Below are positions 1 to 64,000 of a stretch of 64,000 nt of DNA, piece after piece. This DNA is from Bacillota bacterium (GTDB taxonomy: Bacteria; Bacillota; Desulfotomaculia; Desulfotomaculales; Nap2-2B). Where the stretch lies: positions 27,182 through 91,181 of the forward strand of contig JBFLZY010000002.1 in NCBI GenBank assembly GCA_040755975.1, written 5' to 3'. A program made the translations under genes and the position numbers. The notes beneath the pieces are model-generated. The model was not told where the DNA came from. It made no database searches and worked only from the letters and a program-made list of their open reading frames with translations. The number at the start of each line of letters is the position of its first letter. Within the stretch, counting starts at the first letter, position 1.

Positions 1-160
1 AAGTTTTGCTTGAACATGTATTTTTCCGTAAGGTGCGGTTACAACGTAAATATTACATTCGGAGCCGAAGCAGAAGGGAAAAATCTAGTTTTTGGCGTAT
101 TATCATTATTAAAGTATTTTCCAATACCTGACCGGTTTCTTTCCATAATTATAATAAAAA

Positions 161-193
161 TTTCATTTTGAAACGTAAAATTTCATTGTGAAA
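161..193. promoter_or_regulatory. Tandem palindromic TTTCA-N3-TGAAA sites (putative enhancer/UAS for the sigma-54 activator)
   Basis: Two 20-nt units AAAATTTCATT(T/G)TGAAACG. Cores are TTTCATTTTGAAA 161-173 and TTTCATTGTGAAA 181-193. The identical core recurs at 4421-4433. Confidence 0.5.
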
Positions 194-305
194 CGAAGAC
201 AAATAAATTGAAAGGCCGTTTTTTACTAAATTTTAGAGAACTTTAGAAACTTACGCCTGTGGATGAACTATTTTAGCCGCTATAGAAGAAAAGCCCTATC
301 GGTAA

Positions 306-321
306 TGGTATGTTTTTTGCA
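306..321 (+). promoter_or_regulatory. sigma-54 (-24/-12) promoter
   Basis: TGGTAT-gtttt-TTGCA fits TGGCAC-N5-TTGCW with correct GG/GC spacing. The palindromes lie 113-145 nt upstream and the CoA-ligase gene lies downstream. Confidence 0.55.
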
Positions 322-653
322 AATATTATTTCAAAAATTACGCGAAAGGAGAACCCCACCGTGACCGTTCCCGGCAAGGCGGTGAGTTTGGGCGGCATTC
401 CGGCGGTGAAGGACGGGTTGAGAAGGGCTAGGTCGGGCACCAGTTCGGGGTGGGTGGGGGTTATTTTCTGCTTCCGTCGGTAGTGTTTCATTATGAAAAG
501 CCGGTATTCAAAAAAGCTTTTTTTGCACGGGAGAAGCTGGTTTAAACTTGCCGAGATTATACCAGCCATTTACATTAGAGCCGGCCTGATATTCAAAATA
601 GCTGCAAAATTTTTTAAGCAAATGTCAAATTTTTAAGGATAGGAGTGAAAAAA

Positions 654-2270
654 ATGAGTTATCCGCGTCCCTGGGTTGCAGTTTATGAAAAAGGAGGCGT
701 ACCCTTCAACATTTCATTTGAAAAAATTTCTCTGCCTGCTTTGCTGGCGCGCACGGTAAGTAAATTTCCGGAGAAAACAGCCATGATCTTCTTTGGGCGG
801 GAAACAACCTATCAACAGCTGGGGGCATGCGTTGAAAGGCTGGCCTCCGCCCTTTATGACCTGGGGGTTCGCAAGGGTGACAGAGTAGCCTTGATGCTGC
901 CCAACTGCCCCGATTTTGTAATCAGTTATTACGCTGTCTTACGCTTAGGAGCCATTGTTGTAAACACCAACCCCATGTATGTGGAAAGGGAAATAGAACA
1001 CCAGCTCAACGACTCCCAGTCCAGAATGATCATCACTTTAACCGACCTTTACCCGCGCGTGAAAAACGTTTCCGCCGGAACTCCGCTGGAGAAAGTGCTG
1101 CTGACCGGTTTTGCCGGCAAGCCGGAATTGCCGGAAGGGGCCCTCTGGCTGCCGGACCTGTATTTGAGCGAGCGCGGCCCCGCCCCGGCTGTCGAAATCG
1201 ATCCGGAGCAGGATATCGCGGTTCTGCAGTATACCGGCGGAACTACCGGCGTACCCAAGGCGGCGGCCCTAACCCACTTCAACCTGTACGCCAACACCAC
1301 CCAGGTCAATCACTTTTTCCGGGGCGAAGAAAACAAAAGGCTTATTTTATCGGTATTGCCCTTCTTCCACGTTTACGGGATGACCTGCTGCATGAATCTG
1401 GCCATTGCGGCGGGAACGACGATGATCCTGGTCCCGCGTTTCGTCCCCGCGGAAATAGCGAAGATAATCAGCCAGTACCGCCCGACGTATTTCCCCGGCG
1501 TGCCCACCATGTTTCTGGCCCTTCTGAACTGCCCCGACTTTGAAGATTTTTCCACGGTGATGGTTTACAGTTCCGGGGCGGCGCCGCTTCCGCAGGAGGT
1601 ATTTAACGGGTACGCGAAAAAGCTGGCGGGAACCGCTTCTTTGCTGGCGGAGGGGTACGGGCTTTCGGAGGCGTCGCCGGTTACCCACAGCAATCCGGTT
1701 TTTGGCGAGAATAAGCCGGGGAGCATAGGAATTCCCTATCCGGATACGGAGTGCAAGATTATGGATGCGGAAACGGGTACCCGGGTGGTTCCCGTCGGGG
1801 AGATCGGGGAGCTGGTGATCAAAGGTCCCCAGGTGATGAAATGCTACTGGAACAGGCCGGAGGAAACGGCGAAGGCGCTGCGCGACGGCTGGCTCTATAC
1901 GGGGGACCTGGCCCGCATGGATGAAGACGGCTATTTCTATATCGTTGACCGGAAAAAGGATTTGATCATTGCCGGGGGGTATAACATATATCCCAGGGAA
2001 GTCGAGGAGGCTCTCTTCACCCACCCGAAAGTTTTGGAGGCTGTGGTGGCCGGAGTGCCCGATCCTTACCGCGGGGAAACAGTTAAGGCCTATATCGTGC
2101 TGAAGGAAGGGGAGAGCGCTACGGAAGAAGAGATTATCGAGTTCTGCAGGGAGAGACTGGCCGCTTACAAAGTGCCCCGGCTCGTGGAATTTCGCAAGGA
2201 GCTGCCGAAATCCGCCGTAGGGAAACTGCTGAGGCGGGTTCTGGTTGCCGAGGAGCTTCAGAAAGGGTAA
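654..2270 (+). CDS. AMP-dependent acyl-CoA synthetase (FadD-like fatty-acid--CoA ligase)
   Basis: ORF 645-2270; ATG 654 follows AGGAG by ~8 nt. Motifs YTGGTTGVPK, GYGLSE and TGDLARMDEDGYFYIVDRKKD. Confidence 0.9.
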   Translation: MSYPRPWVAVYEKGGVPFNISFEKISLPALLARTVSKFPEKTAMIFFGRETTYQQLGACVERLASALYDLGVRKGDRVALMLPNCPDFVISYYAVLRLGAIVVNTNPMYVEREIEHQLNDSQSRMIITLTDLYPRVKNVSAGTPLEKVLLTGFAGKPELPEGALWLPDLYLSERGPAPAVEIDPEQDIAVLQYTGGTTGVPKAAALTHFNLYANTTQVNHFFRGEENKRLILSVLPFFHVYGMTCCMNLAIAAGTTMILVPRFVPAEIAKIISQYRPTYFPGVPTMFLALLNCPDFEDFSTVMVYSSGAAPLPQEVFNGYAKKLAGTASLLAEGYGLSEASPVTHSNPVFGENKPGSIGIPYPDTECKIMDAETGTRVVPVGEIGELVIKGPQVMKCYWNRPEETAKALRDGWLYTGDLARMDEDGYFYIVDRKKDLIIAGGYNIYPREVEEALFTHPKVLEAVVAGVPDPYRGETVKAYIVLKEGESATEEEIIEFCRERLAAYKVPRLVEFRKELPKSAVGKLLRRVLVAEELQKG

Positions 2271-2276
2271 GCACTT

Positions 2277-2330
2277 GCGGAGCCTCCAGCGATTTTCACA
2301 AGGCTGGTGAAAGGCCGCTGGAGGCTCCGC
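2277..2330 (+). terminator. Long perfect hairpin after the ligase gene (terminator-like, no U-tract)
   Basis: GCGGAGCCTCCAGCG (2277-2291) pairs perfectly with CGCTGGAGGCTCCGC (2316-2330). The inner pair TTTCAC/GTGAAA extends the stem. Confidence 0.4.
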
Positions 2331-2439
2331 CGGTTATCCTTAACGTGCGGAATGCGGCGGGGATATTGTGAACCGGATATTAACCCGCTGCCGGTTATTA
2401 AAGAAGTGATTTGCTTATATTGTTTAGGGAGGAATTGGG

Positions 2440-4386
2440 ATGCAAAAGGAAATTCTCATGCTTTCTCCTGGTCACGACTTCACAAAACTTGTTGGCCAAA
2501 CCTGCCGGGAAATAGGCGAAACGGGGGTTGAAATAATCGAAGTGGGCTGCCGGCGGCAGGTTTTGGAACAGGCGTTAAGTGACCCCGTGGCGAAGAATTT
2601 TAAGGTTATCATTATGAAAAGGTACTGGCGGACGTGGCTGCCGGAAGAATTTACCGTACCGGTTGTTTTCATGTACAACAATTCCTTTGATCTGTTGTAC
2701 GTATTGGCGAAGATTAAAAGGTATGTTGACTACCGGAACGTCGCCTATTTCGGTTACGAAGAAGAAGTGAAGCCGTGCAATTTTGAAGCATTTTCCGAAA
2801 TATTGGGAGAATTCAACCTGATCCCTTTCATTTTTGATTCTTCGGAACAAATCGAGCCCCAAATGCGGAAGGCAATTGAGGCCAGACCGGAAATCATCGT
2901 CACTACGGCGGCCTGTCTGGCAAGGAGAATAGAAAAAGCAGGGATACCTACGCAGGTTGTGTACCCCAGCAAGGAGTCGATTGTGGAATCGCTTCGCCGG
3001 GCGCGGGAAATAATTTTGGCCCGCAGGAAGGAAAGCGAGCGCGTTCACCAGCTTTCGGCAATACTGGATCAGCTGAACGACGGGGTTATGGTGATCGACA
3101 GCAGCAGCGAAACGATTTTGGCCGCCAACAAAAAAGCACAGGTTATTCTGGGCCTTTTGACTTTTCACGTTACGGGTATGCACATAAAAAAGACCCCTTC
3201 CCCGCTTCCCGACATCTTGAGTTCTATCGAGGAAAACAGGCATATCACTACTAAGATCGGAGAGCAGAAAATAATCATCAGCTGCCTGCCGATCTGGCTG
3301 AACAGCTGCCAGTCCGCTAAAATGATCACTTTGCGGAAGGTGGAGGACGTTGAGTTAATTGAGCAGTACATCCGCAAGGAGGCGTTGGAAAAAAGACTGG
3401 TGGCAAGAGCAACTTTTCAGGACATCAGAGGCGGGAAAAATAAGCGGATGCGGGAAGTGATTGAACAGGCGAAGAAATTTGCGCGGACAGACTCGACAAT
3501 CTTGATTACGGGCGAATCGGGCACGGGAAAAGAAATCTTCGCCCAGAGCATTCACAACGAAAGCCGCCGGAAATCCGGCCCGTTTGTGGCGATAAACTGC
3601 GCCAGCCTCCCGGAGTCCATTCTGGACAGCGAGCTTTTCGGCTATGAGCGGGGCACCTTCACCGGCGCCGATAAAAACGGCAAAATGGGTCTTTTCGAGC
3701 TTGCCCACCGGGGCACCATTTTTCTGGACGAAATAACGGAAATCCCGCTGTCCCTGCAGTCAAAACTTTTACGGGTTCTGCAGGAAAGGGAGATCCGGCG
3801 GCTCGGGGGAAGGGGCTTGATTCCCGTTGACGTCAGGGTGATTGCTGCGACAGGCGCAAATATCGAAGAGCTGGTCAGAGAAAAAAAGTTTAGGGCGGAC
3901 CTTTATTTTCGCCTGAATGTGTTAAGGCTCGACCTACCTCCTTTGAGAGAGCGGAAAGAAGACCTTGTCGAGCTGATCATCTGGTTCTACCATCAGAAAC
4001 TGGAGGAACTGAGGCGCTGCGGGGTGGAAATCAGTGCGGGCGTGGACATATCCGAGGAACTCATAAACCGGTTGACGGCCTACTCCTGGCCGGGTAATAT
4101 CCGGGAGCTGCTGAATGTTATTGAGAGGCTTCTGCTCACCGGTTCCGTTGAGAACCTGGGCATGAACTGGTCGGAATCTGAGGAAGAGAAAACTTTTGGC
4201 TTGAGGGCGGCTGAAAGATCGGAAATATTAAGAATACCTCTAAAAGATGATGCGAATTTCCAGGAGCAGGTAATCGTGGAACTGCTCAAAAAGTATGGTT
4301 CAAACAAGGAAAAGGTCGCCAGGGTGCTGGGGATCAGCAGGACGACCCTCTGGAGGAAGATGAGGTCTTTAAAGTTATCTGTTTAG
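2440..4386 (+). CDS. sigma-54-dependent transcriptional activator (PrpR_N-like sensor + PAS + AAA+ + Fis-type HTH)
   Basis: GGGAGG RBS. Walker A GESGTGKE, GAFTGA-type loop ERGTFTGA, ESELFGYE-like region, C-terminal HTH ARVLGISRTTLWRKM. Confidence 0.9.
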   Translation: MQKEILMLSPGHDFTKLVGQTCREIGETGVEIIEVGCRRQVLEQALSDPVAKNFKVIIMKRYWRTWLPEEFTVPVVFMYNNSFDLLYVLAKIKRYVDYRNVAYFGYEEEVKPCNFEAFSEILGEFNLIPFIFDSSEQIEPQMRKAIEARPEIIVTTAACLARRIEKAGIPTQVVYPSKESIVESLRRAREIILARRKESERVHQLSAILDQLNDGVMVIDSSSETILAANKKAQVILGLLTFHVTGMHIKKTPSPLPDILSSIEENRHITTKIGEQKIIISCLPIWLNSCQSAKMITLRKVEDVELIEQYIRKEALEKRLVARATFQDIRGGKNKRMREVIEQAKKFARTDSTILITGESGTGKEIFAQSIHNESRRKSGPFVAINCASLPESILDSELFGYERGTFTGADKNGKMGLFELAHRGTIFLDEITEIPLSLQSKLLRVLQEREIRRLGGRGLIPVDVRVIAATGANIEELVREKKFRADLYFRLNVLRLDLPPLRERKEDLVELIIWFYHQKLEELRRCGVEISAGVDISEELINRLTAYSWPGNIRELLNVIERLLLTGSVENLGMNWSESEEEKTFGLRAAERSEILRIPLKDDANFQEQVIVELLKKYGSNKEKVARVLGISRTTLWRKMRSLKLSV

Positions 4387-4420
4387 TTTTTCAAAATGGG
4401 ATATCTTCATGCAATGGCTG

Positions 4421-4433
4421 TTTCATTGTGAAA
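4421..4433. promoter_or_regulatory. TTTCATTGTGAAA palindrome (putative activator site)
   Basis: Exact copy of the 181-193 core, 55 nt upstream of the 4488 promoter. A degenerate copy TTTCAAAATGGGA lies at 4388-4400. Confidence 0.5.
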
Positions 4434-4487
4434 AGGGGAGAAGTGAATCTATCGCGTTTATGCCTGTCCGATCTCCGGTTATTTTAC

Positions 4488-4503
4488 TGGCACGTTTTTT
4501 GCA
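4488..4503 (+). promoter_or_regulatory. sigma-54 (-24/-12) promoter of the beta-oxidation operon
   Basis: TGGCAC-gtttt-TTGCA is a perfect consensus match. It sits just upstream of hbd. Confidence 0.75.
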
Positions 4504-4558
4504 CGTTTAAGGAACACAGAGAAAAATGGCTGAATACTTACGAAAGGAGATTTTTTCC

Positions 4559-5434
4559 ATGACCTACCCGGGCATTAAGAACATCTGCGTCGTGGGGGCT
4601 GGCAACATGGGCCACCAGATCGCCCTGTGCGCGGCTCTGGCCGGCTACAGGGTGAAGTGCACCGACATCGATCCTGGTGTTCTGCAGAAGGCGGAGCAGT
4701 TTGCCGATAAATACCTACCCGAGCGGGTGGCGAAGGGCAAGCTCGGCGAAGAGGCCGCCCGGCAGGCACGCGCCAATCTGTCGTTTACGACGAGCCTGGA
4801 GGAGGCGGCCGGCGATGCCGACTTTGTCATTGAAGCCATCCTGGAAAAACTCGACCTCAAACGCCGGCTGTTTGCCCAGCTGGATAAAATCGCCCCGCCG
4901 CACGCAATCCTGGTGACGAACAGCTCATTTATCGTCAGCTCCAAAATTGCCGACGTGACCGGCCGCCCCGAAAAAGTCTGCAACATGCACTTTTTCAACC
5001 CTGCTCTGGTTATGAAGCTGGTGGAAGTGGTGAAAGGGCCCCACGTCTCCGACGAGACCGCCCAGACCGTAATGGAAGTGAGCAAGAGCATGGGGAAAAC
5101 CCCTGTTCTTCTCAAGAAAGAGATTTACGGTTTTCTGGTCAACCGCATCGTAGCCGCCATCAATCACGAAGCCCTTTACCTTTACGATATGGGCATCGCC
5201 TCCTATGAAGACATAGACACCGCCGTTGTTCACGCTTTGGGCCACCCAATGGGTCCTTTCAGGCTTATGGATTTAACGGGCATCGACCTGTCCTACTACA
5301 TCGGCATGGAGCGCTACCGGGAAACGGGAGATCCCGCCCACAAGCCCTCTCCGGTTATCGTGGAAAAGTTCATCAAAAAGGAATGGGGCCGGAAGACCGG
5401 TAAGGGGTTTTACGACTACGGGGAAGATAAGTAA
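4559..5434 (+). CDS. hbd: 3-hydroxybutyryl-CoA dehydrogenase
   Basis: ORF 4526-5434; ATG 4559 lies 9 nt after AGGAG. Motifs VVGAGNMG (NAD fold), NSS and HFFNPA. Confidence 0.9.
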   Translation: MTYPGIKNICVVGAGNMGHQIALCAALAGYRVKCTDIDPGVLQKAEQFADKYLPERVAKGKLGEEAARQARANLSFTTSLEEAAGDADFVIEAILEKLDLKRRLFAQLDKIAPPHAILVTNSSFIVSSKIADVTGRPEKVCNMHFFNPALVMKLVEVVKGPHVSDETAQTVMEVSKSMGKTPVLLKKEIYGFLVNRIVAAINHEALYLYDMGIASYEDIDTAVVHALGHPMGPFRLMDLTGIDLSYYIGMERYRETGDPAHKPSPVIVEKFIKKEWGRKTGKGFYDYGEDK

Positions 5435-5540
5435 AGTTACCAAGTCGCCTTGAGTAAACCTTGAATGCAAAAAACTGAATCACGCTGGGTAAAAAAAGTT
5501 GCTGGACGGAAAACTTTAAATGCTCGGGAGGTTTCTTAAG

Positions 5541-6683
5541 TTGATTGATTTTAAGCTTACCGATGAGCAGGAACAGATCCGGAAGCTGGCCGCATCCTTC
5601 GCCGAAAAAGAGATCATCCCCGCCGCCGCCGAGTACGACGAAAAAGAAGAAGTGCCCTGGCACATAATCGAGAAGGCCCACGCAGTGGGTTTGATAAACC
5701 TGCACGTGCCCGTTGAGTACGGCGGCCAGGGCCTTGACCACGTTACGGGTGCTCTCGTCACCGAAGAGCTTGCCTACGGCTGCCTGGGCATTACGGGGAC
5801 TTTCGGAAACAACAACCTTGCCCTGGCTCCTGTCCTGCTGGCGGGAACGGAGGAACAAAAACAGAGGTTCCTTCCCCCTTTCTGCGCCCGGCCGCAGCTG
5901 GGGGGTTTCTGCCTGACGGAACCGAACGCCGGCTCCGACGTGGCCAACATATCCACGAGCGCCCGGTTAAAAGGTGACAAATATATAATTAACGGGCAAA
6001 AGTGCTTCATCACCAACGGGGGAATAGCAAACCTGTACACCGCCTTTGCCAAAACCGACCCGGCCAAAGGCGTCCGGGGCTTGAGCGCTTTTATCGTCCC
6101 CGGCGACACCCCGGGTTTGCGGGGCGGAAAGAAAGAAAAAAAGATGGGCGACCGGGCCTCTCACGTAGGGGAGGTTATTTTTGAAGATGTCTGTGTGCCC
6201 CAAGAAAACCTTTTAGGAAAAGAAGGGGACGGCTTCAAGATCGCCATGATGACCCTCGACAGCACGCGCCCGGGTATTGGCGCGCTCGCCGTCGGCGTGG
6301 CCCGGCGGGCCTTTACCGAGGCGCTTAAATACGCCCGGCAGCGTGTGCAGTTCGGGAAGCCCATCGCCGAAAACCAGGCCATCCAGTTCCTGCTGGCCGA
6401 CATGGCCATGAAGATAGAAGCGGCGCGCGGCCTGGTCTTAAAGGCCTGCTGGCTTTTGGACCAGGGTCTGCGGGCCACCAAAGAAGGTGCCATGGCCAAA
6501 TGCTTTGCCTCCGATGTGGCCATGGCGGTAACCGTGGACGCCGTGCAGATTCACGGCGGGTACGGGTATATGCGGGAATACCCCGTGGAAAAACTCATGC
6601 GCGACGCCAAGATCCTGCAGATATACGAAGGCACGAACCAGATCCAGCGCCTGGTCATTGCCAGGGAGCTGCTGTTCAGGTAA
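5541..6683 (+). CDS. acyl-CoA dehydrogenase (short/butyryl-CoA type)
   Basis: ORF 5520-6683; TTG 5541 lies 9 nt after GGGAGG. Motifs TEPNAGSD and YEGTNQIQRLVIAREL. Confidence 0.9.
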   Translation: MIDFKLTDEQEQIRKLAASFAEKEIIPAAAEYDEKEEVPWHIIEKAHAVGLINLHVPVEYGGQGLDHVTGALVTEELAYGCLGITGTFGNNNLALAPVLLAGTEEQKQRFLPPFCARPQLGGFCLTEPNAGSDVANISTSARLKGDKYIINGQKCFITNGGIANLYTAFAKTDPAKGVRGLSAFIVPGDTPGLRGGKKEKKMGDRASHVGEVIFEDVCVPQENLLGKEGDGFKIAMMTLDSTRPGIGALAVGVARRAFTEALKYARQRVQFGKPIAENQAIQFLLADMAMKIEAARGLVLKACWLLDQGLRATKEGAMAKCFASDVAMAVTVDAVQIHGGYGYMREYPVEKLMRDAKILQIYEGTNQIQRLVIARELLFR

Positions 6684-6717
6684 TTTCTTTATGCTCAAAT
6701 AAAGAAGGGAGAAGACC

Positions 6718-7899
6718 ATGCCGCAGCCGGTAATCCTAAGCGCAGTAAGAACGCCGATCGCAAAAGAAAACGGAGCGTTAAAAGACGTTCCCCCCGAAGA
6801 CTACGCCGCCCTGGTCATCAAAGAAGCCGTCCAAAGAAGCGGCATAAATAACCCCGGCATAATCGACGAAGTCATCTTCGGCCACTGCCTCGGGGCGGCG
6901 GGCTGCCTGGCCCGGGTGGCCCTTTTGAAGGCCGGCCTGCCGCTGGAGATCCCGGGCCTGACCGTGGACAGGCAGTGCGGCTCGGGATCGACGGCCGTCA
7001 ACGTAGCCGCCGCCTTCATTCAGGCCGGCGCCGGCGAGGTTTACGTCGCCGGCGGCGTGGAAAGCATGACCCGCCAGCCCTACCTTTTGGAAAAACCCGT
7101 AACCGCCTACCAGCGCAACGCCCCCAGGTGGATCCAGCCGCGCCCCCTCGCCCCCGCCGAAATCGGCGACCCGCCCATGGGCATAACCGCCGAAAACGTC
7201 GCCGAAAGGTGGGGGATCAGCCGCGAAGAGCAGGACGAGTTCGCCTGCTTAAGCCAGCTCAAGGCGGCCAGAGCCCTAAAAGAAGGGCGCTTTCAAGAAC
7301 AAATCGTTCCCGTCGTCATCCCCCAAAAAAAGGGGGACCCCGTAATCTTCGATACGGACGAACACCCGCGCCCCAACACCACAAAAGAAGTCCTGGCCAA
7401 ACTCCCCCCCGTCTTCAAGCCCGGGGGCACCGTCACCGCGGGGAACTCCTCGGGAATTAACGACGGGGCGGGAGCCCTGGTCCTGGCGAGCCTGGACAAA
7501 GCAAAACAAATGGGCCGAAAACCCCTGGCCGGGATCGTCTCCTTTGCCGCCGCCGGCGTGGACCCCAACATCATGGGCATCGGCCCCGTGCCGGCCACCC
7601 GCAAGGCCCTGGCCAGAGCCGGCCTCGCCTTAAACGACCTGGACGTAATCGAACTGAACGAAGCCTTTGCCGCCCAGTCCATCGCCTGCTGCCGGGAACT
7701 GGGCATCGACTGGCGCGACCAGGAAAAGTTCAACCCCAACGGAGGAGCCATCGCCCTCGGGCACCCCATCGCCGGCAGCCTGGCCATTCTGATGGTCAAG
7801 GCCGTCTACGAGCTGCACCGCCGGGGGGGCCGGTACGCCCTGGTGACCGCCTGCTGCGGCGGCGGGCAGGGAGTGGCGACGGTGATCGAGCGGTATTAA
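6718..7899 (+). CDS. acetyl-CoA C-acetyltransferase (thiolase II)
   Basis: VDRQCGSG (nucleophile Cys), [17 protein letters not shown]-terminal CCGGGQG. Confidence 0.9.
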
Positions 7900-7990
7900 G
7901 AAGCCGGTGCCAGAAAAAGCCGGTCAAAAGGGTACTATATATGGTTATTATATATTAAATTATTGGAAAAATATGGTGAGGTGCATTGAA

Positions 7991-8764
7991 TTGGAGTACA
8001 CGAACATTATTGTAGAGCTGGATGAAAAAGTTGCCCTTGTGACCCTTAACCGCCCGCCCGTAAACAGCATCAACTCCGGTTTGCTGGAGGAGCTCAACGA
8101 CATTCTGGATAAGCTGGCCCAGAGCCAGGAAGCAAGGGTGCTGGTAATTACGGGTGCGGGTGAAAAGGCTTTTTCGGCGGGAGCCGACATTACCGAGTTT
8201 GCCGAGATCAGGGCGGGAAAAAAGCGGGCCGTTGACGTTCACGATCTCTTCTTTAAAATTGAAAATTTGACCAAACCGGTCATTGCAGCCATTAACGGTT
8301 ATGCCCTGGGGGGCGGCTGCGAGCTGGCGATGAGCTGCCACCTGCGCATCGCCGCCCGGGAGGCCAAAATTGGCCTGCCGGAGGTCCGCCTGGGCATTAT
8401 TCCCGGGTGGGGCGGCACCCAGCGCCTGCCCAGGCTTATTGGGAAAGCCAAAGCTTTGGAGCTGATGCTGACCGGTGACCACATTAGCGCCGAAGAAGCC
8501 ATGCGCCTCGGGCTGGTAAACAAGGTTGTGCCGGGGGTGGAGCTTATGGACGAAACGAGGAAGCTGGCCGGGCGGCTGGCCAGCGGTGCACCTCTTGCCA
8601 TGCAGGCTATTTTAAGGGCCGTGACCAAGGGGTTGGAGGTGCCCATCGAGGAAGGAATTAAATTTGAAAAGGAAGGAACGGCCCTGGTTTTCTCCAGCGA
8701 GGACGCCAAAGAAGGATCGAAGGCCTTCCTGGAGAAGCGGGCGCCGGTGTTCACGGGCCGGTAG
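7991..8764 (+). CDS. enoyl-CoA hydratase (crotonase)
   Basis: ORF 7907-8764; TTG 7991 lies 7 nt after GGTGAGGTG (alternative ATG 7973). Motifs AFSAGADI and GGGCELAMSC. Confidence 0.85.
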   Translation: MEYTNIIVELDEKVALVTLNRPPVNSINSGLLEELNDILDKLAQSQEARVLVITGAGEKAFSAGADITEFAEIRAGKKRAVDVHDLFFKIENLTKPVIAAINGYALGGGCELAMSCHLRIAAREAKIGLPEVRLGIIPGWGGTQRLPRLIGKAKALELMLTGDHISAEEAMRLGLVNKVVPGVELMDETRKLAGRLASGAPLAMQAILRAVTKGLEVPIEEGIKFEKEGTALVFSSEDAKEGSKAFLEKRAPVFTGR

Positions 8765-8900
8765 GGAAAACTGCGGCGGGTTTTTAACCCCCGGTATAAA
8801 GGGCTGAAGTTCTGAAAAAAAGGACGGGGTGCTTCAGCCCGGAAGGAAAATTCGTAAGAGTTTTCAAAACTTTGCTCATATTAAGGGGAGGTTGAAAATA

Positions 8901-9803
8901 GTGGCGAGCCCGGAAAGTCTGGCGATCCGGCAGTTTCTGGTGAACTACAAAAAGAGCAAGTCCGGGAAGCAGTTTTCAGCTGAAGAATCAAGACGGGAAC
9001 TGGAGGCGATGTTCGGCAACAGGCCCCTCGATCCGGATGTGCGGGTCGAAAAGATTGCGGTGGAAGGGATTCCCGCCGAGTGGGTGAGCGCGCCAGGCGC
9101 AGCGCAGGATCGTGCGATCCTGTACCTCCACGGCGGCGGGTACTGCATGGGGAGCTGCAACACGCACCGGGGAATGGCGGCCAAACTTTCCCGGGCCGCG
9201 TCCGCCCGGGCTCTGCTCATAGAGTACCGGCTCGCCCCGGAGAATCCTTTCCCGGCCGCGCTGGAGGATGCCGTCTCCGCTTACCGGTGGCTGATTTCGT
9301 CGGGGTTCGCCCCCGGGAGTGTCGCAGTAGCCGGAGACTCGGCCGGCGGAGGGCTTGCCGTGGCTACACTCGTCAAGCTGCGGGACGAAGGAGATCCCCT
9401 GCCCGCCGCCGCCGTGCTGATGTCTCCGTGGACGGACCTGGAAGGTACCGGGGAATCAATGAAGACCCGGGCGGAATTCGATCCCTGGCTGAGGCCGGAA
9501 GAGAGCAGGCCCATGGCCGCCCTTTACACTCGTGACCTGGACCCGCGCCATCCTTTGGTGTCCCCAATTTACGCCGATTTGCAGGGGCTTCCGCCAATGC
9601 TGGTTCACGTCGGCGAAGACGAAATCCTCCTCGATGATTCGGTCCGCCTGGTTGAGCGGGCCCGCGCCGCCGGCGTTGAGGTGACGTTTAAAATCTGGGA
9701 GGGCATGTGGCACGTTTTCCAGGCTTTTGCGGAAAAGGTGCCGGAGGGGCGCCGGGCCATAGAAGAAATCGGGGAGTATGTGGCCGGGAAGCTTCGTTTT
9801 TAA
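8901..9803 (+). CDS. alpha/beta hydrolase, HSL-type esterase/lipase
   Basis: ORF 8829-9803; GTG 8901 follows AGGGGAGG. Oxyanion HGGGY and nucleophile elbow GDSAGG. Confidence 0.85.
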
Positions 9804-10067
9804 AGAATCCGGGCAGGAGCGGGCAGAGGTGGCAATTAGTGGATTTTTTCCTGGAGGATTTTATAGGGGCGGAGGTGGATGGCTTTTTACAATATGACCT
9901 GGAAAAAGCAATTACCAATCACCCGGCAGCGGCAGAACGGGGGTAAGAATAGTTTTAAACGGAATACCTTACGGGGAAGGGGGATAAAGCAAGCCAAAAT
10001 TTTTTAAAATTTTAAGGTTTAGGGCAGAAATTGAAAATTAAGTTTAAATGAATGGAGGTAAAGAAAA

Positions 10068-11387
10068 ATGCGAAAGAATGTTTTTTCTTTTATGGTGCTT
10101 GCTATCGCGTTGGCTTTAGCCCTGGCGGTTACCGCCTGCGGGAAAACTGCCAGCGAGCAAGGTAAAGGGGCTCAGGCGCCGGCTTCGGCGCAGCCGATCA
10201 AGATCGGGGTAGTCGGTCCGATGGGGTTCGTCCAGGGAGAGCACCACTGGCTGGGTGCTACAATGGTCGCCGAAGAAATCAATAAAGCAGGTGGAATTAA
10301 GGTAGGAGACAAGATGCGTCCCGTTGAGGTAGTTAAAATCGATACCAACGAGATCAACAGCGTTACCGACGCCGCCAGCGCCGTCGAACGCGCCCTGACG
10401 GTGGATAAGGTCAATTTCCTGGTGGGGGGCTTCCGGACGGAAGCTGTTTTGGCCATGCAGGAAGTGGCGATGGACTACAAGACCATTTTTATGGGCTGCG
10501 GGGCGGCGCACACGGAACTTTGCGACCGGGTGGAAAAGAACTACGACCGTTTTAAATACTGGTTCCGCGTTACGCCGTTGAACTCCAACTTACTGGCGAA
10601 GGTCGATTTTCTCCTCCTTGCGGAAGCGGCCAAAGCGCTCCGGGAGCAGTTGGGCATTCAGAAACCCAAGGTTGCCCACCTTGCCGAAAAAGCGGCCTGG
10701 GCCGATCCGATCGTTGCGGCCGCCGAAAAAACCATTCCCCAGATGGGGATGGAACTGGTGGGTACCTGGCGCCCTTCGGCCACGGCGACGGACGTTACCG
10801 CGGAGCTGAACGCCATTAAAGATTCCGGCGCGCAGATCATTTTCGCAACTTTGTCCGGTCCCGTGGGAGTTGTTGTCGGCAGGCAGTGGGGTGAGCTCCA
10901 GATCCCGGCCATGCCCGTGGGTATTTTCGTTGAGGCGCAGAAAAAGGGTTGGTTGGAAGCCACGGGAGGCAAGGGAAACTACGTGGCCACCATGAACACT
11001 TACGCCCGGACGGCGATGACGGACAAGACCATCTCCTTTTACGATGCGTTTGTCCAGCGCTCCGGCCAGTTCCCCACTTATAACGCCGGGACTTACGAAG
11101 CCATCAATATATTGAAGGAAGCTATAGAAAAGGCCGGAACATTAGAGGCGGACGCTCTTATTAAGGTGCTGGAAAGTGAGACATTCATTGGTACCGCAGG
11201 CAAGTTGAAGTTCGACAAAAAACACGACGTAACCTTCGGCCCGGGGTTCGTCACCTCTGTAGGCACTCAGTGGCAGGACGGGGAACTGGTAATGTTCTGG
11301 CCCAACGGTTGGGAAGGCGTTACCTACCCGGGGGCGAAGCCGTACAAGCTGGCCCCCTGGTTGGTGGAAAAGTATAAGAAGAAGTAG
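10068..11387 (+). CDS. ABC transporter substrate-binding lipoprotein (LivJ/type-I PBP family)
   Basis: Signal peptide with lipobox LAVTAC. Periplasmic-binding-protein-like sequence, first gene of the Liv-type operon. Confidence 0.85.
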   Translation: MRKNVFSFMVLAIALALALAVTACGKTASEQGKGAQAPASAQPIKIGVVGPMGFVQGEHHWLGATMVAEEINKAGGIKVGDKMRPVEVVKIDTNEINSVTDAASAVERALTVDKVNFLVGGFRTEAVLAMQEVAMDYKTIFMGCGAAHTELCDRVEKNYDRFKYWFRVTPLNSNLLAKVDFLLLAEAAKALREQLGIQKPKVAHLAEKAAWADPIVAAAEKTIPQMGMELVGTWRPSATATDVTAELNAIKDSGAQIIFATLSGPVGVVVGRQWGELQIPAMPVGIFVEAQKKGWLEATGGKGNYVATMNTYARTAMTDKTISFYDAFVQRSGQFPTYNAGTYEAINILKEAIEKAGTLEADALIKVLESETFIGTAGKLKFDKKHDVTFGPGFVTSVGTQWQDGELVMFWPNGWEGVTYPGAKPYKLAPWLVEKYKKK

Positions 11388-11552
11388 GGGCGACACATGC
11401 AGAGGGCTGACAATGTCAGTCGTCAGTCGTCAGATGTCGGATGTCTGAAGACTGCCTTTGAGACAATGTTGCGTTTCATGCTTTGTTTTTGCGTCTGACG
11501 TCCGGCTACCGAATGTCTGAATTCGGACGCTGCCAAAAAAGAAGGCTGCAGG

Positions 11553-11600
11553 CGAGGGGGCTTTTCGGCAGCCTTCGGAAAGCTCCCCGCCCTCTTTTGA
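11553..11600 (+). terminator. Intra-operon hairpin + T-run (partial terminator/attenuator after the binding-protein gene)
   Basis: GAGGGGGCTTT...AAAGCTCCCCGCCCTC imperfect stem followed by TTTTGATT. Confidence 0.45.
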
Positions 11601-11654
11601 TTAATTGGGGTGCACTTCAAAAGTTCATCAGCGAGAGGGGTTTTAGAATTCCTT

Positions 11655-12524
11655 ATGCTTGCCAATATTTTTGTCGTGGGCCTGCTTAACGGCTGTGTGT
11701 ACGCCCTTCTGGCCGCGGGTTTCAGTTTGATCTTCGGCGTCGGCCGGATTCTTCACCTTACTCATACCGCGTACTACATGCTTGCCGCTTACATCATTTT
11801 TCATCTCATCGGCGCCGCGGGGGTTTCCCCCGTTCCGGCCGTTTTTGTTTCCGTTCTCGCCACTACAATCGGCGGCGTGTTTTTTTACCGCCTGCTGATC
11901 GAGCCCGTGCGCGAACACGAAACGACGGTCTTGATCATGACTCTCGCCCTGGCCATGTTTTTCCAGGAAGTAATGCTCCTCATTTTCGGCGGTCATTTTC
12001 GAGGCGTTCCCGCTATGGTTGGGGGGTTTACAACCATCTGGGGCGTAAAGGTCACTTATCAGTATGTTTTAAGCCTGGTGACGATAGTTTTTGTTCTTAC
12101 GGCAGTTTGGCTCCTTCTCTCCAAAACACGCCTGGGAATAGCGCTCAGAGCCACCGCGCAGGACAGGGAAGTGGCAAATTTAATGGGGATCAACGTAGGG
12201 CTTACGGCAACGCTTGCCATGTTGATTGCGGTAGCCCTGGCCGCCATTGCCGGGGCGGTGGTTTCGCCTTTGTACGTCCTGGAGCCGGCGATGTGGACGC
12301 ACCCCCTCGTTGTGGTCCTGGCGGTGGTCATTGTCGGAGGCATGGGGAGTATTAAAGGGAGCATCATGGCGGCCTTCATCCTGGCCTTTGCAGAAACCCT
12401 GATTGTTTTTCTGGTGCCCAACGGTGCCTTCTTGCGCGGCGCATTTTCTTTGTTCATCATGCTGGTCGTGCTGATGCTGAAGCCGGAAGGCCTTTACGGA
12501 GTATTTTTCGAGGGGGAGAGGTAA
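11655..12524 (+). CDS. ABC permease, LivH family
   Basis: ORF 11610-12524; ATG 11655 follows GAGAGGGG. Polytopic hydrophobic sequence typical of LivH. Confidence 0.85.
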   Translation: MLANIFVVGLLNGCVYALLAAGFSLIFGVGRILHLTHTAYYMLAAYIIFHLIGAAGVSPVPAVFVSVLATTIGGVFFYRLLIEPVREHETTVLIMTLALAMFFQEVMLLIFGGHFRGVPAMVGGFTTIWGVKVTYQYVLSLVTIVFVLTAVWLLLSKTRLGIALRATAQDREVANLMGINVGLTATLAMLIAVALAAIAGAVVSPLYVLEPAMWTHPLVVVLAVVIVGGMGSIKGSIMAAFILAFAETLIVFLVPNGAFLRGAFSLFIMLVVLMLKPEGLYGVFFEGER

Positions 12525-12527
12525 GAA

Positions 12528-13562
12528 GTGGCACTTTTCAGCTGGTTGATTAAATATTTAAGCAAGGAAGTTTTCCCCCTGCCGACACGTATGTTCGCCT
12601 TCGCCTGCCTGGTCTTTCTGCTTTTTTTACCCCTTTTCACCCGGGATCCCTATCTTCTCCGGATATTGATCCTGGCCAATATCTTTGCCGTTTTCGCCGC
12701 CAGTTGGGACCTGCTTTCCGGCTACGTCGGCCAGATTAATCTGGGTCACGCCCTGTTTTTCGGCGTTTCTGCCTACGCTTCCGCCATTCTCAATCTTAAA
12801 CTCGGCTGGCCCCCCCTGCTGACGGTGCCGGTAGGCGCGCTGCTGGCCGTTCTGGCGGGCCTGGTGGTGGGGGTTCCTGCTTTGAGGTTGAAGGGTCCTT
12901 ACCTTGCGCTGGCTACCCTGGCCCTGCCGGTTATCCTCATGGGAGTGGTGTTTATGTTCCCGGGGTTAACCGGCGGTGAATTAGGGATTTCGGGAGTCGC
13001 CCGGCTGGCGAAAACCCGGGTTGCGGAATATTATTATACCTATTTTCTGATGGTAGCGCTTATTGTAATCATCTGGAAAATTACCGATTCCAAGGTCGGC
13101 CTGATCTTCCACGCTATCCGCGAAGACGAGATAGCCGTGCGCGCATCCGGTATAAACACCACCTTTTATAAGCTTCTGGCTTTTTGCTTAAGCGGCCTTT
13201 TTGCCGGTATTGCCGGAGGCCTGTACGCCCATTTTATGCGGATTGCCGGCCCGGCCACTTTGGAAATGGTTACCTCGTTTCAAGCGGTGATCTGGACCAT
13301 TTTCGGCGGCATCGCGACTGTTTACGGGCCTGTTGTGGGTGTGTTCATCCTCATTCCGGTGATGGAGTTGTTAAGGCTGGTTCCGGAAGTCAGGATGCTC
13401 GCTTTCGCTTTGATCTTGATTCTGGTCTTGCGTTTTCTGCCGGAAGGAATTACGTCCTGGGTTCAGGACCGGCTGGAAAAGGAATGCCCGCGCTGCAAGG
13501 CGCGCAACGCTTTCACCCGCAGGCAGTGCCGGGTGTGTTTCGCCCCGCTTAAGAATGGTTAA
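12528..13562 (+). CDS. ABC permease, LivM family, with C-terminal CxxC-x10-CxxC zinc-ribbon tail
   Basis: Polytopic LivM-like core. The tail is ...EKECPRCKARNAFTRRQCRVCFAPLKNG. Confidence 0.85.
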   Translation: MALFSWLIKYLSKEVFPLPTRMFAFACLVFLLFLPLFTRDPYLLRILILANIFAVFAASWDLLSGYVGQINLGHALFFGVSAYASAILNLKLGWPPLLTVPVGALLAVLAGLVVGVPALRLKGPYLALATLALPVILMGVVFMFPGLTGGELGISGVARLAKTRVAEYYYTYFLMVALIVIIWKITDSKVGLIFHAIREDEIAVRASGINTTFYKLLAFCLSGLFAGIAGGLYAHFMRIAGPATLEMVTSFQAVIWTIFGGIATVYGPVVGVFILIPVMELLRLVPEVRMLAFALILILVLRFLPEGITSWVQDRLEKECPRCKARNAFTRRQCRVCFAPLKNG

Positions 13563-13598
13563 TCCGAAAAAGACAGCAAGGAGGAGAAAGTTGGTCCA

Positions 13599-15311
13599 AT
13601 GGATGCCAAAGAATTCTATCTTTCGAAACCCTGGTTAAAGTTTTACCCTTCAGGAGTTCCCCATACGGTGGAGATTCCGCAGGTCCCGGTGACGGCTTTA
13701 TTTGACGGGGCGGCGGAAAAGTACGGCGGTAAAGCCGCGCTTATTTTCTACGGCCAGGAAATCAGGTACCGGCAGCTGCGGGAGGAAGTCGACAGATTTG
13801 CCGCCGCGCTGGCCGATCTGGGCATCGGCAAGGGCCAAAGGGTGGCCTTATACCTGCTGAACAGCCCCCAGTTTGTCATTGCCTACTTTGGGATTTTAAA
13901 AACGGGCGCCACCGTATCTCCGATCAGTCCTGTCTACACCAGCATTGAAGTAAGACACCAGCTAAAGGATAGCGGGGCAAAAACAATAGTCTGCCAGGAT
14001 ATTCTCTACGAAAACGTGCAAAAAACCGGCCTTGATCTGGAAAACGTCATTCTCACCGGAGTGGAGGAATACTTACCTTCAGTCATGCGCTTTTTGGGGA
14101 AAGGGGTTTTGAAACGCCGCCTCGGCGACCGCAGTAAACCTCCGGAGGAGATTTACAAACGGAAGGGGTTCTACAAGCTTCAAGACCTGCTTAAAAAATA
14201 TCCGCCCCGCCCCCCGGCAGCAACAATTGACCCCCGGGTGGACGTGGCAAGCCTTCCCTATACCGGCGGCACTACAGGTCCGTCCAAAGGGGTTCTTTTA
14301 ACCCACGCCAATCTGGTCGCCTGCCAGCAGCAGATCCAGGCTTTTTGGGCGCCCGAAATTGAGGAAGGAAAAGAGGTTGTGATAGCCTTTTTGCCCTTTT
14401 ACCACATTTACGGTCAGGTGGCAATCATGCTGAACAGCCTGATTTCCGGGTTAACGCTGGTTCTTTTTACAACCCCCGATTACGACGAAATACTGTACGC
14501 AATAGAAAAATATAACGCTACTGTTTTTTACGGCGTGCCTACAATTTATGAATTTTTACGTGAGTACGAAAAAACGGTGCGAGTTAACTGGCAACGGCTA
14601 AAAGCGGTTGTCTGCGGTGCCGATACGCTGCACGATAAAACTGTAAACGGCTGGAGGCAGAGGACCGGAACGGACATTACCGAAGGCTACGGAATGACGG
14701 AAACCAGCGCGGTGAGCCATATCACCCCTCCTGAACGCCCCAAGGTGGGTTCGTTCGGAGTGCCCATTCCGAACGTTCTGGCGGCCGTCGTCGATCCCGA
14801 AACGAACGCTTTTCTTCCTCCGGGGGAAGTGGGCGAGCTGATCATTTCCGGTCCGAACATTATGGAGGAGTACTGGCAGCAACCTGAGGAAACGGCCCGC
14901 GCCCTGATTGAGCTGGAAGGGCGGAAGTGGCTTAAGACCGGTGATCTGGCCCGGATGGATGAGGAAGGTTACTTTTACTTTTACGACCGGAAAAAGGACT
15001 TGATTAAATATAAAGGTTATTCCGTTTTCGCGCGCGAAGTTGAAGAGGTTCTTTACAGCCACCCTCAGGTCAAGATGGCGGGGGTTATCGGGGTTCCCGA
15101 TCCGAAGGTAGGGCAGATTATCAAGGCCAACGTGGTCCTGTTCAGCGAGGCGCGGGGGAAGGTCTCCGAAGACGAGATTATCGCTTACTGCAGGGAAAGG
15201 CTGGCCCACTACAAGGTGCCGCAGATTGTCGAGTTCCGGGGTGAATTGCCCAAAACCGACGTGGGCAAGGTTTCCCGCCGGGAGCTGCGCGAAGAAGCGG
15301 AGGGGCTCTAA
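13599..15311 (+). CDS. AMP-dependent acyl-CoA synthetase embedded in the ABC operon
   Basis: AAGGAGGAG RBS. Motifs YTGGTTGPSKG, GYGMTE and TGDLARMDEEGYFYFYDRKKD. Confidence 0.9.
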   Translation: MDAKEFYLSKPWLKFYPSGVPHTVEIPQVPVTALFDGAAEKYGGKAALIFYGQEIRYRQLREEVDRFAAALADLGIGKGQRVALYLLNSPQFVIAYFGILKTGATVSPISPVYTSIEVRHQLKDSGAKTIVCQDILYENVQKTGLDLENVILTGVEEYLPSVMRFLGKGVLKRRLGDRSKPPEEIYKRKGFYKLQDLLKKYPPRPPAATIDPRVDVASLPYTGGTTGPSKGVLLTHANLVACQQQIQAFWAPEIEEGKEVVIAFLPFYHIYGQVAIMLNSLISGLTLVLFTTPDYDEILYAIEKYNATVFYGVPTIYEFLREYEKTVRVNWQRLKAVVCGADTLHDKTVNGWRQRTGTDITEGYGMTETSAVSHITPPERPKVGSFGVPIPNVLAAVVDPETNAFLPPGEVGELIISGPNIMEEYWQQPEETARALIELEGRKWLKTGDLARMDEEGYFYFYDRKKDLIKYKGYSVFAREVEEVLYSHPQVKMAGVIGVPDPKVGQIIKANVVLFSEARGKVSEDEIIAYCRERLAHYKVPQIVEFRGELPKTDVGKVSRRELREEAEGL

Positions 15312-15313
15312 CG

Positions 15314-16075
15314 ATGAGTTTCTTCGAGGTAAAAGGGCTGACCAAGCATTTTGGGGGCCTTACCGCCGTTAACAACGTCAGTTTCCACGTTGACCGGGAT
15401 GAAATAGTAGGGCTGATCGGGCCGAACGGGGCCGGAAAAACGACGCTTGTTCGCCTGATCATGAAGATCTTGAAGCCTAACGCCGGGCACATTTTTTTCC
15501 GGGGCAGGGAAATTACCCGCTTGAAAACCTGGGAAGTGGTAGCTCTGGGAATTGCCGGCACGTTTCAAAACACCAGGCCTTTTAGGCGCCTGCCGATTAT
15601 TGCCAACGTCATGGTACCCTGCCTGGGGCCCCGCGCTTCCAAGCGCGGCGAATGGGTAAAGCGGGTCGAAGCCAGGGCCATGGACGCGCTGGAGTTTGCC
15701 GGCATCTCCGACCTGGCTCTGGAGCCCGCTTCCAAACTGTCCCACGGCGACTTAAAGCGGCTGGAAATCGCCCGGGCGATCGCCACCGAGCCGGAATTGT
15801 TGATTCTTGACGAACCCTTTGCCGGTTTGAACCCTACCGAGACGGAACTGCTGGCCAAGTCGATCAGGCGCCTGCACCGCGGCGGCCGCTTCGGCCGCCT
15901 GCACAGCGAGGGAGTCGCCATGATCATTATCGAGCACAAGCTTTCGGAGCTGATGAAAATCGTAGACAGGGTGATCGTCCTCCATTTCGGGCAGATCATT
16001 GCCGACGGCAGGCCCGAAGAAATAATCAACAACGAAAAAGTGATCGAGGCTTACATCGGGAAGGAGGTCGTCTGA
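15314..16075 (+). CDS. ABC ATP-binding protein, LivG family
   Basis: Walker A GPNGAGKTT, signature LSHGDLKRLE, Walker B LLILDEP. Confidence 0.9.
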   Translation: MSFFEVKGLTKHFGGLTAVNNVSFHVDRDEIVGLIGPNGAGKTTLVRLIMKILKPNAGHIFFRGREITRLKTWEVVALGIAGTFQNTRPFRRLPIIANVMVPCLGPRASKRGEWVKRVEARAMDALEFAGISDLALEPASKLSHGDLKRLEIARAIATEPELLILDEPFAGLNPTETELLAKSIRRLHRGGRFGRLHSEGVAMIIIEHKLSELMKIVDRVIVLHFGQIIADGRPEEIINNEKVIEAYIGKEVV

Positions 16076-16825
16076 TTGCTGCTGGAAGTCGAAAACCTCT
16101 TCGTTTACTACGATACGGCGATGATTTTAAACGACGTCAGCCTGAAGGTTGCCGCCGGCGAGCTGGTCAGCCTGGTCGGACCCAACGGAGCGGGAAAAAC
16201 AACCCTCCTGCGGGCCGTAACGGGGCTGGTAAACTGGGAAAAGCAGGTTTTAAAAGGGGTTAAAGGGGGCAACATCCGCCTTTTGGGAAAGGTAAGTTTT
16301 AACGGAGAGAGGATCGAGCAGCTGCCTCCCCACGAAATCGCGCGCCGGGGACTGATCCACTGCCCCGAACGCCGCCGCCCCTTCGCCGAGATGACCGTTG
16401 CCGACAACCTGCAGGCCGGGGGTTATCTCTGCAGGGACAGGGCGGAATTCAACCGAAGGCTGGAAATGGTCTATAACCTGTTCCCGAGGCTGAAAGACCG
16501 GGCCGGGCAAATCGCGGGAACACTGTCCGGAGGCGAGCAGCAGATGCTGGCCATCGGAAGGGCCTTAATGATGCAGCCGAAGCTTCTTTGCATCGATGAG
16601 CCTTCGCTGGGGCTGGCTCCGCAGGTTAAAAAGAATGTTTTTGAGCAGATCAAAGAAATCCAGGGGCGGGGGATAACCCTGCTCCTGATCGAACAAGACG
16701 TCAACCTCGCCTTTGCTCTGTCCACAAGGAACTATATTCTTTCCCACGGCAGGATCGTTGCGGAAGGAAGCAGCGAAAAGCTGCTCGGGGACGAGACGAT
16801 AAGGAAATCTTTCCTGGGGTTATAA
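16076..16825 (+). CDS. ABC ATP-binding protein, LivF family
   Basis: Walker A GPNGAGKTT, signature LSGGEQQML, Walker B LLCIDEPS. The TTG start abuts the livG-type stop. Confidence 0.9.
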   Translation: MLLEVENLFVYYDTAMILNDVSLKVAAGELVSLVGPNGAGKTTLLRAVTGLVNWEKQVLKGVKGGNIRLLGKVSFNGERIEQLPPHEIARRGLIHCPERRRPFAEMTVADNLQAGGYLCRDRAEFNRRLEMVYNLFPRLKDRAGQIAGTLSGGEQQMLAIGRALMMQPKLLCIDEPSLGLAPQVKKNVFEQIKEIQGRGITLLLIEQDVNLAFALSTRNYILSHGRIVAEGSSEKLLGDETIRKSFLGL

Positions 16826-16969
16826 GTGAAAGACGAAGGAAGGCTGACCCGTTAAGTAAAGGGTAATCTACCTCGGTTGGATTGGTGAGCCGATTTAACC
16901 GGCCGACTGTTGGAACGGGCTTATCTGCAGCCGTAAAGATGGGGCCAGGAAATTAAGGGGGAACGTGAG

Positions 16970-18637
16970 GTGAAAGTAAGATGGAAAATATTGGCGGGAT
17001 ATTTGGTAGTGCTGGCCATTTTTGCGGGCGCCGTCGGAGTCCAGGACTACCAGATGCGCCGGATTAAGGCGAACTACGACCTGATCGTTCAGGAGGAAGC
17101 ACGGAAAGCCTCAGAGGCGCAAAGTTTTTTAGTTCTTTTTGAAAGAATGCCGATCAGTCTTAAAGACTACTTATTAACAGGTAACCCCGCTGATCTGAAG
17201 TCGTACGAGAGCCGTGAGGAGCAGGCGGCCAACCAGTTGCAAAAACTTGGGGAGCTCGCTTACTCTGAAAAAGAGAGGGAAGTTTTAGCAAAGATTCAGG
17301 AGAAGTACGGGGAATTTAAAAAAGCGGCCGGATACCTTACGGAGCGCAAAAGCCAGGCTGTGGCTGCAGAAGACAAATTAAAAACTATACCCGTTCAGGA
17401 GAGTGATCAAGAAAAAAGAGAATTGACCGGGCAGCTCGACAAACTCCAAAAAGAGATAGTCAGTTACAATGTTGAAAAGCAAATTCTTGTTGAAGAAACG
17501 ATTAAAGCCGGCCATGATTTTATCTACCTTCAGGAAGCTAATTTAAAAGAACGAATAAATAACTGCGAGCGGCTCATCTCTGCCGTTGAGGTAATCAACC
17601 GTGCTGCTCTTGGGATTGCGCTCATCCTTGGTTTGCTGATCGTCATTTTCCTCAGCCAGTTGATATCCAGGCCCCTGCGGCTGGTGGAACAGGGTGTAAC
17701 CCGCATTGCGGGCGGCGATCTTTCGGTGGCGGACATAAAAGGGAACTCTCGAGATGAAATCGGCTCCCTGGCCCGTTCGTTCAACAGGATGAAACAAGGT
17801 TTGAAAGAAATTGTCCAAAAGGTTGCTGAAGGCGCCCAGGAAGTTTTAAAGGCCGCCGGTCAGCTGTCCGCAAGCGCCCACCAGACAGCCCAGGGGGCCA
17901 CCACCATAGCTTCGGCCATTTCGGAAATCGCGGCCGCCGTTGAGGACGGCGCCGGCAACGCCGGCCAGGTGGCAAGGGTGGCCGAAAAGGCGGCCAGTCT
18001 GGCCGTCGAGGGGAATACGCGGGTTGGCAGGCTGGTTGCCCAGATAGAAAGCATTCAGGCCTCCGCCCGGCATATTAACGATGCCATTGTCAAGCTGGGG
18101 GAAACGTCTTTCGCGATAACAAAAATCGTCCAGATGATTACCGGTATAGCGGAACAGACAAACCTTCTGGCCCTTAATGCGGCTATCGAAGCGGCCAGGG
18201 CGGGGGGGCAGGGCCGCGGCTTCGCCGTGGTGGCCGAAGAGGTTAGAAAGCTGTCCGAAGAGTCGGGCAACGCGGCGAAAGAAATCGACAAGCTGGTAGA
18301 AAGTATCCGGGCGGGCGCTTCCGAAGTTGTCTCGATCACTGAGGAGAACGCCCGAAAGGTTGAGGCCGGTACCCTGGTGGCGAAGGAAGTAGGGGAACTT
18401 TTTAACGATATCATTCGTATTGTTCAGGAGCTGCGCAAGCAGACTCAGGAAGTTGCCGCCATCGCCCAACAAACCGCCGGCAGCGTGGAAAACGTGGCCG
18501 GCACGGCCGAAGAGCAAACCGCGGCCATGGAGGAGGTTTCCGCCCTGGCCGAAAGCATGCAGAAATTTGCTGCCGGGCTGGAGCAAATGGTCGCCATGTT
18601 TAAATTTGAGCGGGAGGAAGAAAAACAAGTCAAATGA
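16970..18637 (+). CDS. methyl-accepting chemotaxis protein (membrane, helical sensor + HAMP)
   Basis: N-terminal TM, second TM then HAMP. Signalling hairpin [38 protein letters not shown]. Confidence 0.9.
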
Positions 18638-18691
18638 CCGGAAGGAAAATGGACATAAAGGGCTAAAGTATAAGGTTAAGGAGGATCAGCC

Positions 18692-20119
18692 ATGCGAACA
18701 GCCCAACAGTACCTTGAAAAGCTGCGCGCCATGCGCCCCAACGTGTACATCAACGGCAAACTGGTAGCGCGCGACGACCCCCAGCTGCTTCCGGGGATAA
18801 ACGTCGTTTCCGAAACCTTCAACTACGCCCGCGATCCCCAATATACAGAGCTGACGACGGCCGTTTCCCACCTGACGGGCAGGACCGTCAACCGCTTCTG
18901 CCACATTCACCAGAGCACCGAAGACCTGCTCAAAAAGCAGGAAATGACCCGTTTTTTGTGCCAGCGGGTGGGCGGCTGTATCCAGCGCTGCATGGGGGTA
19001 GACGCTTTAAACGCCCTTTCGGTGGTCACCAAGGACATGGATCTCGCCCTCGGCACCGAATACCACGGGCGCTTCCTGAAATACCTGGAATACTTCCAGG
19101 AAAACGACCTGGTGGGCAACTGCGCCCAGACCGACGTCAAAGGCGACCGGATGAAGAGGCCCTTTGAGCAGCAGGACCCCGATCTCTACCTGCGGGTGGT
19201 GGAAAAACGTTCCGACGGAATCATCGTCCGGGGAGCCAAGGCCCACAACACCATCGGCCCCTACGCCGACGAGATCATCGTCGTGCCCACCAGGCTGATG
19301 ACCGAAAAAGACGCCGACTGGGCCGTGGCCTTTGCCGTCCCGGCCGACGCGGAAGGGATTTATCTGATCTGCAGGACAACGGCGGCAAGAAAGCGCGAAC
19401 ATCTTAAAGCCCCCGGCGCCATATACGGCTCGGCGGATTCCCTGACCGTCTTCGACAACGTCTTCGTCCCCTGGGAAAGAGTCTTCATGTGCGGCGAAAC
19501 CAGATTTGCCGGACAGCTTGCCTCGCTGTTCGCCACCTACCACCGGCACAGCTACACCGGCTGCAAGCCCGCGGTAACCGACATCATCATGGGCGCCGCC
19601 GCCCTGGTGGCCGAGTACAACGGCATAGAAAGGGCGCCCCACGTCCGGGATAAGCTGGCCGACCTGATCGCCGTCGCCGAACTGGTCTACGGCACCGGCA
19701 TAGCCTCGGCCGTCAAGGCCCGCCGGGCGGCCTCCGGCACTTTCGTGCCCGACATTGTCTTTACCAACGTGGCCCGTTACCACGCCGGCGTAAACGTCTA
19801 CCACGAGTACGAAATCCTGGCCGACCTCGCCGGCGGCCTTCCCGCCACCCTGCCCCCGGAAGGGGATTTCTACAACCCGGTGACAAAGGGCTTCCTGGAA
19901 AAATACATCATGCGCAACCCGGCCGTCAGCGCCGAAAACCAGCACAGGTGCTTCCGCCTGCTGAGCGACATGCTCTGCTCGGCACATACCGGAGTCATGC
20001 AGGTGGCCGGCGTCCACGGCGGCGGCTCCCCGATCATGGAGAAGATTGCCATCATGGCCCAGTACGATATCGGCGCCAAGAAAAAGATTGCCAGGTACCT
20101 GGCGGGAATAGAAGATTAA
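18692..20119 (+). CDS. abfD: 4-hydroxybutyryl-CoA dehydratase / vinylacetyl-CoA isomerase family protein (AbfD/HpaB superfamily), paralog 1
   Basis: AAGGAGG RBS. C-I-Q-R-C (CxxxC) and H-x6-C (YHRHSYTGC) match my recollection of the AbfD [4Fe-4S] ligands. Substrate unverified. Confidence 0.75.
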   Translation: MRTAQQYLEKLRAMRPNVYINGKLVARDDPQLLPGINVVSETFNYARDPQYTELTTAVSHLTGRTVNRFCHIHQSTEDLLKKQEMTRFLCQRVGGCIQRCMGVDALNALSVVTKDMDLALGTEYHGRFLKYLEYFQENDLVGNCAQTDVKGDRMKRPFEQQDPDLYLRVVEKRSDGIIVRGAKAHNTIGPYADEIIVVPTRLMTEKDADWAVAFAVPADAEGIYLICRTTAARKREHLKAPGAIYGSADSLTVFDNVFVPWERVFMCGETRFAGQLASLFATYHRHSYTGCKPAVTDIIMGAAALVAEYNGIERAPHVRDKLADLIAVAELVYGTGIASAVKARRAASGTFVPDIVFTNVARYHAGVNVYHEYEILADLAGGLPATLPPEGDFYNPVTKGFLEKYIMRNPAVSAENQHRCFRLLSDMLCSAHTGVMQVAGVHGGGSPIMEKIAIMAQYDIGAKKKIARYLAGIED

Positions 20120-20141
20120 AGTTAATGGAAGAGGGGTTACC

Positions 20142-21449
20142 ATGACCAGGCCGGTTGTTTCTCTGGTAAAGCATACCGACCCGTACAGCTCCTTAAGAAA
20201 AGCGATTGAGCTTTGCGACGGGCTTGCGGGATTAAGCAAAGCAGATAAAATTTTAATCAAGCCGAACATCGTCGCCTGGGACTTCGAGCTACCCTTCCCG
20301 CCCTTCGGGGTGGTGGTCACCAGCGCCGTGATGTCTGCCCTCGTACGTATCCTGGCCGAGGAGGGGTTCCGGAACCTCTCCATCGGCGAAGCCTCCCGGC
20401 CCGTGCCCAAAACGCAGGGAAGGGCCATCTACAGGGTCCTCGGCTACGAAACGCTCAAAGAAAAGTACGGCGTTGAACTGGTCGACTTCAACGAAGAAAA
20501 ATTTGAACCGGTGGATTTCGGGGGCTTCACGTTAAACATAGCCAGAAAGGCCCTGGAGGCGGACAAGATCATCAACCTGCCGGTGCTCAAAACCCACAAC
20601 CAGTGCAAGGTCTCCCTCGGGATAAAAAATTTAAAGGGCCTTCTGGACAGGAAGTCGAAAATATTCTGCCACAACGTCGACCTGGAGCTGGACCACGTCT
20701 TCCCGCACATAATCGAAAAGGTGCCGGTTGCGCTGACCATCATCGACGGGATCTTCGCCCTGGATAGAGGTCCCGGGCCCACCGGCAAGGCCTACCGGAA
20801 AGATCTCCTCGTCGCCTCCCGCGATCCCCTCGCCTGCGACGTGGTCGGCGCGGCGCTCATGGGCTATCCCGCCGGGGAAGTCCCGCACCTGAAGTACTTT
20901 GCTGAACGCCACGGGCGGAGCACGGATCTGGCGGACGTCGTAGTAAGGGGCGAAAAAGTGGAGGAGCACCGCTTCTTTATCCCTTACGACTGGGAATGGA
21001 CCCCGGACGACACCGGACCGGCCGGCTTTGCCAAACGCGGCATAACCGGGCTGGCCGTCAGGAAATACGACAGCACGCTGTGCACGGGGTGCTCGGGCGT
21101 GTTCAACCCCATGCTCATCATGTTCATGTCTGCCTTTAAAGGCGAGCCTTTTCCCGGGGTGGAAGTGATCTCCGGCAAAAAACAATTAGCCGGCAAGGGG
21201 TTCGAAAAAACGGTCCTTTTCGGCAAGTGCGTCTGTGAGCTCAACAAAGACAACCCGAACATCAAAAAAACCATCCCCATCCGGGGCTGCCCGCCCGATT
21301 TAAGGAAGTTCGAAAAGGCGATGCAGGAGGAGGGCATCCCGTGCAACTACGAGGATTACGTGCAGTACCGCCATTACATATACAGCCGGTACAAGGAAAA
21401 AGACGGCTTTGATTTGAATCTGTTCAAAGTAGATCCGTTTCAGGAGTGA
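20142..21449 (+). CDS. DUF362 domain protein with Cys-rich C-terminal extension
   Basis: ILIKPNIV and LPVLKTHNQCKVSLGIKNLKG are typical DUF362 blocks. The C-terminal region carries CTGC...CVC...GCPP. Confidence 0.7.
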   Translation: MTRPVVSLVKHTDPYSSLRKAIELCDGLAGLSKADKILIKPNIVAWDFELPFPPFGVVVTSAVMSALVRILAEEGFRNLSIGEASRPVPKTQGRAIYRVLGYETLKEKYGVELVDFNEEKFEPVDFGGFTLNIARKALEADKIINLPVLKTHNQCKVSLGIKNLKGLLDRKSKIFCHNVDLELDHVFPHIIEKVPVALTIIDGIFALDRGPGPTGKAYRKDLLVASRDPLACDVVGAALMGYPAGEVPHLKYFAERHGRSTDLADVVVRGEKVEEHRFFIPYDWEWTPDDTGPAGFAKRGITGLAVRKYDSTLCTGCSGVFNPMLIMFMSAFKGEPFPGVEVISGKKQLAGKGFEKTVLFGKCVCELNKDNPNIKKTIPIRGCPPDLRKFEKAMQEEGIPCNYEDYVQYRHYIYSRYKEKDGFDLNLFKVDPFQE

Positions 21450-21474
21450 ATTGTGGGAAGAGGAGTTGATTGCT

Positions 21475-22092
21475 GTGGAACTGAGCCAGGTCATCGAAAA
21501 AAGGAGGAGCGTCCGGAAGTTCAAAACCGATCCCGTCCCGGACGGGCACGTGCGGGCCCTGCTGGAAGCCGCCCGGCTGGCGCCGTCCGGAACCAACATT
21601 CAGCCCTGGCGGTTCGTGGTGGTAAAGGACCGGGAGACGAGGCAGAAGCTGAGCGAGTGCACCTTCGGGCTGAGATTTATCGCCCAGGCGCCGGTGGTGA
21701 TCGTGTGCTGTGCGGATGTAAGGGCCGTAGAGGCAAGGCCCCAGAGAATGGCGGAATTGTGGGAGGCGGGTGTTTTTGCGGGCACGGACCTGGAAAGCTT
21801 AAGCCCCGCCGATCTGGCCAGGTTAAGGGCGGACATGGACGAGCAGGCGGCCAGGGCCTACGTAAGCCTGAACACCGCCATCGCCATTGAGCACATGGTT
21901 TTGAGGGCCGTCGATCTGGGGCTCGGGAGCTGCTGGGTAATGATGTTCAGGCCCAGGGAAGTAAAAAAGCTGCTTGGGCTGGGCGAAAATATTCTGGTTG
22001 TCGCCCTGCTGCCCGTGGGCTTTCCCGATCAGGACCCGCCGCCCCGCCCGCGCCTCCCAGGGGAGGATATCTTGTTGGGATGGATTGGCTGA
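21475..22092 (+). CDS. nitroreductase-family flavoprotein
   Basis: ORF 21451-22092; GTG 21475 lies 9 nt after AGGAG. Motifs RRSVRKF and PSGTNIQPWRFVVV. Confidence 0.8.
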   Translation: MELSQVIEKRRSVRKFKTDPVPDGHVRALLEAARLAPSGTNIQPWRFVVVKDRETRQKLSECTFGLRFIAQAPVVIVCCADVRAVEARPQRMAELWEAGVFAGTDLESLSPADLARLRADMDEQAARAYVSLNTAIAIEHMVLRAVDLGLGSCWVMMFRPREVKKLLGLGENILVVALLPVGFPDQDPPPRPRLPGEDILLGWIG

Positions 22093-22097
22093 GGAGC

Positions 22098-22146
22098 TTT
22101 TTTGCCGGTCGACCGTGCCGGCAAGGCACGACCGGTCATGAAAAAA
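22098..22146 (+). other. Intra-operon extended hairpin
   Basis: T6 (22098-103) pairs with A6 (22141-146), CCGGTC with GACCGG, GTGCC with GGCAC, around loop GGCAA. Confidence 0.4.
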
Positions 22147-22179
22147 GACGTAATTTAAGGACTAAAGGAGTTGAGTGCT

Positions 22180-23004
22180 ATGTGCAACTGGTGCGTAAAG
22201 CACGGCGACGGGGGTAAGTGGTATTTAAACACCCAGAACTACGCACAAAAAATGTACAGGCTCCGCCAGAAGGAGGTTAAACGCAAGGGAGCGGAGGCAA
22301 ACCCGCAGACCATGGCCGAAGAGCTGCTGAAAGAGGCGATCGAAGCGCGCACCGTCAACCCGGAGAACTTCCCCATGCTCAAAGAGCGGGCCGAGCAGCT
22401 GAGCCACGCCGTCCACTTCGGGCAGGTGGTCACTCTCCAGGAGGTCCAGGCCATCATGGAAATCGCCTACCCGATCGCCCGGATGACCTGTGCCTGCAGG
22501 AGGCAGGTGAGGGCGCTCAATGATTCCGACAACTTCTTCTGCATGGGCCTGGGCGTGGGCATGTTTAAATGGGAAAGGTGGCCGGAAACCTACCGGGGCG
22601 GCGTTGAGTTTCTGGGTCCAAAGGAAGCCAAGGAGTGGCTCGCCGCGGTCAACAAAAAAGGGGCCGTGCACACCTTTTGGACCTTCGGAACCCCGTATAT
22701 CGGGGGCATTTGCAACTGCGAGTACCCCGTTTGCCTGGGGATCAGAAACCGCCTGGATTACGACCTGAAGATCCTGATCAAGGGCCATTACGTGGCCGTG
22801 GTGGATTATTCCAGGTGCACGGGCTGCGGGACGTGCGTCGAGCGCTGCCAGTTTGGGGCCGTCCGCCTGGAGGTTTCTCTCGGCAGGGCAAACGTGAACA
22901 TGCTTAAGTGCTTTGGCTGCGGACTCTGCGAGACGGGGTGCCCCCACGAGGCGATCAGCATGGTGGAGCGCGAAAAGATACCTTTTCTGGCAAATGAATG
23001 GTAG
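22180..23004 (+). CDS. Cys-rich iron-sulfur protein: novel N-terminal CxxC domain + C-terminal 2x[4Fe-4S] ferredoxin domain
   Basis: ORF 22171-23004; ATG 22180 lies 9 nt after AAAGGAG. N-terminus MCNWCVKHGDGGKWYL; CTGCGTCVERC and CFGCGLCETGCP motifs. Confidence 0.7.
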   Translation: MCNWCVKHGDGGKWYLNTQNYAQKMYRLRQKEVKRKGAEANPQTMAEELLKEAIEARTVNPENFPMLKERAEQLSHAVHFGQVVTLQEVQAIMEIAYPIARMTCACRRQVRALNDSDNFFCMGLGVGMFKWERWPETYRGGVEFLGPKEAKEWLAAVNKKGAVHTFWTFGTPYIGGICNCEYPVCLGIRNRLDYDLKILIKGHYVAVVDYSRCTGCGTCVERCQFGAVRLEVSLGRANVNMLKCFGCGLCETGCPHEAISMVEREKIPFLANEW

Positions 23005-23020
23005 CCGGAGGTGCATGGTG

Positions 23021-23302
23021 ATGAGGAAAGATCTGCTTGCCGTTGACGCAAACCTCTGTAAGAGCCCCCTGGAGTGCGGGCTCTGCCTGCAGGTTTGCCC
23101 CCAGGCCGTTTTCAAGGCCTTGCCGGGGAAAGTTTACAAGTTTAAAGAAACGCCGGAGGAGGAGTACGTCCTCAAGCCTTACTACTGGATGGCCTGCACC
23201 GGCTGCGGGGAATGCGTCCGTGTTTGCCCCTCCGGCGCCATCACGCTACGGTTTGACGGCTGCCTTGAAGGGAGTGTTTCCGTTGGCCAGAACTTATCCT
23301 GA
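23021..23302 (+). CDS. small 2x[4Fe-4S] ferredoxin
   Basis: Part of ORF 22913-23302; ATG 23015 or 23021 follows GGAGGTG. Motifs CKSPLECGLCLQVCP and CTGCGECVRVCP. Confidence 0.7.
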   Translation: MRKDLLAVDANLCKSPLECGLCLQVCPQAVFKALPGKVYKFKETPEEEYVLKPYYWMACTGCGECVRVCPSGAITLRFDGCLEGSVSVGQNLS

Positions 23303-23834
23303 ATACGATTACGATCTGCCGGAAGGCCTGCTTCAGGAATTGAGCGGCCTGTCTGTTTCTGCCCTGGCTGATGAGCTTTCCGGCCGGGCAGGGACTGAGG
23401 AGGAGTTGACGGACTTTTTCCACAGCTACGGTGTTCGTCTGACCGAAAAGGTCTTGAGGGCCGGAAAAAAGTACAAAGACCGCACCTGCGCGGTGATGGA
23501 AGAAGCAGCCCAAAAAACAGGCCTTGTCTTTCCCGGTATTCCTCAGCGTTTCATCGAGATCTGGTTCCTGGCTACCCGTCCTCAGGACAAGTGGAAGATC
23601 GTGGAAAGTACGGCCAGGCGTTTTGTTTTTACCGTCCGGGAGTGCTTTATTTACCAGTTGATTAAGGAAAAGCATCCCTTAACCTCATTTCTTCCCTGCC
23701 GGGAAGGGTGTCTTACGTTTTTAAAGGGAATCTATCAAGAACTGGGGTTGCCGGTAAGGGTAGAAATCGTCCAGGATATGGAAAGGGACGGGAACTGCCG
23801 CTTCAGCTGCGAACTAGTGCAGGACCGGTCGTGA
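23283..23834 (+). CDS. Cys-containing hypothetical protein (possibly ATC-hydrolase-like fold; unverified)
   Basis: 3' part of ORF 23037-23834; TTG 23283 lies 9 nt after GAAGGGAG. Ends ...ERDGNCRFSCELV. No motif I can assign firmly. Confidence 0.5.
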   Translation: MARTYPEYDYDLPEGLLQELSGLSVSALADELSGRAGTEEELTDFFHSYGVRLTEKVLRAGKKYKDRTCAVMEEAAQKTGLVFPGIPQRFIEIWFLATRPQDKWKIVESTARRFVFTVRECFIYQLIKEKHPLTSFLPCREGCLTFLKGIYQELGLPVRVEIVQDMERDGNCRFSCELVQDRS

Positions 23835-23895
23835 AAAAACGGGCGGGTGCGATTCGTGTTGAACCATCAAAAGATAGTGGAGCAAAGATCTGGAG

Positions 23896-24732
23896 GTGAG
23901 AAGCATGGAGGTAAAAAGGGAGAGCGGATTGATCCAGTCATTTGACGGTACGGACCTGTTTTGCGCTAAAGACCTGGTAGGCAGTCCCAGCGCTGTCGTA
24001 GTCATTGCTCATGGTCTGGCTGAACACCACAAAAGATACGATTATTTTACAGGCAAGCTGAACAGCTTTGGCTATAGTCTCTACAGGTATGATCAGAGGG
24101 GACACGGGAAATCCGGCGGAGAAAGAGGCTACTTGCCCAGGTATGATACACTTTTTGAAGACGCAAATGTTGTGGTCAATTATGCAAAGCGAGAGAATCC
24201 TAACGTACCTGTGTTTTTATTCGGACACAGCATGGGTGGCCTTACAGCAGTTGGGTACTGTATAAAATACCCGGGTAAGGTGAATGGTGTTATTCTTTCG
24301 GGTACTCTGTGCGCAGACTTTGCTGGACAGTTAAAAAACATACCAGTTGAGTTAGATCCAGTGACAAAGTTTCCCAATAATCTTGCCAGCCTGTTGAGTA
24401 AAGATCCAGAGGTAGTAAAGGCTTACGAGGAAGACCCAATGGTCATAAAAGAAATAACGATAGGAGCTTTTGTCCAGCTTAAAAAAGCAGTGGAATGGTT
24501 TAATTCGGATGACAACCTGCAAAAGATTATCTATCCCATTCTAGTACTTCACGGCGGAGCAGATATGATTGTATCTCCGGAGGATTCAAAGCATTTGTAC
24601 AATAGTATTTCCTCCGAGGACAAGCAAATCAAGATATATGAGGGGCTCTACCATGAGATCCTGAACGAAAAGGCAAAAGACGAAATTGTTGATGCGATCC
24701 GTGATTGGATAGAAAAAAGACTGACCTGTTGA
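23896..24732 (+). CDS. alpha/beta hydrolase, monoacylglycerol-lipase / lysophospholipase-like
   Basis: HGLAEH...RY, DQRGHGKS, nucleophile elbow GHSMGG. AT-richer than its neighbours. Confidence 0.8.
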   Translation: MRSMEVKRESGLIQSFDGTDLFCAKDLVGSPSAVVVIAHGLAEHHKRYDYFTGKLNSFGYSLYRYDQRGHGKSGGERGYLPRYDTLFEDANVVVNYAKRENPNVPVFLFGHSMGGLTAVGYCIKYPGKVNGVILSGTLCADFAGQLKNIPVELDPVTKFPNNLASLLSKDPEVVKAYEEDPMVIKEITIGAFVQLKKAVEWFNSDDNLQKIIYPILVLHGGADMIVSPEDSKHLYNSISSEDKQIKIYEGLYHEILNEKAKDEIVDAIRDWIEKRLTC

Positions 24733-24747
24733 GGCCTTGATCATTAA

Positions 24748-26271
<1,524 letters not shown>

Positions 26272-26311
26272 GAGACGTAGCGAAGGGGAAAGTGAGCGAC
26301 CGGAGTTTTGG

Positions 26312-27931
26312 ATGGTTTGGATGGATATGAACACGGATAGTGTCCAGGTGGTGGTAATCGGCGGCGGCGTCACCGGTACGGGTATTCTTCGTGACCTTGC
26401 CATGAGGGGTATACCGGCGGTGCTGGTGGAGCAGGGGGGCCTTGCCAACGGCACCAGTTCCCGTTTTCACGGGCTGCTGCACAGCGGCGCCCGCTATGCT
26501 GTCGTGGACAGGGAAGCCGCCCGGGAATGCTTGAAAGAAAACAGGATCTTGCAGAGGATAGCTCCCAATTGGGTTGAACCTACCGGCGGGATCTTTGTCC
26601 AGCTGCCCGGAGATGACCCGGATTATGCGGGCAGGTGGGTTGCAGCCTGTAAAGAAGTAGGCATTATCCCTGAAGAAATCGACGTGCGGGAGCTTACCAA
26701 ATCGAATCCCGCCCTGAACTCCAGCATTACCAGGGCTTTTAAGGTTCCCGACGGCACGGTGGACGGCTACCAGGTAATTTGGGGCAACGTCAATTCGGCA
26801 CGCCGGTACGGGGCGAGAGTATTGACGTATTCCAGGGTCACCGCCATTCACCAAAGCAACGGCAGCGTCGCCGGAGTGGAATTAACCAGCACACTCACCG
26901 GGGAAAAGAAGCTTATTGAGTGCCAGATGGTGATCAACGCAGCCGGGCCGTGGGCAAAAGAGGTCGCGGCCATGGCCGGGGTGGAAGTTAACGTTGCCAG
27001 GGACAAGGGCACCTTGATTACCTTTAACCACAGGCTGACCAACCAGGTGTTAAACCGTTTACGGCCGCCGGGAGATGGGGACATCTTCGTGCCTCACGGT
27101 ACCGTTACCATTTTTGGCACTACGTCAGCTTATGTCGGTGAACCCGACCATACCCGGCCTGAATTTCGGGAAGTCCTGGACCTGGTTAAAATCGGCAGCG
27201 AGGTGATTCCGGATTTGGAAAAGTACAGGTTGATCAGGGCCTTTGCCGGGGTGCGGCCCCTTTACCAATCCGGAACTGCGGCCTGCGGGAGGTCGCTCAG
27301 CAGATATTTTACCATCCTGGATCACCAGCAGTTGGACGGGCTGGCCGGGTTTATCAGCATTGTGGGGGGCAAGTTTACCACCTTTCGTCTGATGGCGGAG
27401 AAAACGGTGGACCTGGTGGCCCGGAGGCTGGGGGTTAACGCACCCTGCCGTACTGCTTGGGAATTGTTGGCCGATCCGGTGCCGGAGAGTTTGCTCAGGC
27501 GGGGCAGGAAAATCTTCGGGTCGCCAGGGGCGCAAAAGGCCGCAAAAAGACTGGGCGACGGTTTTGCCGGGTTAGTGCGGCAGGCTGAGGAGGACCCGCA
27601 AAAACGCCGGGTGATTTGCGAATGCGAACTGGTCAGCCTGGGTGAAATTGAGCATGCGGCGCTGAGCGGGGATTGCTTTACCCTCGGAGACGTCCGCCGC
27701 AAAACCAGAATGGGCATGGGGACTTGCCAGGGCGCCTTTTGCGGTTGCCGTGCGCTGGGGATGTTAAACAATTACCCGGGGTTTGCCGGCAACTACCGGA
27801 TGCATCTGGCGGATTACTTGCAAGAGCGCTGGAAGGGTATCCGGCCGGTGCTGTGGGGCCACCAGTTACGGGAGGCCCAGTTGTCGTTGGGAGTTTACTG
27901 CGCGCTGTTGTGTTTGGAGAGAATGAAATGA
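26312..27931 (+). CDS. glpA: anaerobic glycerol-3-phosphate dehydrogenase subunit A
   Basis: ORF 26177-27931; start 26312-26327. FAD fold VVVIGGGVTGTG and a C-terminal BFD-like 2Fe-2S region CECE...CQGAFC. Confidence 0.9.
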   Translation: MVWMDMNTDSVQVVVIGGGVTGTGILRDLAMRGIPAVLVEQGGLANGTSSRFHGLLHSGARYAVVDREAARECLKENRILQRIAPNWVEPTGGIFVQLPGDDPDYAGRWVAACKEVGIIPEEIDVRELTKSNPALNSSITRAFKVPDGTVDGYQVIWGNVNSARRYGARVLTYSRVTAIHQSNGSVAGVELTSTLTGEKKLIECQMVINAAGPWAKEVAAMAGVEVNVARDKGTLITFNHRLTNQVLNRLRPPGDGDIFVPHGTVTIFGTTSAYVGEPDHTRPEFREVLDLVKIGSEVIPDLEKYRLIRAFAGVRPLYQSGTAACGRSLSRYFTILDHQQLDGLAGFISIVGGKFTTFRLMAEKTVDLVARRLGVNAPCRTAWELLADPVPESLLRRGRKIFGSPGAQKAAKRLGDGFAGLVRQAEEDPQKRRVICECELVSLGEIEHAALSGDCFTLGDVRRKTRMGMGTCQGAFCGCRALGMLNNYPGFAGNYRMHLADYLQERWKGIRPVLWGHQLREAQLSLGVYCALLCLERMK

Positions 27932-29199
27932 TCCTTGACGGCTTTGACGTAGCAATAATCGGAGCGGGCCTCTCTGGGCTGACGGCTGCCGCCAAAGCTG
28001 CCGAAGAGGGAAAAAAGGTGTTGGTGGTGGCCAAAGGGGCAGGGGTGGTGGAACTTTCCTCGGGCTGTATCGATCTCTGGGGCTACTGCCTGGACCGGCC
28101 GCACCAGGTGTGCCGGCGGCCCCTGGACGAGATTGCCAGTCTAGTGGCAGTCAACCCGGATCACCCGTACGCAAAGGTATGGGACGTGCTGGAGGAAAGC
28201 CTCGATTTTTTCCTGCGGGTGTGTTCTGAAAACGATTGCCCTTACCTTGAAAAGCGGGGAGGCAACTGGTTGCTGCCCACTGCCTTGGGCACAGTCCGGC
28301 CCACCTATCTGGCCCCCGCAACCATGGCGGTGGAGTCCCTCGAGTTGGCTAAAGGGATATTGGTGGTAGGTTTCCGTGAACTCAAGGATTTTTATCCCGA
28401 AGTGCTGGCGGCAAACCTGAAACGCAACCTTGAACTGAATCCCGGCTGTCGCCTGAGCGCCGCCATGGTCAGTGTAGGCGGGGGTGAGCTTACCCCCAAC
28501 GCGTTGGCGAACCGCCTGGAGCAGCCGGAAGTGTTGACCGGGGTAATCAGCCAGGTAAAACCGCTTCTGTCGCCCGGCTATCTGGCGCTATTCCCGCCGG
28601 TGCTGGGGGAGCGCAGGAATGCCAGGGTGGCCGGGGATCTGGCCGAAGGTCTGGAATGTCCGGCATATGAGGTGGCCAATATACCGCCGGCCCTACCCGG
28701 TCAGCGGTTATACCGGACCCTGCTGCACCATTTAAAAAACCTGGGGGTGGAGGTGATTATCGGTTCTCAAGTGACCGGGGCAGATATTTCCGGCCGGCGC
28801 TGCCTGGGGATAACTGCTGCGGGGGCCACCGGGACTTTGAAAATATCGGCCCGTACATTCGTGTTGGCCACCGGTTCCTTCCTTGGAGGCGGACTGGAAG
28901 CCGGACCGGGGCGGGTTTATGAACCGGTTTTCAACCTGCCCGTGACGGCTGCCCGAGGAGAATGGTCGGAGAAGGATTTTTTATGCCTCGGGGGGCATCC
29001 CTTCAGCAGGTTCGGTATAGCGGTAAATGAACGGCTCCAGCCGTTGGACGGCCGGGGCCGGGTACTGGTAGAGAATTTGATGGTTACCGGCGCCAGCCTG
29101 GCCGGCTGCGACTACACGGTTGAAAAGTGTGGTAACGGGGTGGCGGTGGCCACGGGATACAAGGCCGGCAAGCTGGCGGCGGGGGAGGTGGTACGGTGA
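27928..29199 (+). CDS. glpB: anaerobic glycerol-3-phosphate dehydrogenase subunit B
   Basis: ATGA overlap with the glpA stop. N-terminus FDVAIIGAGLSGL. Sits between glpA and glpC. Confidence 0.85.
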   Translation: MILDGFDVAIIGAGLSGLTAAAKAAEEGKKVLVVAKGAGVVELSSGCIDLWGYCLDRPHQVCRRPLDEIASLVAVNPDHPYAKVWDVLEESLDFFLRVCSENDCPYLEKRGGNWLLPTALGTVRPTYLAPATMAVESLELAKGILVVGFRELKDFYPEVLAANLKRNLELNPGCRLSAAMVSVGGGELTPNALANRLEQPEVLTGVISQVKPLLSPGYLALFPPVLGERRNARVAGDLAEGLECPAYEVANIPPALPGQRLYRTLLHHLKNLGVEVIIGSQVTGADISGRRCLGITAAGATGTLKISARTFVLATGSFLGGGLEAGPGRVYEPVFNLPVTAARGEWSEKDFLCLGGHPFSRFGIAVNERLQPLDGRGRVLVENLMVTGASLAGCDYTVEKCGNGVAVATGYKAGKLAAGEVVR

Positions 29200-30488
29200 G
29201 TTGCGCCGATGAGCTTATGCTGGATAGCTGCATAAAATGTTCTATTTGTGTCGCCCACTGTCCCGTAGCCCGGGTTTCTGATCAGTTTGCGGGGCCAAAA
29301 CAGAACGGTCCCGACCTGGAGCGCTTCAGGCTGGAGGGGCCGGATGCGGTTTCTTCCCAGGCGGTTTATTGTACAAACTGCAAGAATTGTGACGTGGCCT
29401 GTCCATCCGGTGTCAGCGTTTCGGCGATGATTTCCAGGGCTAAGGGGGAACTGGTGGCCCGGCAAGGGGCCGCCCTGCGGGATCGGTTGATGGCCAGGAC
29501 GGAATTGCTGGGCAGAGCCAACCGCATATCACCGGCACTGGTAAACTGGTGCACGAAAAGCAAGCCCTTAAGACGGCTGGGTGAAAAAATATTCGGCATC
29601 AGCGCGGAAATGACCCTGCCCCGCTATGCCGAAAAGACTTTTTACGATCTGTATGCGCTAAAAAATCAGTTTTTTAAGGAGAATCTCTTCGGCGCAAAAC
29701 ACGCTGCTGTGGTCTATTTCCCCGGTTGTTACGTGATCTACAACCGCCCGGAAGCAGGTCTGGCGCTGATGGACGTTTTGGTCAGAAACGGCGTCCGGGT
29801 GCTGGTGGACAGATTAGACTGCTGCGGTTTGCCCCTCATTTCCAATGGATTCTTGACCGAGGCTAGAAAGTGTGCCCAAAAGAATATTCAACAATTGGAG
29901 GGCTACTTTGTCCGCGGTTACCAGGTAATAACGTCCTGCCCCAGCTGTAAACTGGTTTTGAAGAGGGAGTACAAGGAACTGTTCGGGTTAGGAAGTGCCG
30001 GCCTGTCAGGTGATCAGGTTGTTGATATTTTTGAATATCTGCAAACAATGGTCAGGCGCGGTAAGCTGGATAGAGGTTTTAATCCCCTGCCGATGCGGGT
30101 GGGTTACCATCAGCCCTGTCATTTAAAAGCGGGTGGGTATGGTGTGCCCTCCAAAGAGTTAATGGGATTAATTCCCGGGCTTCGGGTCGAGGACCTGGAT
30201 TCCGGATGCTGCGGGCTTTCCGGGAACTACGGTTTCAAGCGGGAAAAGTACGCGAACAGTATGGCGATTGGCAGGGAGGTATTCCGGACGGTAAAAGAAA
30301 TGGGGATAAAACATGTGGTGACCGAATGCGGAATCTGCCAGCTGCAAATCAACCACGGGACAGGAGCGGCGGTTTATCACCCTGTCGAGTTACTGGCGAA
30401 GGCATATGGGTATTGCGGTTATTCCCGTGCACAAAACTCAGGTATTCAATCCCGGAGGTGTGAAAATGTCTTTGAAAACGGCAAATGA
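29196..30488 (+). CDS. glpC: anaerobic glycerol-3-phosphate dehydrogenase subunit C (Fe-S, CCG domains)
   Basis: GTGA overlap with glpB. Motifs CIKCSICVAHCP and CTNCKNCDVACP, plus two CCG-type Cys-rich repeats. Confidence 0.85.
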   Translation: MSCADELMLDSCIKCSICVAHCPVARVSDQFAGPKQNGPDLERFRLEGPDAVSSQAVYCTNCKNCDVACPSGVSVSAMISRAKGELVARQGAALRDRLMARTELLGRANRISPALVNWCTKSKPLRRLGEKIFGISAEMTLPRYAEKTFYDLYALKNQFFKENLFGAKHAAVVYFPGCYVIYNRPEAGLALMDVLVRNGVRVLVDRLDCCGLPLISNGFLTEARKCAQKNIQQLEGYFVRGYQVITSCPSCKLVLKREYKELFGLGSAGLSGDQVVDIFEYLQTMVRRGKLDRGFNPLPMRVGYHQPCHLKAGGYGVPSKELMGLIPGLRVEDLDSGCCGLSGNYGFKREKYANSMAIGREVFRTVKEMGIKHVVTECGICQLQINHGTGAAVYHPVELLAKAYGYCGYSRAQNSGIQSRRCENVFENGK

Positions 30489-31923
30489 ATACTTGCAAAG
30501 CCTGCGTAAAATGAAGACCAGAGTTTACCTTTTCGGGGAAATAATAGAGAATTTTGTAGACCACCCGATCATCCGCCCGTCAATTAACTCGGTGGCGAAG
30601 AGCTACGAACTGGCCCTGGACGGGCGGTACAACGATCTCCTGACCGCCGCGCCCAGCCTTACCGGCGAAACCGTCAACCGCTTCACCCACCTGCACCAGA
30701 GCACGGACGACCTGGTGCGGAAGGTCAAGATGCTGCGCCTGATGGGCCAGAAGACGGCGGCCTGTTTCCAGCGCTGCGTGGGCATGGACGCCATCAACGC
30801 CGTTGACAGTGTTACCTTTGAGATGGACCAGAAGCTGGGCACCACCTATCACGAGCGCTTCCGCCGCTACGTGAGGTACGTCCAGGAAAACGACCTGGTG
30901 GTGGACGGGGCCATGACCGATCCCAAGGGGGACAGGTCTTTGCGCCCCAGCCGGCAGGCCGACCCCGACCTTTACCTGCGCGTGGTCAAAGAGAATTCCG
31001 AAGGTATTGTTGTGCGGGGGGCCAAAGCCCACCAGACCGGAGCCGTCAACTCCCACGAAATTTGCGTTATGCCCACGATGGCCATGACCGAGGAGGACAG
31101 GGATTACGCGGTCTGCTTCGCCCTGCCCGCCGATGCCCCCGGTATATTTTACATCTACGGGCGGCAGTCCTGCGACACCAGGAAGCTGGAAGGATCCGAG
31201 ATCGACGTGGGCAACGCCCGCTACGGGGGCCAGGAGGCCCTGGTCGTCTTTGACGACGTGTTCGTCCCCTGGGAGAGGGTCTTTATGTGCCGCGAGCACC
31301 AGTTTTCCGGAATTCTGGTGGAGCGCTTCGCCGCCTACCACCGCCAGAGCTACGGCGGCTGCAAGGTGGGGGTCGGCGATGTGCTCATCGGCGCGGCGGC
31401 CATGATGGCGGACTATAACGGAACGGCCGGGGCGTCGCACATCAAGGACAAGATCATCGAGATGATCCACTTAAACGAAACCCTTTTTTGCTGCGGCATC
31501 GCCTGTTCCGCCCAGGGGCGCCGTACGCCGTCGGGGACCTACCTGGTGGACCTTTTGCTGGCCAACGTTTGCAAGCAGAACGTGACCCGCTACCCCTACG
31601 AGATAGCCCGCCTGGCCGAGGACATCGCCGGCGGGCTGATGGTCACCATGCCGTCGGAAAAGGACTTCCGCCACTCCGAGATCGGTCCCTACATCGAGAA
31701 ATACTTAAAGGGCACGGCCTCTTATCCCACGGAGCACAGGATGAGGATGCTGCGCCTGGTGGAGAACCTCACCCTGGGCTGCGCCGCCGTGGGTTACCGC
31801 ACCGAGTCCATGCACGGGGCCGGTTCGCCCCAGGCCCAGCGGATTATGATCTCCCGCCAGGCCAACCTGGACCACAAGAAGAAGCTGGCCAGGATCATCG
31901 CCGGGATTGAACCGGAGGAATAA
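30466..31923 (+). CDS. abfD: 4-hydroxybutyryl-CoA dehydratase family protein, paralog 2
   Basis: ORF 30406-31923; ATG 30466 follows GGAGGTG and overlaps glpC by 23 nt. Motifs CFQRC and YHRQSYGGC. Confidence 0.75.
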   Translation: MSLKTANEYLQSLRKMKTRVYLFGEIIENFVDHPIIRPSINSVAKSYELALDGRYNDLLTAAPSLTGETVNRFTHLHQSTDDLVRKVKMLRLMGQKTAACFQRCVGMDAINAVDSVTFEMDQKLGTTYHERFRRYVRYVQENDLVVDGAMTDPKGDRSLRPSRQADPDLYLRVVKENSEGIVVRGAKAHQTGAVNSHEICVMPTMAMTEEDRDYAVCFALPADAPGIFYIYGRQSCDTRKLEGSEIDVGNARYGGQEALVVFDDVFVPWERVFMCREHQFSGILVERFAAYHRQSYGGCKVGVGDVLIGAAAMMADYNGTAGASHIKDKIIEMIHLNETLFCCGIACSAQGRRTPSGTYLVDLLLANVCKQNVTRYPYEIARLAEDIAGGLMVTMPSEKDFRHSEIGPYIEKYLKGTASYPTEHRMRMLRLVENLTLGCAAVGYRTESMHGAGSPQAQRIMISRQANLDHKKKLARIIAGIEPEE

Positions 31924-32008
31924 GCAATTGCTCGCGTGGGCGTTACTTTTTTAGGTTTTTAGAAAAAATGCCGGATGATTGTTGGCCCGGGAGGTTTCCT
32001 TAGGTTGC

Positions 32009-32043
32009 CTGCCGGGCAGTTTTTTACCGGCCCGCCCGGTTTT
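32009..32043 (+). terminator. Two small tandem hairpins with T-runs after abfD paralog 2
   Basis: CTGC-CGG-GCAG followed by TTTTTT, then ACCGG-CCCGC-CCGGT followed by TTT. Confidence 0.4.
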
Positions 32044-32087
32044 AATGAAATGAGGATTAAACGGCATGTTCGGAAGAGAAACGGATC

Positions 32088-32117
32088 TTGACAGGTTTTG
32101 CTGGTGATTTGTAGAAT
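32088..32117 (+). promoter_or_regulatory. sigma-A-type promoter of nadABC
   Basis: TTGACA (32088-93), 18-nt spacer, TAGAAT (32112-17). The ORF ATG at 32124 sits at about the predicted TSS. Confidence 0.55.
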
Positions 32118-32123
32118 AGGCAC

Positions 32124-33065
32124 ATGAGCACGAGCACGAACATGACGGCAGGGCATGAACATTTTGCGCTGGTAAAGGAAATCGAAAAGTTAAAAAAAGA
32201 TCGCCGGGCGATTATTTTAAGTCATTACTACCAGCGACCGGAAATCCAGGAAATTGCCGATTTTATCGGTGACTCGCTGGAGCTGTCCCGGCAGGCCGCC
32301 CAAACGGACGCGCGGGTGGTTGTTTTTTGCGGTGTTCATTTTATGGCGGAGAGCGCGGCCATCCTGTCCCCCGATAAAATCGTTCTCTTGCCGGAGGAAA
32401 ACGCCGGCTGTCCGATGGCCGATATGATTACGGCCGTAGACTTGCAGCGCTGGAAGGAAAATTTCCCCCGCGCCACCGTTGTCTGTTACGTAAATACTTC
32501 GGCGGAGGTGAAGGCGGAAAGCGACGTGGCCTGCACGAGCGCAAACGCCGTGAAGGTCATCGGCTCCCTTCCGCCGGAGGAAACCGTTTTGTTTGTTCCG
32601 GATAAAAACCTGGGGAGCTACGTCGCCCGCCAGACCGGCCGGAAAATGCACTTGTGGGAAGGTTTCTGCCGCACTCACGACCGGCTGACCGCCCAGGACC
32701 TCCTGGCGGCTAAAAGGGAGCATCCCGATGCCCTTGTCCTGGTTCATCCGGAGTGCCGCCCGGAAGTGATCGAAATGGCGGATGCGGTCGCCAGCACATC
32801 CGGGATTTTGCGGTTTGCCCGCGAAAGCGGGGTGAAGCGGTTTATCATCGGCACGGAGGTGGGGATTCTCCACCAGTTGTCCAGGCAGTGCCCGGGGAAA
32901 GAATTCTTCCCGGCCTCGCCGAAGATGGTCTGTCCGAACATGAAGGCCACCACGCTGGAGAAAGTTCACCGCTCGCTGGTCACTTTGGAGCCCCGGGTGA
33001 CGGTGTCTCCGGACATCGGGGAAAAAGCGCTCCGGTCCCTTTCGAGAATGCTGGCCGTCGTTTAA
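32124..33065 (+). CDS. nadA: quinolinate synthase
   Basis: AIILSHYYQRPEIQ, VHFMAESA and VHPEC are typical NadA blocks. The start could be ATG 32142. Confidence 0.9.
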   Translation: MSTSTNMTAGHEHFALVKEIEKLKKDRRAIILSHYYQRPEIQEIADFIGDSLELSRQAAQTDARVVVFCGVHFMAESAAILSPDKIVLLPEENAGCPMADMITAVDLQRWKENFPRATVVCYVNTSAEVKAESDVACTSANAVKVIGSLPPEETVLFVPDKNLGSYVARQTGRKMHLWEGFCRTHDRLTAQDLLAAKREHPDALVLVHPECRPEVIEMADAVASTSGILRFARESGVKRFIIGTEVGILHQLSRQCPGKEFFPASPKMVCPNMKATTLEKVHRSLVTLEPRVTVSPDIGEKALRSLSRMLAVV

Positions 33066-33087
33066 GGGGCGTGAAGGAGGGGCTTTT

Positions 33088-34671
33088 TTGTCAAGAAGGT
33101 ACCTGGTGAATTTCGACACCCGGCAGCTGCCGCAGGAAGAGTGGGATTACGTTATTCTCGGCAGCGGCATTGCCGGGTTGTATACCGCTTATACGGCCGG
33201 CCGGCAGGGGGCCGGGGTGGTCGTGCTGACCAAGCACACGGTCCTGGACAGCAACACGGACAAGGCCCAGGGGGGGATTGCCGCCGCTCTGGGGAAAGAC
33301 GACTCACCGCACCTGCACCTGGAAGATACCCTGAGCGCCGGGGCCGGTTTATGCGACGAGGAGGCCGTGCAGATCCTGGTTAACGAGGGCCCGCGCCGCG
33401 TTAAGGAGCTCATCGCCCTGGGCGCCCGCTTTGACTCCCGCAACGGGGAACTCAGCCTGGGACGGGAGGGGGCGCACAGCCGGCACCGCGTCCTGCACGC
33501 CGGCGGGGACGCGACGGGCGCCGAAATCCAGCGCATCTTAACGGAAAGAACGGCCGATCTTCCGTGCGTGAGCGTGCTGGAAAGCCATTTTGCAGTGGAC
33601 TTGCTCGTCCGGGAAGGTGCCTGTTACGGCGTTCTCGTCTACGCCGTCGAAGAAAGGCGCCTGAAAGTTTTCTGGGGCCGGGCGGTTGTCCTGGCCACCG
33701 GAGGCCTGGGGCAGTTGTACGAGCACACCACCAACCCGGCGGTGGCCACCGGAGACGGCGTCGCCATGGCTTACCGCGCCGGCGCGGAAGTCATGGACAT
33801 GGAGTTCGTCCAGTTTCACCCCACCGTATTGAACCTGCCTGGTGCGCCGCGCTTTTTAATCTCCGAGGCGGTCCGCGGCGAAGGGGGGGTATTGCGCAAC
33901 TGCCGGGGGGAAAGGTTTATGCCCCGCTATCACGAGCTTGCGGAGCTGGCCCCCCGCGACGTGGTGGTGCGGGCAATCCTGAAGGAAATGAACGAGACCG
34001 GGACGGAAACGGTTTTTCTGGACGTATCCCATCTTGACCAGGAAAAAGTGGCGGAGCGCTTCCCAACGATCTACCGGACATGCCGGGAGTGGGGGTTGAA
34101 TCCCGCCAGCGAGCCCATTCCGGTGGCGCCGGCCGCCCACTACATGATGGGCGGGGTAAAAACGAACCTGCACGGGGAAACCGGTATTTCCGGCCTTTAC
34201 GCCTGCGGCGAGGCGGCCTGTGCAGGGGTTCACGGCGCCAACCGCCTGGCCAGCAATTCGCTTCTCGACGGGCTTGTCTTCGGGAGGAGGATTGTTGATC
34301 ACTCCCGGATCTGCCGGCGGAGGAGGAAGGTTGCTGCCGGCGAATTCGGCTGCAGCCGGCTGAAAGGCCCCGCGGACGTTGACTACGAAGAACTTCGCCG
34401 GTCCCTCCGGCGGGTTATGCAAACGTGCGTGGGCGCCGTGCGTGAGGAGGACGGATTGAGAGAGGCTTTTGCGTTTTTCCAAAAATGGGCGCGCCTGTTT
34501 GAGCATTCCGCAGATGGCTGGGATAAGATGGAAGTACACAACATGCTTGAAGTCGGCCGGTTGATTACCCAGGCCGCTCTCTTCCGCCCGGAAAGCAGAG
34601 GCGGGCATTACCGCCTGGATTACCCGGAACCCGTCCGGGAATGGCAAAAGCATATCCTTTTCAAAGAGTGA
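33088..34671 (+). CDS. nadB: L-aspartate oxidase
   Basis: TTG start after GAAGGAGGGG. Motifs ILGSGIAGL, AQGGIAAA and HPTVL...ISEAVRGEGG. Confidence 0.9.
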   Translation: MSRRYLVNFDTRQLPQEEWDYVILGSGIAGLYTAYTAGRQGAGVVVLTKHTVLDSNTDKAQGGIAAALGKDDSPHLHLEDTLSAGAGLCDEEAVQILVNEGPRRVKELIALGARFDSRNGELSLGREGAHSRHRVLHAGGDATGAEIQRILTERTADLPCVSVLESHFAVDLLVREGACYGVLVYAVEERRLKVFWGRAVVLATGGLGQLYEHTTNPAVATGDGVAMAYRAGAEVMDMEFVQFHPTVLNLPGAPRFLISEAVRGEGGVLRNCRGERFMPRYHELAELAPRDVVVRAILKEMNETGTETVFLDVSHLDQEKVAERFPTIYRTCREWGLNPASEPIPVAPAAHYMMGGVKTNLHGETGISGLYACGEAACAGVHGANRLASNSLLDGLVFGRRIVDHSRICRRRRKVAAGEFGCSRLKGPADVDYEELRRSLRRVMQTCVGAVREEDGLREAFAFFQKWARLFEHSADGWDKMEVHNMLEVGRLITQAALFRPESRGGHYRLDYPEPVREWQKHILFKE

Positions 34672-34693
34672 AAAGAACGGAGAGATTTTTTCC

Positions 34694-35530
34694 GTGCTGC
34701 CCGACATGGCCGCCGTTTATCAAACAGCGGAGCTTGCCTTAAGAGAAGATGTGGGTTCGGGAGACGTAACCACCAACAGTATTATTTCCCCCGATCTCAA
34801 CGTCGCTGCGTTAATCATCGCCAAAGAAGAGGGGGTTGCCGCCGGTCTTCCCGTTGCCGAAGCCGTTTTCCGGCTCCTCGACGGCGCTATTTCTTTTTCT
34901 TCCCGGGTCCGGGAAGGCGAGCAGGTTAAAGAAGGGCAGGCGCTGGCGAGCGTAAGCGGAAGAGCCCGGGCGATCTTAACGGGCGAGCGGGTAGCCTTGA
35001 ATTTCTTGCAGAGACTTTGCGGGATTGCCACCTATACCCGGCGCCTTGTCCGCCTGCTGGATGGATATCCGGTCAAAATCGTGGATACGCGAAAAACAAC
35101 GCCCGGACTGCGCCTTTTGGAAAAGTACGCCGTGCGCGTGGGCGGGGGGAAAAATCACCGCTTCGGCCTTTACGACGCGGTTTTAATCAAGGACAACCAC
35201 TTGAAGGTAGCCGGGAGCATCGCGCGGGCGGTGCAGCTGGCGCGGGCGTCCGTTCCGTTGACCATGAAAATCGAAGTAGAAACCGAAAATCTGGATCAGG
35301 TGGAGGAGGCCCTGGCTGCCGGGGCGGACATCATCATGCTTGACAACATGGAGCCGGAGGCCATGCGCGAAGCCGTGAGCCTGGTGGCCGGGCGGGCCCT
35401 GCTGGAAGCCTCGGGCGGGATCAACGAGAAAAACATCCTCGCCGTCGCCCGGTCGGGGGTTGATTTTATCTCTGTAGGCGCGCTTACCCATTCCGCGCCG
35501 GCGCTGGACATCAGCCTGGAGATCGTCTGA
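34694..35530 (+). CDS. nadC: nicotinate-nucleotide diphosphorylase (carboxylating)
   Basis: Typical QPRTase sequence: DTRKTTPGLR, KDNH, MLDNM. Confidence 0.9.
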   Translation: MLPDMAAVYQTAELALREDVGSGDVTTNSIISPDLNVAALIIAKEEGVAAGLPVAEAVFRLLDGAISFSSRVREGEQVKEGQALASVSGRARAILTGERVALNFLQRLCGIATYTRRLVRLLDGYPVKIVDTRKTTPGLRLLEKYAVRVGGGKNHRFGLYDAVLIKDNHLKVAGSIARAVQLARASVPLTMKIEVETENLDQVEEALAAGADIIMLDNMEPEAMREAVSLVAGRALLEASGGINEKNILAVARSGVDFISVGALTHSAPALDISLEIV

Positions 35531-35860
35531 GGGGTTGGGCGCGGGTCCGGGTTGCCGTTGGTTTGGGGGGCAATGCTCCGGCGGGAAAATACTCGAAAAG
35601 AATACGCCGTTTTGATCGGGATTAAGCTGATCAGCCAAGGTTCTGTGGAAAAAAGCTTCTGGTGTTTCGCGGCCCGGTAGCTTTTTTTCTTATATTTTTT
35701 GATGCCTTTATGCAGTTGAAGTAAAAAACGTTTTGTCCCCTGGTTTTTCCGTGTGCCAAAGTTTTCCGCAGCGTTTCTGATTTAAGGTGATTTTTTGCAG
35801 GAAAAGTGCAAATTTTGTCGAATCTTGTAAAAAATTATTTCCAAAAGGAGGGAGAAATTC

Positions 35861-37066
35861 GTGCTGTTTGCAAACAAAAACGGCGGAAACTTAAAACGTT
35901 CTGCCGGCGCTCCCGGAGAGGCGGCCTTAAACGCCGCCTGCCTGGCCTTCACCCTTGCCCATACCGAGCTTTTGGCCCTGCAGACAAGGCACCAGATCGA
36001 TAAGGTGGCTTCCCTGGCCGCAAGCCTGGCGGCAACGTCCGAGCAGATGGCGGCGATGAGTCAGGAGGGTGCGTCTTCTCTGGGCGTGGTTACCGATACG
36101 CATGCGGAACTGCAGAAACAGTTCGGGGCGAACAAGGAGGAAATCGAAAAGGCAAGAGGTTATTTCGAGCGCGGCCGGGAAGGTTTTGCCGAAGTGATCC
36201 GGGTTACCAGGGAGGTAACGCAAAAACTCTCCGAAATTGAGAATCTTGGTCAGCAGATTACCGATATCGCCGAGCAAACAAACCTTCTTTCGCTGAATGC
36301 AGCAATCGAAGCGGCCCGCGCCGGAGAGCACGGCAGGGGCTTTGCGGTCGTCGCGGAAGAAGTGCGCAGGCTGGCTGCCGGGGCAAAGGAAGCCGTGAAG
36401 ACGGTGAAAAAGGTTTCGGCGGAAATCCAGGAAGGGGTGGCGAGAGAGGCGCAAATTGCGACGGAAACCGGAAAGATGCTGGACAGCTTTTCGGCGATGA
36501 ACGAAGGCAACCTGGAAGCTTTGCGCGTGAGCATGGAGCAGCTCAGTAACGCCGGCCGGTCGGTGAGTGAGGTCTATTCCGCAATGGAACAGCAGGCAAG
36601 CGCTGCGGATTCACTGGCCAAAACAAGCGAAGAGCTTTCGAGCACGGCCAATTTCGGAGAAAGGGTGGCGGCAAAAGTTTTTGATCTTCTGGGGGCGCTT
36701 TACGAAGAATCCGCGCAGAAGGGGAAGGCGCAAGACGGGGTTTCGATGGTGGGCACCTTCGCGGCGCGCCTTACCGACCATGCCGATTTCCTGCGGGGCG
36801 TGACGGCCGGTGCGGGGACGCGGGTAAAGGTGAAGTCCCACACTGAATGCGCCTTTGGCAGGTGGTTTGCGGAAAACAGGGACAGGATAGCGGGCCTGGC
36901 TGAAGTAGACGCGCCCCACCGCGCTTTTCACGTGATGGCCGAAAAGCTTTCCGGCGAAGTTACGGAGGAAAGTCTTGCCGGCCTGGAGGCAGCTTCTCTG
37001 GAATTGCTGAAAGTGTTTTTAAAAGTCGTCAAAAAGGTCGAAAGAATGTATATTGACGAAAATTAA
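35861..37066 (+). CDS. soluble methyl-accepting chemotaxis protein with C-terminal CZB (zinc-binding) domain
   Basis: No TM segment. Signalling hairpin [38 protein letters not shown] pattern HADF...CAFGRW-x17-HRAFH. Confidence 0.85.
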
Positions 37067-37174
37067 GGAATATTCAAATTGAGAGATTAAAATGCCGATT
37101 TACAAGATAGAAATTATTAAAATCCGGGCGGAGGCGGTGAACCCCGGTTCGATAGAGCGGGCGCCTGGGCCGGG

Positions 37175-37218
37175 GGGAGCGAATGGCGCTACAGGCCGCT
37201 CCCACTCATTTTTATTTT
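37175..37218 (+). terminator. rho-independent terminator candidate
   Basis: GGGAGCG (37175-81) pairs with CGCTCCC (37197-203), followed by ACTCATTTTTATTTT. Confidence 0.5.
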
Positions 37219-37258
37219 AAAAGGAGGGCGGTTATGAAGATTCAGTTAATCATAATAA

Positions 37259-37864
37259 GAGCAGGTTTTAAACGCCCCCATGATCGCCTGGCCCTTAGGG
37301 TTGTTCGATTGCTGCGGGGTCAGCGACGGGGCTGCCGCGGCAATTATTGCCAGGCCCGAGATAGCCAAAAGCATAAGGAGCGACTACATTCTGGTCAAGG
37401 GGCTTGGTTTGAGCTGCGGCGCCAGACAGGCGCTCCTTAACGACGACTATGACATGGTTCATTTTGAAGAAACAGTTGCCGCGGCAAACAGCGCTTATCA
37501 AGAGGCGGGAATTAAAAACCCCCGGGAAGAGATAGATCTGGCCGTTGTTCACGACTGCTTTACAATAACAGAGCTCTTGATTTACGAAGATCTCGGCTTC
37601 AGTCCCCGGGGAAAGGCAAAAGAAGACGTGGATGCCGGCTTTTTTACCCTGGAGGGGGGGTTGCCTGTGAATACCGACGGCGGCCTGAAGTGCTTCGGGC
37701 ATCCGATCGGGGCCAGCGGGTTGCGCATGATCTACGAAGTTTACAAACAGCTTCAGGGTAAAGCCGGGCCAAGGCAGGTGAAAAAGGCTGATCTGGGCCT
37801 TACGCATAACCTTGGCGGACACCCCGGACATTTTACCTGTGCAGTAGCTATTTTTGGCCGGTAG
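37259..37864 (+). pseudogene. 5'-truncated SCP2/DUF35-associated-type thiolase (C-terminal half only)
   Basis: RQVLNAPMIAWPLGLFDCCGVSDGAAA...VHDCF...GHPIGASG corresponds to roughly the last 200 aa of a ~385-aa thiolase. The N-terminal Cys-nucleophile half is absent, and only ~190 nt separate it from the upstream gene. Confidence 0.75.
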
Positions 37865-37922
37865 GACTGATTGATTCGGGGTTTCGGCTGCAGGTTTTAC
37901 CGTCCGTACGGGAGGGGTTTTA

Positions 37923-39752
37923 ATGACTGAGTTTACATACGATCTCAGGGATTTAAAGTTTATTTTAAAAGAATGGCTAAATCTAGAAGAGATCCTGAAC
38001 TACGATCGCTTTCAAGAGAACTATACGCTTGAAGACGTCGATTTTATATTAAATGAGGCATATAAAATTGCAAAAGAAATAATTTACCCGCTAAACAGAG
38101 AAGGGGATAAAATTGGGGTTCAATTTGAAAATGGGGTGGCAAAACTGCCGCCGGGATATAAAAAGGCTTATAAATTTTTGCAAGAAAACGGGTGGGGTTC
38201 CGCCAACGAAAGTATCGCGTCGGATGCGCACATGCCGCTTACTTTATACAGGGCATACCACGAAATGTTTATGGCTGCCTGCCCGGCGCTGTGTTCTTAC
38301 ATTAAGTTGACCACCGGGGCGGCGAACCTTATTTACAGGTTTGGCACGGAAAGGGATAAAAAATTATTTTTGGGGAAAATGCTCTCCGGGCAATGGAGCG
38401 GAACAATGTGTTTAACTGAACCGCACGCGGGTTCCGATGTAGGAGAAGCGAATACCAGGGCCTACCCAACCGACGATCCCCGGATCTACAAGATAAAGGG
38501 CACCAAAATGTTTATTACCGGCGGGGAAGTGGATATAACCGAGAACATTATTCATATGGTTTTGGCCCGTCCTGCAGGAGGCGCTCCGGGGACGAAGGGT
38601 TTGGGGCTTTATATAGTGCCCAAGATATGGGTAAATGAAGACGGAAGCCTCGGTGAGCCAAATGATGTTACCTGCATCGCTGTTGAACAAAAAATGGGCC
38701 TGAAAGCGTCTGCCACGGCCATGTTGAGTTTTGGCGATAACGACAATTGCCGGGGGATCCTTGTAGGTGACCCGCCGGATCGCGAGGGCAGATCGCAAGG
38801 GTTAGCCATGATGTTCCATATGATGAATGAATCGCGGATTGGAACAGGCCACAACGCCCTTGCGCAAATGGCGGCGGCGTATTACTTTGCTTCCCGCTAT
38901 GCCGCCGGGCGGATTCAAGGGAGGCCGTTCACTAATCCGAAGGCCGACCGGGTGCCGATCATCGAACACGAGGATGTTAGAAGAATGTTAATGGAAATGA
39001 AATCACAGGTAGAAGGCATCAGAGCGATGATTTTCAAAGGTTTTTATTATCTGGACGTGGCCGAGCATAGCGGCGAGAAAGAAAAGGCAAAAAAGTGCCG
39101 GTGGCTGGCCGAAATATTAACCCCCTTAATTAAAACTTACGCCAGCGAAACGGCCTGGCCGATGATTGCTCAGGCGATCCAGGTGCACGGCGGTGTTGGT
39201 TACACGGAGGAATATCCTGTTTCCCAATATGCGCGCGACGTTAAAATATTAACGATTTGGGAAGGTACCTCATTTATCCAGGCAATGGATTTAGTTGGTC
39301 GGAAGATGAGGATGGAAGGCGGCAGGCCGTTTGCTGCCTGGCTTGGTGACCGGGAAGAGTTTATCGCCAAAAATAAAAAAATTTTTCAAGCAGAGCTTAA
39401 AAAATTGGAAAAGGCTTACGAATGCGTGGTGGAGATCAAGAGAGTTTTGGAAGGTTATTACGGCGACTTTGCCGGGAAAGGCAGGCTTATCCCGTTGTAC
39501 GCTTTGCGGGTGCTTCACTGCTGTGCCCAATTGTTTGTCGCCGAATGCTTGCTGGAGCAGGCAATCGTTTCAAAAAGAAAAATTGAGGAAGTTGGGTCAG
39601 ATTGCCACGAGCATCATTTTTATGCCGGTAAAATTGCCTCTGCAAAATACTTTATTCATAATATACTGCCCAATGTTTATACTTTAACAGAAATAATTAA
39701 ATGTGCGGATGCAAGCGCGCTGGAATGTCCGGAAGAATCTTTCCTTACCTGA
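37923..39752 (+). CDS. long acyl-CoA dehydrogenase with C-terminal extension domain
   Basis: GGGAGGGG RBS. Motifs TEPHAGSDVG and IWEGTSFIQAMDLV. 609 aa. AT-rich codon usage. Confidence 0.85.
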   Translation: MTEFTYDLRDLKFILKEWLNLEEILNYDRFQENYTLEDVDFILNEAYKIAKEIIYPLNREGDKIGVQFENGVAKLPPGYKKAYKFLQENGWGSANESIASDAHMPLTLYRAYHEMFMAACPALCSYIKLTTGAANLIYRFGTERDKKLFLGKMLSGQWSGTMCLTEPHAGSDVGEANTRAYPTDDPRIYKIKGTKMFITGGEVDITENIIHMVLARPAGGAPGTKGLGLYIVPKIWVNEDGSLGEPNDVTCIAVEQKMGLKASATAMLSFGDNDNCRGILVGDPPDREGRSQGLAMMFHMMNESRIGTGHNALAQMAAAYYFASRYAAGRIQGRPFTNPKADRVPIIEHEDVRRMLMEMKSQVEGIRAMIFKGFYYLDVAEHSGEKEKAKKCRWLAEILTPLIKTYASETAWPMIAQAIQVHGGVGYTEEYPVSQYARDVKILTIWEGTSFIQAMDLVGRKMRMEGGRPFAAWLGDREEFIAKNKKIFQAELKKLEKAYECVVEIKRVLEGYYGDFAGKGRLIPLYALRVLHCCAQLFVAECLLEQAIVSKRKIEEVGSDCHEHHFYAGKIASAKYFIHNILPNVYTLTEIIKCADASALECPEESFLT

Positions 39753-39823
39753 TTAAGTGTTATTTTAAATAAATAAATGTAGGAAGGAAATATTTTAAAT
39801 AGGAAATAGGGGTTGTGAAAGAG

Positions 39824-40705
39824 ATGATTAAAATAGAAAATATTTGCGTGGTCGGAGCGGGCAATATGGGCCACCAAATAGCTCTTTGCGCCGCAATAGC
39901 CGGGTTTAAGGTAAAATGTTGCGATATCAATGAAGAAATATTGCTAAAGGCTAAGGAGTTTGCGGATAAATACCTTTCAGAGCGGGTAGCTAAGGGCAAG
40001 CTTTCCCGGGAAGTTGCGGAAGGCGCACGGTCCAACATATCCTTTACCACGGGTTTAAAAGAAGCTGCCTGTGACGCTGATTTAGTTATCGAAGCTGTGC
40101 TGGAAAAACTGGATCTCAAAAGAAAAATCTTTTCTCAGCTGGATGAAATTTGCCCGCCGCACACTATTTTGGCAACCAACAGCTCTTACATTGTCAGTTC
40201 AAAAATAGCCGGTGCGACGAAGCGGCCCGGGAAAGTTTGCAATATGCACTTTTTTAATCCTGCCCTGGTGATGAAACTCGTGGAGGTTGTCAAAGGTTCT
40301 CATACGGCGGAAGAAACCGCCGAAACAGTTATGGAAGCAGCCAAAAGAATGGGCAAGATCCCCGTGCTGCTGCAAAAAGAAATTTATGGTTTTTTGGTTA
40401 ACCGGATTCTTACGGCCATCCGGAGCGAAGCTTTATACCTTTATGATTTAGGCGTTGCTTCCTTTGAGGATATAGATAAAGCCGTGGTCCACGGCCTTGG
40501 CCACCCCATGGGGCCTTTTCAATTGCTGGACCTTACCGGGATCGATCTTTCCTACTGCGTACAAATGGAAAGATACCGGGAAAGCGGGGACCCCGCCCAC
40601 AAGCCTTCACCTGTGATCGTAGAAAAGTTTGTCAAGGGAGAATGGGGGCGCAAAACCGGCCAGGGCTTTTATGATTATGCACAAAAAAATACACAAAACA
40701 GCTGA
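39824..40705 (+). CDS. hbd: 3-hydroxybutyryl-CoA dehydrogenase, second (xenolog-like) copy
   Basis: ORF 39815-40705. Colinear with the 4559-5434 product, with long identical runs such as NICVVGAGNMGHQIALCAA and KVCNMHFFNPALVMKLVEVVKG. Confidence 0.9.
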   Translation: MIKIENICVVGAGNMGHQIALCAAIAGFKVKCCDINEEILLKAKEFADKYLSERVAKGKLSREVAEGARSNISFTTGLKEAACDADLVIEAVLEKLDLKRKIFSQLDEICPPHTILATNSSYIVSSKIAGATKRPGKVCNMHFFNPALVMKLVEVVKGSHTAEETAETVMEAAKRMGKIPVLLQKEIYGFLVNRILTAIRSEALYLYDLGVASFEDIDKAVVHGLGHPMGPFQLLDLTGIDLSYCVQMERYRESGDPAHKPSPVIVEKFVKGEWGRKTGQGFYDYAQKNTQNS

Positions 40706-40863
40706 CGGTAACAGCGCTCCAATGCACCTGACAATTCCCCCTTTTCTGGAAAAAAAGAAAGCCAAGCTTTAAGGGAAAGTAATATAAGGCATAAAATCCA
40801 TAACACCTGAAAAGTTTGTATTTCTGTTGCTTAAAATAATTTAAACAGATAAGGTGAGATGTT

Positions 40864-41661
40864 TTGTTGGTGAATAATGAAGAAAAATCTGATGTTCCTT
40901 CTGTAGAGGCAGCGGCAAAAATTCTTGATTTTTTAAGCAGGTATAAACACAGGCGCAGCACTTTGACCGAAATTTGTCAAAAACTCGGGCTAAATAAAAG
41001 TACTTGCTTGCGGATTTTAAGAGTGCTTAAAAAATACCAATTTGTTTCCTATGATGAGGAAACCAAAAGATATGGCCTGGGAGTATACCTGGTGGTTTTG
41101 GGAGCAAGGGCGGCCGAATTTTCGGATCATTTGGAAATAGTCAGGCCTTACCTTCGCCGGTTAATGGAAGAGACCCAGCTGACCAGCGTGCTCCTTCAAC
41201 CGGGGTCTAATTACCGTCTTATGTATGTGCTAAAAGAGGAGCCAGACGCAGGCATCAGAGTGAATGTTACTCTTGGGCAGTATTTCCCCGTAACCACGAC
41301 ATCATTTGGAAAATGTTACCTGGCCTTTATGGATAAAACTGAGCTTGATCGCATAATAAGAGAGGTTGGGATAAGGGAGTTTACGCCTAAAACCATTACA
41401 AATGCAGAAGAGCTGAAGGAAGATTTAAAACAGGTTGTGCGCAGGGGATATGCAGTAAGCTACGAAGAACATACTCCCGGCGTGGTTGGTATTGCCGCAC
41501 CCGTATTTGATATGAACGGCAAGGTGAGCATGATCATTGCCTGCCTGGGAGTGGCAGCGTATATGAGCGAAGAAAGAGTTGCGGCTTGCGGAGAAAAGAT
41601 TAAGGAAATTGCCCTTGAGATAACAAGGGCTCTGGGAGGACAAAAAGCAAGGGAGCAATAG
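40864..41661 (+). CDS. IclR-family transcriptional regulator
   Basis: N-terminal wHTH (AAKILDFLS...LTEICQKLGLNKSTCLRILRVL) plus a C-terminal IclR effector domain. TTG or GTG start at 40864-40870. Confidence 0.85.
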   Translation: MLVNNEEKSDVPSVEAAAKILDFLSRYKHRRSTLTEICQKLGLNKSTCLRILRVLKKYQFVSYDEETKRYGLGVYLVVLGARAAEFSDHLEIVRPYLRRLMEETQLTSVLLQPGSNYRLMYVLKEEPDAGIRVNVTLGQYFPVTTTSFGKCYLAFMDKTELDRIIREVGIREFTPKTITNAEELKEDLKQVVRRGYAVSYEEHTPGVVGIAAPVFDMNGKVSMIIACLGVAAYMSEERVAACGEKIKEIALEITRALGGQKAREQ

Positions 41662-41746
41662 GGGGCTAACAAAAAATGGAGGTGCCTTCAGGAGCGCCGA
41701 AATCAGGATCTGGAACCATCTTTCTCCATATATTGTTGAAATTTAA

Positions 41747-41947
41747 TTACGCCCCCGGGAAAAAATCCGTACGCAGGTAATCTTGCGGGTCCGTGCTCAA
41801 TAAACGGACCACCCTGCCCTCGCCGGGGCCGGTATCCTCAATAATCAGCGGGACTCCCCCGATCTCGACCAGCCGGACGGCCGGCTCTTTCATTTCCTCC
41901 AGGCCTTCAACGACCAGCTCCAGCTGCATTGGTGTATAGAGGATCAT
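41747..41947 (-). CDS. ylzJ: YlzJ-like protein, duplicate copy A
   Basis: MILYTPM...PLIIEDTG...RVVRLLST..DYLRTD.FPGA. 51 of 66 residues identical to the 45363-45575 product. Confidence 0.7.
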   Translation of the reverse strand: MILYTPMQLELVVEGLEEMKEPAVRLVEIGGVPLIIEDTGPGEGRVVRLLSTDPQDYLRTDFFPGA

Positions 41948-41953
41948 TTTGTT

Positions 41954-42349
41954 TTATGCCCCCATATATTTCGGGCAGAAATTCTCCCTGATTTTGTTTT
42001 GCTTTTGTTCCTCGATCATCGCCTTTAGTTTGCTTACCGCCTGCCCGACGCTGCCCACCTCGTCGATCAGGCCGCATTCCACCGCTTCTTTGCCGATCAG
42101 CACCGTGCCGATATCCCGGGCCAGCTCGCCGGTGCGGAACATCATGTCCCGGAAGGCAGCCTCGCTGACCTTCGAATGCTGGATGACGAAGCGCACCACC
42201 CGGTCCTGCATTTTATCCAGGTACTCGTACGTTTGCGGAACGCCGATCACCAGCCCGTTGAGCCTGATCGGGTGGATGGTCATGCTGGCCGTCTGGGCAA
42301 TGAAGCTGTAGCGCGCTGCCACGGCGATGGGCACGCCGATCCCGCTCAT
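41954..42349 (-). pseudogene. 5'-truncated ClpP-family tepA paralog
   Basis: Matches only the C-terminal ~120 aa of the 286-aa TepA at 45642-46502. The reading frame breaks at ~42370-42400, next to IS debris. Confidence 0.75.
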
Positions 42350-42470
42350 GTCGCCGCCAATATCGTTAAAGCCAGTATTATCAAAGGCTTGGGGTTATTT
42401 GAGGCTTCTTAGGCAGTGTAAAATTTCAGTAGGCACCAAAAAGGAGATCGGCCCCCGGAAAGAGAAATGA

Positions 42471-42848
42471 GACCTCACCCTGAATAAACACCCCAAACAA
42501 AAGATAAGGAGGATCGTCAAGCTCCTGCACTATCTTGCAGAAAACTGGGCGGGAATTATTGCCTCGCCGGGAGCCAAACGTCTGGGGAGAGGGGCAAAAC
42601 CAGCACAATTTGGCCCGGCGGATGAACGTCTGGGCGCCCGGTGGACAGTCTCCGGGGGAGACCGCATGGCCCGTGTTTTGGCCGTAAAGGCTAACGGGGA
42701 GCTTAAGCCACTACGTCTTGCGCTGGCCGGTCCAGAACCAGAAATTAAAAGAATGCACGCAGGTAGTCAGGAGTCGCAAAACGAAACTCGCGGATGTGGA
42801 GAAGTGGTTAAGAGCATCCCTGCCTGCGCTAAAAGGGCCATTTGCTGA
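42471..42848 (+). pseudogene. transposase C-terminal remnant (UPF0236 / ISLre2-like)
   Basis: Single frame ...LHYLAENWAGII...DERLGARWTVSGGDRMARVLAVKANGEL... resembles the conserved C-terminus of that family as I recall it. No N-terminal part and no start codon. Confidence 0.45.
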
Positions 42849-42944
42849 CCGGCCGTGGATCAAGTATGTTTTATGGGAACTCAGCAGGCCTTCTGTTCTT
42901 CTGGGGTAGCTTGTTCCCCGATGAGCCTCTGAAGGGTTTAAAAA

Positions 42945-43100
42945 GGCGGCGCCGAAGGGAAGCCTTGACAGCCGGGGACCCCGCAGGTGGTACAATGGTT
43001 TTGGCGAGGGGGCAGTTGATTCTTGATTGCTTGTTCCCCGGAGCCGCCCCCTCGGTGCTTAAACTTAACCACCTGCGGGGTGGCTGTCAAGGCCGCCGCC
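42945..43100. repeat. 156-nt nested inverted repeat (large hairpin)
   Basis: GGCGGCG/CGCCGCC, GCCTTGACAGCC/GGCTGTCAAGGC, CCCCGCAGGTGGT/ACCACCTGCGGGG, and inner CGAGGGGGC/GCCCCCTCG. Confidence 0.8.
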
Positions 43101-43197
43101 GAAAGTTACTGTTTTAAACGGTGGGGTCTCGCGACTTAAAAAATTTTTCGGGGAGTTACCTACTGGATCTTGACACGGAGGGGGGATGAATGGCGGC

Positions 43198-43226
43198 TTG
43201 GTATTCTCCTCCGTCCGTGCTATAAT
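43198..43226 (+). promoter_or_regulatory. sigma-A-type promoter in front of the TnpB remnant
   Basis: TTGGTA, 17-nt spacer, TATAAT. Overlapped by the hairpin CTCCGTC...GACGGAG. Confidence 0.5.
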
Positions 43227-43250
43227 TTAAGCAGACGGAGAAGATGTTAA

Positions 43251-43550
43251 ATGCAGACGGTAAACCTCAAGGCGAAGCTCCTGCCTCCCAATAAAGGCAA
43301 ACTGGAGATGATGACCCGTGTGCTGGACACCTATCGCCAGGCGTGCCTCCTGGTTCCTGGAACAGGCCGGAGCCCTAAACACCACCAGCCGTGCCCACCT
43401 GAACCGTCAGACCTACCGGCAGGCATGTGAGCTGTTCGACCTCAATCGGGGGACGCTCCAGTGCGCCAAGCTCAAAGCGCCCGCAAACCGGGGAATGCCA
43501 GCTAACCTGCGGCGAAAGCCGCCGTCCTGCGACGGGATGCCCCCTAATTT
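43251..43550 (+). mobile_element. tnpB: IS200/IS605-family TnpB (IS1341-type) N-terminal fragment, frameshifted and truncated
   Basis: MQTVNLKAKLLPPNKGKLEMMTRVLDTYRQAC, then +1 frame SWFLEQAGALNTTSRAHLNRQTYRQACELFDLNRGTLQCA. Only ~85 codons remain, followed by small GNRA-type hairpins. Confidence 0.55.
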
Positions 43551-43553
43551 ATT

Positions 43554-43569
43554 GGGGGGGGGGGGGGGG
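43554..43569 (+). repeat. G16 homopolymer
   Basis: Sixteen consecutive G, 47 nt upstream of the tautomerase ATG. Can pair with CCCCC at 43540-44. Confidence 0.95.
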
Positions 43570-43616
43570 AGTCACTCAGGCTAACTTTATTTTAATATAA
43601 GGGGGAGGTGGAAAAG

Positions 43617-43805
43617 ATGCCCGTCATCACGTTAAACGGTCCGAAGCTGACCAAAGAACAGAAAGCGGAAATCGTCAAATTATTTACCGAAGCGGCAAGC
43701 AAAGTAACCAATATTCCGGCGCAGGCTTTTATTGTCCAGATTCAGGAAATGGACCGGGAAAATGTAGGCGTTGGCGGGGTTTTACTCGCCGACAAAGACA
43801 AATAA
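43617..43805 (+). CDS. 4-oxalocrotonate tautomerase family protein
   Basis: ORF 43608-43805. The internal ATG 43617 gives the MPVITL N-terminus (catalytic Pro1), ~62 aa, after GGGGGAGGTG. Confidence 0.8.
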   Translation: MPVITLNGPKLTKEQKAEIVKLFTEAASKVTNIPAQAFIVQIQEMDRENVGVGGVLLADKDK

Positions 43806-43874
43806 ATTGCTAGCGCTTGGTTCGGTTGCCTGTTTTCTTCACAATATGTTTTTTATATTTTGATCTTTTGGAAA

Positions 43875-43908
43875 GATTGAACTCCCCGATTTATTGGGGA
43901 GTTCAATC
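43875..43908. terminator. 13-bp perfect hairpin between convergent genes
   Basis: GATTGAACTCCCC, loop gatttatt, GGGGAGTTCAATC. No clean U-tract. Confidence 0.5.
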
Positions 43909-44048
43909 CTGCTTAATTTCCCCGGCTTTTTTCCTTAATTGTAATCGGTTTCACTCTAAAGCGAAAGGCGATGCCAGGGGGCAGGCGTCGGAACTTAATC
44001 AGGAGTTCCTTTGAGAATATCCTTAAATCGAGGAGTATGCGTTTGGAC

Positions 44049-44585
44049 TTAGGTTTGTTTAAAGGTTTCATAAAATACCGTATCTTTTAAAGGCTTGCGG
44101 GCTGAATCATGTCTGTCCGGCGAAGGGCTTTCTCCGGCCGCATATCCAATAGCCAGAATATTTACAGGCTCGACGTTGTCGGGGATGTTGAATTCTTTTC
44201 TCAATACGTCAGGCTTGAAGTAACAAATCCAGACCGTTCCCAGCCCCAATTCGGTGGCCTGGAGCATCATGTGGTCTGTTACAATGCTGGCGTCAATATC
44301 CACAGTGCTTTTGTTGTCAAAGGGTCTTTTCCAGGCGCTGTTGTGGTCTGCGCAAACAATAATGGCCAGGGGAGCATCATACACGTTGGCGGCCTTTTTT
44401 AGCTTCTCCAGACCGGCCTTTTCGCGCACCACAATCAGGCGCTGGGGCTGGTAATTGACAGCCGTGGGGGCAACCCTGCCGGCTTCCAGGATCTTCATTA
44501 GCTTTTCTTCCTCTACCTGCCTTGCTTCATACTTCCTCACGGAATATCTTCTTTTTGCCAGTTCCAAAAAGCTCACTTTCATCAA
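44049..44585 (-). CDS. nitroreductase-family protein
   Basis: RRYSVRKY and PTAVNYQPQRLIVV motifs. Confidence 0.85.
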   Translation of the reverse strand: MMKVSFLELAKRRYSVRKYEARQVEEEKLMKILEAGRVAPTAVNYQPQRLIVVREKAGLEKLKKAANVYDAPLAIIVCADHNSAWKRPFDNKSTVDIDASIVTDHMMLQATELGLGTVWICYFKPDVLRKEFNIPDNVEPVNILAIGYAAGESPSPDRHDSARKPLKDTVFYETFKQT

Positions 44586-44820
44586 TCCTTTCTGAATCTA
44601 AAATGATCATCATATTTATTATATAGCTGCAATAAACCCCTTTTTTCAACCATTTTGTCACAGGTCTCGACCGGCCCGAATTTCCGGCCAGAACGCCGGG
44701 AAAGTTTTTCCCGGGCAGGAAATTTTATTTTCGGGGAGAATAATTAAAAAGTTAAGCAATTTTTTCCCGAGGGCGATCCCGGCCCGTCATTCCAACATCC
44801 TAAGAAAGAGGAGGAGGCTA

Positions 44821-45249
44821 ATGAGCTTAAAGGAAATCATCGAATTTGCGAACCAGAATCCTGTTTGCTATGTAGCGACCGCGGAAGGGGATCAACCGAG
44901 AGTCAGGGGTTTTTCCATGTGGTTTGCGGACGAAACCGGCTTTTACTTTCAAACAGGTACACCGAAACGCATCTACGAGCAACTGATGAAAAACCCTAAA
45001 ATAGAAGTCTGCTTTTATGCCCAGGGACCTTCTCCGGGACCGGGTAAAATGTTGAGAGTTTCGGGTACGGTAGAGTTCATCAATGATATAGACTTGAAGA
45101 AAAGGGTGATGAGCGAGAGACCTTTTCTAAAAGCCATGGGCTACGATTATGATTCCCTGGTGATATTCCGCATCTCTAGGGGTGAAGCGTATTTCTGGAC
45201 GAGGGAAAACAGTTTGAAGGAAAAGGAGATCCAAACTGTGAAGTTCTAG
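44821..45249 (+). CDS. pyridoxamine 5'-phosphate oxidase-fold FMN-binding protein
   Basis: GAGGAGGAGG RBS. The N-terminus ...NPVCYVATAEGDQPRVRGF and the 142-aa size fit the split-barrel family. Confidence 0.7.
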   Translation: MSLKEIIEFANQNPVCYVATAEGDQPRVRGFSMWFADETGFYFQTGTPKRIYEQLMKNPKIEVCFYAQGPSPGPGKMLRVSGTVEFINDIDLKKRVMSERPFLKAMGYDYDSLVIFRISRGEAYFWTRENSLKEKEIQTVKF

Positions 45250-45362
45250 TGAGTTTTTGCCCTGGGTGGGAAAAAAGCCTGGGAGCCTGTTATAAATAAC
45301 CGCCTGGGATAAAGCATAGTAGATGCTGTCTTGGGGGAAAACACCCCTTGGCGGAAGGTGTT

Positions 45363-45575
45363 TCAATATCTAACCACCGCCCCAGGGAAAAGATCTGTGC
45401 GCAGGTAATCTTCCGGTTCCGTGCTGAGGAGCCTGACCACCCTTCCTCTGCCGGAACCGGTATCCTCAATGATTAGAGGGATTCCTTCCCAAAATACCAG
45501 ACGGGTTACCGGTTGTTTCATCTCTTCAAAGCCTTCCGTAACCAGCTCCAGCGGCATGGGCGTGTATAAAATCAT
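45363..45575 (-). CDS. ylzJ: YlzJ-like protein (intact locus)
   Basis: MILYTPMPLELV...; lies immediately downstream of tepA on the - strand. Confidence 0.8.
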   Translation of the reverse strand: MILYTPMPLELVTEGFEEMKQPVTRLVFWEGIPLIIEDTGSGRGRVVRLLSTEPEDYLRTDLFPGAVVRY

Positions 45576-45641
45576 CCGGTTTGCACCTTCTTAACTTTTT
45601 TCTTAAATAAATCCGGCCAGCTTTATTGCGGCGGGGCAAAA

Positions 45642-46502
45642 TTACGCCGGCGCCCCGGCGTTTTGCTTTTGCTCCTCGATCATCGCCTTTAGTTTGCTTA
45701 CCGCCTGCCCGACGCTGCCCACCTCGTCGATCAGCCCGCATTCCACCGCTTCCCTGCCGATCAGCACCGTGCCGATGTCCCTGGCCAGCTCCCCGCTCCT
45801 GAACATCATTTCCCGGAAGGCGGCCTCGCTGATCCGGGAGTGCTCGACGATAAAACGCACCACCCTGTCCTGCATTTTCTCTAAATATTCCCACGTCTGG
45901 GGCACGCCGATGATCAAGCCGTTTAGCCGGATGGGGTGGATGGTCATGCTGGCGGTATGGGTAATAAAGGAATATCTGGCTGATACTGCCACTGGTACAC
46001 CGATGCTATGCCCCCCGCCCAGCACGATGGAAACCGTGGGCTTGGAGAGGCCGGCAATCATCTCGGCGATGGCCAGCCCCGCTTCCACATCGCCGCCGAC
46101 GGTATTTAAAACCACCAACACCCCTTCAATTTCCGGGCTCTGTTCCAGGGCTACCAGTTGCGGCAGGAGGTGTTCGTACTTGGTCGTTTTGTTCTGGGGC
46201 GGTAAAACCAGGTGCCCTTCGATCTGGCCGACGATGGTCAGGCAATGGATATTGCTTTTAATCTCCGGCAGCGTATTCGTCCCCAGTTCCTTTAACGCCT
46301 GCATGCTTTCCTTACGCTGCCCCTGAACGCGTTTTGGCGCCGGCGGACCGCCGGGGTGGGGAAGCTCGGGCCGCTTTGGCTCCTCTCCGGGTTCTTCCGG
46401 CGGTTGCCCAGGGTCATACTCAGGAGCAAATCCAGGTTCAAGATCAGGATCGGGCGGAAACTCCTCCTGGTTGAGCAGGCGCTTCCCGGACTCTCCAGGC
46501 AT
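45642..46502 (-). CDS. tepA: ClpP-family translocation-enhancing protein TepA-like, with Pro/Glu-rich N-terminal extension
   Basis: ClpP/crotonase-fold core [10 protein letters not shown]...[10 protein letters not shown]...[15 protein letters not shown]. 286 aa. Confidence 0.8.
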
Positions 46503-46622
46503 AGATCCCTCTCCTTAAAAACCGTTTGTTTTAGTATGGTCGAAAAGGAGAAAAATACTCTGCGGTAAAAATGAAAATGCAGGCAGGATATTGATGGGAA
46601 AAAGTACTGGAATTTTTTAGAA

Positions 46623-46652
46623 TTGACAATTCCCGGGACGTTTATTTATAAT
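46623..46652 (+). promoter_or_regulatory. near-consensus sigma-A promoter
   Basis: TTGACA (46623-28), 18-nt spacer, TATAAT (46647-52). About 240 nt upstream of the GT4 start. Confidence 0.6.
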
Positions 46653-46891
46653 TATGATCGCTTGACGGTTGCCTGTTGCCCTTTTTTATCCTAAGCTTAT
46701 TTTTATCCTTATATAACCCTTTCTTCTGTAACCATTCTTCCTGTCAGAGTACCCGTTTCTGGCCGCCGGAAGGATAGGTTTCAAAATCCCTCGCCAACCT
46801 ATCCATAGTAATGAAGTATGGCAGCTCTCGATCAAAGGGCCCGGCGGGAGTTTCAAATCCGGGCCTTAAATTTGTTGGAGGTGATTGCCTG

Positions 46892-48109
46892 ATGAAAGTT
46901 GCCATGCTGCATTGGGCCTTTCCTCCCATCATTGGCGGGGTGGAAAGCCATCTGGCCATGTTGGGTCCGGAGCTGGTCCGTTTTGGTTGTCAGGTAAGCC
47001 TGCTCACCGGTTCAGTAAATGGTGCGGAAAAAGAATACGTCTGGCAGGGAATGAAAATTTACCGGCGCAATTTATTTGACCTGAACAATCTTAATCCGTC
47101 TTTGCTGAGGCAAAAGGCAAAAGAAATAACGGAGGAAGTCGGGCGTTTTATCGAAAAAGAAAAACCGGACATCATCCACGCCCACAACATGCACTACTTC
47201 AGCCCGGAGCACGCCGACGCTTTGTTTGCCGTGAAAAACAGCCTGGATATTCCTCTGGTCCTGACGGCTCACAACGTCTGGGCGGACGATTTGTGGACGC
47301 AGTTTAACGCCCGGGCGCACTACTGGGACGCAGTTATCGCAGTGAGTCATTATATCAAAAGAGAGCTGGTCAGGGCGGGTTATCCGGACAAAAGAATTAC
47401 CGTTATTCACCACGGCATTGATCTTGAACTCTTCAAGCCGGACAGGGATGATTCAGCAGCCGGCAAAACGTTTTCCCAATTTGCCGGGCGGCGGGTAATT
47501 TTTCACCCGGCGCGCATGAGCCTGGCCAAAGGCTCCCATATCAGCGTCCAGGCATTGGCGCAAATCAGGGAGCGTTTCCCCGACGTGCTGCTGGTTCTTG
47601 CCGGGACCGAGAAAACCGTAGACTGGGGCAGTTACCAGGGCGAAGAGGTAAGCCGGATCAAAAATTTGGTTGCGGAACTCGGCCTGGCCGGGCACGTTTA
47701 TATAGAATTTTTTCCGTGGGAGAAAATGCCCCTGGTATACCGGGACGCGGAAATATGTATTTATCCTTCTTGTTTTGAAGAGCCCTTCGGGCTGGTGATG
47801 CTGGAAGCCATGGCCTCGGCAAAGCCGATTGTGGTCAGCCGCGCGGGCGGGATGCCGGAGGTGGTTAAAGACCGCGTGTGCGGATTTGTGGTTCCGATGA
47901 ATGACCCGCGGGAGCTGGCCGGGCGATGCTGCCAGTTGCTCGCCGAGCCGGCCCTGGCCCGGCAGATGGGCGAAACAGGGCGGAAAATAGCGCAAAAAAG
48001 CTATCCCAAGGAATTGATGGCCGCCCGGACGCTGCACGTCTACGGAGATCTCCTCTCCTTTTACTGGCGGAGACGGGGTTCCTCCGCCGGGAAGAAGTTC
48101 ATTGCCTGA
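46892..48109 (+). CDS. glycosyltransferase family 4 (GT-B, group 1)
   Basis: ORF 46811-48109; ATG 46892 follows GGAGGTG. Motifs FPPIIGGVESH and EPFGLVMLEAMA. Confidence 0.85.
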   Translation: MKVAMLHWAFPPIIGGVESHLAMLGPELVRFGCQVSLLTGSVNGAEKEYVWQGMKIYRRNLFDLNNLNPSLLRQKAKEITEEVGRFIEKEKPDIIHAHNMHYFSPEHADALFAVKNSLDIPLVLTAHNVWADDLWTQFNARAHYWDAVIAVSHYIKRELVRAGYPDKRITVIHHGIDLELFKPDRDDSAAGKTFSQFAGRRVIFHPARMSLAKGSHISVQALAQIRERFPDVLLVLAGTEKTVDWGSYQGEEVSRIKNLVAELGLAGHVYIEFFPWEKMPLVYRDAEICIYPSCFEEPFGLVMLEAMASAKPIVVSRAGGMPEVVKDRVCGFVVPMNDPRELAGRCCQLLAEPALARQMGETGRKIAQKSYPKELMAARTLHVYGDLLSFYWRRRGSSAGKKFIA

Positions 48110-48145
48110 ATAGTTACGGCAACATTTTTCAAGAACAGGGGATTT

Positions 48146-50320
48146 TTGGTGTTGGAGATAACTTGTTTTACCGAGGCAGTAAATACACCGTCTACGGTGG
48201 AAGTTTTAAAGGACGGCGAGTTGTTTGTAACTTCCCAGCCTAACGGCGAAATATCCTGCACGTCCCATCCGGGCCTGGGCCTGTATTACCAGGACACCAG
48301 GTTTCTCAGTTGTTTAAAAATATACCTGGACAACCAGCCAACTGTTTTCCTTTCCTCTTCCATCAGGGAAAGTCACTTTGCGCAGTTTGAGCTCACCAAC
48401 CCTCCTTTGCCAAAAAGCGGTACGCTCGTTCCGGCGCAGACCCTGCACATCAGGATGCTGCGCGTCCTTGACGGCGCCCTTTTGCAACGGTTGCGGTTGA
48501 TTAACTTTAACTCGTGGCGGATGGATTTGCAACTGGAAGTGGAACTGGCGGCGGATTTTCTCGATATCTTTGAAATCCGCGGGTTTGCCAGAGGCTCCCG
48601 GGGGGAGTTGTACGCTCCCGCGCCAACTCCGGACGGCGTTCTTTTCAGTTACCGGGGGCTGGACGACGTCCGGCGGTACACCCTGGTTTCCTTTTTTCCT
48701 TACCCGGACGAGCTTAAAATAGACGGTTTGGCGGCCAGGACCAGGTTTTCTTTGAGCCTGCCGCCGGGCAAAAAAGTTTACCTGTACATGCAGGCCAGGC
48801 CGTTTGTCGGGAGAAGGCCGAGACCTTCTCCGGGAAAAGGAAAGTACGGGGTCAATACCGTTTTCCGCAAGGCGGTGAAAAGAAAATATCTCGGTTACCA
48901 GCAATGGAAAGAAGAGTGCACTTCTTTTGCCAGCGATAACCTGTTTATTGCCGAGATGCTCCAGCGCGCCATTACTGATCTCTATTCATTGCGCACCACC
49001 TATCCTCACCTGGGGACCATCGTTCAGGCCGGGGTACCCTGGTATGCAGCCCCTTTCGGCCGGGATGCCCTGATCGTCGGCTGGCAGACCCTGTTGATTA
49101 ATCCGGCCATCGCCGCCGAAACGTTGTATTTTCTTGCCGCTCTGCAGGGGAAAGAAGACAACCCCTGGCGCGATGAGGAGCCGGGGAAAATTTTGCACGA
49201 ACTAAGAAGGGGGGAACTGGCCTCCTGCGGGGAAATCCCCCACACCCCCTATTACGGAAGCGTAGACGCCACCCTCTGGTTTATTATTTTGTTGTCCGAA
49301 ACGTACCGCTGGACGGGCGACCGGGCTCTGCTGGAGAAACTTGCCCCCAACCTCGCTGCCGCTCTGCAGTGGTGCAGCGATTACGGGGATGCCGACGGGG
49401 ACGGCTTTATTGAATACGCCTGCCGCTCGGCGAAAGGTTTGCCGAACCAGGGGTGGAAGGATTCCTGGGACGGGGTCATCGACCTGGAAGGGAACATTCC
49501 TAAAGGGCCGATTGCCCTGGTGGAAGTGCAGGCGTATTATTACCTGGCGCTGCTGCGCGCAGCCGAGATGTTGCGTGCCCTGGACAGAAACGGGCCGGCC
49601 GGAGAGGCAGAAAACCTGGCGAAAAAGTTACGGGAGAAGTTTTTAAAGGCTTTCTGGCTGGAAGAGGAAAAATTTTTGGCCTTTGCCCTGGATGGCGATA
49701 AAAAACCGCTTACCACCCCCGTTTCCAATCCCGGGCACTGCCTGTTTACAGGTATATTACCGGACGAAATGGCCAAAACTGTCGCCAGGCGCTTGTTTAA
49801 GACCGATCTGTATTCGGGGTGGGGCATCCGGACGATGAGCAAAGCAGTCAAACCTTACAACCCGATGAGTTACCATAACGGCTCCGTTTGGCCCCACGAC
49901 AACGCCATCATTGCCTATGGCTTAAGGACCCTCAATTTATTTAATTTGCTGGAACAGGTAATTACCAATCTTTTTGAGGCCGCCATGTATTTCCCGTACC
50001 ACCGGCTGCCGGAAGTTTTCTGCGGTTTTACCCGGCGGCAGGAAGGCGGACCGGTCCTCTATCCCACCGCCTGCAATCCCCAGGCCTGGGCGGTAGGCAC
50101 CATTCCTCTGCTGGTTCAGATTATGCTGGGTATTTTCTGCCGCCGCCAGGAAGTACACATTTGCAAGCCGGTTCTTCCTCCCTGGATCGGCGAAATGGTT
50201 ATTCAAAATCTAAAGCTGAGTTCTGGTAAAGTCGACCTGGAGTTTACCCGCAAGCAGGGCAAGACGTACTGCGGCGTTTTAAAGACCACGGGGGAAGTGC
50301 GGGTGATTATTGAAACCTAG
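48146..50320 (+). CDS. amylo-alpha-1,6-glucosidase / glycogen-debranching-enzyme-like protein
   Basis: 724 aa. GDE N-terminal-type region plus an (alpha/alpha)6 C-terminal domain: PWYAAPFGRDALI, GWKDSWDG, YHNGSVWPHDNA. Confidence 0.8.
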   Translation: MVLEITCFTEAVNTPSTVEVLKDGELFVTSQPNGEISCTSHPGLGLYYQDTRFLSCLKIYLDNQPTVFLSSSIRESHFAQFELTNPPLPKSGTLVPAQTLHIRMLRVLDGALLQRLRLINFNSWRMDLQLEVELAADFLDIFEIRGFARGSRGELYAPAPTPDGVLFSYRGLDDVRRYTLVSFFPYPDELKIDGLAARTRFSLSLPPGKKVYLYMQARPFVGRRPRPSPGKGKYGVNTVFRKAVKRKYLGYQQWKEECTSFASDNLFIAEMLQRAITDLYSLRTTYPHLGTIVQAGVPWYAAPFGRDALIVGWQTLLINPAIAAETLYFLAALQGKEDNPWRDEEPGKILHELRRGELASCGEIPHTPYYGSVDATLWFIILLSETYRWTGDRALLEKLAPNLAAALQWCSDYGDADGDGFIEYACRSAKGLPNQGWKDSWDGVIDLEGNIPKGPIALVEVQAYYYLALLRAAEMLRALDRNGPAGEAENLAKKLREKFLKAFWLEEEKFLAFALDGDKKPLTTPVSNPGHCLFTGILPDEMAKTVARRLFKTDLYSGWGIRTMSKAVKPYNPMSYHNGSVWPHDNAIIAYGLRTLNLFNLLEQVITNLFEAAMYFPYHRLPEVFCGFTRRQEGGPVLYPTACNPQAWAVGTIPLLVQIMLGIFCRRQEVHICKPVLPPWIGEMVIQNLKLSSGKVDLEFTRKQGKTYCGVLKTTGEVRVIIET

Positions 50321-50410
50321 TTGAAGAAACCCGGTTAAAGAAGGAAAGCGGGCAGCAACGTCGAAGTAACTGAAAGGGTTTTGCGTCACTGTTCAGCGAA
50401 AGCCGGGAGT

Positions 50411-50450
50411 GAGCGGTGACCCGGCACTCACTGCTCGGTTTTTCTCTTTT
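50411..50450 (+). terminator. rho-independent terminator
   Basis: GAGCGGTGA (50411-19) pairs with TCACTGCTC (50428-36) with one G-U, followed by GGTTTTTCTCTTTT. Confidence 0.6.
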
Positions 50451-50577
50451 CGTCACGCATAATCATGAGCAAGAAAAAGCATCAGGGGAAATCAAGGGTA
50501 ACCATGTAAGTGCCGGGTTAACTGAATATGGACGGTTTCGTAATGTTTCCACGGTTAAAATTAAAGCTGGTGAGTTT

Positions 50578-51870
50578 ATGGATTTTGCCGTTGAACCTGC
50601 CCGTTCTATCCGGGGCATCGTCAGCGTGCCCGGGGACAAGTCGATTTCCCACCGCGCCGTGATGCTGGGGGCGCTGGCCAACGGGGACACCTATATAGAG
50701 AATTTTCTTCCCGGTGAAGATTGCCTGGCCACCGTGCGCTGCTTTCAGGAGCTGGGGGTAAAATTTACCGGCCCCACCGAAGAAGGCGTCCTGATCGTTC
50801 ACGGGCGCGGGCCGGATGCGCTGCACGAGCCGGCCGATGTGCTGGACGCAGCCAATTCCGGCACCACCATCCGCCTGCTGACCGGAATCCTGGCCGGGCT
50901 GCCTTTTTTTAGCGTAGTCACCGGCGACGAATCCTTAAGGCGCAGGCCCATGGGGAGGGTTGCGGGGCCCCTTCAAGAAATGGGCGCCGTCATCTGGGGG
51001 CGCCGGGGCGGGGAGTTCGCCCCCCTGGCCATCCGGGGAGGCAACCTGCGCGGCATTCGCTACCGGCTGCCGGTGGCCAGCGCGCAGGTAAAATCGGCGG
51101 TCCTGCTGGCGGGTCTGCTCGCCCGGGGAGAAACTGTGGTTGTCGAACCGGCAGCTTCCCGGGACCACACGGAGCGTATGTTGCAATATTTCGGCGCCGA
51201 GCTGAAGATTGCGGGCGACAGCATTTCCATAAAGGGCGGCCAGCAGCTGACGGGGCGGCGGCTTACCGTTCCCGGCGACATTTCCTCGGCGGCTTTTTTA
51301 TTGGTGGCCGCCGCCTGCACGCCGGATTCCGACCTTACCATCACCGGGGTGGGCGTAAATCCCACGCGCACCGGGGTTTTGGATGTCTTGAGACAGATGG
51401 GGGCCAACCTGGAATTATTGAACAGGCGGGAAATCAGCGGGGAACCGGTGGCCGACCTGCGCATGCGCAGTTCTTCGCTCAAAGGTACGGTTATTGCCGG
51501 GGAGTTGATCCCCCGCCTGGTTGACGAGGTGCCCGCGCTGGCCGTGGCGGGGGCCGTGGCCGACGGCGAGACGGTCATCCGGGACGCGGCCGAGTTGAAA
51601 GTTAAAGAAAGTGATCGGCTGGCCGTTTTAACGAAGGAGTTGCGAAAATTTAATGCAGATCTTGAAGAACTCCCGGACGGCCTGATCATCAGGGGCGGGC
51701 GCCCGCTGCAGGGGGCCGTCTGCCGCAGCCACGGGGATCACCGCATCGCCATGGCCATGGCGGTAGCCGGCCTGGTGGCCCGGGGGCAAACGGTGGTACA
51801 GGACGCCGGCTGCGTGGCGGTTTCTTTCCCCGGTTTTGCCAGCGTACTGAATTCCTTGCGGAAGAAATAA
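50578..51870 (+). CDS. aroA: 3-phosphoshikimate 1-carboxyvinyltransferase
   Basis: ORF 50416-51870; ATG 50578 gives MDFAVEP...VPGDKSISHR. Also NSGTTIRLL and KESDR. Confidence 0.9.
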   Translation: MDFAVEPARSIRGIVSVPGDKSISHRAVMLGALANGDTYIENFLPGEDCLATVRCFQELGVKFTGPTEEGVLIVHGRGPDALHEPADVLDAANSGTTIRLLTGILAGLPFFSVVTGDESLRRRPMGRVAGPLQEMGAVIWGRRGGEFAPLAIRGGNLRGIRYRLPVASAQVKSAVLLAGLLARGETVVVEPAASRDHTERMLQYFGAELKIAGDSISIKGGQQLTGRRLTVPGDISSAAFLLVAAACTPDSDLTITGVGVNPTRTGVLDVLRQMGANLELLNRREISGEPVADLRMRSSSLKGTVIAGELIPRLVDEVPALAVAGAVADGETVIRDAAELKVKESDRLAVLTKELRKFNADLEELPDGLIIRGGRPLQGAVCRSHGDHRIAMAMAVAGLVARGQTVVQDAGCVAVSFPGFASVLNSLRKK

Positions 51871-51989
51871 CAAGTTTCATCCGGGTAGCGCATGGTTATT
51901 GAAAACTTTTAAAAAATAGGGTTCAAGGGATGACAGGGGCGGAGATTTGCGGTAAAATAAATGAGGTTAAAGAGGGAAAACGGGCAGAG

Positions 51990-52667
51990 ATGTCGAAAAG
52001 AATTTACATAACCATCGACGGTCCTGCCGGGGCCGGAAAAAGTACGGTGGCCAGAATGCTGGCCAGGCGTTTGGGATTTAGTTACCTGGACACGGGCGCC
52101 ATGTACCGGGCGGTTACATTAAAGGCTCTGCGCTCCGGGGTTGACCTGGCCGACGAGGCGGTTCTGACCAGGCTGGCGTCCTCGATAAATATGCATTTGA
52201 CCACCGATCCCGTTGAAATTACGCGGGTGTTTTTGGATGGGGAAGACGTCACCCGCGAAATCAGGTCTGTTGCCGTTACCCAAAATGTTTCCCTGGTGGC
52301 GCGCGCTCCCGGCGTAAGGAGGGCGATGGTGCGCCGGCAAAGGGAACTGGCGGGCGGCGGGGACGCAGTGATTGAAGGCCGGGACGCCGGGACGGTCATT
52401 TTCCCGGAAGCGCAGTTTAAGTTTTTTCTCACGGCTTCTGAAGAGGAGCGGGCCAGGCGGCGCCAGGCGGACTTTGGCAGCGCGGGCCGGAACGTGCCTT
52501 TAGCCCGGTTGCGGGCGGAAATCCGGGCGCGCGATCAGCTGGACAGCTCCCGGGAAGTCGCCCCCTTGCGGCCGGCCCCTGATGCCCAGGTAATTGATTG
52601 TTCCCGGCTGAGCGCCGAAGAGGTTGTGGAGTTGATTTTAAGCCGGGTCAGGGGAAAAATAAGTTAA
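51990..52667 (+). CDS. cmk: cytidylate kinase
   Basis: ORF 51930-52667; the ATG 51990 product starts MSKRIYITIDGPAGAGKST. Confidence 0.9.
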   Translation: MSKRIYITIDGPAGAGKSTVARMLARRLGFSYLDTGAMYRAVTLKALRSGVDLADEAVLTRLASSINMHLTTDPVEITRVFLDGEDVTREIRSVAVTQNVSLVARAPGVRRAMVRRQRELAGGGDAVIEGRDAGTVIFPEAQFKFFLTASEEERARRRQADFGSAGRNVPLARLRAEIRARDQLDSSREVAPLRPAPDAQVIDCSRLSAEEVVELILSRVRGKIS

Positions 52668-53251
52668 TGTTTTACCGTTTCGCCAGGGCCTTTTGCCGTT
52701 TTTTGTTGTTTGCTTTACGCCGCTGGCAGGTTTCCGGAAAGGAAAACGTTCCGCCGGACGGGGGTTTGATCGTGGCGAGCAATCACGTCAGTTACTGGGA
52801 CCCCGTCGCTGTGGGTTGCGCCCTGCCGCGGAAAGTATTTTTTATGGCCAAGGCCGAGCTGTTTGCGCTCCCCGTGCTGGGGCCGGCCATTTCCAGCCTG
52901 GGTGCCTTTCCGGTATACCGGTCGGGTTCCGACGCCAGGGCCATCAAGAAGGCGCTGGCGCTCCTCCGGCGGGGACAGGTGGTCGGGATTTTTCCGGAAG
53001 GTACCAGAAGCCACACCGGTCAATTGTTGCCCCCGCACGTAGGCGCGGCCATGCTGGCGTTGCACGGCCGGGTTCCCGTGCTGCCGGTGGCGTTAATCGG
53101 CACCCGGGGAGTCTTTGGCCGGGTAAGGGTGGTTATTGGCAGACCCTTGGAGTTTTCCGGCGCAGGGGCAGAAAAGAGCAAGGAGCAGTATCAAACGGTG
53201 GCTGCGGCCATCATGCGGGAAATTGCCAGCTTAATGGATAAAGAGCGGTGA
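52667..53251 (+). CDS. plsC: 1-acyl-sn-glycerol-3-phosphate acyltransferase
   Basis: ATG overlaps the cmk stop (TAATG). Motifs NHVSYWDP (HX4D) and FPEGTRS. Confidence 0.85.
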   Translation: MFYRFARAFCRFLLFALRRWQVSGKENVPPDGGLIVASNHVSYWDPVAVGCALPRKVFFMAKAELFALPVLGPAISSLGAFPVYRSGSDARAIKKALALLRRGQVVGIFPEGTRSHTGQLLPPHVGAAMLALHGRVPVLPVALIGTRGVFGRVRVVIGRPLEFSGAGAEKSKEQYQTVAAAIMREIASLMDKER

Positions 53252-55510
53252 TTGGTGTTGAAAGTTATTCTGGCCAGGGGCGCGGGTTTTTGTTTCGGCG
53301 TTACCCGCGCCGTCGCTCTGGCCAAGGAAAGCGCGCAAGGGAAAGACAGAAAAGTTTATACGTTAGGGCCCCTCATTCACAACCCGCAAGTGGTTGCAGA
53401 GCTGGAAAAAGAAGGGGTTGAAAAAATAGAACAGCTCGCGCAGGCTCCCCCGGGGGCAACCATAATTATTCCTGCCCACGGGGTCGGGCCGGACGTTTTG
53501 GCCCTGATCAAAGAAAGAGGTTATTCCTTTGTAGATGCTACCTGCCCTTTCGTGCGCAAAGCGCAGGGGCTGGCCGGCGATTTGAGCGCCCGGGGGTACC
53601 AGGTGGTAATTGTTGGTGATCGCGAGCATCCGGAAGTAAAGGGTATAATGGGCTGTACGAAAGGGCGGGCCGTGGTAGTGGAAGGACCGGGCGAGGCCGA
53701 ATCTCTTTCCTGCATGCCGAAAGTGGCCGTTTTAGCTCAGACAACGCAGCCCTTGGCCAACTTCCAGGCGGTTGTGGATGTTCTTCAGAAAAAGGCAGGC
53801 AACCTGGAAGTATACAATACCATCTGCCATGCCACCAGCTTGCGGCAGGAGGCTGTTTTAAAACTGGCCCGGGAAGTGGAGGCCATGGTGGTGGTAGGGG
53901 GCGCGAACAGCGCCAACACCCGGCGGCTGGCCGAATTGAGCCGGGAGGCGGGTACTCCTGCCTACCAGGTGGAAACTGCCGGAGAACTGAACCCGGCCTG
54001 GTTTGCCGGGGTCAGAGTAGCCGGCCTGACCGCGGGAGCATCGACGCCGCACTGGATTGTAGAGGAGGTTCAAAGACAGATGAAGGAGTTGGGTGAAGTG
54101 ACCGAAGCACAAGGAACTATGGCGGAAGAAAAAGAAACGGCAGCTACCGGCATTACGGAAGGAGCAAGGGAGAGCCTGGCCGGCGTGCCCGAAGAGGCGG
54201 GCGCGCCGCAGGAGGCAGGAGCGCCGGAAGAAGCCGGCGCAGCTCCGGAAGAAGCTGTTGCGCTGGAAGAAGCAAACGCTCCTGAAGATTTGGAGACCGG
54301 CGCGGAGCCGGAAAAAACCCCCGGGCCCGAGCAAACTTCGGCACCCGAAAAATCTTCCGAAGAACAAATGAAAGAAGCCGTCGAGGTCCGCGCCTTACGC
54401 CCCGGACAGGTGGTTAAGGGGGTAGTGGTGCAGGTAAACGACGACGAGGTGCTGGTCGATGTGGGGGCAAAATCAGAAGGGGTTGTTCCCTTACGCGAAC
54501 TTTCTGCTTTTGAAATTACTTCCCCCCAGGAGATTGTTCAGGTGGGAGATGAAATAGAAGTCGTCGTCGTGAAAGTGGAGGACAACGAAGGCCGGCTGCT
54601 TCTTTCGAAAGCACGGGCGGACATCCGCAAGGCCTGGGTTGAGTTACAGGAGCACATGGAAAACGGCGAGCCCGTGGAGGGTATTGTGCGGGAAGTGGTG
54701 AAAGGCGGCCTGCTGGTGGATGTGGGTCTGCGGGCTTTTCTGCCGGCTTCGCTGGTGGAAAAGAGCTACGTGGAGGACTTAAACGCCTACCTGGGAAGAA
54801 CGGTAAAAGCCAAGGTTATTGAGCTGAACAGGAGCAAGAGAAAAGCCATTCTTTCCCGCAAAGCCGTACTGGAGGAGGAACTGGTCAGGCAGCGCAAGGA
54901 AGTTTTCGCCGGCCTTCAGGAAGGGCAGGTAGTCAAGGGGGTTGTCCGGAGGCTGACCAGCTTCGGTGCTTTTGTGGATATCGGCGGGGTGGACGGCCTG
55001 TTGCATATTTCCGAGATGGCCTGGTACCGGATTAATCATCCCTCCGATGTACTGAAAGTAGGGGACGAAATAGAAGTGATGGTTCTGCGGGTGGACCCGG
55101 AAAATGAGAAAATTTCCCTGGGTTTGAAGCAGGTTCTGCCCAACCCGTGGGATCAGGTGGAGGAAAAATACCCCGTAGGAAGCATCGTGAAAGCGAGGGT
55201 CGTCCGGCTGGCTTCGTTCGGCGCTTTCGTCCAGCTGGAGCCCGGCGTGGAGGGACTCGTCCACATTTCTCACCTGGCCGACTACCACGTGGGCACCCCC
55301 GATGAAGTGGTCCAGGAAGGAGAAGAGATCGCGGTCAAAGTTTTGCACGTCGATCCCGCGGAAAAACGCATTCGCCTCTCCATGCGGGAAGCCAACTACG
55401 AAGCGCGCAAGCAAAGAAACCAGAAACCCCGGTCCAAAGAGAATAACGGCAACGTAACCATTGGGGAGGTAGTGGGGGATATTTTAGAAGAAACAAAGAG
55501 TAATCTGTAG
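53252..55510 (+). CDS. ispH: bifunctional 4-hydroxy-3-methylbut-2-enyl diphosphate reductase (IspH/LytB) fused to ribosomal protein S1 repeats
   Basis: N-terminal GFCFGV...HNPQVV IspH domain, an acidic Ala/Pro/Glu linker, then four S1 OB-fold repeats (GxVxG.V...FGAFV). Confidence 0.9.
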   Translation: MVLKVILARGAGFCFGVTRAVALAKESAQGKDRKVYTLGPLIHNPQVVAELEKEGVEKIEQLAQAPPGATIIIPAHGVGPDVLALIKERGYSFVDATCPFVRKAQGLAGDLSARGYQVVIVGDREHPEVKGIMGCTKGRAVVVEGPGEAESLSCMPKVAVLAQTTQPLANFQAVVDVLQKKAGNLEVYNTICHATSLRQEAVLKLAREVEAMVVVGGANSANTRRLAELSREAGTPAYQVETAGELNPAWFAGVRVAGLTAGASTPHWIVEEVQRQMKELGEVTEAQGTMAEEKETAATGITEGARESLAGVPEEAGAPQEAGAPEEAGAAPEEAVALEEANAPEDLETGAEPEKTPGPEQTSAPEKSSEEQMKEAVEVRALRPGQVVKGVVVQVNDDEVLVDVGAKSEGVVPLRELSAFEITSPQEIVQVGDEIEVVVVKVEDNEGRLLLSKARADIRKAWVELQEHMENGEPVEGIVREVVKGGLLVDVGLRAFLPASLVEKSYVEDLNAYLGRTVKAKVIELNRSKRKAILSRKAVLEEELVRQRKEVFAGLQEGQVVKGVVRRLTSFGAFVDIGGVDGLLHISEMAWYRINHPSDVLKVGDEIEVMVLRVDPENEKISLGLKQVLPNPWDQVEEKYPVGSIVKARVVRLASFGAFVQLEPGVEGLVHISHLADYHVGTPDEVVQEGEEIAVKVLHVDPAEKRIRLSMREANYEARKQRNQKPRSKENNGNVTIGEVVGDILEETKSNL

Positions 55511-55544
55511 TTACCCGGGCACGATAACATTGCTTAATTTCCAT

Positions 55545-55575
55545 AAACGGCAGAAAAGCCGTTTTTTTATTTTTG
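55545..55575 (+). terminator. rho-independent terminator
   Basis: AAACGGC, loop agaaaa, GCCGTTT, followed by TTTTATTTTT. Confidence 0.8.
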
Positions 55576-55790
55576 GACCCTATGCCGCTTTTTCGCGGCA
55601 CCGGCAGCGGACGCCCGGCACTTAAGCAAAAACGAGCTTTTTGCTTTCTGTTGATTGGAGCCAAATTCATAAAACACTATAAAATTACGTAAAGGCTGAG
55701 TGCCGGGCGGGAGCGACATAGGCTGAGGTGGTATATTTTTTTGCTGGAAGGGCAGTCTAAAAGCAAAGTTTTGGGGTAGGAGGGCAATAG

Positions 55791-56552
55791 ATGACGCGCT
55801 TTCCCATCGGTTTGATTATTCTAGTGCTTATTTCCATCTTGATTTTTTTCGGTTTGGCCCACCGTGCTCTTGACCGGATGCGCTTAACCGACCGCGCCGC
55901 GCTTTTTGTGATTGCGGCGATGATTATTGGCAGCTTTATCGACATTCCGCTGCCCGGAGGGCGCTATCCGGTCAGCGTCAACGTTGGCGGAGCCATTGTT
56001 CCGGTGGGCCTGGCCGCGTACCTGCTGGTCAAGGCCGGCACCCGCCGGGAGTGGGTGCGGGCGCTGGGTGCGTCGGTAGTGACTGCCCTGGCCATTTTTG
56101 TCGTCGGCTCGCTGCTGCAGACGGGAGATCCCCGGGGCAGATTTGAATTTCTGGACGCGCTCTGGGTTTATCCCCTGGTCGCCGGCGTCGTGGCGGCGCT
56201 GGCCGGGCGCTCCCGCCGCTCGGCTTTTATTGCCGCCACGCTGGGCGTGCTTTTCCTGGACATCGGCTACTACTTCTGGCTGCTGTTCCGGGGTGCTCCC
56301 GCCGGCCGCGTCTTAATCGGCGGCGCAGGGGTTTTTGACGCCATCGTGGTGGCCGGGGTGCTGGCCATTTTAATTACGGAGATCATCGGCGAGGTGCGCG
56401 AGCGCCTGCAGGGCGGACCGGCGCACCGGGGGAGGCCGGAAGAGTTGCTGGAAGGGCTGCGTAAACCGCTGGTTGCCGGGGAGCGGGAAGTTGGCGACCG
56501 GGGAGCGGCCGAGGGACAGGGAGGTGCTGGGGATGAAGAAGGCGAGAAATAA
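55791..56552 (+). CDS. DUF1614-type integral membrane protein
   Basis: Polytopic. The N-terminus MTRFPIGLIILVLISILIFFGLAHRALDRMRL resembles DUF1614 members as I recall them. Overlaps the spoIIP start. Confidence 0.6.
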   Translation: MTRFPIGLIILVLISILIFFGLAHRALDRMRLTDRAALFVIAAMIIGSFIDIPLPGGRYPVSVNVGGAIVPVGLAAYLLVKAGTRREWVRALGASVVTALAIFVVGSLLQTGDPRGRFEFLDALWVYPLVAGVVAALAGRSRRSAFIAATLGVLFLDIGYYFWLLFRGAPAGRVLIGGAGVFDAIVVAGVLAILITEIIGEVRERLQGGPAHRGRPEELLEGLRKPLVAGEREVGDRGAAEGQGGAGDEEGEK

Positions 56553-57744
56553 AGTTTTCATCGGTTTGGGATTGTTGGCCGTCGGCGTATTTCTTATGGT
56601 TTTCTGGGGCGCGGCGAGAACGTCGTTGCCGGCGGTGAGCCTGCCCGGCATTTGGAAAAACCTCGAGGATGAACTGCAGGTGGGCAGAGCCTGCACAATC
56701 CGGGACGAAAAAGGCAACCTGGTAACCATGATTTCCCGCCGGGTGCGTCCGGGGGACGAGGTGATTACCGCGGAAGGAAAACACTACCGCGTTCAAAAAG
56801 CGGCCGGCGATGAAGCAGTGGCCCGGCTGCTGGGGATGGACCGGGATCTTTTGGCTTACCAGGAACTTTTTTCGCAAATGGAAATACCGGCGGCGAAGAT
56901 GGCCTGGAGCACCCGCCCGGTGGCCATTTACCACACGCACAGCGACGAATCTTACAAGCCCTCGGACGGAAGCGACTCAATTCCTTTCCGGGGCGGCATC
57001 TTTCAGGTAGGCGATTCCTATTCCAGCCAGCTTTCCCGCAAAGGATCGCGGGTTCTGCACGACAAAACCCCGCACGATCCCCACGACGACAACGCCTATT
57101 ACCGGTCGCGCCGGACGGCGGCCCAACTGCTGAAAAAGAATCCCATTGCCATTTTTGACGTCCACCGCGACGGCGTTGAAGACGCGGGGTTCTACCGGCG
57201 GGTCATCTCCAACCAGGACGTTGCCCAAACGCGCCTCGTGGTGGGCAGGGAAAACCCGCGCATGTCGGCCAACCTGGACTTTGCCCGGCGGCTGATGGCC
57301 TACGCCAATAAGATGCACTGGCCGATCGCGAAAGAGATCTTTATCGGCCAGGGGAACTATAACCAGGATCTCATGCCGACCGCGCTTTTAATTGAAGCGG
57401 GCACCTATACCAATAGAAAGGAAGAAGCGATGCGCGGCATCGCCCAGCTGGCCGACGCGGTGCCGGTGGTGCTGGGCATTACCGGACCCTCCAGCCGGCC
57501 GGGGGCCCCGGAATTCGGCAAGCCCGTGACCGACCCTACGGCCCGGCAAAGCGGCGGCTGGGCGGCGCTGGCCTGGATTATCATCATCACAATCATCGGC
57601 GGAGGTGCATTTCTGGTGATCAGTTCAGGAGGCTGGAGCAAAGCGAAAGACCGCCTGCGGTACTTCTTCGGGCGGGAATTTGCCAATTTCCTGGGGCCGC
57701 GACTGAAGAAGATCACCTGGAAAAAAGATCCGGAAGAGAAATAG
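56533..57744 (+). CDS. spoIIP: stage II sporulation protein P
   Basis: ORF 56473-57744; ATG 56533 follows GGAGGTG. N-terminal TM, the AIYHTHSDESY signature, and FDVHRDG. Confidence 0.85.
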   Translation: MKKARNKVFIGLGLLAVGVFLMVFWGAARTSLPAVSLPGIWKNLEDELQVGRACTIRDEKGNLVTMISRRVRPGDEVITAEGKHYRVQKAAGDEAVARLLGMDRDLLAYQELFSQMEIPAAKMAWSTRPVAIYHTHSDESYKPSDGSDSIPFRGGIFQVGDSYSSQLSRKGSRVLHDKTPHDPHDDNAYYRSRRTAAQLLKKNPIAIFDVHRDGVEDAGFYRRVISNQDVAQTRLVVGRENPRMSANLDFARRLMAYANKMHWPIAKEIFIGQGNYNQDLMPTALLIEAGTYTNRKEEAMRGIAQLADAVPVVLGITGPSSRPGAPEFGKPVTDPTARQSGGWAALAWIIIITIIGGGAFLVISSGGWSKAKDRLRYFFGREFANFLGPRLKKITWKKDPEEK

Positions 57745-57849
57745 CGGGCCTTTGGACGAGCACCGAAAAAGCGTCCGGGAAGCAAAAAAGCAACAAGGAA
57801 AGCGGCGCGCCGGTGCGGTCCAGAGGGGGAGCCGAGGTGATCATCCGGG

Positions 57850-58782
57850 ATGAACGAATATATACCCACGATTATTGCCGGGACACTGGCCGGTACCGCG
57901 GCCCGGCTGGTGATGCTGCACGTCGACTACCGCCAGTACCCCGGCTACCCGCACGGCTACGTCACGCACCTCTCACTTGGCTTCATCGCGGCGGCGCTGG
58001 GTGCGGTGGCCGTCCCCGCCATTTTAAAGCCCGATTATACGGCCGTTACTTTTCTGGCCCTGGCCGCCACCCAGTTTCGGGAAGTCCGCAGCATCGAGCG
58101 CAAAACCTTAGAACACCTCGATGAAAAGGAACTGGTGAAGAGAGGGAGCGATTACATCGAAGGGATTGCCAGGACCTTTGAGGCCAGAAACTACCTGGTC
58201 ATGCTCACCTCCCTGCTCACCAGCATTGCCTTTCAGCTGGGCCAGGCGCCGGCCGCCCTGCTCATCGCCCTTTTAACCATCGCCTTCAGCCGCAGTTTGA
58301 TGGCCGGGGAGACGATCGGCGACATCTGCTCGGTGGTGCCGGCCAGACTGTGGTTTAAAAACACCGTGCTGATGGTCGACGAGATCGGTATGATGACGGT
58401 CGGCTTGAAGGAAATGCGGGAAAAAATCTTGCGGGAAGGCCTGGCGGTGCTGATTATTCCGAAAGATCCCAACGCCCGGGCGACGATCCACGACCTGGGC
58501 CAGCGGGCCGCCATCGCCCACACCGCCGCGGTGATTATGGGCACCAAAAAGGACGTCGACATCCCCGAGTTTACCCCGGTGGCGCGCAAAAACCCGGACA
58601 CCGGCGCGGTCGGCCTGTATATCGTGCCGGTGGAGAAGGATCTGGAAGCCTTGATTCTGGCCGTCAAACGCACCCCCGTCCTGGAAAGCGCCCGCTCCAA
58701 GCCTTTAAAAACCGAGGCCGGACGCCTGGCCAGTTTCGGTCGGCGGTCGGCGGTAGGCAGACGTCAGAAAAAAATATCGTGA
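57850..58782 (+). CDS. YIEGIA family protein
   Basis: Literal SDYIEGIARTF motif. Hydrophobic N-terminal half and a soluble C-terminal half. Confidence 0.8.
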   Translation: MNEYIPTIIAGTLAGTAARLVMLHVDYRQYPGYPHGYVTHLSLGFIAAALGAVAVPAILKPDYTAVTFLALAATQFREVRSIERKTLEHLDEKELVKRGSDYIEGIARTFEARNYLVMLTSLLTSIAFQLGQAPAALLIALLTIAFSRSLMAGETIGDICSVVPARLWFKNTVLMVDEIGMMTVGLKEMREKILREGLAVLIIPKDPNARATIHDLGQRAAIAHTAAVIMGTKKDVDIPEFTPVARKNPDTGAVGLYIVPVEKDLEALILAVKRTPVLESARSKPLKTEAGRLASFGRRSAVGRRQKKIS

Positions 58783-59013
58783 TTGCGTTGGGTAAATCCA
58801 TTTTTTTGGGGAAGTGGTTTTTTGGGTGAGCGGGAAGGCAAGCGCATCCTCGCGGTGGTTACTTTGAACATGGATCAGGTGGCGGGCGGCGCCCCTATTT
58901 TTTTTGCCCGCAGCGAGGAGGAAAGGGAGCGCATCGCCATGTACATCGCCAAGACGCTGGACGCCATGGTGCACGATTTAGAAAACGGCACGTACATTAT
59001 CGTCCGGCACTGA
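58783..59013 (+). CDS. small partner protein of YIEGIA (annotated in some genomes as a capping-complex subunit; from memory)
   Basis: Abuts the YIEGIA stop. The true start may be TTG ~58822. Product is ~60-76 aa and acidic: ...ILAVVTLNMDQVAGGAPIFFARSEEERERIA... Confidence 0.55.
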   Translation: MRWVNPFFWGSGFLGEREGKRILAVVTLNMDQVAGGAPIFFARSEEERERIAMYIAKTLDAMVHDLENGTYIIVRH

Positions 59014-59171
59014 CGCTTTCCCCTTTTTATTATTACGATTGCGCTGCTTTACCTAGGATGATAAAATAACAAAAGTAAAGCAGGAAAACTGGCAATGCCG
59101 GGTGGAAACCAACGGGTGTTACAATACTGGAGTACACAGGTATTGTTTTTAAAGGAGAAGCTATCCATTAA

Positions 59172-60488
59172 ATGATCCAGGAGGGCCTTACCGTAGAAAA
59201 AGTTTCTCCCGGCGGCATTGCCCACCAGCTGGGAGTGGAGCCGGGCGACCGGGTTGTCCGGATTAACGGGCAGCCGGTGCGGGATATAATAGACTACAGG
59301 TTTCTTAGCTGCAGTGAAAAATTAAATGTGTTGCTGGTCAAGGCCGGCGGCGAAAAATGGCTGCTGGCGGTCGAAAAGGATTACGAAGAGGGCCTCGGGG
59401 TGGAATTTGGCCCCAACGAACTGGGGCGGATCAGGCGCTGCCGGAACCGGTGCATTTTTTGTTTTCTGGACCAGATGCCGAAGGGCATGCGCGACACCCT
59501 TTATTTTAACGATGACGACTATCGCCTCTCGTTTATCCAGGGGAACTTCGTTACCCTCACCAATGTCACCGGGCGGGATCTGGAGCGGATTGCCGGGCAG
59601 CGTTTAAGCCCCTTATACATCTCGGTGCATGCGACCAACCCGGTTTTGCGGGCGAAAATGCTTAATAACCCGCGCGCGAAAAAAATTATGGAGCAGCTTG
59701 CCTACCTGGCCGGCGCCGGCATCCAGATGCACACCCAGGTCGTCCTCTGTCCGGGGATCAACGACGGACCGGAGCTGGCGCGCACAATCGGCGATCTTTA
59801 CGGCCTGTGGCCGGCGGTCCGCTCCGTGGCGGTGGTGCCCGTCGGCCTGACCCGCTACCGGAATGATCTGTACCCTTTGCGCACGTATACTAAACAGGAA
59901 GCGCAAAAAGTAATCGCTTTGGTGAAAAAATGGCAGCGCGCCTGCCGGCGGCGCGGGGGCAATCCCTTTGTCTTTGCCGGCGACGAATTTTATCTCCTGG
60001 CCGGGGAGCCCATTCCGCCGGCCAAAGACTACGCTGGTTTTCCCCAGGCGGAGAACGGTATCGGTCTGGTCAGGCTTTTTCTCGACGAGTGGGCGAAAGC
60101 GGCCGGGAAATTGCCCGCCCGGCTGCCGGCGCCCAGGAAGGTTACGCTTGTCACGGGTAAACTGGGGGAACAAGTATTAAAACCGGTAGCCGAACGCCTT
60201 AATAAAATGGAAAATTTAACAGTCCGGCTCGTTGGGATAACCAACCGCTTCTTTGGGGAAAAAGTAACTGTAGCGGGGCTGTTGACGGCAAGGGACTTGT
60301 TGTCCGCCTTGGCGGGCCGGGACCCGGGCGATCTCTTGATCATTCCCGCGGTGATGCTGCGCGAAGAAGACGGGCTTTTTTTGGACGATGTACCCTTTTT
60401 GGAGTTTGCCCGCCGCCTGGGCTTCCCGGTGGCGAAAGCAAGGGGGCCGGAAGAGCTTTGCCGGCAGTTAACGGGCAGCAATTGGTAA
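59172..60488 (+). CDS. DUF512 protein (PDZ + radical-SAM-like CxxxCxxC)
   Basis: N-terminal PDZ-like ([19 protein letters not shown]), the CRNRCIFC motif, and the conserved position upstream of der. Confidence 0.8.
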
Positions 60489-60576
60489 TCGGGGAGGGGG
60501 AATTAGACCCCTCCAGCCTGGCGTAAGAAGACATTCTGTTTATTCTCGCGAAATGTTTTTGGGTGGGAGCTGTTTT

Positions 60577-61887
60577 ATGTCCAGACCGGTTGTGGCCATC
60601 GTGGGCCGGCCGAACGTGGGCAAATCAACTTTATTTAACCGGCTGGTAGGAGAACGGGTGGCCATTGTCGAAGAAAAACCGGGGGTTACCCGGGATCGCC
60701 TGTACAAGGACGTGGAATGGAGCGGGCGGGTTTTTACTCTGGTAGACACCGGCGGCCTCGACTTTCAGGAAACGAACGAAATTTCCGAAAAGACGCGCCG
60801 CCAGGTGGAGTTGGCCATTGCCGAGGCCGACGTCCTTCTCTTTTTAGTTGACGCCCGCGCCGGCCTTACCCCCGCCGACGAGGAAATTGCGCAGGCCCTG
60901 CGGCGCTCCGAAAAACCTGTTTTGCTGGTTGCCAACAAGGCGGAAAAATTTGCCGGGGAGCACTTTGACTTTTTTCGCCTGGGCCTAGGCGAGCCCTTTC
61001 CCGTATCGGCTGCGTTGGGGCTGAATACCGGTGATTTACTGGATAAAATTTTACACGCGCTGCCCGCCCCAAAAGAAGAAAAAGATTCAGAGGAAGCAAT
61101 CAGGATTGCCGTGGTGGGCAGGCCAAACGTCGGAAAGTCTTCTCTGGTGAACAGGATTTTGGGATTTGAGCGCGTAATTGTCAGCGCGCGGCCGGGGACC
61201 ACCCGGGACGCCGTCGATACCCCGTTTAAACACGCCGGGCGCCGCTTTTTACTGGTGGATACCGCCGGGATCCGGCGGAAGAGCAAAATAGACGAGGCCA
61301 CGGAAAGATACAGCGTCATGCGCGCCTTAAAGGCGATTGACGTTTGCGACGTTGCGCTGGTCATGCTGGACGCCCTGGAAGGAGTGACCGAGCAGGATAA
61401 ACGCATCGCCGGTTACGTGCACGAAAAAGGGAAGGCCAGCATTTTGGTGGTCAACAAATGGGATTTGCTGAAAAAAGACGCGCGGACGGCGGACCGTTAC
61501 CGGGAGGCCGTTTATCGAGAACTGCTTTTTCTGGACTACGCCCCCGTTGCTTTTATTTCCGCGCTCACCGGCCGAGGGGTGCCCCAATTGTTGAACCTGG
61601 CAACGCGCGCGGGGGAGGAATTCAGCCGCACGGTGGGCACAGGCCCTTTAAACAATCTCCTGGCCGCCGCCCAGTTGCGCTTTCCGCCCCCCGCCCACAA
61701 AGGAAAAAGGTTGAAGATATTTTACGGCACGCAGGTAAAATCCCGGCCCCCGACGTTTGGGCTGTTTGTTAACGATCCGGATTTAATGCATTTTTCCTAC
61801 TTGCGCTACCTGGAAAACCAGCTCAGGCAGGCTTACGGCTTTGCCGGCACCCCGCTCCGGTTTGTCCTGCGCCGGCGCCGGGGATAA
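60577..61887 (+). CDS. der: ribosome-biogenesis GTPase Der (EngA)
   Basis: ORF 60553-61887. Two G domains (GRPNVGKST and GRPNVGKSS) plus a KH-like C-terminus. Confidence 0.95.
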
Positions 61888-62041
61888 AGGGGGCAAAAAG
61901 CAGGTTTTAGTGATGCCTGCCCTGAAAATAGGCTTTCGCCCGCCGTTCGTTTGCCGTCGCTCCGATGCTGCGGGCATCCCCTGTTGGTTCCGCGAAAAAA
62001 CGGCATGGGGGTCTAATTCCTGGTTTAAGGGGGGTGTTCTG

Positions 62042-62626
62042 GTGAAGCTGCTTTTGCTTGTCCTGATCAGCTATTTAATTGGCGCGATTCCGATCGGTTA
62101 CCTGGTGGCCCGCTCGAAAGGGATCGACATCCGGCGGCGCGGCAGCGGCAATATCGGCACAACCAACGTCTGGCGCAACCTGGGACCCGCGGCGGGGCTG
62201 CTGGTTTTAGCCGGGGATGCGCTAAAAGGAGTTGTCGCCGTCCTTTTGGGCCGTTACCTGGCGGGGGGCGACGCCCAGTTGCTCACCGCCCTGGCGGCGC
62301 TGGTGGGACACTCCTGGTCGATTTTTTTAGGCTTTCAGGGGGGGAAAATCATCGCCACCACCCTGGGGGTTTTTATCCTCGTCGATCCGCTGGTAATGGC
62401 GATCGGGTTGGGGCTCTGGCTGCTGGTGGTGGGCGCCTCCTGTTACGTGTCGCTGGGCTCGATTATAGCCTCCGCCTCCCTGCCGGTATTAATGCTGGTG
62501 CTGGCCCGTCCCTGGACTTATGTGCTCTTTGCGCTGGCGACGGCGGCAATCGCCGTCTACAAGCACTTGCCGAATATCCGACGCCTTTTGGCGGGCACGG
62601 AGTCCAGAATAGGGCGCTTCTGGTGA
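62042..62626 (+). CDS. plsY: glycerol-3-phosphate acyltransferase PlsY
   Basis: ORF 61841-62626; GTG 62042 follows AAGGGGGG. Motifs GSGNIGTTN and HSWSIFLGFQGGK. Confidence 0.9.
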   Translation: MKLLLLVLISYLIGAIPIGYLVARSKGIDIRRRGSGNIGTTNVWRNLGPAAGLLVLAGDALKGVVAVLLGRYLAGGDAQLLTALAALVGHSWSIFLGFQGGKIIATTLGVFILVDPLVMAIGLGLWLLVVGASCYVSLGSIIASASLPVLMLVLARPWTYVLFALATAAIAVYKHLPNIRRLLAGTESRIGRFW

Positions 62627-62668
62627 GCGGCGGATTTTGGCACGCTTAGATGCGGGATGGGATGAACG

Positions 62669-63673
62669 GTGCAAAAAATAGCCGTTTTGGGCGGCGGCAG
62701 TTGGGGTACCGCCCTGGCCGTACTTTTAAGTAAAAAAGTGCGTCAGGTGGCACTTTGGGTAAAAAGAGATGAGTTGGCCGAAGAAATCAACAGGGGAGAA
62801 AACGTCCGTTATCTTCCGGGCGTTTTTATTCCTGAAAACGTCCGGGCAACAGGCGACCTGCCGGGTGTGCTGGCCGGGGCGGAAGCAGTGCTCTTTGCTG
62901 TGCCTTCCCACGCCTTTCGGGACGTCTTGCGCCGGGCTCTGCCCGGGCTGCCCCGCCGGGTGCCGCTGATCAACGCGGCCAAGGGTATAGAAGAAAACAC
63001 TTTGCTGCGGATGTCGGAAGTTTTTCTTGAAGAGGCCGGTGGTGAGCTCGTCCGGTTATACGTCATCCTGTCCGGCCCCAGCCACGCCGAGGAAGTCTGG
63101 CGGGGAATGCCCACGGCCGTGGTGTGTGCAAGTTTTTCCCCGGAGGCGGGGAGGGCCGCCCAGGATCTTTTGATGACGGAGAGTTTTCGTGTTTATACCA
63201 GCCCCGACGTAAAGGGCGTAGAGCTGGGCGGGGCGCTGAAGAACATTATCGCCCTGGGCACGGGTATTGCCGACGGGCTGGGGTTTGGCGACAATACCAA
63301 GGCAGCCCTGATGACCCGCGGGCTGGCCGAAATTACCCGCCTGGGGGCCGCCATGGGCGCCGACCCCCGCACGTTTGCCGGCCTGGCCGGGGCGGGCGAT
63401 TTAATTGTCACCTGCACCAGTATGCACAGCCGGAACCGGCGCGCCGGCATGGCGATCGGGAAAGGAAAGTCGTTGGCGGAAGCGCTGTTGGAAGTGAAAA
63501 TGGTGGTGGAAGGAGTGCGCACGACCCGCGCGGCGCGCCAGCTGGCCTTGCGCCACAAGGTGGAGATGCCGATCACCGAGCAGATTTACCAGGTTTTGTT
63601 TGCCGGCCTCTCGCCGCGGGCAGCGGTGATTAATTTAATGACCAGGGATCCCCGCAGTGAATTGGAATACTAA
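62669..63673 (+). CDS. gpsA: NAD(P)H-dependent glycerol-3-phosphate dehydrogenase
   Basis: [20 protein letters not shown], and a typical GpsA C-terminus. Confidence 0.95.
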
Positions 63674-63704
63674 ACACTTTACGTTTCCGTTGGCACTTCC
63701 CATC

Positions 63705-63973
63705 GGGCTGGGATTTATCCAGCTCGCTCCGCTGCTGCGGGCCGACGAGACAGCAGCTTGGTTTGGAGCGAACCAGGCAGCGCTGCAAAATGCGCACGGC
63801 ACATTGGCTTTCTTGTCTCGCTAAACGGTACAGCGCTACCCCAGTTTCTGATCATCATGGTATCTGCGCGTTTCGCGCTGCCGGTTCGCTTACCTCACCT
63901 GCGCCGTGTCTCGTTACCGGCCCTCCGCATATGTCGCTCGCCCGGATAAATCCCAGCCCTCTTTTCTCTTTTT
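63705..63973 (+). ncRNA. candidate structured RNA or MITE-like element: ~255-nt imperfect palindrome closed by a 16-bp perfect helix and followed by a T-tract
   Basis: GGGCTGGGATTTATCC (63705-20) pairs with GGATAAATCCCAGCCC (63944-59), then TCTTTTCTCTTTTT. The interior halves are partly self-complementary. Confidence 0.4.
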
Positions 63974-64000
63974 ACATCCTGAGTTTAATCTCCACATGTT

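Follow-up and report, generated by a model that had tools for sequence, protein, structure and literature searches.

Insertion-duplication and homology-facilitated illegitimate recombination (HFIR) have been described in natural transformation (de Vries and Wackernagel, 2002; Prudhomme et al., 2002; Meier and Wackernagel, 2003; all as cited in PMC5361080), and HFIR is proposed in a passage of the same article for displacements of 3' ends and partner genes analogous to the one presented here. C-terminal displacement with orphan modules is reported for the Rhs, CDI and T6SS effector-immunity loci (Jackson et al., 2009; Kirchberger et al., 2017, PMC5361080). The tepA-ylzJ operon, treated in work from 2013 that is cited in PMC11960778, consists of a CLP_protease gene directly followed by a YlzJ gene.

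The locus presented here lies in a window of 64,000 nt from a Bacillota bacterium (contig JBFLZY010000002.1), and contains a tepA-ylzJ pair (copy B, 45363-46502) and, downstream of it, a displaced tepA 3' fragment with its own partner gene (copy A, 41747-42340). As in the operon, a ClpP-family gene is directly followed by a YlzJ-family gene in both copies, and this pairing is kept in relatives; unlike in the operon, tepA here appears to combine two lineages in one chimeric gene and is accompanied by a second ylzJ, with functions assigned by homology only. With Campbell-type events and HFIR the locus shares one homologous junction in register and another at a short GC-rich microhomology, apparently foreign cargo trapped beside a conserved anchor gene, and direct repeats of the anchor that flank the insert. 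In classical HFIR the recipient's anchor copy is replaced or loses part of its sequence, whereas here the resident tepA 3' anchor is kept whole. In a simple, textbook Campbell event the downstream copy should start with donor sequence, for which at most the 19 nt next to copy A (42341-42359, a poor match to either type) could qualify.

Like the Rhs, CDI and T6SS loci, this locus keeps the 5' part of the gene and has a new 3' end accompanied by a small partner gene, while the former 3' end and partner lie downstream as a shifted orphan that still has a conserved stretch in common with the main gene. However, TepA is a ClpP-like germination protease and not a polymorphic toxin, YlzJ is no known immunity protein, only a single module is displaced, and the incoming piece bears unrelated cargo genes. 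Membership in a polymorphic-toxin array was considered and rejected, the 3' end being the C-terminal part of CLP_protease and the partner being YlzJ (PF14035). By analogy, the tepA locus seems to work like these displacement arrays and is not a member of them.

Organization of the Two Copies

The features of the locus, with coordinates in the window, are:

41747-41947, minus strand: ylzJ-A, putatively displaced native gene, 66 aa, intact (Pfam YlzJ)
41954-42349, minus strand: truncated tepA-A open reading frame, 131 aa (Pfam CLP_protease)
41954-42340, minus strand: putatively displaced native tepA 3' end of copy A, without promoter and without 5' part
42341-42359, minus strand: right (illegitimate) junction, from comparison of copy A, copy B and L001
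42360-43250, no strand: non-coding distal part of the insert, ~0.9 kb
43251-43584, plus strand: putative remnant, frameshifted and N-terminal, of a TnpB-type (IS605 OrfB) gene (phmmer homologues)
43608-45249, no strand: span of the three-gene cargo (Pfam and synteny with L087)
43608-43805, plus strand: tautomerase (Pfam)
44049-44585, minus strand: nitroreductase (Pfam)
44821-45249, plus strand: PNPOx-like gene (Pfam)
45339-45362, minus strand: 3' flank of ylzJ-B, common to the truncated ylzJ copy of L087 (alignment)
45363-45575, minus strand: ylzJ-B, putatively foreign and L087-type, 70 aa (Pfam YlzJ)
45642-46502, minus strand: tepA-B, 286 aa (Pfam CLP_protease)
45642-45996, minus strand: putatively xenologous tepA 3' end, ~118 codons, including the clade-B C-terminal extension AGAPA (sequence comparison)
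45660-45776, minus strand: clade-wide conserved block in the tepA 3' end of copy B, the "conversion tract" of the initial annotation
45997-46014, minus strand: left junction interval, switch from native to foreign, in register, inside the conserved GGGHSIGV codons
46015-46502, minus strand: native tepA 5' part, codons 1 to ~163, now joined to the putatively foreign 3' end (comparison with L001)
42009-42070 and 45673-45734, no strand: longest exact repeat, 62 nt (longest-common-substring search)

The direct repeat of ylzJ and the tepA 3' end that the initial annotation had described is real, and open reading frames, Pfam, alignment and blastn all agree on it. The YlzJ family (PF14035) is matched in both ylzJ copies (E = 6e-22 and 1.5e-20) and CLP_protease (PF00574) in both tepA pieces, each of which pairs with a YlzJ-family gene. 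Copy A (41750-42340) and copy B (45378-45996) are ~84% identical (545 columns at 84% in the gapped local alignment; blastn E = 2e-118), and a repeat search returned a direct repeat at 86% (41996-42295/45660-45959) together with two ylzJ pieces. Pairwise alignment reproduced the counts given earlier, with 4 of 117 positions differing between 41996-42112 and 45660-45776 and 51 of 66 amino acids identical between YlzJ-A and YlzJ-B. It also reproduced the identity gradient, which in 50-nt windows runs at 0.94-1.00 inside the 117-nt tract and 0.70-0.86 outside. Read upstream from the ATG at 42349, the tepA frame of copy A meets a stop after 14 codons. The 62-nt exact repeat would be a plausible substrate for excising the 3.66-kb unit. 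Pfam also bore out that the repeats bracket an accessory insert with tautomerase, nitroreductase and PNPOx genes.

Single-Copy Relatives and the Source of Copy B

Among ~160 loci from spore-forming Firmicutes the tepA-ylzJ pair occurs once per genome. The closest genome (L001), which is ~95% identical to the window, and six other members of the clade have one pair each, and the single pair of L001, L083, L084/85, L172 and L174 has the same upstream synteny. That relatives might carry two full tepA-ylzJ loci, as the initial annotation had considered, is not so. Upstream of 46015, L001 aligns collinearly with copy B, and past that point with copy A. In the outgroups L084 and L174 this 5' type goes together with an A-type 3' end (91-94% identity over 45997-45777, the 220 nt upstream of the tract here called H1, and 88-92% in ylzJ); since they share the A-type single-copy layout, that arrangement is taken as ancestral.

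Copy A is very close to L001 (window 42340-41681 vs L001 5420-6079, 97.6% identical). Its tepA part differs from L001 by 7 synonymous and 0 non-synonymous substitutions and by a stop-codon change (TGA to TGC), and ylzJ-A by 4 synonymous differences only (66/66 aa identical). This total of 11 synonymous and 0 non-synonymous differences suggests that the insertion event would be recent.

The 5' part of tepA-B is likewise of the L001 type, with 100% identity over 285 nt (46300-46015) and 95% over 46502-46250, and is only 63-85% identical to clade-B genomes (46015-46502). The H1 segment of copy B, by contrast, has an identity of 93% with L083, 90% with L172 and 89% with L087, vs only 76% with copy A and L001. 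The protein tail of tepA-B matches L087/L083, and ylzJ-B is closer to the ylzJ of L087 (86% aa, 88% nt) than to ylzJ-A (77% aa, 73% nt). For the stretch that includes the 3' flank of ylzJ-B, blastn matches window 45339-45533 with L087 6222-6414 at 85%. Together with a cargo that is syntenic with L087, these values point to inserted DNA from another lineage, and the 3' part of copy B is, as judged by its sequence, foreign, with an origin in another lineage or sub-clade (L083, L172, L087-like). The closest donor-type matches are only 84-93% identical and form a mosaic, H1 being nearest to L083 and ylzJ nearest to L087.

The Two Junctions

At the left junction the first mismatch to L001 falls at 46014, and the sequence is L083/L087-like from 45996 on. 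The joint lies in register within donor/recipient homology and leaves the reading frame undisturbed, so that tepA is still a full-length chimeric open reading frame. The right junction is non-homologous and sits at a microhomology of a few bases: the 8 nt TGGCGGCG (42352-42359) match the native TGGGCGGCGG, next come 11 nt of scrambled filler (42341-42351), and the native sequence resumes from 42340. Compared with L001, no native sequence beyond ~8 nt was lost or duplicated at the site. These alignments indicate pairing between the incoming and the resident tepA 3' ends, which gave the left joint in register, and illegitimate joining of the other end at the 8-nt microhomology, in the same position of tepA. 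As a result, the native tepA 3' end and ylzJ appear to have been moved 3.6 kb downstream, intact and severed from the tepA 5' part.

The Conserved Tract at the tepA 3' End

The 117-nt block is 89-98% identical among all eight clade sequences, pairs of single-copy genomes included. Cross-clade pairs of single-copy genomes have ~5-13 differences in 117 (89-96% identity) and synonymous differences in 5-6 of 35-37 codons of the tract, vs 24-26 of 54-58 adjacent codons (Fisher p ~0.003); between copies A and B, 2 of 37 codons differ synonymously. The recent conversion tract proposed in the initial annotation is not upheld, the same gradient being present between orthologues of single-copy genomes. 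Because the tract is conserved at synonymous sites clade-wide, conversion is unnecessary for the identity gradient, which would reflect a tepA 3' block conserved at the DNA level across the clade rather than exchange between the copies. Only three sites in the tract are clade-diagnostic, and two of these carry the A-like state in copy B, so that a micro-conversion of at most 74 nt between the copies may have occurred as well. The annotator should be cautious here: since the same identity peak is found between orthologues of different genomes, a local peak between repeats need not mean gene conversion.

Origin of the Arrangement

The preferred explanation, with a probability of roughly 70%, is that the native tepA received, at a single point, an insertion of ~3.65 kb whose source was a different but related lineage within the same Desulfotomaculales-like clade. 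The incoming segment would have carried the last ~118 tepA codons, ylzJ, the PNPOx, nitroreductase and tautomerase genes, the TnpB-type remnant and ~0.9 kb of further sequence. The event would be a Campbell-type "insertion-duplication," that is a one-sided homology-facilitated recombination, resolved at the homology border after uptake of foreign DNA that was circularised or ends-in. The cost of this proposal is that the crossover has to fall exactly at the left border of homology and that the donor has to be a lineage outside those sampled. In the present-day cell the chimeric TepA and YlzJ-B would be in use, with YlzJ-A possibly a silent spare. The apparent duplication is then a scar of horizontal gene transfer, ordinary if unusually clean, and the data fit the alternative that the initial annotation had named, a homologous-recombination scar of an island.

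The arrangement rests on one MAG assembly, and an artefact, although improbable, has to be weighed: strains of A-type and B-type may have been joined at shared k-mers, or a single-copy chromosome and a 3.66-kb circle may have been mis-resolved at the repeat. Breaks in the Logan unitigs L081 and L082 fall within the tract, as expected at a branch of the assembly graph, poly-G length varies between assemblies, and no independent contig spans either junction, the coverage of L081, L082 and L171 being limited to 43742-45702 and 42454-43633. Against this, the right junction, with 8 nt of microhomology and 11 nt of unique filler, could not be created from shared k-mers, the path would have to exit and re-enter native tepA at the same nucleotide, and interior parts are recovered at 99-100% in contigs of two other runs. 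A reversal of polarity, in which two copies are ancestral to the lineage of the window and L001 and the insert was lost from L001 by recombination between the repeats, is slightly more improbable still. Its deletion could have used the 62-nt exact block, and several other large indels separate L001 from the window; yet the crossover of such a deletion would most likely fall in the near-identical tract, with B-type sequence remaining upstream of it, whereas in L001 all 660 nt are A-type from the first homologous base on. The more distant L084 and L174 are also single-copy and A-type, and copy A is free of pseudogene-like decay.

Overlaps between the att sites of integrative elements are generally short. 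The replacement arm here is ~650 nt long and covers two genes, which is far more than expected for a site-specific element that targets tepA, has a substitute 3' end within its attachment region and has lost its integrase or uses one in trans. The target gene restored by an element-borne 3' end with displacement of the original one, and the second case of the same cargo bracketed by ylzJ copies in L087, would suit such an element. However, Pfam searches found no recombinase domain among the insert's open reading frames, the junctions differ in sequence and have no identical core repeat, and the L087 event lies elsewhere (ylzJ codon ~17), which implies that there is no fixed att site; this reading is very unlikely. 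Least probable is the old intragenomic duplication of the tepA 3' end and ylzJ from the initial annotation, diverged by now to ~80% identity and followed by recent conversion. It would account for 4 of 117 differences in the tract vs ~24% divergence next to it and for the two A-like diagnostic sites of copy B, but not for a copy B repeat nearer to L083, L172 and L087 (89-93%) than to copy A (76%), nor for the absence of the duplication from the closest relative, and the gradient recurs between single-copy orthologues.

Read as an insertion from a related lineage, the locus is a clean natural case of foreign DNA with one-sided homology trapped beside a conserved gene, in which both junctions can still be read to the nucleotide, the empty site is seen in a close relative and the donor-type gene order in a second relative. 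It suggests that 3'-end displacement, best known in toxin loci, is possible in a housekeeping sporulation/germination operon, where it would yield a chimeric protease with two YlzJ partners of divergent sequence.

Contents of the Insert

The native gene order of L087 is tepA-ylzJ-PNPOx-nitroreductase-tautomerase, so that the same cargo trio adjoins ylzJ in the same order and orientation (90-92% aa, 84-87% nt identity). A tentative reading, possible though doubtful, is that the trio is a recombinase-free hitch-hiking cassette that spreads among lineages of the clade with a copy of the tepA-ylzJ 3' end as its homology arm. With every arrival the resident 3' end and ylzJ would be displaced, and the repeat-flanked unit left behind could excise as a circle and begin a further round; the 117-nt block would serve as pairing site. 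That the cargo is bracketed by repeats in two independent cases, the window and L087, hints at such a cassette. The insert probably matters little to the organism, which gains three small redox enzymes and keeps an additional ylzJ in reserve.

The IS remnants that the initial annotation had placed in the insert are upheld in part. Pfam and NCBIfam gave no match in 42350-43600, but a phmmer search of 1.8 billion proteins with the open reading frame at 43318-43584 found 12 homologues beyond its own 100% match (best 58-78% identity), which correspond to the N-terminal part of a TnpB-type gene. In L170 the homologue P0144 lies upstream of an open reading frame with OrfB_IS605 and Cas12f1-like_TNB domains. 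The remnant in the window has ~90 codons, is frameshifted and N-terminal only, and the window lacks the catalytic domains. The distal part of the insert (42360-43250) gave no match to an open reading frame family, Rfam, a plasmid or a locus. The independent Logan contig L171 covers 42454-43633, and the distal part includes a long hairpin at 42945-43105 (RNA fold z = -4.6).

The repeated tepA-ylzJ module

The window carries tepA and ylzJ in a full copy (copy B) and in a copy in which tepA is truncated (copy A). The ORF calls and Pfam assignments, listed below, agree with the description of these genes in the initial annotation.

Genes of the two copies
41747-41947, minus strand: ylzJ-A, 66 aa, Pfam YlzJ (PF14035)
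41954-42349, minus strand: tepA of copy A, 5'-truncated, 131 aa, Pfam CLP_protease
45363-45575, minus strand: ylzJ-B, 70 aa, Pfam YlzJ (PF14035)
45642-46502, minus strand: tepA of copy B, full, 286 aa, Pfam CLP_protease

Among the ORFs between the copies, Pfam recognizes a tautomerase (43608-43805, plus strand), a nitroreductase (44049-44585, minus strand) and a PNPOx-like protein (44821-45249, plus strand), here called the trio. The similarity of the two copies is far above chance level (blastn E 2e-118; 84% identity over 545 columns of a gapped alignment). Positions 41996-42112 and 45660-45776, which form a near-identical tract, differ at exactly the 4 of 117 positions first counted, and the count of 51 identical residues out of 66 for YlzJ is also exact. 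The reported identity gradient reappears on alignment, with values of 0.94-1.00 within the tract and 0.70-0.86 outside it.

A native tepA split at a single point

A scan of relatives, with one genome per species, yielded L001, a Bacillota MAG with ~95% DNA identity to the window, in which tepA-ylzJ is present once. L001 1042-6019 aligns with window 50378-45368 at 94.7%, and copy A (42340-41681) matches L001 5420-6079 at 97.6%. In a three-way alignment, copy B equals L001 upstream of ~46015, where the copy A sequence is unrelated, and downstream of this point copy A equals L001 and copy B is ~24% divergent. The change is abrupt: in sliding windows, the identity of copy B to L001 is 100% over 46300-46015 and falls within 20 nt to 0.68-0.80. 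The native tepA is therefore split at a single point. From these alignments, its 5' part is 46502-46015 and its 3' part, together with ylzJ, 42340-41747, with ~3.65 kb between them and no loss of native sequence.

The displaced copy A shows no sign of pseudogene decay. Comparison with L001 gives 14 differences in 660 positions: seven synonymous and no non-synonymous changes plus a stop-codon change in the tepA fragment, four synonymous and no non-synonymous changes in ylzJ-A, and two intergenic differences downstream of ylzJ-A. This lack of decay argues for an insertion that is young compared with the split between the window and L001. The ylzJ-A gene is intact and no longer has the tepA promoter region upstream; a promoter and terminator scan gave a result no better than shuffled sequence.

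Three segments of the window (31899-41680, 23837-30449 and 17080-18515) have no syntenic counterpart in L001. The 31899-41680 segment begins just 66 nt downstream of ylzJ-A and shows partial homology (80-82%) to positions 2200-3937 of L087, another relative.

Origin of the 3' part of copy B

Further relatives (L083, L084/85, L087, L172 and L174), found through YlzJ and PNPOx homologues, each contain a single tepA followed by a full-length ylzJ. The upstream order of GT4, debranching-enzyme-like, EPSP synthase and cytidylate kinase genes is common to all clade members with contigs reaching that far. Two sequence types can be distinguished, clade A (the window-native sequence, L001, L084 and L174) and clade B (L083, L172 and L087). 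Over the 220 nt past the junction (45997-45777), the identity of copy B reaches 93% with L083, 90% with L172 and 89% with L087, against just 76% with copy A and L001. Likewise, ylzJ-B shows 88% DNA identity (86% aa) to L087 and 73% to ylzJ-A, and the TepA-B tail (…QKQNAGAPA) belongs to the clade-B type. In L087, ylzJ is followed by PNPOx, nitroreductase and tautomerase genes in the order and orientation of the window insert, at 84-87% DNA and 90-92% protein identity. The apparent duplicate is therefore xenologous, an import from an unsampled clade-B lineage that already had the trio beside ylzJ. The single-copy L084 and L174, with a native-type 5' part joined to A-type 3' sequence, give the event its polarity: the window lineage gained the insert, and L001 did not lose it.

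Of the two readings offered in the initial annotation, an old duplication followed by recent conversion is not supported, since the copy B 3' part is nearer to clade B than to copy A and L001 has a single copy; the data support the other, a recombination scar left by an island, and allow it to be made specific. No clear break in GC content marks the edges of the insert (0.42-0.58 within it, 0.38-0.60 in the flanking sequence), in keeping with the expectation for a closely related donor. Exact-protein look-ups for TepA-B, truncated TepA-A and YlzJ-A matched no record, and a scan of JGI metagenomes with TepA-B returned distant relatives only (≤75% aa).

In the clade, synteny breaks at the 3' end of ylzJ. 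Among L083, L084, L087, L172, L174 and the window, the next gene varies (IclR, FolB, HIT, a 206-aa uncharacterized ORF or the PNPOx trio) and the upstream synteny is constant.

The near-identical tract

The tract had been read as a recent conversion between the two copies, but an equal gradient is found among orthologues of single-copy genomes. The last ~39 tepA codons are 89-98% identical across all eight clade sequences (including L001, L083, L084, L087, L172 and L174), and the neighboring 220 nt are 76-81% identical between clades A and B. Single-copy genomes of different clades show 5-6 synonymous differences among the 35-37 codons that can be compared in the tract and 24-26 among 54-58 in the adjacent segment (Fisher p ~0.003 per pair; four non-independent pairs); copies A and B show 2 per 37 in the tract. 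The gradient thus pre-exists in the clade, and conversion between A and B is unneeded. Just three tract sites distinguish clade A from clade B. At 45762 and 45671 copy B resembles clade A, and at 45735 it resembles clade B, a pattern that may reflect micro-conversion of at most 74 nt in copy B. Conservation in the tract extends to synonymous sites in both sub-clades, which otherwise diverge by ~24%; a search for an RNA-structure explanation found no covarying pairs.

Junctions and probable mechanism of insertion

Junctions of the insert
45997-46014, minus strand: left junction, an in-register switch inside conserved GGGHSIGV codons; last L001-identical base 46015, clear clade-B sequence from 45996
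42341-42359, minus strand: right junction; matchless insert sequence ends at 42360, followed by TGGCGGCG (42352-42359), 11 scrambled bases and native sequence from 42340

The right-junction octamer TGGCGGCG corresponds to native TGGGCGGCGG. The pairing of a homologous with a microhomology joint, around a cargo flanked by direct repeats of the homologous arm, points to a Campbell-type insertion-duplication or to homology-facilitated recombination of the one-sided kind. A mechanism of this sort has been proposed for displaced effector 3' ends and immunity genes at T6SS and Rhs loci (PMC5361080); the insertion at tepA is a further instance of an already known process. Both junctions fall at the same point in native coordinates, which counts against two independent break points and would favor resolution at the border of homology. 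Such a resolution could have started from a circularized fragment, from ends-in pairing or from break repair templated by foreign DNA.

Other routes fit less well. A classical two-ended homologous replacement would not leave copy A in place, and TnpB-guided cleavage is rejected as the origin of the tepA break, since the TnpB-like remnant in the insert points away from the junction and its nuclease part is missing. A mis-assembly has to be weighed, as the two-copy arrangement is known from one MAG contig. Independent Logan contigs are identical to the window over 42454-43633, save for one poly-G length, and 100% identical over 43742-45702; they end inside the tract, and none crosses either junction. 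Mis-assembly would hardly generate unique filler of the kind seen at the right junction, or a path that leaves tepA and returns to it at one and the same base. The poly-G run (43554-43569) is G16 in the window and G8 in L171, a Logan contig otherwise identical over 1.17 kb, a difference due either to a hypervariable homopolymer or to a sequencing or assembly artefact.

On the far side of the trio, L087 holds a second, 5'-truncated ylzJ (6222-6414; from ~codon 17 through the stop codon and 24 nt into the flank), which is 84% identical to the full L087 copy and 86% to ylzJ-B, and whose 3' flank is common to window 45339-45362. It therefore seems that L087 underwent a comparable displacement, at a different site. 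It is on this displacement that a broader reading rests, in which the trio spreads without a recombinase by using the carried tepA-ylzJ 3' end as a homology arm; this is considered rather unlikely. Domain searches of the insert ORFs found no recombinase gene. Excision through a 62-nt exact repeat is plausible from the sequence.

Remainder of the insert

Short ORFs elsewhere show 58-78% homology to the ORF at 43318-43584 taken together with the frame from 43251, and one such homologue (P0144 in L170) is immediately followed by an ORF carrying OrfB_IS605 and Cas12f1-like TNB domains. Through this neighbor, the earlier label of IS debris is supported for 43251-43584, as a TnpB-like remnant; the rest of the insert gives it no such support. 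No ORF of at least 40 aa in 42350-43600 matches Pfam or NCBIfam, the insert has no relevant Rfam match at the gathering threshold or at E≤1, and the matchless region has no match to plasmids by tblastn or blastn. For 42360-43250, the ORF-family, Rfam, plasmid and locus searches were all negative. Within 42880-43130, a long, imperfect hairpin without Rfam match (42945-43105, plus strand) precedes the TnpB-like remnant by ~150 nt; its predicted RNA fold is very stable, at -120 kcal/mol (z = -4.6 against shuffles).

A strong match to a sigma-70-like promoter (43198-43226, plus strand; TTGGTA, 17 nt, TATAAT, with TG) is predicted just upstream of the remnant, and the leader is conserved in the homologue P0135. 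Between the tautomerase and nitroreductase genes, 43817-44014 holds ~190 nt extra relative to L087. This stretch, in which a 34-nt palindrome occupies 43875-43908, is possibly a small inserted element. Elsewhere in the window, the ORF that starts at 37280 is preceded by a c-di-GMP-II (GAG-type) riboswitch (37121-37206, plus strand), which scores 51 bits where the gathering threshold is 40.
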